Assembly: GCA_030649735.1 (NCBI GenBank)
Contig: JAUSFL010000032.1
Coordinates: 1-24,235 of the forward strand
Source: Candidatus Iainarchaeum sp.
GTDB lineage: Archaea > Iainarchaeota > Iainarchaeia > Iainarchaeales > UBA10191
Direction: 5' to 3'
DNA length: 24,235 nucleotides
Part shown: positions 1 to 24,235 of the stretch, one piece after another
Layout of the letters: every line of letters begins with the position of its first letter
Position numbering within the stretch: position 1 is the stretch's first letter
Program-made: the position numbers and the translations under genes
Notes under the pieces: generated by a model
The model's database searches: none
What the model was told of the DNA's origin: nothing
The model's input: only the letters and a program-made list of their open reading frames with translations

Positions 1-303
1 TGCCAAGTCTATTTTTACTAGAATATTGTCTTTTTTTGCTTCAAAAAATTTGAATTGTTCTTCATTTCTGGATTTTCTTTCACTAATTTCAAATTCTGGT
101 TTTAGGCAGTCCAAAAGCAACCCAGTGTTTCCGGAATAATACGCGTCTAAGTCAATTGACAATCTTTTGGGCCTTTCCAGAAGTGATTGAACAGCGCTGC
201 CGCCGATAAAAACAAAGCTTTCCTTATTCTCTCTGGCTTTCACTGCAAGCATTTCAAGAATTTCAAAAACTTGCTCTTGCCGTTTATTGAATTCAACATT
301 CAT
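1..303 (-). CDS. abiEii: AbiEii-family nucleotidyltransferase toxin (type IV TA), runs off the left edge
   Basis: Not in the ORF track. Hand translation from ATG at 303: MNVEFNKRQEQVFEILEMLAVKARENKESFVFIGGSAVQSLLERPKRLSIDLDAYY..., showing the GG(S/T)A and RxSxDLD motifs of AbiEii/pol-beta-like NTases. ATGA overlap with the upstream stop indicates translational coupling. Confidence 0.85.
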   Translation of the reverse strand, partial: MNVEFNKRQEQVFEILEMLAVKARENKESFVFIGGSAVQSLLERPKRLSIDLDAYYSGNTGLLLDCLKPEFEISERKSRNEEQFKFFEAKKDNILVKIDLA

Positions 304-974
304 GAATAATCAACTTCGTTAATTGCTTCCAAATACCGTTTTCCATTAGATAAATGCCGTAAGTCAAAAGAATAATTATCTTTCTTTGATGAGAGCTTGT
401 AAAGCATTATGTCAACAAACCAACCCAAGTATCTTCTTGTAGCATACCTTGACAAGACACCATAACGAATTATTGGCTTTTTGAGAAAATTGAAAAAGAC
501 TTCAGAAGTTTCTTTTACTGGAATAGGCAGCCACTCTCTTAAAGAGTAAGACAATAAATCAACAAGCATTCGTTCTAAAGAAGGCACTCTAATGTTGGAA
601 AATTCTTTTTTCCCAGCCATTAATGGCTTTGTTTCCTCAAAGTCTGTTCTTGTCAAAATAACAATCACGTCCCGAATTTCATTACTTCTGGCAGCAGCCC
701 AACTTTCATTAATTATTTTCGGCTTTCTTTCACCCTCATAAACCAAGCAATTCCTAAATTCCGAATCCCCAGCAATAAAGTTTATTATAGAATCTTTGGC
801 AGATTTCTCGCACTCTATAAAAATCATTGTTCTACGCACATTATGAAAATAAGGCAGGAATTCCGACAAATCCCAAACCCCAAACTTCAAATGGGGGTAT
901 TTATCAACTATTTTAACCGCCAATCTTCCAGTCCTATTAGCAACACCTGAATTGTCATATAAGTTATTTGTCAT
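300..974 (-). CDS. AbiEi-like antitoxin (DUF6577-like), apparently without an N-terminal wHTH
   Basis: PSLERMLVDLL resembles the (S/T)xExxLxD motif of AbiEi C-terminal domains; directly coupled to the AbiEii-like gene. Confidence 0.65.
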   Translation of the reverse strand: MTNNLYDNSGVANRTGRLAVKIVDKYPHLKFGVWDLSEFLPYFHNVRRTMIFIECEKSAKDSIINFIAGDSEFRNCLVYEGERKPKIINESWAAARSNEIRDVIVILTRTDFEETKPLMAGKKEFSNIRVPSLERMLVDLLSYSLREWLPIPVKETSEVFFNFLKKPIIRYGVLSRYATRRYLGWFVDIMLYKLSSKKDNYSFDLRHLSNGKRYLEAINEVDYS

Positions 975-995
975 ATAATCACTTTATATGACAAA
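952..995. promoter_or_regulatory. Three-copy operator over the TA operon start
   Basis: TTGTCATATAA at 952-962 and 968-978, inverted copy TTATATGACAA at 984-994; perfect 12-bp inverted repeat 967-978/984-995 with a 5-bp spacer; TATA-like TTTAAATA on the minus strand at about 999-1006. Confidence 0.7.
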
Positions 996-1060
996 AGTAT
1001 TTAAATCTTTCTAAACACCCCTCAAAAACCCTTCAAAACCGCACTTCCTGCACTTTCCAA

Positions 1061-1088
1061 CTGGCTTTTTACCGCCTAAAAAAGCCAG
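1061..1088. terminator. Inverted repeat downstream of VirB4 (terminator-like or protein-binding site)
   Basis: CTGGCTTTTT-accgccta-AAAAAGCCAG, perfect 10-bp stem ending 11 bp beyond the VirB4 stop. Confidence 0.4.
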
Positions 1089-1099
1089 AATGTAAGGTT

Positions 1100-3352
1100 T
1101 TAGGCTTTTGCAGTTTGGGCAACTGATTTTATTTTTTGAGTCCATTCTTTCACTTCGGTTCTGGTTATTGTTGCTCCGTATTTTTCATAATCTTGTTTGA
1201 TTATTGCTTGGGTTACTACGAAAGCCCAGTTTTTTCCGTAATTCTTTTCTAAATTTGCGATTTTAATGCCTAGTTTGGTTTTGTCTTTTTGAATGTCGTG
1301 TTCTGTTTGGATTTCTAAAGCGTATTTTGTTTTGTTGTGTGAGAATTCAATGTCTGCATCAACAGTATTTGTAGTCTTCACAAAGTCAAAGTTTTTACGC
1401 AATTCTTCAGCGATTAGTTCGGCGAGGAAGTAGTGTGCCGGGCTTTGATTACTTGGCGGATTATGTAGGTAGAATGATTGGTTTTTTCCTTCAAGGTTTG
1501 CGAATTTGATTTTTTTGAAATTGTTTTCTTTTAGGTAGCGTTCTTCATTGGTTGTCAGGCCTTCAGTTGGATAATAGTTTTTGTCAAGTTTGAAAGCGTT
1601 TTGTTTTGGCATCTGTTCTTGCTCTAGTTTCTGTTCAAATTGTTTGCGAGTTTGTTCTTTAGCATGAATTTCGTCGGGGTTTGTGGTTATTATCTCGTAC
1701 TCTTTTTTTGAGGCGACTACTGTTATGGGGATTCGGTCGTTCATTGCGAAGAGCAGGCCTTCGCCTTTTTGGGCTGTTAAAATGAAGTTTTGTTCTTCTT
1801 GGTTGAGGTTAAAACGCTCTCCTAGCTCTTTCATGACTACTGGCTCTTGCCTTAGCAAGAGCTTCCAGGCTGTGTTGGCTAGAATTGTGCGTCCGGCTTT
1901 GGAAAACAATAGGTCGTTGGCTTCTTGAGTGATTATTACCATGCCGAGGCCGTATTTTCTTGCTGTTTTGATGATTTCGAACAAATAAGTGGCTTGTTCT
2001 CCGTATCTTAATAAGCTCCAGGCTTCGTCAATGACTAAGAGCTTTCTGGCCTTGTCTTCCTGCATTCTCCTGTGAATAAAGTCTAAAATCAAGAACATCA
2101 TTACTGGTTTGACTTGGTTTGGCATGTCTGCAATGTTGAAGGAAATTAGGTCGTTTTGCAAATCTAGGTTGGTTTGCTTGTTTATGAAAGAGAATGTTCC
2201 CCTAGCGTAAATTCTAATCCTGTTTTCCAGGGCTTCGTAAGTCATTAGTTCTTGCCGACTGGCAGTCTTTTTTTCGTTGAGTAATTGCTGGTAGAGGTCT
2301 TCCATTATTGGCGGTTGCTTGTTCCAAGTTTCTGGATCGTGAGAGTAAATGCCTTTGGTATTGTAGGCTTGGTTAATGCACTTATCCAGAACATTCTTTT
2401 GCACTTCAGTCAATTCTCCGCACATAATTTTGAACAAGTCCATCAAGGACATCATTTTTTCCCCAAAATCCCGCCCCATCAAGTCAAAAGGATTAATGAT
2501 TGTTTCAGAATTGCGGGAAATTTCGATTAATTGGCCATTGTAAGTTTTAGTCAATTCAGTATACTCTCCTTGAGGGTCAATTATTAAGGTTTTGACATTA
2601 TTCATTAAATTTCGCAAAATGTAGAGTTTGACAAAAAAGCTCTTGCCAGCTCCGCTAGAGCCGATAATCAGGCCGTTGTAGTTTGTGAAAGTGTACTGGT
2701 CTAGAATTATTGGAATGTTGTTGCTTTGGTTTAGCCCGAACATTACTCCTTGCTCTTGAATGTTCAAAAAGCTGGAAGTGAATGGAAAGCAAGCAGCCAA
2801 AGCATTAGAAGTAATATTCCGAGATTCATTCAACTTGTCTTTTTGCAATGGAAGAATGCTTTGCAATGCAGGAAGCATTTGAAAGTACGGGGTTTTTGGA
2901 ATAATCATCATACTGTTCAATTCGCTTTCAATCTGTTTGGTTAAAAGATTGAGTTTTTTCTTTGAGCGCGCACGAGCATTAACGTAAAGGCTGAAATCAA
3001 AAAGTCTTTCCTCGCCTAATTGCAACTTTTCAAGTGTCTTTAGTGTGTCATTGTGTTGGACTTGCAAGACTGGGTTTACTATTCCTTTCATTTCTGAACT
3101 TAGAATGTCGCTTTTTTGCTTTACTAATTCTTGATTTAACTTTGTTAGGACTGTTTGAATGTGAGCTGGTTTCACATGCATGCTAATGTCAAAGTTTCCC
3201 TCACTAGTTATGAGGTTATTTAGCCAGCCTTCCTTAATCTGGCGAGGATAGCCAACAGCAGAAATGACTCTATTGTAATTTGTGTTCAATTGTATTGAAT
3301 CAATACTGTTTTTTACTAAAGATGGCTTCAGCAAATCTGCAAGTGTTGTCAT
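1100..3352 (-). CDS. virB4: VirB4-like ATPase with C-terminal PD-(D/E)xK-like extension
   Basis: Walker A GSSGAGKS, IIDPQGEY, Walker B LVIDEAW, ARKYGLG..ITQ and GEGLL motifs; N-terminal YPRQIKEGWL and TSNALAACFPF segments typical of Gram-positive/archaeal VirB4 (TrsE/ConE type). Confidence 0.9.
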   Translation of the reverse strand: MTTLADLLKPSLVKNSIDSIQLNTNYNRVISAVGYPRQIKEGWLNNLITSEGNFDISMHVKPAHIQTVLTKLNQELVKQKSDILSSEMKGIVNPVLQVQHNDTLKTLEKLQLGEERLFDFSLYVNARARSKKKLNLLTKQIESELNSMMIIPKTPYFQMLPALQSILPLQKDKLNESRNITSNALAACFPFTSSFLNIQEQGVMFGLNQSNNIPIILDQYTFTNYNGLIIGSSGAGKSFFVKLYILRNLMNNVKTLIIDPQGEYTELTKTYNGQLIEISRNSETIINPFDLMGRDFGEKMMSLMDLFKIMCGELTEVQKNVLDKCINQAYNTKGIYSHDPETWNKQPPIMEDLYQQLLNEKKTASRQELMTYEALENRIRIYARGTFSFINKQTNLDLQNDLISFNIADMPNQVKPVMMFLILDFIHRRMQEDKARKLLVIDEAWSLLRYGEQATYLFEIIKTARKYGLGMVIITQEANDLLFSKAGRTILANTAWKLLLRQEPVVMKELGERFNLNQEEQNFILTAQKGEGLLFAMNDRIPITVVASKKEYEIITTNPDEIHAKEQTRKQFEQKLEQEQMPKQNAFKLDKNYYPTEGLTTNEERYLKENNFKKIKFANLEGKNQSFYLHNPPSNQSPAHYFLAELIAEELRKNFDFVKTTNTVDADIEFSHNKTKYALEIQTEHDIQKDKTKLGIKIANLEKNYGKNWAFVVTQAIIKQDYEKYGATITRTEVKEWTQKIKSVAQTAKA

Positions 3353-3537
3353 AATTTTTCCCTCTCGATTTTCTTGTCCAATAATGCTTCAACCGCAAGT
3401 GCTTGAATTTTGTTCTGAATTCTCAACTGTTCAACAATTTCCTCACCCACTTGTTCTATGATTTCTTCAATCATTCTATTGTTTGCTTCCGCTGGCTGAA
3501 AACCATTCTGTTTTTTGGTTCTGCTCATTATTCTCAC
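3349..3537 (-). CDS. Small hypothetical protein between PrgI-like and VirB4 (true start probably 3528 or 3474)
   Basis: Stop overlaps the VirB4 ATG (ATGA); helical acidic sequence fills the operon gap. Confidence 0.5.
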   Translation of the reverse strand: MRIMSRTKKQNGFQPAEANNRMIEEIIEQVGEEIVEQLRIQNKIQALAVEALLDKKIEREKL

Positions 3538-4399
3538 TCTCCTTTAAAACCGTCAATGAACTCAAGTAATCGTTCTGGGCTTCGAAAAAGCCTTCAAAAA
3601 AGTTTGAAACCAAGCTCACAAGCTCTTGAGTTTTCAATCTTTCAGTTAATAAATTGCAGCGTTTTAGCTTTTCCCTGCAAACTTTTACTCTAATGTCTAA
3701 CTGGCTTTCCAATAGTTTCAAGTCTTGAGGTTTGTTTTTCAAGTTAAAGAAGTCAATTTTGCTCGGGCTTGCTGGGATTATGACATAAAACAGGCGGTTC
3801 TTGATTTTCTTTTTTTTAATGAAGTCTTGAATGAATCTTTTGAAAGACTCAAATTGAACCTGTAAGCCCTGTTTTTTAGTGCTTTCAACTTTTTTTTGTA
3901 AAACCGCCAAATACTCTGTTAGTGAAAGATTTACTGTTCTCATTACTATCTGGATTGGAAAATCCAAAGAATTCAGGAAGTCTTTGTACGCGCTAATAAT
4001 GGCTTTTTGCTCTTCGCCAGAAAGCATTGCAAAATGAATAGGAATTACCTGGATTACTGCCCTCGCGCTACCCCCGTTCAGGAAGATAACGTCATTTTTG
4101 ATGTCTTTTACTTCAACAAAATTGTTCAAACTTTTGTCAAAATAGCCTTGAATTCTAGGGGTTGAATAATAGTCTTTAATGATTTTCAAGTATTCAAACA
4201 AGTTCAGGAAGGCAAAGCCAACTCCCAAACCCATGAATACTAGCGAAATTGCAATTTTCACGGCAAAGTCTAAGTTAGTCTTGAAGAATACTACTCCAGC
4301 TAGGCAGCCGAACAAGCCAATCCAGGTTACTTGCCAGAAAGTTAGTCCGAACACTATTTTTTCAGTATACTTTAAGTTTTGTGGAATTTCATAAGGCAT
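3476..4399 (-). CDS. PrgI/VirB3-like membrane protein fused to a soluble TrsD/VirB4-N-like domain
   Basis: YEIPQNLKYTEKIVFGLTFWQ plus two TM helices (PrgI signature), then FAMLSGEEQKAII..FLNSLDFPIQI; upstream of VirB4. Confidence 0.8.
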   Translation of the reverse strand: MPYEIPQNLKYTEKIVFGLTFWQVTWIGLFGCLAGVVFFKTNLDFAVKIAISLVFMGLGVGFAFLNLFEYLKIIKDYYSTPRIQGYFDKSLNNFVEVKDIKNDVIFLNGGSARAVIQVIPIHFAMLSGEEQKAIISAYKDFLNSLDFPIQIVMRTVNLSLTEYLAVLQKKVESTKKQGLQVQFESFKRFIQDFIKKKKIKNRLFYVIIPASPSKIDFFNLKNKPQDLKLLESQLDIRVKVCREKLKRCNLLTERLKTQELVSLVSNFFEGFFEAQNDYLSSLTVLKESENNEQNQKTEWFSASGSKQ

Positions 4400-4468
4400 T
4401 TTTTCTCACTTTCCTCTTCTTCATTATTTCTAAAACTAAAATTGAACAATCGCACATTTTCAAACACC

Positions 4469-5311
4469 TCAAGCTAAAGCCATCATTGCAGGCCCAATCA
4501 TGCTTTTTCCAAGCTCTGCAAAATTCACGTTAACTCCGGCAGAACTTAAAGCCCGCTGGACTGCAAAAAACACTAAAACAATATTGGCAATTCCAACAAG
4601 CAAAAAACCCAGGCTTGGAGCCAGCAAGTTAATGTAAGGCAGGTAAGAGAATTCTGTCCAAAACAATTGCACAGCAATCAGAATTATTACATCTAAAACG
4701 TTCATGAAGGCTGCCGCGCCTAGCAATTGCAAGATTGCAGAACCGTAGGCTTTTACTGGTGGAATAAAGTACAGGAATAATCCGATTGGGAACAGCATTA
4801 CTCCAATAATCAGGAAGATTTGGCGCAAAACCAGAGTAATCACTGTCAAGAACACGGAAATTGCCAATGTCAATAGCCAAAGCAAGTCTGTCGCATTCAA
4901 GTTTTGGACTGAAAAAACATTCTCCAAGTTAGAATTCCATAAAGTTACTGAAATTCCCGAACTCAAGCTCAAAAGCAGTGAATAGAATAGCAAGGAAGCA
5001 TTAACTGCAATAACCAAGAGCAGGGCTTGCTTAAACCACTCTTTAGCCTCTGCCCTTTGCACTGCATCATAGCTTCCGAACAAGAATTTGAAGCCCACAA
5101 TCAAGAAAATAAGCAAGTAAAAGCAAGAGATTACTGTAATAATTACCAGCCACAAGTTTTGGAAGTGAAAAGGATCAATGTTTACTGTAAGCATTGCTTT
5201 AGCAATGTCAAACAAAGGCTGCACAAAACCAGCAAGCAAATGACCGATTCCAGAAAAGATAGAATTAACCAAGTCTCCCGGGAGATTGGTTATTGAATCC
5301 CACAAGCCCAT
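4469..5311 (-). CDS. VirB6/TrbL-like polytopic membrane protein
   Basis: About 6 hydrophobic helices; RQIFLIIGVMLFPIGLFLYFIP resembles the VirB6/TrbL core; operon position. Confidence 0.65.
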   Translation of the reverse strand: MGLWDSITNLPGDLVNSIFSGIGHLLAGFVQPLFDIAKAMLTVNIDPFHFQNLWLVIITVISCFYLLIFLIVGFKFLFGSYDAVQRAEAKEWFKQALLLVIAVNASLLFYSLLLSLSSGISVTLWNSNLENVFSVQNLNATDLLWLLTLAISVFLTVITLVLRQIFLIIGVMLFPIGLFLYFIPPVKAYGSAILQLLGAAAFMNVLDVIILIAVQLFWTEFSYLPYINLLAPSLGFLLVGIANIVLVFFAVQRALSSAGVNVNFAELGKSMIGPAMMALA

Positions 5312-6729
5312 TAGAACACCTTCCGAAAAGCATGCCTGGCAATCAAAAAAATGAAAAAATAAGCCGCAAGAAAACCAAAAGCCCCAATTAAAATATTCAA
5401 ACTTTGATTGTCTATTTGAGCAGTTCGCAAAGTTGCTGCTCCGTAAAATTCAGAATCCTGAAAACTGGCAGTAATAAGTCCATTGGATTCTTGGGAGTTG
5501 AAGTCTATTGGGACTTGGCCTTGAGAGTCAGTAATTAAAGTGCTTGATTTACTTCCCGCCGAAACATTAATTGTTTTGAAAGGCAATGGGTTTCCCGCAT
5601 TGTCAGAAAGTTTCAAAACATTCAAGTCAGTATCAAACTGCAAAACTGCCCGCTTCAATGTTTTAATATTGCATTCTTGAGTGTTTTGCTCAAAGCTTGA
5701 TGTTATTGTTTGCTGGCAGTTTTCCAAGCTCGTAGTGCCTAACCTGATTTTTCTTGAAGATTGAGAAAAATTAGAATCTAACTCCAAAAAGCCATTAACG
5801 TGCTCCGTAAACTCTGACCTTCGAGTAACAAACAATACTCCGTCAAGGTCAGAGTTTAAGTCAAAGTTTGCTTCTGAAAATTCAAAAGAGCCAGTGTTTG
5901 AAGAGAGTTTGAAATTATTGATTGGAGCGTTAGAATCCAGTAAAATTGTCAAAGTTTTCAAGTTGTTTGAATCTTCAAGCAATAACTCGGTTTTAAAATT
6001 CTCAATTACTGTTTTAGCGTTAAAAGAATCAATAATGTTTACTGAATCAGTTTGGTATTCTGTATTGTCAAAGTCGCAAGTTGTCCAATAATAATCATAA
6101 AAGCGGTGTTGTGTGAGCTTGTAATGGTCTGTTCTCAACCTTGCAGATAATGAAAGGCGAGTTTCAAAATTTAATGTTCCGTAATCTTTTGAAGTAATGT
6201 TGTAAGAGACGTCTTTTGAATTTCCTAAAAGCTGGTTGTTCAGGAAAGTCTGCAAGCTCTCGCTTAATGAATCGTAAGAGTAATTTGTTTGGCAATCCCA
6301 AGATTGCGTGCTTGAAGGTAAAACAATAGAAAAACCATAATTTGAGAATTCCTGGCCCGCTGGTTTAGCAAACCATTCATTAGAATTCAAGTCAAAAAAA
6401 GAGTTCTCAACGCTAATCACTTTTACCCAAGCGTTCTGGATTATTCCATTACTTGCTGGAGTAATGCTCCGTGGCGGTTGAGTAAAAGATAGATTCTTGT
6501 TCCATTCAAAAACAGAACTAAAAGAGCCTAATTCTCCTTGTTCGTTTGAAAGGTTAAAGAACAAATCTTGTTGTTGCTCTGTGTTCAAGCTAGAGTCCTG
6601 AAAGATTTTCTGGCATTCTTCAAGCTTCCAGTCATTAAAGCGCGAGCAATCGCTTTCAGAAATTGCAGTTGCAAAACTTCCAATCATCAAAAACACCACT
6701 AAAAACGCAAACCTCATTTGAAAAACCAA
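5311..6729 (-). CDS. Secreted, C-terminally anchored protein of the T4SS-like operon (start probably the ATG of MRFAF)
   Basis: Signal peptide, Cys pairs, Ig-like LSDNAGNPLPFKTINV..TDSQGQV segment, C-terminal TM helix and basic tail. Confidence 0.7.
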   Translation of the reverse strand: MVFQMRFAFLVVFLMIGSFATAISESDCSRFNDWKLEECQKIFQDSSLNTEQQQDLFFNLSNEQGELGSFSSVFEWNKNLSFTQPPRSITPASNGIIQNAWVKVISVENSFFDLNSNEWFAKPAGQEFSNYGFSIVLPSSTQSWDCQTNYSYDSLSESLQTFLNNQLLGNSKDVSYNITSKDYGTLNFETRLSLSARLRTDHYKLTQHRFYDYYWTTCDFDNTEYQTDSVNIIDSFNAKTVIENFKTELLLEDSNNLKTLTILLDSNAPINNFKLSSNTGSFEFSEANFDLNSDLDGVLFVTRRSEFTEHVNGFLELDSNFSQSSRKIRLGTTSLENCQQTITSSFEQNTQECNIKTLKRAVLQFDTDLNVLKLSDNAGNPLPFKTINVSAGSKSSTLITDSQGQVPIDFNSQESNGLITASFQDSEFYGAATLRTAQIDNQSLNILIGAFGFLAAYFFIFLIARHAFRKVF

Positions 6730-6743
6730 CGCAACGGGGGGAG

Positions 6744-6773
6744 AACTCCCCCAACCTTCCGGCTGGGAGAGTT
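6744..6773 (-). other. RNA hairpin after the pilin gene
   Basis: Minus strand AACUCUCCCAGCC-GGAA-GGUUGGGGGAGUU: 13-bp stem with two G-U pairs and a GNRA tetraloop. Confidence 0.6.
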
Positions 6774-6782
6774 TTTGGGAGT

Positions 6783-7100
6783 TTAAACTGTTGCGGGGGA
6801 TGTCAAAAAACTAACCATTAACGGCGCAACCCAAACCACGACCAAGCCGACAATTGCATAACCAAGCATTGACTTAGCTCCCTCGCGAGCTTGGATATTG
6901 TCGCCGGAAAACATGAACTTGACGCCGGCAAAAGTAATAGCCAAAACAGCAACTACTGAAATAACCGCCTTAACCAAGTCATAAATCTTGTCTAATGGCG
7001 CGGTAATCTGGGAAACGTCAGTCGCGGCATGCACTGTAGGCAAAGCCAGCAAAAACACAGCGAACAAAACCACAACAATATTAGGGTAAATTCCTTTCAT
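6783..7100 (-). CDS. TrbC/VirB2-family pilin
   Basis: Signal peptide ending VHA, two hydrophobic helices separated by GVKFMFSGDNIQAREGAK, AIVGLVVV; SD GGAGG at 7109-7113; first gene of the operon. Confidence 0.8.
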   Translation of the reverse strand: MKGIYPNIVVVLFAVFLLALPTVHAATDVSQITAPLDKIYDLVKAVISVVAVLAITFAGVKFMFSGDNIQAREGAKSMLGYAIVGLVVVWVAPLMVSFLTSPATV

Positions 7101-7235
7101 TCAAAAAACCTCCAAGTTTCATACAACCCATTCTGCAGGCTTCAAATAAATACTAGCAACTCAAGACTTCTCATGAGAAAACCTGACAAAGGCTAATAAA
7201 AACCTCGAAAACAGAACTAATGCAGGTGATTGAAA

Positions 7236-7394
7236 GTGCAAACTGAAACGATCCAAAAAAACAAAGAACTCCAAGTTACTCTTGAAGAGTTTGAAAAAAT
7301 GCACTCAAAACCATTCATGTATATTCTAGAACAATACGAAAAATGGCAAAAACTCAAAGAACAAGCAGGAATGCAAACAAGACTACAGGACTAA
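7236..7394 (+). CDS. Small hypothetical protein (52 aa), divergent from the pilin operon
   Basis: Not in the ORF track. SD GGTGA at 7225-7229, GTG at 7236, MQTETIQKNKELQVTLEEFEKMHSKPFMYILEQYEKWQKLKEQAGMQTRLQD, stop converges on the lipoprotein stop. Confidence 0.5.
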   Translation: MQTETIQKNKELQVTLEEFEKMHSKPFMYILEQYEKWQKLKEQAGMQTRLQD

Positions 7395-7398
7395 TCCT

Positions 7399-8085
7399 TT
7401 AAGATTTTGCATTTAATTGTGCTTCAAAAACTGAATTAAAATATTTTCCAACCCGTTCAAACACTTTGTTCTGGTCGGAATTAAGCCCGGTAGTATAACC
7501 TAATTGAGCAATTAATTTGTTTTTTCTAACAAAAAACAAGTAAATGTCAAAGTTGCCTTCTCTTGCATAAACATCTTGATAAAGCTGTTTTGGCTGGCCA
7601 TTGAAGATTTTGTCCAATTTCTCATAATTAGTGCCTTTAAACACTATGGAATAATCTCCCAGTTTTGGGGCGTCTATTTCCCTCATCCAATTGGCTTGCT
7701 CTCTGATTTTAGGGACTTGCTGGTTATATTCCAAAATACTGTTAGTGTCAGAAACTTCATTAGCATACCGGAAAGAAACCCAGCCAATCTTGGAATTGTC
7801 AATCTTATTATCGTAACCAACTCCAAAAGCCGTTTTATAACCAAGAACCACTTTATTCAAGTCTATCCCAATAACGTAACCGTCATTTGCTACCTCAGTT
7901 ATTGTCAAATAAGCATTATAGTCTGGAAAAGAAAAGTTTACTGGCTCTTTAGATTCAACCAACGCACTGCTACTATTCTTATCAATATTCTTGTCAGCTA
8001 GGTCTGTTTTTTGTGTGTTCTGGTTAGCGCAACCAGTTAATAGGATCGCAAGAATAAGCCCTAACAGCATGATTGTTTTCTTCAC
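7399..8085 (-). CDS. Lipoprotein of unknown function
   Basis: MKKT-hydrophobic-LLTGC lipobox; GTGA overlap with the upstream ORF. Confidence 0.75.
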   Translation of the reverse strand: MKKTIMLLGLILAILLTGCANQNTQKTDLADKNIDKNSSSALVESKEPVNFSFPDYNAYLTITEVANDGYVIGIDLNKVVLGYKTAFGVGYDNKIDNSKIGWVSFRYANEVSDTNSILEYNQQVPKIREQANWMREIDAPKLGDYSIVFKGTNYEKLDKIFNGQPKQLYQDVYAREGNFDIYLFFVRKNKLIAQLGYTTGLNSDQNKVFERVGKYFNSVFEAQLNAKS

Positions 8086-8294
8086 GTTTCAAGAAAGGAA
8101 TTAGACATATTTAAACGTTGCTTGATTAAAAAACCGCGATAGCCGCAAGCCTTGCACTTTCCTAAAGCTGCCTTTTGCTTTCCAACCAAAGTCCCAAGTT
8201 CCAGCAGGCCTGGGTTAGCGTTCTCGCATTTAGGGCACTTTACTCCAAAAGGCAATTCGCTTTTCTTCTTTTTCCAGAAAATCAAGCAATCCAT
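8082..8294 (-). CDS. Small Zn-ribbon protein
   Basis: CPKC...CKACGY knuckles; coupled to the lipoprotein gene. Confidence 0.6.
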   Translation of the reverse strand: MDCLIFWKKKKSELPFGVKCPKCENANPGLLELGTLVGKQKAALGKCKACGYRGFLIKQRLNMSNSFLET

Positions 8295-8384
8295 AAAACC
8301 GCCATTAAAATTTTATACTAGGACTCCCTAACCAATACAGCTAATTCTAAAACAATCACAAAACAAAAATTATCCCGCCCTTAT

Positions 8385-9443
8385 TTAGAAGATACTTCCC
8401 TTTCCCTGGCCTGCAAGCATTGTGTCCACAAATGCCAATACTTCTTCGGAATTCCTGACTTCTCCGACAATGACCCTGTCAGGCCGCATTCTCAAACTGT
8501 CAATTATCAAGTCTTTCATTCCGACATTCAAGCCTTCGCTCACGTTCAATTTTATCAAGTGCTCGTGCATTATCTTGAGCTCTGGAGTCTCTTCAACTGC
8601 AATGATTCTTTCATTTTCAGGCACAAAGCAAAACAGCGCGTTCAAAAGGCTGGTTTTTCCAGAGCCAGTGTTTCCAGCAATCAAAACGCTGGAGTCTGTC
8701 TGGAATGCAATTTGCAAAAAAGCCAAGGCTTCTGCAGTTGCTGTCTTGTTTGCAGCCAAATCCAATGGAGAGAATGGCTTTTTCCCGAACTTTCTGATTG
8801 TCACATTAGGCCCAAGGAAAGATACTGGCTCTATGCTGCATGAAAGCCGCGAGCCGTCAGGAAGCATTGCGTTAAGCCTTGGGTTTTGCATGCTCAAGCG
8901 CTTTCCCAACCGCCTGGCCATTTTGTTCACTGCATTTTTCACGCTGCTTTGGTTTGCGTAAGAAAAATTAGTCTTTAGCCAGCCTAATTTTCTGTCAAAA
9001 ACCCTCACCGGCTTTTCTTTGCCCAAGCCGGTTATTGCGATTTCTTCAATGCTTTCGTTCTCCAAAAGCCTTGACAATGGCCCAAATCCGAATGCTGAAA
9101 GCCTTAAGATTTCCAGCAAGTATTCTTCCTGCCCGGAGTCAATTTGAACCAAATTCCTGTCGCAGAATTCCTTGAAGAAAAACTCCAAATTGTTCAATTC
9201 TTCAAACTCCGGGTTTGACAATAGCTTGAATTCTTCAAAGGCCTCGGCCAAAAGCCCTGCCTCTTGAATGCTTAATTCCGGAAGATTGATGCAGTAAAGC
9301 AATTCCTTGCCTTTCAATTCAACAATCCTGCAGCTTTCATTCTCAAAAACTGTTTTCAGCATTTTTTCGCGCGCTGGCTGCCATAAAACCCAGCCTAAAA
9401 GAAAGCCTGCCTTGGCAGTTTCATCAATTGCCTGTTCTTCCAT
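8385..9443 (-). pseudogene. TadA/CpaF/VirB11-family secretion ATPase, 3'-truncated
   Basis: FGPLSRLLEN..IEEI, LPDGSR, TIRKF, Walker A GNTGSGKTS, AVEETPEL, SLRMRPDRVIVGEVR; stops at LAGQGKGSIF before the TxHA His-box and the C-terminal part expected for the family. Confidence 0.75.
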
Positions 9444-9572
9444 TAAACCAGAAGAAAAAAACCAGGAGCTTATTTTAAAGAAAGCGAAACTTTAAGCAAT
9501 TGACGAAGCAAGATCTTGCCAAGCCTGTAAAAAAATTAAAAAAAAGAAAAAGGAAAAAAAAGAAGCAGGGCT

Positions 9573-12500
9573 TTACTTTTTGCCCTTGCTTTTCTTTCCT
9601 TTAATTACAAATACTGCCGCAATGACTACAATTATTACAATCACTGCAACCAAAACAAGGTTGTTGTTTTCCTTCTGCTTTGCATCTGTTGTCGGGCTTG
9701 GCGCAGGTGCTGGATTATTCACTGGCGGAACAATGACTTCTTTTGCAATGCAGCTTCCCGCCTTGCAAACCTTGCCTGTACCGCAGCTTGAATTGTCAGC
9801 TATTGCAGCATTAGAGCAAGTGTTGCTTGAGCAAGTGTCTTGCGTGCATGGGTTGCTGTCGTCACAATTCATTGTAGGGCACAAGTCTGCAGCCGCTTCC
9901 GCAAATTCTGCAACAACTGCCTGCGGTATGGAATCAGCAGTGGCTTGGCTGATGTTTTTTGCAGTTGAATAATTCACTGTTGCAACTCCGCCTGCGGGAA
10001 TCTCGGCAATCTCAAACTCTATTATTGGATCGTCCTTTACAATCCTGTATTTCACTCCTGCCGGAAATTGCAGTTCTGAAGCGCTTAGAGCCACTGTTTT
10101 TGGCACTTCAACCAATACTTTCACTTTCTTCAAGATTTTGGTCTTGTTAGGATTGCTTACTGTGAAAGTTATTGTTGTAGTGTATGTTTTCACTCCGCTT
10201 GCGGAAGTTGTCTCGTCAACGTTTACTTCCTTTGTGACAGTGGTTTTTCCAACTGCTTCTGAAGCCTTTTGAATTGCATTCTCTGAAGCTCCAGCGCTTG
10301 TCAAAAGGTTTCTAATGTCTTCAGCGCTTGGCTTTCCTTCTGAAGTCTTGTGGATTATGTTCTTTTTTCCTTCAGGTGTTTCTGCTGGAGGGCCTGTTGT
10401 TCCTCCGCCAGGGCTACCGCCGCCTGGACTTGCTCCAGTATTGTTTCCACTTGTTGCGGCTGTTAAAGTGAATGCAACGCTTGTTGTGGCATTATTGTCT
10501 GCCCTGTCTATTGCCCTAATGTAAATTGTGTGGGCTCCAACAGTTTCTATTGTCACATTATAGCTTGTTGAAGTGGAATTGTCAACCCAGCTTCCGCTAT
10601 CAACTTTTGCCTGGTATAGCTTGATTCCACTTCCTCCAGTATCGCTTCCAGAGTATGTTACTGTAACATTTTGCGTGCCTGCTGCATAACTGTATCCTGC
10701 AGTTGGAGCGCTTATTGAAACTGTTGGCGCGTTATTGTCAATGTAGACGTTTCTGGAAACAACCAAAGCATTTCTGTCCGGCTGGTTAATGTCCAAATCA
10801 ATCCAGTGGTTTCCGTCAGGCACTAATGCTAAGTTAAAGTCTGCAGTGCTTGGCACCCAGTTGAAAGTGCAGTTTGATGAATTATTGTACTTTGCGTTAG
10901 TGTCTGAGTTTAATGGATTTAGTATGCAAGTGAATGCGAATGCGTTAGAATCTACTGATAAAATGTTGAAGTCTTGGGCTATTAGATTGGTCATTGCGCC
11001 GTTAGTGTCGCTCCAGTAAAGCTTTGCATGCAGGAAAGACTGAAGGGGAGATGTAGCCAAGTGCACTGCATTCCAGTCTGCTGCCCAGTTGAAGTCAAGC
11101 AATAATCCTTTCTTTCCGCTTGCATAAGTTGTCACTGTCGGAGTATTGAAGTTAACATCCAATGCAGTGGTTCCATAGTTGGAGAACCCAGTAACTTTGA
11201 AAGTTATGTTACCGTCTTTTGTGTTAGGATCAACAAACCAGTTGTAGTCAGAGCAAACATTGCTTGCACATTTAACGCCGTCCCTTGCAATTACAGGCAT
11301 TTTGCCTGAAAGGCTTCGCACGTTAAATATCGTGATGTTTGCGTCAATGCTGAATTCTGGCATTTGTGCAGAGTCAATTCCGAACAGGTTCTTGCTCTGA
11401 TTCCTCGTCATGTTGTTGTTATAGTTTGCCTGTGGAGTCTTCATCAAGTTTACGTCAGTATTCATTGCAATGCGCGCCAATGCAGTGGTCTTTGCATCAT
11501 TCAAGAATTCTACAACCATTCCTTTCATTGCTTGAATTTCCGACTGCTGTACTTTATTGTTTTTCATGACAACATCTATCGGGTATCTGAATGCATTTAC
11601 ATCGCCTGCTTCCTTTCGATAGCACGAGTGGTTTCCGTCACAAATTAGCACTGTAACATTCATGTCTGCAGCCAGTGTTTGGCTCGGCATTGCATAAAAG
11701 CTGGTTGTTCCTCCAAACAAGTTTACATTAATATCGTCAACATCAGACCTTATCCTGTTGTTAACATCTGTAACTCTTGCATAAAGCAAGTAAGGGTTGC
11801 TGAACGGGGTTAGAGTTGTTGGAACAACGACATTGACGTCAAACATGTAAATGAAGCGATTACTGTCAATTCCTGTTGCAATATTTCCAATTCCTCTGCC
11901 GATTGCACCAGCATTAATATCAGTCAACCTGTCAATCCTGACTCTGTTTCCATCGCGGGAAAGCGCGGCAGTTGGAGTTGCCTGGTTTCCATAGCCAGAA
12001 TATACTGTTCCGTTTCCATCAATAATAAGGTTCAAATCAAGGCTTCCAATCCTTAAAGCAATGTTTTGGTCTTTGTAAAATCCATATCCTCTCACATGGA
12101 AATTCTTGTCTAAAGCCCCAAATGGAGTGTATTGTAGCCCATTAGGTGTTGAAATAAATCTGTTAAAATCGCCTGTTGAAGCGCCCCTATTGAAATTAAT
12201 ATCAAAGTTTTTATCTCTTTCTGAGTTTCTATCTGGAATTATCATTAAAAAAGGGGTTACAAAAATTTGCAATGTTGCTTGGATTGCGTTAGGGTTAAGG
12301 TTGTTGTTGTCTCTTATTGCAATAATGTTCATTCCTTTTCTTGCTGTTGAGGGAATGCGCAAGAAAACATTGGCATCAGTTCCATTATGGTCCATATTGA
12401 TTGCCCTACCTCCAATATTTCCGTCTCCAACAATTATGAGTAAATTGGTGTCGCTTCTTATTACATTGAAGTCCTTATTTCCAACATTTGCATCTACTAT

Positions 12501-12725
12501 TCTAGAAACAGTCAATGCGACATTACTGTCTGTAGGCAGCATTATTGTCAGAATAAAATCGTAGTTTTTGTCCGGCGCCAAGCCCCTGACCAATACATTG
12601 ACATTTGCGTCTACTGAGTAATATACGTAATTGTTGTCCGGCAGGCTCATGCTTGGAATTGCGCTTGCAACTCCAGTAATTGCTGCCATTGCCAAAAGTA
12701 TGAATAAGAACTTCAAAATTTTCAT
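9573..12725 (-). CDS. Large membrane-anchored surface protein (S-layer-like/adhesin), D-x-N rich
   Basis: Signal peptide, Asn-rich beta domains, Ig-like DNNAPTVSISAP domain, Gly/Pro linker, VEVPK..DPIIEF domain, CDDSNPCTQDTC module, Pro linker, TM helix and lysine tail. Confidence 0.85.
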   Translation of the reverse strand: MKILKFLFILLAMAAITGVASAIPSMSLPDNNYVYYSVDANVNVLVRGLAPDKNYDFILTIMLPTDSNVALTVSRIVDANVGNKDFNVIRSDTNLLIIVGDGNIGGRAINMDHNGTDANVFLRIPSTARKGMNIIAIRDNNNLNPNAIQATLQIFVTPFLMIIPDRNSERDKNFDINFNRGASTGDFNRFISTPNGLQYTPFGALDKNFHVRGYGFYKDQNIALRIGSLDLNLIIDGNGTVYSGYGNQATPTAALSRDGNRVRIDRLTDINAGAIGRGIGNIATGIDSNRFIYMFDVNVVVPTTLTPFSNPYLLYARVTDVNNRIRSDVDDINVNLFGGTTSFYAMPSQTLAADMNVTVLICDGNHSCYRKEAGDVNAFRYPIDVVMKNNKVQQSEIQAMKGMVVEFLNDAKTTALARIAMNTDVNLMKTPQANYNNNMTRNQSKNLFGIDSAQMPEFSIDANITIFNVRSLSGKMPVIARDGVKCASNVCSDYNWFVDPNTKDGNITFKVTGFSNYGTTALDVNFNTPTVTTYASGKKGLLLDFNWAADWNAVHLATSPLQSFLHAKLYWSDTNGAMTNLIAQDFNILSVDSNAFAFTCILNPLNSDTNAKYNNSSNCTFNWVPSTADFNLALVPDGNHWIDLDINQPDRNALVVSRNVYIDNNAPTVSISAPTAGYSYAAGTQNVTVTYSGSDTGGSGIKLYQAKVDSGSWVDNSTSTSYNVTIETVGAHTIYIRAIDRADNNATTSVAFTLTAATSGNNTGASPGGGSPGGGTTGPPAETPEGKKNIIHKTSEGKPSAEDIRNLLTSAGASENAIQKASEAVGKTTVTKEVNVDETTSASGVKTYTTTITFTVSNPNKTKILKKVKVLVEVPKTVALSASELQFPAGVKYRIVKDDPIIEFEIAEIPAGGVATVNYSTAKNISQATADSIPQAVVAEFAEAAADLCPTMNCDDSNPCTQDTCSSNTCSNAAIADNSSCGTGKVCKAGSCIAKEVIVPPVNNPAPAPSPTTDAKQKENNNLVLVAVIVIIVVIAAVFVIKGKKSKGKK

Positions 12726-12871
12726 TTTCCAAAACCCCCAACGAAAAAACTCTTTTATAAAAAAGCAGTTTGTGTTTTTAAACGTTTCTCAAAAACGTCT
12801 CAAAATTTACTGTTTTGTACTAAAAAAAGTGTTAGTTAGAAGAAAGCTTGCCGGTTTTTTCACTGGCTTGC

Positions 12872-13039
12872 TTATTCAGTGTATTTTTTGTTGCATTCTT
12901 CGCTGCAAAAGCCGCGGGCGTACAAGTAGCTGGCTTTGTCTTCAATTAAGCGGTTGCATTGCCTGCAATACCTGTCTTTTTCTGTAATGCTGTATTTTGT
13001 TTTGACTCCGCCTTTGCGCAAGTAATTTGACAAATCCAT
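12872..13039 (-). CDS. 55-aa Zn-binding protein (CxxC...FCSxxC treble-clef, TRASH/zf-FCS-like)
   Basis: Not in the ORF track. MDLSNYLRKGGVKTKYSITEKDRYCRQCNRLIEDKASYLYARGFCSEECNKKYTE; SD GGGGTG 5 nt upstream of the ATG. Confidence 0.75.
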   Translation of the reverse strand: MDLSNYLRKGGVKTKYSITEKDRYCRQCNRLIEDKASYLYARGFCSEECNKKYTE

Positions 13040-13339
13040 GATAACACCCCGTGAAAAACTTGTAATATTAAGGGTTTTCTTCTTAAAAAATAATGCATTC
13101 TGCCCAAGAAAACCAAAAAAGTAAGCTTTTCAAACTGTCCGCTGTTTTTGAGTTTTGTTTTCGCCGAGCTAATGGTTTTTAAATCCCGCAACAGTATTTT
13201 ATGTGGGCTAAAAGAAAGTTATCACCCCGAATTCTGTGAAGAAGACAAAAGGCAAAGGGGAGGAAGATTTTCTAATGCATGTTCCTTCCTCTCCTTAAAT
13301 TCTTGCGGTTTTAAAAATGCTTTTTCAATAGGGTCTGTT

Positions 13340-13675
13340 ATGAACAAGAATTTTGCAGTAATTATTTTGCTTTCCGCTGTTTTTCTGCTTGCCGGCTGCG
13401 CCAGCATTGGCACCAAGGAATACTCGATTAATTTCAATGTTTCTGACGCTTTTGGAAATCCAGTAAACAATGCAAGCATTAGCATAATGCCGAGCAATGA
13501 AAACCAGCTAACAAACGTGATTTCAACAGACTCTAATGGGACTGCATCCATAGTTTTAATGTCTGGAAACTATTCGGTTACTGTTTCAAAGCCTGGCTTC
13601 AACAGCTATTTTCGAGTGCTTGGGTTTTCCAAGAATGAAAAAGTAACAGTCGTTTTGGAAGAAACACTACAATGA
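13340..13675 (+). CDS. Lipoprotein with carboxypeptidase-regulatory-like (PEGA/Cna-B) domain
   Basis: Start reassigned to the ATG at 13340 (MNKNFAV..LLAGC lipobox); DAFGNPVNNASI, TDSNG, GNYSVTVSKPGF pattern. Confidence 0.8.
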   Translation: MNKNFAVIILLSAVFLLAGCASIGTKEYSINFNVSDAFGNPVNNASISIMPSNENQLTNVISTDSNGTASIVLMSGNYSVTVSKPGFNSYFRVLGFSKNEKVTVVLEETLQ

Positions 13676-13681
13676 ATTCTT

Positions 13682-16090
13682 TTAACGCAAGTTCTTGTTC
13701 AAAAGCGTCAAGGCCAGTATTGCAAATGCCGGAATCAGCAGGACAATTGCCTCAAAGCCCAGATTGCCTATTGTGTTTCCCTTGACCATTACTTCGCTGA
13801 GCATTGTTATTGAAACAGTCAATGGCAGGACTTGCGCAAATCCTTGGATTATCGGGTTCATTAACTCTAAAGGCATTATGACTCCGCTCAGGAAAAGCAT
13901 TGGAATAATGAAAAGCAATGACATCAGGATTGTCGTTCCCTGGTTTTTCGTGAAGTTTGAAATCAAAAGCCCCCAGTTAATGAAAGCGAAAGAGACGAGG
14001 ACAATTGCCAAGAACACTTCAATAAGGCTTCCTGCAATTGTTATCTTGTAGTTTGTGAAATTGTCCAGCAGCAAAAGCAACGCAATTATTATTGCGGCCT
14101 GGATCAAGGCAAAAATCAGCTGGCCTAAAATTTTTCCTGCAAAGAGAATTGATTTTGGAGTAGTGCTTAAAACCATCCTGCTGTAAGCGCCTTGGTTTCT
14201 TTCGTCAACAAAGCTGACTCCAGTCAAAAGGATTGTGGTAAGCAATAGCAATAGCACAAGCGCAATTGGCACTGCAATTCCAAGCCTTTCAACCTTGAAC
14301 ACTTGGATTTTGTTCAAAATCAAAGGGTCTGCCAAGAATTCAGGGCTTATTCTCCCAAGCTCTTTCAGTGAGTCCATGAAAGAGCCAATCATTCTTTTGG
14401 ATTCCTTGAGCTTTGCCCCGACTTCCTTTTTTTGCTCTTTGGAATTTGCTATCAAGGTTTTGACTTCACTGAGTGTTTGGTCCAGCTTGTTTACAAAAAC
14501 TTCCATTTTGTTCAAGTCATTCTGCGTTTCTGAAATGTCAGTCTTCAGTGCCTGAATGTCCTGTTTGTTTTTCTGCAGTTTTGCCCGAATTCCAGTTTCC
14601 GGCTGGTTTATTTTTGCGGAGAATTCAGCGAGGTCTACTTCAATTCCTGAAAGGTCTGTGTAAACTCCGCTTAATTCTGTTTGAACTTCATTAATTTGCG
14701 CGTTAATGTCATCAACAACTCCGAGCAGTTCAGTCCTTGCAGGCTCTGGGCTTTGCTCAATGGTTTGCCTAGTTGAAGAAAGCCTTGCGCTCAAATATCC
14801 GATGTCTCCTTGGCTTTTTGCTATCTTCACTTTGTAAGCTGCGACTTTTGTTCTTGTAGCGTTGATTTTGGAATTCATGTCTTCAATAGTGGCCAAAAAG
14901 CCGTCAAGTTCAGAATCAAATTCGTCAATTTTTTCGTTAAACTGGCTTATTTTTTCAGACTGCCTTGAAAGAGCGCCTTTGGCGTCAGCAATGTTCAATT
15001 CATTAAGGTCTGCTTCCAATTGGTTGAGTTTTCTGTCGCTTTCATCAAGCTTTAGTATGAAATCGTCAATTCTTGAAACTTCGTTTCCCAAATCCTTGTT
15101 TATTTGCCCAAGCTCTCCCCAAATTTCCTTCAATAGGGACTGGGACATTGAATATCCAATGTTTTGAACTTGGCTTTTTGCGACTTCAAAAAAAATTGCT
15201 GAACTGCTTATTGAAGAATTGTCATAATACAAGTCTATGACGTATTTTCCAAACTTGGATTCTGGATTGTTCACTACAATTCCAACCTTGCTTTCCCTTT
15301 TTTTTATTGACTCAAGGACTTTTTCCTTTGAGTTAAAATTGTGCATTTTGACAAGGCCTGATTTTGAAAGGCTTTGCTTAAAGTAGTCAATGTTGAAGTC
15401 TTTCACGCTTTTTGGCGCGTAAATTGCGACATCAACTTGGGTTATTGCATTGTTGCCTCCAAAAGACAATGCCAGTGTTGCCATTACAACAACAGCCAAT
15501 GTAAGCGCGGTAAGCAATCCTGCCTTTTGGCTTTTTATCAAATTCAATTCTTTCAGCGCAATCTTAAAAACAGTCAAGCCCGGAAGCTCGTCAATTTTTT
15601 CAAAAAGTGGGTTTCCTCTGGATTCTTTTTTTGTTTTTTCCAATGCTTTTTTTGAAAGCTCTTTTGGACCTTCAGCAATTATTTGCTCGTTTAGATCAAC
15701 AACCATTGTCTTTGCCAAGCCATCGCCAACTCGTCTCGTGTCTGGGTTTTTTCCTTTAGCCAAGGCTATTTGGAAAAATGCAATCAACTCGGTTCCAGGA
15801 ATCAAGAATATACAATTTCTAAGGATTGAATCCCAAATTCTTGCTGGCTGTGAATTACTGATTTTTATTGTTTTGAGATTCAACAATTTTTTTCCAATGC
15901 TTTGGCCTGAAAGCAATCCGTCTTTGCAGAGCATGTACACAACAGCGATCAATCCGCCAAGGTTAATGGAATAAATTGAAAGGTTCAATTGCCAAAAAAC
16001 AAGAATGATTGCAAGCGCGACAAGGCTGTCTGCAATGAATGCCGCAGTCCTTTTCCAAAGTCCTCCCCCAATGTAGTTTATTTCAACCAT
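13682..16090 (-). CDS. ABC-2 type permease with N-terminal RDD domain and long extracellular coiled coil
   Basis: KRTAAFIAD, GQSIGKKLLNL, RRVGDGLAKTMVV (RDD); ERNQGAYSRM, GKILG, FLSGVIMPLELM, LPLT (ABC-2); heptad-rich central region. Confidence 0.85.
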   Translation of the reverse strand: MVEINYIGGGLWKRTAAFIADSLVALAIILVFWQLNLSIYSINLGGLIAVVYMLCKDGLLSGQSIGKKLLNLKTIKISNSQPARIWDSILRNCIFLIPGTELIAFFQIALAKGKNPDTRRVGDGLAKTMVVDLNEQIIAEGPKELSKKALEKTKKESRGNPLFEKIDELPGLTVFKIALKELNLIKSQKAGLLTALTLAVVVMATLALSFGGNNAITQVDVAIYAPKSVKDFNIDYFKQSLSKSGLVKMHNFNSKEKVLESIKKRESKVGIVVNNPESKFGKYVIDLYYDNSSISSSAIFFEVAKSQVQNIGYSMSQSLLKEIWGELGQINKDLGNEVSRIDDFILKLDESDRKLNQLEADLNELNIADAKGALSRQSEKISQFNEKIDEFDSELDGFLATIEDMNSKINATRTKVAAYKVKIAKSQGDIGYLSARLSSTRQTIEQSPEPARTELLGVVDDINAQINEVQTELSGVYTDLSGIEVDLAEFSAKINQPETGIRAKLQKNKQDIQALKTDISETQNDLNKMEVFVNKLDQTLSEVKTLIANSKEQKKEVGAKLKESKRMIGSFMDSLKELGRISPEFLADPLILNKIQVFKVERLGIAVPIALVLLLLLTTILLTGVSFVDERNQGAYSRMVLSTTPKSILFAGKILGQLIFALIQAAIIIALLLLLDNFTNYKITIAGSLIEVFLAIVLVSFAFINWGLLISNFTKNQGTTILMSLLFIIPMLFLSGVIMPLELMNPIIQGFAQVLPLTVSITMLSEVMVKGNTIGNLGFEAIVLLIPAFAILALTLLNKNLR

Positions 16091-16095
16091 AAAAA

Positions 16096-17058
16096 TCAGT
16101 CTTTCAGTTTCCTTCCAGTCAAGTTAATGAACACGTCTTCCAGTTCAGGCTCTCTTAAAGTTGAGCTTTTGATTTCATAGCCTTTGGCGTTGATGAAGTC
16201 TGTAATCATTGAAATTTTTTCAAGGCTGTGCTCTTGCGAAAGCGCAATGACTATTGCGTTTCCTAAGCTTGTGACTTCGCTTCCGATAAGTATTCTTTTC
16301 AAGGCCTCGACAAAGTCGCTTTCTGGAATTTTTTCAAGCATTACAACAAGCACTTTGAAGCCGCCGTATTCTTCAATTAGTTTTTTCGGGCTTTCGCAAA
16401 CGAGGAGCTTTCCTTGATTGATGATTCCAACCCTGTCGCACAAGTGCTCTGCCTCATCCATGTAGTGCGTTGTAATGCAAATTGTCTTTCCATCGTCCTT
16501 CAACGTTTCAATGATTTCCCAAAACAATTTTCTCATTTTTGGGTCAAGGCCGACTGTTGGCTCGTCGAAAAAAATCACGCGCGGGTCATGGACTAGAGAG
16601 CACGCAATGTTCAAGAGCCTTTGATAGCCTCCTGACAAATTTTCAACCTTGCGGTTTTCAAACTGCTTTAACTGCAGCCATTCAAGCAGGTATTCCCTTC
16701 GCTTTTTCAGCTCTTGGCCCTTGATTCCGTAAAGAGTCCCAAAAAAATCAAGGTTTTGCTTCACGCTGAATGAATAGAACGCGGCAATGTCTTGCGGGAC
16801 AATCGCGACTTTTCCCTTGATTAGCGAGTGCTGTTTTTTCAGGTCTGCGCCAAAAAACCTAACATTTCCTGAATCAGCGTCCATCATTCCCATCAGGATC
16901 TTTGATAAAGTGCTTTTTCCCGCGCCATTAGGCCCTAAAAGCCCGAAAACTTCATTCTCCAGAATGTAAATGCTAATGTCTGAAAGCGCCGCAAAACTCC
17001 CGAACTTTTTTGACACTTTTTCCGCAACGACAATTGCTTTCTTTTCCTTTGAAGGCAT
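16096..17058 (-). CDS. ABC transporter ATP-binding protein (DrrA/CcmA-like)
   Basis: GPNGAGKS, LSGG, FFDEPTVGLDP, TTHYMDEAE, C-terminal LEDVF. Confidence 0.95.
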   Translation of the reverse strand: MPSKEKKAIVVAEKVSKKFGSFAALSDISIYILENEVFGLLGPNGAGKSTLSKILMGMMDADSGNVRFFGADLKKQHSLIKGKVAIVPQDIAAFYSFSVKQNLDFFGTLYGIKGQELKKRREYLLEWLQLKQFENRKVENLSGGYQRLLNIACSLVHDPRVIFFDEPTVGLDPKMRKLFWEIIETLKDDGKTICITTHYMDEAEHLCDRVGIINQGKLLVCESPKKLIEEYGGFKVLVVMLEKIPESDFVEALKRILIGSEVTSLGNAIVIALSQEHSLEKISMITDFINAKGYEIKSSTLREPELEDVFINLTGRKLKD

Positions 17059-17091
17059 GCTTTAAGAGAGAGAAAACCCAAGTATAAAAGC

Positions 17092-17460
17092 CTAATTGAA
17101 AACTGCCTTTTCCCCCACTTTAATCTTTTTTTTCCTTGCAATTCCCGCAGGCATTTCTATAATGTATTTTGCAGGTTTTTTTGGAGTGCAATTCAATGTC
17201 CAAGGCTTCAAGCTTTCAACTACGTCGACAATTTCCTTGCGGGAATTCAGGAAGAGGACGTCTATTGGAAAGTTCATGAACATCATGTGAATGCTTGCTC
17301 CGTAACGGCTTTCAAAATCCAGCGGAAAAACAAGCGCGTAATCAAAGTTTTCCTTGCTTTCAAGCATCAGTCCCTTGAAGCGCTTGAAGGAAGAGTCAGC
17401 AATCATTGATTTTTCCAGGACAAGTTGCTTTTTTCCTTTGCGGATTACAAAAACAGCCAT
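17092..17460 (-). CDS. DUF192 family protein
   Basis: ADS..KRFKGLM, IHMMFMNFPIDVLFLN, LKPW, YIIEMPAG, VGE motifs. Confidence 0.9.
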   Translation of the reverse strand: MAVFVIRKGKKQLVLEKSMIADSSFKRFKGLMLESKENFDYALVFPLDFESRYGASIHMMFMNFPIDVLFLNSRKEIVDVVESLKPWTLNCTPKKPAKYIIEMPAGIARKKKIKVGEKAVFN

Positions 17461-17463
17461 TTT

Positions 17464-17667
17464 CTAATGCACCATCTTTTGGTTTTGCTTCAAGGCTTCT
17501 AATGCCGGAACGTGAATTTCCTCAATCAGTGTTTTTGCTCCGCGGCCCTTGCTTTTTCTGGTTTCCGGGCTTGCGCGCAATTTTTCAAGCTCGCCTATTT
17601 TCAGCTTCAATTCCTTGATTATTGAAACCATTTTTCTCTTTTTTTCAGCGTCAAAACTTGAATTCAT
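17464..17667 (-). CDS. Small hypothetical protein
   Basis: ATG start, 3-bp gap to DUF192, head of the operon opposite uppS. Confidence 0.55.
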   Translation of the reverse strand: MNSSFDAEKKRKMVSIIKELKLKIGELEKLRASPETRKSKGRGAKTLIEEIHVPALEALKQNQKMVH

Positions 17668-17784
17668 TGTTTCTCACTATCGTACTAGTGCTTGGAATTT
17701 TTTAAGACTAGCACTTTATATATTTTTTTAGAACTATTTAATACTGATAGTTGTATAGTATTTAGTATTCGGAATTTGATTAGT

Positions 17785-18480
17785 ATGGAGCTTAATTCTA
17801 TAGCGTTTATTCCTGACGGGAACAGGCGCTTTGCAGTCAAGTCAGGCATTTCCTTGCTTGAAGCCTATAAAGTGGGAACTCGAAAGGCCTGGGACGTGTT
17901 TTCCTGGCTTAATGACTATCCAAAAATCAAGGTCGGGACTTTTTGGAGCCTTTCTTTGGAGAATTTCAAGCGGGCTTCGGAAATTCCCTTGCTTTTCGGG
18001 ATTTTTGAGAAAGAGCTTGATAAGGTAATTAAGTCAAGGCTTTTTGAAGACAATGAAGTGCGGTTGAAGTTTTTGGGGAGAAGGAACGTGTTTCCAAAAA
18101 AACTGCAGCAGAAAATGATTGATGCCGAGAAATTCACTGAAAGCTTCGGCAAGAAAACAATGAATGTCGCGTTGGGCTATAGCGGCAGGGCTGAAATTGT
18201 TGACGCTTGCAAAAGCATTGCCGCTAAAGTAAAGTCCGGCGAGCTTTCATTGAATGAAATCAACGAGGAATCCTTCAAGGATTACTTGTACGGAAACTTT
18301 CAAAACCCTGATTTGATAGTTCGAACTTCCGGAGTCCAGAGAACTTCGGGCTTTTTGCCTTTCCAAAGCTCTTACTCAGAGCTTTACTTTTGCCAGAAAT
18401 ACTGGCCTGAATTCGAGCGTGAAGACCTTGCCTTGGCAATTGAAGACTTCAACTCCAGAGAGCGAAGGTTCGGAAAATAA
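17785..18480 (+). CDS. uppS: cis-prenyltransferase (polyprenyl diphosphate synthase)
   Basis: IAFIPDGNRRFA, SLENFKR, ALGYSGRAEI, PDLIVRTSG, YSELYF, WPEF, RERRFGK; start reassigned to the ATG at 17785. Confidence 0.95.
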   Translation: MELNSIAFIPDGNRRFAVKSGISLLEAYKVGTRKAWDVFSWLNDYPKIKVGTFWSLSLENFKRASEIPLLFGIFEKELDKVIKSRLFEDNEVRLKFLGRRNVFPKKLQQKMIDAEKFTESFGKKTMNVALGYSGRAEIVDACKSIAAKVKSGELSLNEINEESFKDYLYGNFQNPDLIVRTSGVQRTSGFLPFQSSYSELYFCQKYWPEFEREDLALAIEDFNSRERRFGK

Positions 18481-18543
18481 GCGCGGTCTCCACCGGAACT
18501 TTACCCGCGAATTTCTTTTATATTCCAAAAGTAAAGTTTCATA

Positions 18544-19482
18544 ATGCCTGATTTTTTTATTAACTACTTTCAAGACGCCACTTCCCTTAATTTTGACATT
18601 TACATTTCTGGTATTCAACCAGAAATCAATGAGTTAGTATGGAAACTTGGCGGGCCGGCAAAAGCTTCGCTAATGCTAGGCGTAAAATACTCTCGCTTGA
18701 AAGAATGGCATTTGGGAAGAAATCCAATTTCTTTTAATCAATTAGAGAAGATTCTTGCGCTTTTTGATTCTCAAGTTCAAGAAGAGTTCAAGGAAAGAAT
18801 TCTTTCAAAAGGATTGTTGGCGAGTTGCAGATATTCCCAAAATGTTGTGGCATTTCCAAAGCAAATGTCTGCTGATTTGGCTTATGCCATTGGCTTAATT
18901 TTAGGGGATGGCAGCTTGACTGGTGATTCTTCAAACAAAAAAGGAAATTGGACAATTTCAGTATTCTTTGATAATTCAAGTCATTTGGGGATTTATCAGG
19001 AAATAATATTACATGAATTAGGGGTTAAAACAAAAATTTATGGCCAAAAGCGAAATTGTTTAGCTTGTTGTTTTTGCTCAAAGCCATTTCACTGGTTTTT
19101 TCGAGCAATTTTTGGGATTAAGAACGGCTACAAAAGTAATGTTATTGAGATTCCTGAAATAATTCTTAACTCAAATAATAATGAATTAATTATTGCTTGC
19201 TTGCAGGGGCTTTTTGACTCTGACGGAACAGTAATTGCCAAAGGCAGGAAAGTCGTAAAATTTTCAAGCACCAGCGAGAAAATCGCAAGGCAAGTTTCTG
19301 AATTGCTTTTTTCTTTTGGCATTCGAAATTCTGTTGATAAATGGCTGAAAAATGAGCGTTTCAAAATGCTTTATACTGTCCGAATTCAGTCTGCACAAGC
19401 TATTTTAACTTTTGCGAACATTATTAGTTTTAGGCATCCGCTTAAGCTACAAAAGCTGATGTTGAATAGCCCCGTAGTGTAG
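18544..19482 (+). CDS. Free-standing double-motif LAGLIDADG endonuclease-family protein with N-terminal HTH-like region
   Basis: LAYAIGLILGDGSL and CLQGLFDSDGTV motifs, FSSTSEKIA, ISFRHPLK; TATA-like TTTTATAT at 18516-18523; no intein splice motifs seen. Confidence 0.9.
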   Translation: MPDFFINYFQDATSLNFDIYISGIQPEINELVWKLGGPAKASLMLGVKYSRLKEWHLGRNPISFNQLEKILALFDSQVQEEFKERILSKGLLASCRYSQNVVAFPKQMSADLAYAIGLILGDGSLTGDSSNKKGNWTISVFFDNSSHLGIYQEIILHELGVKTKIYGQKRNCLACCFCSKPFHWFFRAIFGIKNGYKSNVIEIPEIILNSNNNELIIACLQGLFDSDGTVIAKGRKVVKFSSTSEKIARQVSELLFSFGIRNSVDKWLKNERFKMLYTVRIQSAQAILTFANIISFRHPLKLQKLMLNSPVV

Positions 19483-19602
19483 CGGCCAAAGAATTCGAGA
19501 ATTCAGATTTTCGGTTCTGCCGAGAGCATACTAGGCTCTGGGGATGCAATTTTATTGCATTAAAGAAACCTGGTGACAGGAGTTCGAATCTCCTCGGGGC
19601 TA
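19468..19602 (+). tRNA. tRNA-Gln(CUG) with two introns (19489-19524 in the D-loop; 19542-19567 at 37/38)
   Basis: Spliced sequence AGCCCCG TA GTGT AGCGGCCAA GCAT A CTAGG CTCTGGA CCTGG TGAC AGGAG TTCGAAT CTCCT CGGGGCT A forms a full cloverleaf with the A1-U72 pair of archaeal tRNA-Gln; both introns have bulge-helix splice motifs; CCA not encoded. Confidence 0.92.
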
Positions 19603-19653
19603 TCAAGACCCGGGGCTTTTTTGAACAAAAGTTCAAAATTGCCTCGGGGCTAT
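19592..19653 (+). repeat. Direct repeat of the tRNA 3' end flanking a hairpin
   Basis: CCTCGGGGCTAT at 19592-19603 and 19642-19653; CGGGGCT also at 19611-19617; TTTTGAAC-aaaa-GTTCAAAA at 19619-19638. Confidence 0.7.
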
Positions 19654-19663
19654 TTTTTCATTT

Positions 19664-20011
19664 CTAGATTTCAAAAACAGATTCTATTTGCCCGCTTGGT
19701 TTTCCTTTATTCTCAAACTTGAATGCGAATTTTCCTTGCTTGAATTGTTCTTCAGTCCTGATTTCAATGGTTACTTTTGCGTTCTTGTCAGCTTCCTTTA
19801 ATTTTGAGTAGTTTATTGAGATTGTATTCTTTCCCGGCTTTAAGCAAGCCAGGTTCTTTAGCTCTGAGCTTAGCATTCCAGCAAGTTCATGGTCTGTTGA
19901 CATTAGCCTTTTGCTCTCGCTTTTTTCTCCTTTAATGCCGATATATTTCCCATTGATTAAGACTTTAATTTCAAAACCATAAGCCATGGCATTCAATTCT
20001 GCCTCAATCAT
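19664..20011 (-). CDS. Hypothetical protein (beta-sandwich-like)
   Basis: 115-aa ORF, KVLINGK and LKPGKNTISINY; GAGG..GTGA upstream of the ATG. Confidence 0.7.
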   Translation of the reverse strand: MIEAELNAMAYGFEIKVLINGKYIGIKGEKSESKRLMSTDHELAGMLSSELKNLACLKPGKNTISINYSKLKEADKNAKVTIEIRTEEQFKQGKFAFKFENKGKPSGQIESVFEI

Positions 20012-20098
20012 TTCACATTACCTCTCACTAAATTTTAGCTTTCGCTCTTTAAAACATTCATTTATGATTTTTGTCTTATTACTTTCATTTTGCGGCAT

Positions 20099-21244
20099 TT
20101 ATCTTAGCGCTGAAATTACTTCGGGCAGCAAGAACCACATTTTCGGGTTTGACAAGAGCTTTCCAGCAAACAGTGATGGATGGTCCATGTTTCCGTGCTT
20201 TTCCAAAAACTGGTCTATTTTTGCGTTCTTTAATTTCGCAAAAAGCCTGTTTAATGACTCGTCATTTTGAGAATTCAAGTATTTCCTGATTTTCCAGTGG
20301 ATTTGCAGGTCTTTGTTCAATGCAGCCGCAAGGTTTTTGTCGTAATTTTTCAAGGGCTTTGAATGATGCAAGTTTTCAATCACTGCTTCAGCGGCAAGCC
20401 TTGCCGCAACGCTTCCAGTGATTATTCCCCCGCCTGTCGTGGCTTTTGTCTGGAATCCCGCATCCCCAACCAATAAAGTGTTTCCTTTCACCAGCTCTTT
20501 CAATGGAGGCCCGATTGGAATCAAGCCGCCTGTCTCGTCAATTTTTTCAACGTCAATGCTTTTTTTGCGCAAGAACTCTTCCAAGGCCTGCTGGGCGTTT
20601 TTCTGCACTGTTGTTCCAATGCCGATTCTTGCAATGCTTTTGCTTTCTGGAATTTTCCATGCAAAGAATTTTTCCGCAAAATCCCCAAAGTACAATTCAA
20701 CAAAGTCTTTCTCGAAATTCCCTTTCGCGCGGATTTGATAGGCGTTCACAAAACTGTCCGAGTGCTGCGTAAGCTTCATTAGAGAGCGCACTTTGCTGTT
20801 CACTCCGTCAGCGCCTATGGCTATTTTTGTTTTCATCATTTCTCCGCGCTCTTCATTCTGGTAGAATACTGTGTCGCTGCGCAAGTCAATGAGCTTGCAT
20901 TTTGTTTTCACTTCCACGCCGAGCTTTTCCGCCTCTTTTAGGCATTCAATGTCGAATTTTTCCCTGTCAATCACCAGCGCGACTGTCTCGTACTTGTGGA
21001 TTGAAAGCATTTCTCCATTTGGCGCGAAAATCCTTGCTCCCTGGATTTCATTCAAAGTGCAGTCTTTCACCGGAAGCTTGTTTATTGCAGCGCCTGACTT
21101 GCTTATGAGGCCTGCGCATTGGAGAGGCCTGCCGATTTTCTGGTGGTCTTCAAGCACTGTCACTTGCAGTCCGGCCTCTGCCAGGTGCTTTGCAGTGATT
21201 AGGCCGATTGGGCCGGCTCCGATAATGCTTACTGTGGAATTCAT
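20099..21244 (-). CDS. Geranylgeranyl reductase family FAD oxidoreductase
   Basis: IIGAGPIG, PLQCAGLIS, IDREKFD, IGADG, FAWKIP, LVGDAG..KATTGGGI motifs. Confidence 0.9.
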   Translation of the reverse strand: MNSTVSIIGAGPIGLITAKHLAEAGLQVTVLEDHQKIGRPLQCAGLISKSGAAINKLPVKDCTLNEIQGARIFAPNGEMLSIHKYETVALVIDREKFDIECLKEAEKLGVEVKTKCKLIDLRSDTVFYQNEERGEMMKTKIAIGADGVNSKVRSLMKLTQHSDSFVNAYQIRAKGNFEKDFVELYFGDFAEKFFAWKIPESKSIARIGIGTTVQKNAQQALEEFLRKKSIDVEKIDETGGLIPIGPPLKELVKGNTLLVGDAGFQTKATTGGGIITGSVAARLAAEAVIENLHHSKPLKNYDKNLAAALNKDLQIHWKIRKYLNSQNDESLNRLFAKLKNAKIDQFLEKHGNMDHPSLFAGKLLSNPKMWFLLPEVISALR

Positions 21245-21261
21245 GCTGAATTCACTTTAAA

Positions 21262-24138
21262 TTAATCCCAGACATCCAGTCCGTTGTTGTATTTCATTCC
21301 GCTGTGAAGATTGGTTGGCTTTTCTGCATTGTCTGGTTTTTTGAATTTTCTTCCAGGAGTCGGGTTTCCGGGGCTTTTTCCAAACTCTATTTTTGGGATT
21401 TTGTCAAAAACTCCTTCATTGCCCCATTTTCCGCCCTTGTCATTGCGGCTTTTCAGGAACAGCGCAATTCCAGCCAGCAAAATTATTATTGCAATTGCAA
21501 GGCCTAAAAGCAGGAAGCCATTATTTGCCTGCTGTGCAGTTCCTTTGCCTGCTGCCGGGCTGTTTTTGTCAGAAACTATTGGCGGGGTTTCAAAGGCTTT
21601 TGCGTTCTGCGCTGAAGCAAGCAATAATGCAGAGTTTTTGTCAGTGAATTTTTTGTCCAGCGAGTATGAAAGCTCCGCGCTTTCTCCGGCCGCAAGCTCT
21701 ACATCGAACGCGATTACCGGATCGTCTTTAAGGATTGTGAATTTCAGGCTGCTTTTCAGCATGCTTGCGCTTGAAGCAAAGCTTTTTGGGACAACTTCAA
21801 CTATCCTGAATTTTTTCTTCTGCTTTTCATTGTTTTTTAGAGTGATTACAATTCCAGCCAGGTAGTATTCTGAATTCTGGTCTTTAATCCGGATTATTTG
21901 GATTGTTCTTTCAATTCCTGAATTGCCTGTCAATTGAACTGCATTGTCCACATTGCCGTCCTGCAAAAATGCCTTTGCCAGCTCTACAAGCCCTTTGGTT
22001 TTTGATTTTTCCGCAATGCTTGCCTTTTCTGACTTTTCAACGCTCATTTGAAAGTCATTGTTCCAGTCTTCAATCAATGCGTTAATCCTGTTCAATGCGT
22101 TTTGAAGCCCCGCGGCGTTCTTGTCGCTATTTGCTTTTTCGGCATTCTTGATTTCGTTAAGAATTTGTGTTTTGTGCTCTATTGACTGGTTTGAAAGCGC
22201 GAGATTGTAATTCTCTATTCTTGCAATTATTCCTTCAATTCGTGATTTGGCATTCAAAAGGCCTTTTGAGAGTTCTGGAAGGTTTGTTGAATTTATGTCA
22301 TTGCTACTGGCCGCTTTTCCCACTTTCACTGTCAAAAGGTCTGTTGCTGAATTATTGCTTGTGTCATAGGCAACGGCGCTTAGGACATAAGTTGCTTTGT
22401 CAAGGCCTTCAGTGTTCCATTCTGCAATGTAATAATTTCCCGTCTTTGAAGTCACTGTTGCAATCAGCTTGCTGCCTTGGTAAAACAAGACTTTCTTTAT
22501 TCCTTTATTGTCTGAGGCAGTGGCTTTCATTGAAACCTTGCCTGAAACTGTTGAATTATTTGCCGGCTCTGCCCAAGTTACTTTAGGGTTTGTGGCGTCT
22601 GATGAATTATCCGGCGTTGTGTCTGGAACACTGCTTGTTGAGACAGTGAAGCTTGTCGAGTATTCCGAGGAATTATTGTCGGCATTGTCTGTTGCAATTA
22701 CATAAATTGTGTGCAGGCCGCTTGTCACTGAAGTGTAATTTCTTGAGCATTCGCTTCCCAAGTCAGCCCATGCCCCAGTGTCAAGCTTTGAATAATACTT
22801 GTAAATTCCGCTGTTGGAATCCATTCCAGAGCAGCTTAATGAAACAGTGGTTGAATTTACTGTCGTGTTGTTTAAAGGCGAACCGAATGCAATGCTTGGC
22901 CCGTTATTGTCAAACATTGTTGAGTCAGTGTATGAAGAGCTCCAAGTCCCGGAGCTTTTCCTGAATTGCGCGTAAATTGTCTTGCTTCCGTTTGATGGAC
23001 TGCAGCCGTAAGTCGTTGAAGTAGTGTCGAACGAAGAGTAAGTTGTTGCGAAAGCTATTGCTCCGGTCCAGCTTGAGTCATTGCATGAAAATTTCATTTC
23101 CGCTGTCCCTGAAGAGCCAGTCAAAGTCAATGTTGGCGTTGAAGTTTTTGAATAGTCCGGGACTGTAATGCTTCCTGTTGGCGCGCTCGTGTCAATTGCC
23201 GCGGCGCTTGCTTCTGTGGAGTCTGTGCCTTCATTGGCGCTTTTGTCCAAAGCGCTTACTTTGAAATAATAAGTTGTTCCATTAACCAATCCTGTTTTTG
23301 TGTATGTTGTAGTGCCTGAAGCAATTGTTGCTATCAATGTTTCGGAGTTTGTGTCAAAGCCAGAAATAGTTGACATGTAAACTTTGTATTGGTTCAAGTC
23401 AAAAACGCTGACTGCACTCCAGCTTAATGCGACTTGAGTGTTTCCCGCGGTTGCCGAAAGCCCTGAAACTTGCGCTGGCGCAGTGTTGTCTGCGTAAATA
23501 ACGCTTGAAATGCTTGCCTGTGTTGCAGAGTTTCCCGCAGTGTCGTTTGTGTCGATTGTAATGTTGTAAGTTCCGTTGGCGTCAATTGATGCAATGTTGT
23601 AATCGCAATGATAATTTGTTCCAAAAGCAGTGCAGCCAGTTCCTGAAAGCGTTGCGGCGTTTCCGCCGACTTTAACGCTGATTGTTGCATTGTTCACTCC
23701 TTCAGCGTCATTCACGTCAAAGGCAAGCCAGTTGCTGTTCACTGTGCTGCTTGATGAAGGAGTTATTGTTGTAATCGTTGGGACTGTGTTGTCAAGGAAG
23801 ATCCAGTCGCTTGCTGTTGCAGTGTTTCCGTCAGTTGATTCAGCCCGCAAGTAAACTGTTCGGTTTCCGTCGCCTGCAATGCATCCAGCGCCAGTCTTGA
23901 TGTCAAAGTCTGTCTTTGATGCCCCGTAAGCTTCAAGAGTGCTCCAGGCTGCGTTGTCGCAGGAAAATTGCATTCCGTTCGCGTCTGAAGCGCTGATACT
24001 TAAAGTGGGGGTTGAGTCTGAATTGTTAGTGTATTTTGGGGAAATTCCAAAGCTTGAAATCGTTGGCGTCAAAGCCAACCCGAATGATAAAAAAACAAAA
24101 AAGCCCAGCATTAATAAGACGAAATTCTTCCCACTCAC
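21262..24138 (-). CDS. Large anchored surface protein with Ig-like and FN3 domains
   Basis: Signal peptide; FN3 PAQVSGLSATAGNTQVALSW..GLVNGTTYYFKVSALD; Ig-like ATASDNKGIKKVLFY..AVAYDTSNN; VEVVPK..DPVIAF domain; TM helix and cytoplasmic tail. Confidence 0.88.
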   Translation of the reverse strand: MSGKNFVLLMLGFFVFLSFGLALTPTISSFGISPKYTNNSDSTPTLSISASDANGMQFSCDNAAWSTLEAYGASKTDFDIKTGAGCIAGDGNRTVYLRAESTDGNTATASDWIFLDNTVPTITTITPSSSSTVNSNWLAFDVNDAEGVNNATISVKVGGNAATLSGTGCTAFGTNYHCDYNIASIDANGTYNITIDTNDTAGNSATQASISSVIYADNTAPAQVSGLSATAGNTQVALSWSAVSVFDLNQYKVYMSTISGFDTNSETLIATIASGTTTYTKTGLVNGTTYYFKVSALDKSANEGTDSTEASAAAIDTSAPTGSITVPDYSKTSTPTLTLTGSSGTAEMKFSCNDSSWTGAIAFATTYSSFDTTSTTYGCSPSNGSKTIYAQFRKSSGTWSSSYTDSTMFDNNGPSIAFGSPLNNTTVNSTTVSLSCSGMDSNSGIYKYYSKLDTGAWADLGSECSRNYTSVTSGLHTIYVIATDNADNNSSEYSTSFTVSTSSVPDTTPDNSSDATNPKVTWAEPANNSTVSGKVSMKATASDNKGIKKVLFYQGSKLIATVTSKTGNYYIAEWNTEGLDKATYVLSAVAYDTSNNSATDLLTVKVGKAASSNDINSTNLPELSKGLLNAKSRIEGIIARIENYNLALSNQSIEHKTQILNEIKNAEKANSDKNAAGLQNALNRINALIEDWNNDFQMSVEKSEKASIAEKSKTKGLVELAKAFLQDGNVDNAVQLTGNSGIERTIQIIRIKDQNSEYYLAGIVITLKNNEKQKKKFRIVEVVPKSFASSASMLKSSLKFTILKDDPVIAFDVELAAGESAELSYSLDKKFTDKNSALLLASAQNAKAFETPPIVSDKNSPAAGKGTAQQANNGFLLLGLAIAIIILLAGIALFLKSRNDKGGKWGNEGVFDKIPKIEFGKSPGNPTPGRKFKKPDNAEKPTNLHSGMKYNNGLDVWD

Positions 24139-24235
24139 TTTTTTTCAACCCCTCTGAAATTCAATAAGATTGTTCTATTGGAAAGTTCAAAACATTTTTA
24201 AACCGCGCTTTTCTGTTTTTTGCGCGTTTTTTGAA

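Follow-up and report, generated by a model that had tools for sequence, protein, structure and literature searches.

In a member of the Iainarchaeia (DPANN), a conserved TadA/CpaF-like pilus or secretion ATPase gene has very probably been interrupted, within its coding sequence, by the site-specific recombination of an integrative mobile element. The initial annotation had proposed a mobile element inside a pilus/secretion ATPase gene, and this was borne out by a 3' remnant of the gene, an identical core at attL and attR and an empty target site in relatives, together with a tyrosine-recombinase gene at one end of the element. The stretch of DNA analysed, referred to below as the window, has 24,235 nucleotides and is the whole of contig C3 (G000:C3:1-24235) of the genome G000, which belongs to a tiny groundwater archaeon.

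The interrupted ATPase gene and its two junctions

The features of the host part of the window and of the left junction are the following.

9573..12725, minus strand: host gene upstream of the ATPase gene, coding for a 1050-aa surface protein with a signal peptide and a C-terminal membrane anchor (from the translation; region syntenic with contig L037 of a relative)
8385-9443, minus strand: ORF as it stands, 352 aa, equal to the 5' three-quarters of a TadA/CpaF-like ATPase gene
8395..9443, minus strand: host-derived 5' part, T2SSE superfamily ATPase, with N-terminal domain, Walker A, Asp box and Walker B, up to GQGKGS
8395..8402, minus strand: att core, AAGGGAAG in the gene direction (CTTCCCTT on the plus strand), identical at C47:51621-51628
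8385..8394, minus strand: element-side arm TATCTTC (8388-8394) and stop codon TAA (8385-8387), read from the sequence as the tail IF-stop

The window ORF carries the motifs GNTGSGKT, ERIIAVEETPE and RPDRVIVGEVR, stops before TFHA and matches the Pfam T2SSE profile at positions 51-236 of 370 only (E 3.4e-27). Its end at LAGQGKGS-IF, with a TAA stop at 8385-8387, is present as first described; the two codons after GQGKGS are element-encoded, and the AT-rich non-coding DNA noted after the stop extends from 8295 to 8384 (90 nt, 32% G+C, without a listed ORF of at least 40 aa). The family had been said to continue with a His box, and 107 of the 120 best homologues run on past GQGKGS with (Y/F)xTFH(A/G/S) and about 130 further residues. 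Relatives whose gene is uninterrupted have all four motifs (Walker A, Asp box, Walker B, His box) in one polypeptide, the full-length homologues having about 480 aa in the alignment; this combination is absent from the window ORF, and the His box is found in a fragment on another contig, C47. The gene is severed at about 73% of its length, after Walker B and before the His box and hence within the catalytic core, with a loss of about 130 residues. G+C content differs along the contig, at 41.5% on the host side and 37.7% on the element side. P0005, a full-length homologue, stays below the cut-offs of both the TadA model (157.6 bits; cut-off 373) and the FlaI model (170.9 bits; cut-off 550). Judged by sequence, the target ATPase is a distinct archaeal branch of the T2SSE superfamily and adjoins two T2SSF genes.

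The missing 3' part had been expected to the left of the window. Since the window is the whole contig there is nothing to its left, and the search for the remnant was successful on C47 of the same genome (G000:C47:51203-51658, minus strand), where the sequence starts with ...KGSYCTFHAQS and comprises the His box and the C-terminus. Positions 51224-51643 of C47 (minus strand) match residues 340-476 of P0005 (E 6.8e-39), and the remnant is 58% identical to residues 347-476 of P0004. It covers positions 241-285 of the T2SSE profile, which the window ORF leaves off at 236. Both neighbours predicted for the 3' part were located: it is followed by two TadB/C-like genes of the T2SSF family (E 4e-7 and 2e-10) and preceded by a divergent tyrosine-integrase gene of the Phage_integrase family.

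The integrase matches PF00589 (E 5.6e-17; 62.5 bits, cut-off 27.1) over profile positions 2-169 of 172, and also PF13495. Its ORF opens within the element, at a distance of about 50 nt from the core, and is truncated where C47 ends; full-length relatives have 451-475 aa. The integrase gene at one end, the core shared by both junctions and the empty sites in relatives agree with a site-specific integrative element that has an unsplit tyrosine integrase, the pNOB8-like mode of archaeal integration. ALRASEL, HLLRH, GW and YVH, candidates for the catalytic residues R..K..HxxR..[H/W]..Y, are visible in the translation when read by eye, and the sole solved relative, the XerA-like 4a8e (E 4e-7), aligns with integrase residues 159-285 only, spanning the first Arg.

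The core repeated at both junctions has 8 bp and lies at 8395-8402 in the window, in agreement with the att junction predicted at about 8390-8400, and the crossover falls within it. The core AAGGGAAG encodes K-G-S in the invariant motif GQGKGS, which lies just ahead of the His box, and stands in the same codon phase at both junctions. attL corresponds to window positions 8385-8402 and attR to about 51621-51632 of C47; the element-side arms, GAAGATA and TATCTTC, make up a 7-bp inverted repeat without mismatch, with a 7-bp spacer between them. With only 8 bp the core is short. The cores found at the same codons in two relatives have 12 bp (G189) and 8 bp (G185), and a second target site in G053 has the 9-bp core CCGGAAATC. 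The dyad GAAGATACTTC reported at 8388-8398 is present and, as had been cautioned, is not significant alone, since 39 of 100 shuffles gave at least one; GAAGNNNCTTC occurs once in the window (8388-8398). The dyad gains meaning because of its position, 8388-8394 being the element-side arm and 8395-8402 the core repeated at the other junction.

Gene content of the element

The part of the element carried by the window comprises the following features.

1..8394, minus strand: left portion of the element, running from attL as far as the end of the contig (G+C 37.7%; synteny with L037 breaks at 8394)
8082..8294, minus strand: small protein of 70 aa with two CxxC pairs, first element gene after attL (translation; no Pfam/NCBIfam match)
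7399..8085, minus strand: 228-aa protein with a lipoprotein-like N-terminus, ...LLTGC (translation; no family match)
6783..7100, minus strand: VirB2/TrbC-type T4SS pilin, 105 aa (PF18895 T4SS_pilin, E 1.8e-14, 54 bits, cut-off 26.6; PF04956 TrbC, E 1e-10)
5311..6729, minus strand: 472-aa secreted or membrane-anchored protein (translation; no family match)
4469..5311, minus strand: 280-aa polytopic membrane protein in the VirB6 position (no Pfam/NCBIfam match)
3476..4399, minus strand: PrgI/VirB3-like (TrsD-like) T4SS membrane protein, 307 aa (PF12666 PrgI, E 1.8e-6, 28.9 bits, cut-off 27)
1100..3352, minus strand: VirB4-like conjugal-transfer ATPase, 750 aa (NF045971 'CD1110 family', 334.5 bits, cut-off 325; PF19044, PF12846, PF03135)
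300-974, minus strand: DUF6577 protein (PF20217, E 2.3e-12)
1-303, minus strand: start of an AbiEii-like nucleotidyltransferase toxin gene that runs off the contig (PF08843, weak, E 0.005)

The statement that the element brings its own pilin system held as far as a pilin is concerned; by its Pfam matches this is the VirB2/TrbC-type pilin of a T4SS and not a type IV (Tad) pilin. The G185 and G189 elements encode pilins with 53% identity to this one and VirB4 proteins with 57% identity to the window VirB4, and the protein in the VirB6 position is about 40% identical to the product of the gene between pilin and VirB3 in both. The PrgI/VirB3-like protein also matches NF041427 TrsD, below the cut-off (E 2.5e-5). 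By model scores only, the T4SS gene set would be classed as monoderm-type and MPF-FATA-like. In the elements of G185 and G189 the gene that takes the place of the AbiEii-like gene has AbiEii matches with E 1e-26 to 5e-29, and the DUF6577 and AbiEii-like genes are probably an AbiE-type toxin-antitoxin pair. The 70-aa protein is zinc-ribbon-like, to judge from its two CxxC pairs.

VirB4, a pilin and membrane components, which mark an ICE, are all present. Another mark, a coupling protein (VirD4/TraG), was found with PF02534 in none of the five genomes G000, G185, G189, G122 and G053, and PF12696 gave a weak match in one of them, inside VirB4 itself; its absence is not proven because the elements are unclosed and the genomes 67-93% complete. 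The window genes gave no Pfam match to a relaxase family, nor did the 32 larger ORFs in the elements of G185 and G189.

The element measures at least 9.5 kb in G000 and at least about 25-35 kb in relatives. It is unclosed in G000, where C3 ends in the AbiEii-like gene and C47 in the integrase gene. No exact end overlap of 15-200 nt joins the left end of C3 or the right end of C47 to any contig end, and PF08843, searched in G000 for the rest of the AbiEii gene, gave only the weak match of the window itself. Element proteins of G185 and G189, used as queries, retrieved only C3, C47 and C36 from G000; the last, a 1.1-kb contig, carries a homologue of the VirB6-position gene and is perhaps a further piece of the element.

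Empty sites, recurrence and alternative readings

The intact gene sought in relatives was found in the contigs L040 and L037, in the genome G001 and in contigs of run X2, all of which carry an uninterrupted site. In L040, a metagenome contig of a close relative, nucleotides 1-258 match C3 8648-8392 (94.6%) and nucleotides 247-1760 match C47 51628-50115 (89.1%), the two BLAST matches overlapping by 12 nt at the core. L037 (14.85 kb) is collinear with C3 over 20707-8394, after which it continues in C47 51673-45497. The same-genus genome G001 keeps the intact sequence, and the X2 contigs, which are from a different study, leave the window at 8395 and enter the 3' sequence of the intact gene. Among the 54 best matches (E <= 1e-72, 61 genomes), 51 cross the site, two are cut by contig ends and one, that of G000, is interrupted. 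The metagenome scan comprised five loci only, and the contigs of P0003 and P0019 were not among them.

The nearest relatives of the integrase, in five other species, all adjoin a fragment of the same ATPase gene; four of these insertions are at the GQGKGS site and one is at a second motif, EETPEI. Of 19 loci with integrase relatives retrieved from 196 genomes of the order, five (the four best-scoring matches and one 77%-identical partial match) adjoin an ATPase 3' fragment; no such fragment was found within about 1.5 kb of the other 14 (34-48% identity). In G185 and G189 the 5' fragments end at the same site and are followed by homologous pilin, VirB3, VirB4 and AbiEii genes. The integrases of these two genomes are 92.5% and their VirB4 proteins 82.9% identical, whereas the host ATPase fragments are 53% and 37% identical; this much closer likeness of the element genes is indirect evidence that the element moves horizontally. 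The integrases of G000 and G122, the latter encoded by a complete gene, are 81% identical, as against 43% for the host 3' fragments, and the hosts belong to different families. Taken as sequence identities, these values are evidence that the element family crosses family-level host boundaries.

Both ATPase fragments are intact open frames in G000, G122, G185, G189 and G053, which fits a recent insertion but also a split gene that is still useful. The C47 fragment of 151 aa is ATG-led through an element-borne leader (MLIKRLEKED-KGSYCTFHA...) and, used as a query in a large protein collection, gave two free-standing matches besides itself, P0122 and P0123. P0122 (74% identical; other record) is a true junction relative in which the leader MLIKRLEKED recurs in frame with the 3' part, and a diverged form, MYIKRLKKSK, is found in G122. 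P0123 was rejected as a free-standing 3' fragment since its sequence begins upstream of the site; the end of its contig has probably truncated it. A working split gene, in which the 352-aa N-terminal and 151-aa C-terminal pieces assemble into an active ATPase at little cost to the host, would agree with the open frames and the recurring leader; we nevertheless hold it to be very unlikely. In G185 and G189 a stop codon closes the frame of the 3' fragment 7 codons before the junction, and the ORF scan places the first start codon about 20 codons into the host-derived part, so an element-supplied start is not general. The conservation of the leader is explicable by the integrase promoter, because ATGCTTATAAAA in the leader is the reverse complement of the TATA-like TTTTATAA, 23 nt upstream of the divergent integrase ATG. 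The position of the break within the catalytic core, between Walker B and His box, also speaks against two working pieces.

An assembly or binning artefact, with C3 chimeric at about 8390 or C3 and C47 derived from different organisms, would be suggested by the nature of G000, a 51-contig metagenome bin (92.7% complete, 2.3% contamination), and by the contigs of the source-sample run X1, with a depth of about 6-9 on the element side and 12-17 on the host side, depths which are not comparable between contigs. We give this reading almost no credence. A 1244-nt Logan contig of run X1, from the same sample and therefore not independent, bridges positions 7181-8424 with 0 differences and speaks against a chimera. 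The junction peptides recur, the IF-stop tail in P0002 and P0003 (75% and 72% identical; other records) and the leader in P0122, and G185 and G189 share the architecture. L037 and L040 each show the C3 and C47 flanks joined on a single molecule from a relative, and because of this synteny the two contigs would come from one cell line.

The X1 contig that covers 7181-8424 ends 30 nt past the junction; this end and the depth gap could hint at a mixed population with empty sites. An excised form, an empty site or a circle was not found in the source-sample contigs, a form of data that drops rare variants. The X1 joints 1796/2082, 2630/6321, 2804/2887 and 2908/3113 have sides of just 21-22 letters, and loose ends at 8453, 8460 and 8495 lie in the conserved Walker B region and were taken as ATPase genes of other organisms. 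In runs X3 and X4 the fraction of sampled words of the stretch that was present was 0.00; short X3 pieces (18-36 nt) were rejected as window matches, as they belong to contigs of other organisms.

The window ORF lies on the same strand as the T4SS genes and directly upstream of them, P0005 also scores on the VirB11 and TrbB models, well below the cut-offs, and several homologues are of similar length (345-357 aa). A naturally short, VirB11-like ATPase of the secretion cluster, being a component of the element and not an interrupted host gene, could be read from this; it is extremely improbable in our judgement. Eight of the 120 best homologues, the window ORF included, end at GQGKGS, and these short forms stop at the same codon with tails that are unrelated and non-homologous (tails beginning IF occur in P0044 and P0097). 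The missing part moreover exists, with a shared core, and the intact orthologues in L037, L040 and other relatives adjoin TadB/C genes, without T4SS genes. An intein or intron was dismissed, since the frame does not continue, the tails vary by lineage and the 3' part lies beyond an integrase-bearing element.

Proposed mechanism and comparison with known systems

For the insertion of a mobile element into the host gene the following course is proposed. The tyrosine recombinase of the element would have exchanged strands within the 8-bp core AAGGGAAG. As a result the element now stands between the 5' ORF and the 3' part of the gene, which includes the His box and the C-terminal domain and is followed by its two TadB/C-like neighbours. 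Because the His box and C-terminal domain are lost, the ATPase, and hence the Tad-like machine, would be off while the element sits in the gene. Since the codon phase of the core is identical at the two junctions, the reading frame would be regained on precise excision. Cell-to-cell transfer of the element may be the function of the secretion genes, and the DNA of the conserved catalytic motif may offer a landing pad identical in very different hosts.

A more far-reaching idea, that reversible integration into the motor gene of a Tad-like filament is a genetic switch of the element family, is possible but rather doubtful. The host cells are tiny and probably partner-dependent. If the switch were real, the integrated element would silence a filament that the DPANN cell may use for partner attachment or for DNA or virus uptake, and would deploy its own conjugative pilus while integrated, and precise excision would rebuild the ATPase gene. 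Two independent target motifs in one gene, GQGKGS and EETPEI, would in that case point to selection for hitting this particular gene rather than a conserved DNA word alone.

To our knowledge, mobile elements of DPANN archaea are almost unknown. Most archaeal elements enter tRNA genes or gene ends and repair the cut, and the target choice of the present family is unusual in that a conserved catalytic core is cut without repair. The analysis yields a defined element family with an integrase, an att site and several independent insertions. A search of full-text literature returned no description of a T4SS-bearing integrative element in Iainarchaeia/Diapherotrites, of an archaeal element targeting a pilus ATPase gene or of a gene-interrupting switch element in archaea; the last, if true, may be a first.

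Among bacteria, genes are interrupted, and made whole again on excision, by elements such as the Listeria phage in comK, the skin element of Bacillus subtilis in sigK and islands in comM. The present element resembles these in its site-specific recombinase, in its insertion in coding sequence, in an in-frame core by which precise excision would rebuild the gene, and in a target that is part of a surface, uptake or attachment apparatus. It differs in its archaeal host, in bearing a T4SS rather than being a prophage, and in that a whole integrase clade is tied to one gene, with two target motifs.

Integrative-conjugative and cryptic integrated elements of Thaumarchaeota are described by Krupovic et al. 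2019 (PMC6563490) as having a tyrosine recombinase, short att sites, homologues of VirB4, VirB6 and VirB3 and pilins, with no recognisable relaxase. Our element likewise has a tyrosine recombinase, short att sites, VirB4, a VirB3-like gene and a pilin; in both cases the sites were verified against empty sites in relatives, and some thaumarchaeal elements target protein-coding genes (PMC6563490). The thaumarchaeal insertions are reported in 3'-distal gene regions, with a worked example in which the frame is reconstituted (PMC6563490), whereas here the insertion lies at about 73% and cuts the catalytic core. Most thaumarchaeal elements carry a VirD4/TraG ATPase (PMC6563490), and none was found in the elements analysed here. 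The host lineage is DPANN here and Thaumarchaeota in that report (PMC6563490).

T4SS of the MPF-FATA type are attributed to monoderm bacteria, archaeal conjugative plasmids and Patescibacteria, most of the Patescibacteria systems being without a relaxase (PMC12102498). As in these systems, the window VirB4, which reaches the cut-off of the CD1110 family, adjoins a VirB2-like pilin and a PrgI-like protein; unlike them (PMC12102498), it is located on a site-specific integrative element in a DPANN archaeon. The Ced/Ted DNA import systems of Crenarchaeota are presented as a reduced T4SS with a VirB4-like ATPase and VirB2-like pilins, without a bacterial-type coupling protein or relaxase (PMC9905601, PMC12102498). 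The element shares with Ced/Ted (PMC9905601) the VirB4-like ATPase and VirB2-like pilin, no coupling protein having been found here, and is unlike it in that the CedB model gave only 52 bits against a cut-off of 700. Ced/Ted are chromosomal systems of the host (PMC9905601), whereas the secretion genes described here are cargo of an integrative element.

The interrupted ATPase gene and its 3' part

The source genome bin (G000) comprises 1.28 Mb in 51 contigs, the window being one entire contig (C3). Its named homologues assign it to Iainarchaeia (Diapherotrites, DPANN). The gene fragment under study is the following:

8385-9443, minus strand: 5' part of a TadA/CpaF-like ATPase gene, 352 codons, Pfam T2SSE

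The T2SSE match of this ORF was limited to profile positions 51-236 of 370, and its C-terminal end was ...RPDRVIVGEVRNSEEVLAFVDTMLAGQGKGS-IF followed by a TAA stop, as the initial annotation had read it. Analysis of the 120 best homologues in a large protein collection, typically 470-600 aa long, revealed that 107 continue after GQGKGS with (Y/F)xTFH(A/G/S) and about 130 residues, in agreement with the TxHA His-box and C-terminal sequence earlier ascribed to the family. The AT-rich non-coding DNA and accessory genes described behind the stop were likewise found: 90 nt at 32% G+C without a listed ORF, and then a same-strand gene series that includes T4SS genes. Given the absent His box and C-terminal domain, the ATPase function has presumably been lost; the remaining T2SSE genes of the bin are paralogues, just 25-37% identical. 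Many orthologues of the target ATPase (P0009-P0013, P0024, P0059, P0068 and others; P0011 is an example in A1, the homologue alignment) carry an N-terminal Cys-rich domain of the 4Fe-4S ferredoxin type.

The T2SSE profile and the full-length homologue P0005 were used as queries against the whole genome. The missing 3' part was found on contig C47 at 51224-51643 (minus strand), where it aligns with P0005 residues 340-476 (E 6.8e-39), covers T2SSE profile positions 239-285 and is 58% identical to residues 347-476 of P0004, also full-length; its ORF begins MLIKRLEKED-KGSYCTFHAQSTRDAITRLKKLGVLEIDLL.... The TadB/C-like genes and recombinase proposed to accompany such a remnant were present as well, since two T2SSF (TadB/C-like) genes and a PAC2 gene lie 3' of the fragment on the same strand, and immediately upstream, on the opposite strand, is a 368-codon integrase ORF open at the C47 end (full-length relatives have 451-475 residues), with a Phage_integrase match (E 5.6e-17, profile 2-169/172) and a SAM-like N-terminal domain. 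A TTTTATAA box on the C47 plus strand, 23 nt before the integrase ATG, would fit an archaeal TATA box of a leaderless integrase mRNA, and this TATA-like box would account for the ATG-led leader of the 3' fragment on the opposite strand.

Junctions and empty sites

The window junction in gene direction reads ...GGCCAGGGAA-AGGGAAG-TATCTTC-TAA and that of C47 ...GGAAGATA-AGGGAAG-CTACTGCACTTTTCAC.... The repeated core predicted near 8390-8400 was identified as 8 bp, AAGGGAAG, common to window 8395-8402 and C47 51621-51628 and in equal codon phase at both junctions (AAG GGA AG-). Because the element-side flanks, GAAGATA and TATCTTC, are exact inverted repeats, attP would consist of a 7-bp arm, a 7-bp spacer and a 7-bp arm, as in the core sites that tyrosine recombinases use. 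The host-side flanks when joined give GQGKGSYCTFHA, as in the intact gene of relatives, so that precise excision would restore the reading frame. The dyad GAAGATACTTC noticed at 8388-8398 occurs once in the window and, as had been stated, is not significant by its count alone (at least one in 39 of 100 shuffles); it is made up of the element arm and the terminal part of the core.

An assembly chimera at about 8390, the alternative named in the initial annotation, was rejected: a 1244-nt Logan contig of X1, a sequencing run of the probable source sample, spans 7181-8424 with zero differences, the GS-IF* end recurs in the independent records P0002 (75% identical) and P0003 (72%), and the MLIKRLEKED leader stands at the start of the independent record P0122, which shares 74% identity with the 3' fragment. 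The X1 contig stops 30 nt beyond the junction, and X1 contig depths over window 1-9600, which are unreliable, were about 6-9 on the element side vs 12-17 on the host side. Depths and contig end hint at an assembly-graph branch at the junction; part of the population may thus carry the empty site.

The intact gene was sought in related genomes, as had been proposed. In L040, a 1760-nt metagenome contig of a near relative, nt 1-258 match C3 8648-8392 (94.6%) and nt 247-1760 match C47 51628-50115 (89.1%), the gene being uninterrupted. The 14.85-kb contig L037, whose ATPase is 69% identical, matches C3 20707-8394 and then directly C47 51673-45497, collinearly. The site is also intact in the same-genus genome G001, and three short contigs of X2, a run of another study, match the window from 8395 upward, their next 30 letters being identical to the intact-gene 3' continuation of L040. 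A survey of 61 genomes of the order gave 54 best matches (E <= 1e-72), of which 51 cross the site, two end at contig ends before it and one, that of G000, is interrupted there. From these empty sites and the synteny in relatives, the host chromosome would run from C3 24235-8395 into C47 51628-1, and the element would comprise C3 8394-1, a gap and C47 52781-51629.

Four further window genes were observed:

13682-16090, minus strand: 802-aa ABC-2 permease with N-terminal RDD domain and long coiled-coil middle
16096-17058, minus strand: partner ABC ATPase of this permease, in the adjoining gene
17692-18480: undecaprenyl-diphosphate-synthase-family gene
18544-19482, plus strand: homing-endonuclease-like gene of LAGLIDADG type (PF14528, E 4.6e-20), free-standing and immediately following the gene above

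Element genes and related elements

The genes 3' of the 90-nt gap, all on the same strand, are in order:

small protein with two CxxC motifs
lipoprotein-like protein
VirB2/TrbC-type pilin
472-aa protein
polytopic membrane protein
PrgI/VirB3-like protein
VirB4 ATPase, with a score that attains the curated CD1110-family cut-off for VirB4
DUF6577 protein
start of an AbiEii-like gene, open at the contig end

Contig C36 (1079 bp) of the same bin carries at about 5-721 (minus strand) a second VirB6-position membrane-protein homologue, sharing 40% identity with its G189-element counterpart, which could derive from another T4SS element or a strain variant.

Among the 120 best homologues, eight, the source ORF counted, carry an unrelated tail after GQGKGS (IF, SFQVTSI, ISRIGAC, TLHFMSN, IFQNRSF, IFQIRAC); P0009 stops at the motif and P0033 inside the His box, the latter probably at a contig end. 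An integrase match (E <= 1e-25) was obtained in 73 of 196 genomes of the order. Nineteen integrase loci were retrieved beyond that of G000, and in five an ATPase 3' fragment lies beside the integrase: G122 (integrase 81% identical), G124 (77%, a contig-end piece), G185 (50%), G189 (49%) and G053 (44%). No such fragment was found within about 1.5 kb at the other 14 (integrases 34-48% identical).

The matching 5' fragments of G185 and G189, on other contigs, end in GQGKGT plus an element tail, with cores of 8 and 12 bp, respectively, at the same codons as in G000. They are followed, in the order of the window, by homologues of its pilin (53%), membrane protein (about 40%), PrgI-like protein (50%) and VirB4 (57%), a 210-aa protein and AbiEii, and farther on by a PD-(D/E)XK nuclease, an SNF2-type helicase, an ArdC-N/M78 protein and restriction-like genes. 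The G189 element (L062) carries a multicopper oxidase, a cupredoxin-like protein and a DsbA-like thioredoxin at 2412-6830, where the window element bears different genes. In G053 the break is at a second motif, the 5' part ending EETPEI plus a tail and the 3' part restarting PEIHIPHKH; the two junctions have the 9-bp core CCGGAAATC in common:

L068 380-1294, minus strand: ATPase fragment
L067 2023-2637, minus strand: ATPase fragment
L067 2638-3894, plus strand: integrase, 44% identical

G185 and G189 share 92.5% identity in the integrase and 82.9% in VirB4 vs 53% in the ATPase 5' fragments, 37% in the 3' fragments and 47% in a flanking gene; G000 and G122, whose hosts belong to different families, share 81% in the integrase vs 43% in the host 3' fragments. 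Since element identity lies far above host identity, the elements have invaded diverged hosts in separate events and at identical codons. Judged from VirB4, the pilin and this horizontal spread, the element may be conjugative, a term kept tentative because searches of G000, G185, G189, G122 and G053 gave no coupling protein and no relaxase family appeared among the ORFs scanned (window genes; G185 and G189 elements), all elements being broken over contigs.

The integration inside a pilus ATPase gene first proposed is thus real, and the proposal was right in its testable parts. The elements form a T4SS-bearing, site-specific integrative family of DPANN archaea that inserts where a pilus-motor gene encodes its catalytic core, leaving the cut gene unrepaired; excision might act as a switch.

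Comparison with known systems

Bacteria have elements that interrupt genes and restore them upon excision, examples being those in comK, sigK and comM. A full-text literature search, covering main texts, gave no description of such a DPANN element, nor of any archaeal element inserted into a gene for a pilus ATPase. The closest described archaeal systems are the integrative-conjugative/cryptic elements of Thaumarchaeota (PMC6563490), whose protein-gene insertions lie in the 3'-distal part, the frame being rebuilt in the worked example given there. The secretion module of the window resembles the monoderm MPF-FATA class, which is reported also from archaeal plasmids and Patescibacteria (PMC12102498).

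What the first reader, a model, noticed from the sequence alone, without database searches (positions are those of the whole stretch)
10730..12640. Extreme D-x-N enrichment in extracellular proteins: candidate lineage-specific modification sequon
Seen: about 45 D-x-N tripeptides by hand count in the first ~670 aa of the 1050-aa surface protein (DAN, DKN, DSN, DFN, DTN, DGN, DHN, DIN, DVN, DWN...). Most Asp residues there have Asn at +2, x varies freely, there is no tandem repeat, and most sites lack Ser/Thr two residues after the Asn. The motif recurs in the 958-aa surface protein but is not conspicuous in the cytoplasmic enzymes. Established: archaeal AglB uses N-x-S/T, and Campylobacter PglB requires D/E at -2 in addition to S/T. 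Inference: this lineage may modify (glycosylate) Asn in a D-x-N sequon that has dropped the S/T requirement; a metal-binding or Asx-turn role is the alternative.
Basis: partly seen in the sequence, partly recalled or inferred. Interest (0 to 1): 0.85.

Follow-up and report, generated by a model that had tools for sequence, protein, structure and literature searches.

The report
Asp-x-Asn motif saturating archaeal surface proteins
In this small archaeon and some of its relatives, proteins exposed outside the cell are packed with a strict Asp-x-Asn triplet that is absent from cytoplasmic proteins, which may mark an undescribed site for sugar attachment or an unusual structural motif.

Summary
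The 1050-aa surface protein (window 9573-12725, minus strand) has 45 D-x-N in aa 1-670 against 6.8 expected (z about 17), covering 45 of its 54 Asp. D-N, D-xx-N, N-x-D, E-x-N and D-x-D are at or below expectation.

Genome-wide, D-x-N is the top-ranked of 1544 residue-pair patterns in secreted-type ORFs (561 observed, 324 expected). It is slightly depleted in cytoplasmic ORFs (390 observed, 435 expected). It lies on the predicted outer side of membrane proteins, occurs in mutually non-homologous proteins, and is independent of S/T at +2.

The trait varies among 15 genomes of one order whose record titles mostly read Candidatus Iainarchaeum. Secreted O/E runs from 0.53 to 3.13.

The single AglB reads WWNQG where WWDYG, part of the Ser/Thr pocket, is expected. 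All 9 sampled genomes with N, S or G at that position are enriched. One WWD genome is also strongly enriched, and a pooled test is weak.

About half the sites are positionally conserved, and D and N are the most conserved residue types after Cys.

Best reading (0.42): a lineage-specific extracytoplasmic Asn-modification sequon, probably AglB N-glycosylation read through Asp at -2. Main rival (0.38): an unmodified structural motif. No modification was shown. I found no publication describing this.

The parts
9573..12725 (-). Gene for the 1050-aa surface protein (P0001). Order of parts: signal peptide, D-x-N-rich ectodomain, Ig-like domain, Gly/Pro-rich linker, conserved C-terminal module, Cys-rich stretch, C-terminal TM anchor with a Lys-rich tail.
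   Evidence: ORF, translation. Only 21 hits (the query itself and 20 relatives) in 1.84 billion representatives. No Pfam family over cut-off.
12660..12725 (-). Predicted Sec-type signal peptide, aa 1-22, with a hydrophobic core and A-S-A before the likely cleavage site.
   Evidence: Read from the translation. N-terminal hydrophobicity 2.55. Modelled as helix 2-20. The cleavage site is inferred.
10716..12659 (-). D-x-N-saturated ectodomain, aa 23-670. It holds 45 D-x-N sites, 54 Asp and only 5 Glu. Hydrophobic residues follow at +1 (32 of 45) and +3 (28 of 45). There are no repeats.
   Evidence: Aa 344-756 are modelled with good confidence as tandem Ig/FnIII-like beta-sandwiches; aa 18-343 have pLDDT below 50.
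10476..10742 (-). Ig-like domain, about aa 662-750, shared with the 958-aa protein.
   Evidence: BLASTP aligns P0002 aa 409-488 with P0001 aa 662-744 at E 6e-9. Beta strands in the model.
9603..9659 (-). C-terminal transmembrane anchor, about aa 1023-1041, followed by a basic tail.
   Evidence: Read from the translation. Counted as a TM segment.
21262..24138 (-). Second surface protein (P0002, 958 aa) with 19 D-x-N against 4.7 expected. It has Big_7 and fn3 domains and a C-terminal TM anchor.
   Evidence: Homologues in relatives carry 18 to 33 D-x-N against 4.6 to 6.4 expected, but 11 against 5.2 in a weakly enriched genome.
7399..8085 (-). Lipoprotein-like 228-aa ORF with a mild D-x-N excess (6 observed, 1.4 expected).
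   Evidence: No Pfam family.

Best explanation
D-x-N is a short linear motif under strong selection, found specifically in the extracytoplasmic parts of proteins of this archaeal lineage. I read it as most likely an acceptor sequon for a modification of the Asn. The most probable modification is N-glycosylation by the lineage's divergent AglB, which would recognise an Asp two residues before the Asn instead of (or independently of) the usual Ser/Thr two residues after it.

On this reading the 1050-aa protein would carry up to about one glycan per 15 residues. The sites sit at the N-terminal flank of hydrophobic beta-strands, giving the cell a dense glycan coat.

Shown: the statistics, the compartment and membrane-side specificity, the variation between lineages, and the change in AglB's Ser/Thr-pocket motif.

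Inferred: that the Asn is modified at all, that AglB is the enzyme, and how Asp is read. One speculative idea is that a neutral N/S/G in place of the pocket Asp would tolerate or bind a carboxylate.
For: 1. Specificity of the pattern. Only D, only N and only spacing 2 are enriched. E-x-N, D-N, D-xx-N, N-x-D and D-x-D are at 0.7 to 1.0 of expectation. D-x-N ranks 1st of 1544, 1034 and 966 residue-pair patterns (gaps 0-3) in the secreted class of three genomes. It ranks 1280th, 1088th and 422nd in their cytoplasmic class.

2. Compartment. Secreted O/E is 1.73 against 0.90 for cytoplasmic ORFs in this genome. Within membrane proteins of the 10 enriched genomes, predicted outer loops give 360 observed vs 162.7 expected (2.21) and inner loops 96 vs 86.9 (1.10).

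3. Generality. Most of the top 20 enriched ORFs show no BLASTP similarity to one another. They include Ig-like adhesins, three adjacent ORFs whose N-termini read like class III (prepilin-type) signal peptides (my reading of the sequence, no family search), and lipoprotein-like ORFs.

4. Lineage variation on the same fold. Secreted O/E ranges from 0.53 to 3.13 across 15 genomes of one order. Homologues of P0002 carry 18-33 sites in enriched genomes against 11 in a weakly enriched one.

5. No regular structural context. The 21 sites in the confident part of the model lie in loops (6), inside strands (5), at strand starts, or at helix N-termini. Six of 21 lie at strand starts, where 27% would be expected by chance. 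Spacing is not periodic.

6. AglB. The genome's only STT3/AglB aligns WWNQG to WWDYG of STT3A. WWD together with the DK/MI motif forms the Ser/Thr-binding pocket (passages read in PMC8342417 and PMC3703281). All 9 sampled genomes with N, S or G at that position have secreted O/E of 1.62 to 3.13, while the 6 WWD genomes span 0.53 to 2.57. On the AglB tree the D/non-D state needs about 6 changes, at least 3 of them forced by supported branches.

7. Proline. In the P0001 family, Pro at +1 follows 6 of 1016 D-x-N sites against 65 of 1097 other Asn. OSTs exclude Pro at +1 (abstract of PMC8342417, seen in the listing).

8. Coupled loss. At the 40 conserved sites, sequences lacking the motif lost both residues in 47 cases, kept only D in 19 and kept only N in 11.
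Against: - No direct evidence of any modification.
- The genome with the second-strongest enrichment (2.57; 187 observed, 73 expected) keeps WWD in its AglB and shows no +2 S/T preference at its D-x-N sites. The pocket change is therefore not needed for the enrichment.
- The pooled test on neighbours of 80 AglB loci is weak. Secreted O/E is 2.02 (44/22) for non-D against 1.44 (47/33) for WWD.
- Genome-wide, Pro at +1 is only mildly depleted (3.8% against 5.6%), and about as much in cytoplasmic proteins (4.1% against 5.4%).
- The site density of 1 per 15 residues exceeds that of glycoproteins I can recall.
- D and N are the most conserved residue types after Cys: 42 D columns and 41 N columns conserved, against 18 for G and 2 for W. 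About half the sites are fixed in position at roughly 30% identity. That looks more like structural residues than a glycan shield.
- Asp is replaced by Glu in only 2 of 58 losses, and Asn mostly by D, G, T or S. This fits turn propensities. PglB accepts both D and E at -2 (PMC4894442).
- I found no basic residue in AglB that tracks the trait.
- The kinship of the genomes limits every cross-genome comparison.
Confidence: 0.42

Rival explanations
1. D-x-N is an unmodified structural motif. Asp at position i and Asn at i+2 would form an Asx-turn or beta-turn, or a side-chain pair on the exposed face at the start of beta-strands. Possibly with bound metal, this would stabilise, or guard against aggregation, the beta-sandwich ectodomains that this lineage uses outside the cell.
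For: - D and N are the most conserved residue types after Cys in the family, and 40 column pairs hold D-x-N in at least 10 of 17 sequences.
- Losses replace N by D, G, T or S (41 of 66) and D by N, S, T or G (27 of 58). Glu replaces Asp in only 2 of 58 losses, as expected if a short Asx side chain is needed.
- Hydrophobic residues are over-represented at +1 (32 of 45) and +3 (28 of 45) against a 42% background. This places D and N on one face just before a buried strand.
- The confident part of the protein is an array of Ig/FnIII-like sandwiches. Its Foldseek neighbours include Ca-binding adhesins such as SiiE and RTX adhesin extender domains.
- The density of one site per 15 residues fits roughly one per strand.
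- A genome with an intact WWD AglB is strongly enriched.
Against: - The motif is absent or depleted in secreted proteins of relatives in the same order (0.53, 0.96). A homologue of the same surface-protein family manages with 11 of 96 Asp in D-x-N, against 32-41% in enriched genomes. The fold therefore does not require it.
- It occurs in mutually unrelated proteins.
- The sites lie in mixed secondary-structure contexts and are not enriched at strand starts (6 of 21 against 27% expected).
- D-x-D, the core of the classical DxDxDG and cadherin-type Ca loops as I recall them, is depleted (2 observed, 4.3 expected; 0.71 genome-wide).
- A turn motif would usually tolerate D/N/S/T at i and N/D/G/S at i+2, yet only D...N is enriched.
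- This reading does not explain the repeated loss of the AglB pocket Asp in enriched lineages.
Confidence: 0.38
2. D-x-N is a recognition motif for some other extracytoplasmic factor rather than AglB. Candidates are another GT-C glycosyltransferase, a cross-linking or processing enzyme, or a binding partner. The modified residue could even be the Asp.
For: - All the compartment, membrane-side and lineage evidence listed for the main explanation applies equally here.
- The weak coupling to the AglB motif state, with a strongly enriched WWD genome and a pooled 2.02 against 1.44, leaves room for another enzyme.
- The genome encodes two further PMT_2-type GT-C enzymes besides AglB.
Against: - No candidate enzyme was linked to the trait.
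- I know of no precedent for such a motif, and my literature searches found none.
Confidence: 0.12
3. The enrichment is an artefact. Possible sources are compositional heterogeneity, a DNA-level motif, hidden repeats, or the expansion of one cryptic domain family.
For: - In this genome the excess is concentrated in about 15-20 large proteins. After removing the top 20 by z-score, the secreted-class ratio is 1.00. That removal is itself biased.
- My secreted/cytoplasmic classes are crude.
Against: - Neighbouring patterns with the same composition (D-N, D-xx-N, N-x-D) are not enriched.
- The DNA pattern is phase-specific: 45 against 0 and 1 in the other phases.
- There are no DNA or protein repeats.
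- Most enriched proteins share no detectable similarity.
- Within single membrane proteins the excess lies on the predicted outer side only.
Confidence: 0.04

Closest known systems
Bacterial PglB extended sequon D/E-X-N-X-S/T (Campylobacter 'minus two rule')
   Same: An acidic residue two positions before the acceptor Asn is a key determinant, and in ClPglB it is read through a salt bridge with R331 (PMC4894442, passages read). The targets are extracytoplasmic proteins.
   Different: - Here S/T at +2 is not required: 6 of 45 sites have it, and there is no +2 preference in any of the 15 genomes.
- Glu does not substitute for Asp (E-x-N O/E 0.93).
- The enzyme would be an archaeal AglB.
- No equivalent of R331 was identified.
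- Modification is not shown.
Archaeal AglB / eukaryotic STT3 sequon N-X-S/T, read by the WWDYG plus DK/MI Ser/Thr pocket
   Same: The genome has one AglB, with PF02516 at 93.7 bits against a cut-off of 24.5. The first DXD region aligns (query EFDPYW against STT3A EFDPYF). In the protein family, Pro is depleted at +1.
   Different: - The WWD part of the pocket reads WWN here. Across 80 species-level relatives it is D in 53, N in 15, S in 6 and G in 6.
- Canonical N-X-S/T is at chance level in the surface proteins (for example 20 observed against 17.5 expected).
Ca-binding Ig-like adhesin extender domains (SiiE, RTX adhesin BIg repeats) and cadherin-type linkers
   Same: Tandem beta-sandwich architecture, with these proteins among the Foldseek neighbours. 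Asp and Asn are prominent near strand ends. The stretch I-D-N-N-A-P at aa 662-667 resembles cadherin-like linkers; that resemblance is from my recall, not from a tool.
   Different: - There is no repeat unit.
- D-x-D is depleted.
- The motif also occurs in unrelated proteins and varies between lineages within one protein family.

Membership tests
Canonical OST sequon (N-X-S/T) | Ser or Thr at +2 of the acceptor Asn | tested here: not met
   Six of the 45 D-x-N sites in aa 1-670 have S/T at +2, which is background level. No +2 S/T excess at D-x-N was seen in 14 of the 15 genomes; the exception is one weakly sampled genome with 11 of 34. The family as a whole shows 25.2% against 19.2% for other Asn.
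Canonical OST sequon (N-X-S/T) | Pro excluded at +1 | tested here: inconclusive
   In the P0001 family, Pro at +1 follows 6 of 1016 D-x-N sites against 65 of 1097 other Asn. In all secreted ORFs of the enriched genomes the figures are only 3.8% against 5.6%, similar to cytoplasmic ORFs at 4.1% against 5.4%.
Canonical OST sequon (N-X-S/T) | Site lies on the extracytoplasmic side of the membrane | tested here: met
   Predicted outer loops give O/E 2.21 (360/162.7) and inner loops 1.10 (96/86.9), using a crude positive-inside topology. Secreted ORFs give 1.73 against 0.90 for cytoplasmic ORFs.
Canonical OST sequon (N-X-S/T) | Glycan covalently attached to the Asn | not testable with these tools
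   This needs glycoproteomics or biochemistry.
PglB-type extended sequon (D/E-X-N-X-S/T) | Acidic residue (D or E) at -2 | tested here: inconclusive
   Asp is strongly enriched at -2. Glu is not: E-x-N is 0 observed against 0.7 expected in the protein and 0.93 genome-wide.
PglB-type extended sequon (D/E-X-N-X-S/T) | Enzyme residue that reads -2 (Arg equivalent to ClPglB R331) | tested here: inconclusive
   A column scan of 15 AglBs with known trait values found no convincing basic residue. The best column lies in a variable loop next to a TM segment.
STT3/AglB/PglB oligosaccharyltransferase (the candidate enzyme, outside the window at G000:C46:133248-135317) | Match to the STT3 family profile and to the N-terminal DXD region | tested here: met
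   PF02516 at 93.7 bits against a cut-off of 24.5. phmmer against STT3A gives E 1e-16, with EFDPYW aligned to EFDPYF.
STT3/AglB/PglB oligosaccharyltransferase (the candidate enzyme, outside the window at G000:C46:133248-135317) | Conserved WWDYG motif | tested here: not met
   The motif reads WWNQG, aligned to SWWDYGYQIT of STT3A. Only the two Trp and the Gly are kept.
Classical Ca-binding loops (DxDxDG-like, cadherin DxNDN/DxD) | Clusters of Asp at i and i+2 (and i+4). This definition is recalled by me, not taken from a tool. | tested here: not met
   D-x-D is 2 observed against 4.3 expected in aa 1-670, and 0.71 in the secreted class.
Beta-solenoid, Asn-ladder or tandem-repeat protein | Periodic spacing or repeat units | tested here: not met
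   The spacing histogram is broad with peaks at 5-7 and 11-13. Tandem Repeats Finder gave two trivial hits. BLASTP of the protein against itself found nothing.
Ig/FnIII-like beta-sandwich surface adhesin | Tandem beta-sandwich fold | tested here: met
   The model of aa 344-756 has block pLDDT mostly 60-89. Foldseek top hits are FnIII and BIg arrays, led by 3pdd at E 2.3e-6. P0002 has Big_7 at E 6e-15 and fn3. Aa 18-343 are unmodelled, with pLDDT below 50.

The most novel reading that the evidence does not exclude
Members of this archaeal phylum have re-tuned the universal oligosaccharyltransferase so that the acceptor Asn is specified by an Asp at -2 alone. This would be the first natural OST sequon without Ser/Thr. 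The change would have released the otherwise near-invariant pocket Asp of WWDYG to drift to N, S or G several times independently. It would let these tiny cells coat their surface proteins with roughly one glycan per 15 residues.
Probability: 0.3. Interest if true: 0.92.

Novelty: new variant of a known kind. Interest (0 to 1): 0.78.

Why it matters
[quoted passage not shown] Glycosite prediction and OST mechanism are both built on the Ser/Thr pocket.

A lineage in which a different two-residue code, D-x-N, is the single most over-represented pattern of the extracellular proteome would change that picture. In the same lineage the pocket Asp has been replaced repeatedly. Together these would either reveal a new acceptor code, which is useful for glyco-engineering and for reading DPANN cell surfaces, or a previously unnoticed lineage-specific way of building extracellular beta-sandwich proteins.

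Either way the claim is directly testable with peptides, heterologous AglB expression or metaproteomics. The statistical signal is large enough that the answer should be clear.

Tried and rejected
- DNA-level motif (methylation or restriction site, mutational hotspot): rejected. The pattern is codon-phase specific and uses both synonymous codons.
- Hidden repeats: rejected.
- Canonical or PglB-like dependence on +2 S/T: not found in any genome set, except a modest excess within the P0001 family.
- Strict one-to-one link between the AglB WW[D/N/S/G] state and the enrichment: rejected by one WWD genome at 2.57. The pooled test over neighbours of 80 AglB loci was weak (2.02 against 1.44). Its multi-TM class was confounded: nearly every locus contributed exactly one site, probably from a conserved syntenic neighbour gene.
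- D-x-N count in AglB's own outer C-terminal domain: 19 observed against 10.5 expected in non-D genomes and 10 against 14.4 in WWD genomes. The numbers are small and one site is shared by both groups.
- Scan of AglB columns for a trait-linked basic residue: nothing convincing. The second signature position of the DK/MI motif varies (K, R, L, I, M, E, Q) in both groups.
- Structure: the N-terminal 340 residues did not fold confidently (pLDDT below 50). Model coordinates are not exposed, so I could not compute solvent exposure.
- ESM Atlas search: scores of 0.80 to 0.82, which is chance level.
- Pfam on P0001: only a sub-threshold hit.
- Literature: six searches found no paper describing a D-x-N sequon or WWD-motif variants in these archaea. 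Subscription journals are not covered. Supplementary files were not opened.
- Papers actually read: passages of PMC8342417, PMC4894442 and PMC3703281. All other papers were seen only as search listings or abstract openings.
- Removing the top-z proteins from the secreted class is a biased operation. I cite it only to show that the excess is concentrated.

Full report
**What is at the coordinates**

The finding (10730-12640) lies inside one ORF on the minus strand, 9573-12725, which encodes 1050 aa. Reading from the N-terminus, the protein has:
- an N-terminal signal peptide;
- a 650-residue region with no Pfam family;
- an Ig-like domain shared with the second surface protein of the window;
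- a Gly/Pro-rich linker;
- a conserved module also present in that second protein;
- a Cys-rich stretch;
- a C-terminal membrane anchor.

Only 20 relatives were found among 1.84 billion cluster representatives.

**The observation**

In aa 1-670 there are 45 D-x-N triplets, against 6.8 +/- 2.3 in composition shuffles (maximum 17). Of 54 Asp, 45 have Asn at +2.

Patterns that share the same composition are not enriched:

| Pattern | Observed | Expected |
|---|---|---|
| D-N | 3 | 6.9 |
| D-xx-N | 3 | 6.9 |
| D-xxx-N | 5 | 6.8 |
| N-x-D | 6 | 7.0 |
| E-x-N | 0 | 0.7 |
| D-x-D | 2 | 4.3 |
| N-x-S/T | 11 | 11.2 |

Only 6 sites carry S/T at +2. The ectodomain has 54 Asp but only 5 Glu, so nearly all its negative charge sits in the motif.

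The DNA pattern GAYNNNAAY occurs 45 times in the coding phase, 0 and 1 times in the other two phases, and never on the other strand. Both synonymous codons of each residue are used. There are no DNA or protein repeats. The 958-aa protein at 21262-24138 has 19 sites against 4.7 expected.

**Genome-wide picture**

I laid the 1.28-Mb genome and called 1186 ORFs of at least 100 aa with a simple caller. I split them by a Kyte-Doolittle rule. This split is crude and should be repeated with trained predictors.

| Class | Observed | Shuffle mean | z |
|---|---|---|---|
| Secreted-type (191 ORFs) | 561 | 322 | 14.1 |
| Three or more TM | 91 | 55 | 5.2 |
| No TM (769 ORFs) | 390 | 435 | -2.4 |

In an unbiased scan of all residue pairs at gaps 0-3, D-x-N ranks first of 1544 patterns in the secreted class and 1280th of 1600 in the cytoplasmic class.

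The excess is concentrated in about 15-20 large proteins. All but two of the top 22 have an N-terminal hydrophobic segment, and those two exceptions abut contig ends. Most have no BLASTP similarity to each other. They include three adjacent ORFs whose N-termini read like class III (prepilin-type) signal peptides, which is my reading of the sequence and not a family search. Canonical N-x-S/T is at chance level in these proteins.

Using a positive-inside topology estimate on membrane proteins of the enriched genomes, predicted outer loops have O/E 2.21 (360/162.7) and inner loops 1.10 (96/86.9).

**Relatives**

All 20 homologues of the 1050-aa protein carry 18-65 D-x-N against 3-12 expected. In an alignment of 17 full-length members at about 30% identity, 40 column pairs hold D-x-N in at least 10 sequences. 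Another 116 motif positions are unique to one sequence.

D and N are the most conserved residue types after Cys. There are 42 conserved D columns and 41 conserved N columns, against 18 for G, 17 for P and 2 for W. Where the motif is missing, both residues are gone in 47 cases, only N in 19 and only D in 11. Glu replaces Asp in only 2 of 58 losses, and Asn is replaced mostly by D, G, T or S. In the family, Pro at +1 is ten-fold depleted after D-x-N (6 of 1016 against 65 of 1097). S/T at +2 is modestly raised, at 25.2% against 19.2%.

I sampled about 80-200 kb from each of 14 genomes of the same order. Results were as follows:
- Secreted-class O/E was 1.62 to 3.13 in ten genomes, counting the window's own.
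- It was 1.28 to 1.40 in three genomes.
- It was 0.96 and 0.53 in two genomes.
- Cytoplasmic classes stayed at 0.63 to 1.13 everywhere, and the control patterns stayed near 1 (0.6 to 1.5).

Homologues of the 958-aa protein have 18-33 sites (32-41% of their Asp) in enriched genomes. In a weakly enriched genome they have 11 of 96 Asp. The same fold can therefore be built with far fewer sites.

Record titles of 80 related AglB loci mostly read 'Candidatus Iainarchaeum archaeon'. The phylum as held has 215 genomes, nearly all in this one order. I could not sample outside it.

**AglB**

The genome has one STT3/AglB, 690 aa, on another contig. HMMER aligns its NWWNQGHWIT to SWWDYGYQIT of STT3A. According to the passages I read, the Trp-Trp-Asp part of WWDYG, together with the DK/MI motif, forms the Ser/Thr-binding pocket of the OST (PMC8342417; PMC3703281).

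Residue at the third motif position:

| Set of AglBs | D | N | S | G |
|---|---|---|---|---|
| 25 from the order | 14 | 7 | 2 | 2 |
| 39 metagenomic homologues | 19 | 18 | 2 | 0 |
| 80 species-level loci | 53 | 15 | 6 | 6 |

On an AglB tree the D/non-D state needs about 6 changes, at least 3 of them on well-supported branches.

All 9 sampled non-D genomes are enriched (1.62 to 3.13). The 6 WWD genomes give 0.53, 0.96, 1.28, 1.38, 1.40 and 2.57. So loss of the pocket Asp was seen only in enriched genomes, but enrichment does not need it.

A wider, pooled test on the genes flanking 80 AglB loci gave secreted O/E of 2.02 (44/22) for non-D and 1.44 (47/33) for WWD. With possible duplicates removed the figures are 2.31 and 1.52. 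The direction is the same, but the numbers are small. I found no basic residue in AglB that tracks the trait, and no +2 S/T preference at D-x-N in WWD or non-D genomes.

**Structure**

AlphaFold2 with the 21-sequence alignment gave a usable model only for aa 344-756. This part is a set of tandem Ig/FnIII-like sandwiches whose Foldseek neighbours are FnIII arrays and BIg adhesins.

The 21 motif sites in that part lie in loops (6), within strands (5), at strand starts, at helix N-termini and at strand ends. Six of 21 lie at strand starts, where 27% would be expected. Spacing between sites has broad peaks at 5-7 and 11-13 with no period. Hydrophobic residues are over-represented at +1 and +3, so D and N probably share the exposed face just before a buried strand.

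**Interpretation**

The evidence for a sequon-like function consists of:
- strict residue identity and spacing;
- restriction to the extracytoplasmic side;
- presence in unrelated proteins;
- graded variation between lineages within one protein family;
- repeated replacement of the OST pocket Asp in the enriched lineages.

Together these are what a lineage-specific modification sequon would produce. The nearest precedent is the -2 acidic rule of Campylobacter PglB (PMC4894442), which still needs S/T and accepts Glu.

Against this stand the very high and positionally conserved site density, the Asx-like substitution pattern, and the lack of Glu substitution. The strongly enriched WWD genome also counts against it. 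These points fit a structural Asx-turn or side-chain-pair motif.

I put the modification sequon through AglB at 0.42, the unmodified structural motif at 0.38, another enzyme or partner at 0.12, and artefact at 0.04. The genome has two more GT-C enzymes that could serve as the other enzyme. A speculative mechanistic note, which is inference only: replacing the pocket Asp by N, S or G removes a negative charge that would repel a substrate carboxylate. However, N-x-D is not enriched, so if that pocket reads the Asp the peptide would have to bind in the opposite polarity.

**Novelty**

Six full-text searches found no description of a D-x-N sequon or of WWD-motif variation in these archaea. Subscription journals and supplements were not covered.

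Noticed in passing
window 1100-9443 (-): A gene cluster resembling a type IV secretion or conjugation system lies directly beside the D-x-N surface protein. It comprises a VirB4/TraG-like ATPase (1100-3352), a PrgI-family protein (3476-4399), two unknown ORFs (4469-5311 and 5311-6729), a lipoprotein-like ORF (7399-8085) and a T2SSE/VirB11-like ATPase (8385-9443). It may be a cell-contact or DNA-transfer apparatus in a small archaeal genome.
   Followed up: no
window 18544-19482 (+): A free-standing 312-aa ORF with a LAGLIDADG_3 domain (E 4.6e-20), located between housekeeping-type genes.
   Followed up: no
window 13682-16090 (-): An ABC-2 permease fused to an N-terminal RDD domain, with a long insert that matches only coiled-coil-type families below their cut-offs. 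An ABC ATPase follows at 16096-17058.
   Followed up: no
window 8001-12000 and 20001-24000: GC content is 0.43-0.45 over the two surface-protein genes, against 0.37-0.39 in most of the rest of the window.
   Followed up: no
L047 2845-4863 (-) (relative G056): One relative has a second AglB paralogue whose motif reads WWELG, with Glu at the pocket position. Its first copy reads WWNEG.
   Followed up: partly
G000:C46:150987-151451 and G000:C6:20756-21193 (outside the window): Two further PMT_2-type GT-C glycosyltransferases are present besides AglB. They are candidate alternative modifying enzymes.
   Followed up: no
genome-wide, my secreted class: The dipeptides YY (253 observed, 130 expected) and RI (265 observed, 150 expected) are strongly over-represented in secreted-type ORFs. 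RI recurs among the top patterns in 4 of the 5 genomes scanned. This is unexplained and may be an artefact of my ORF calling.
   Followed up: no
L001 12-1334 (+) and the 80 AglB loci L171-L250: Almost every AglB locus contributed exactly one D-x-N from a multi-TM neighbour. This suggests a conserved syntenic membrane-protein gene next to aglB that carries one conserved D-x-N. In this genome the upstream 440-aa ORF contains Q-D-V-N.
   Followed up: no
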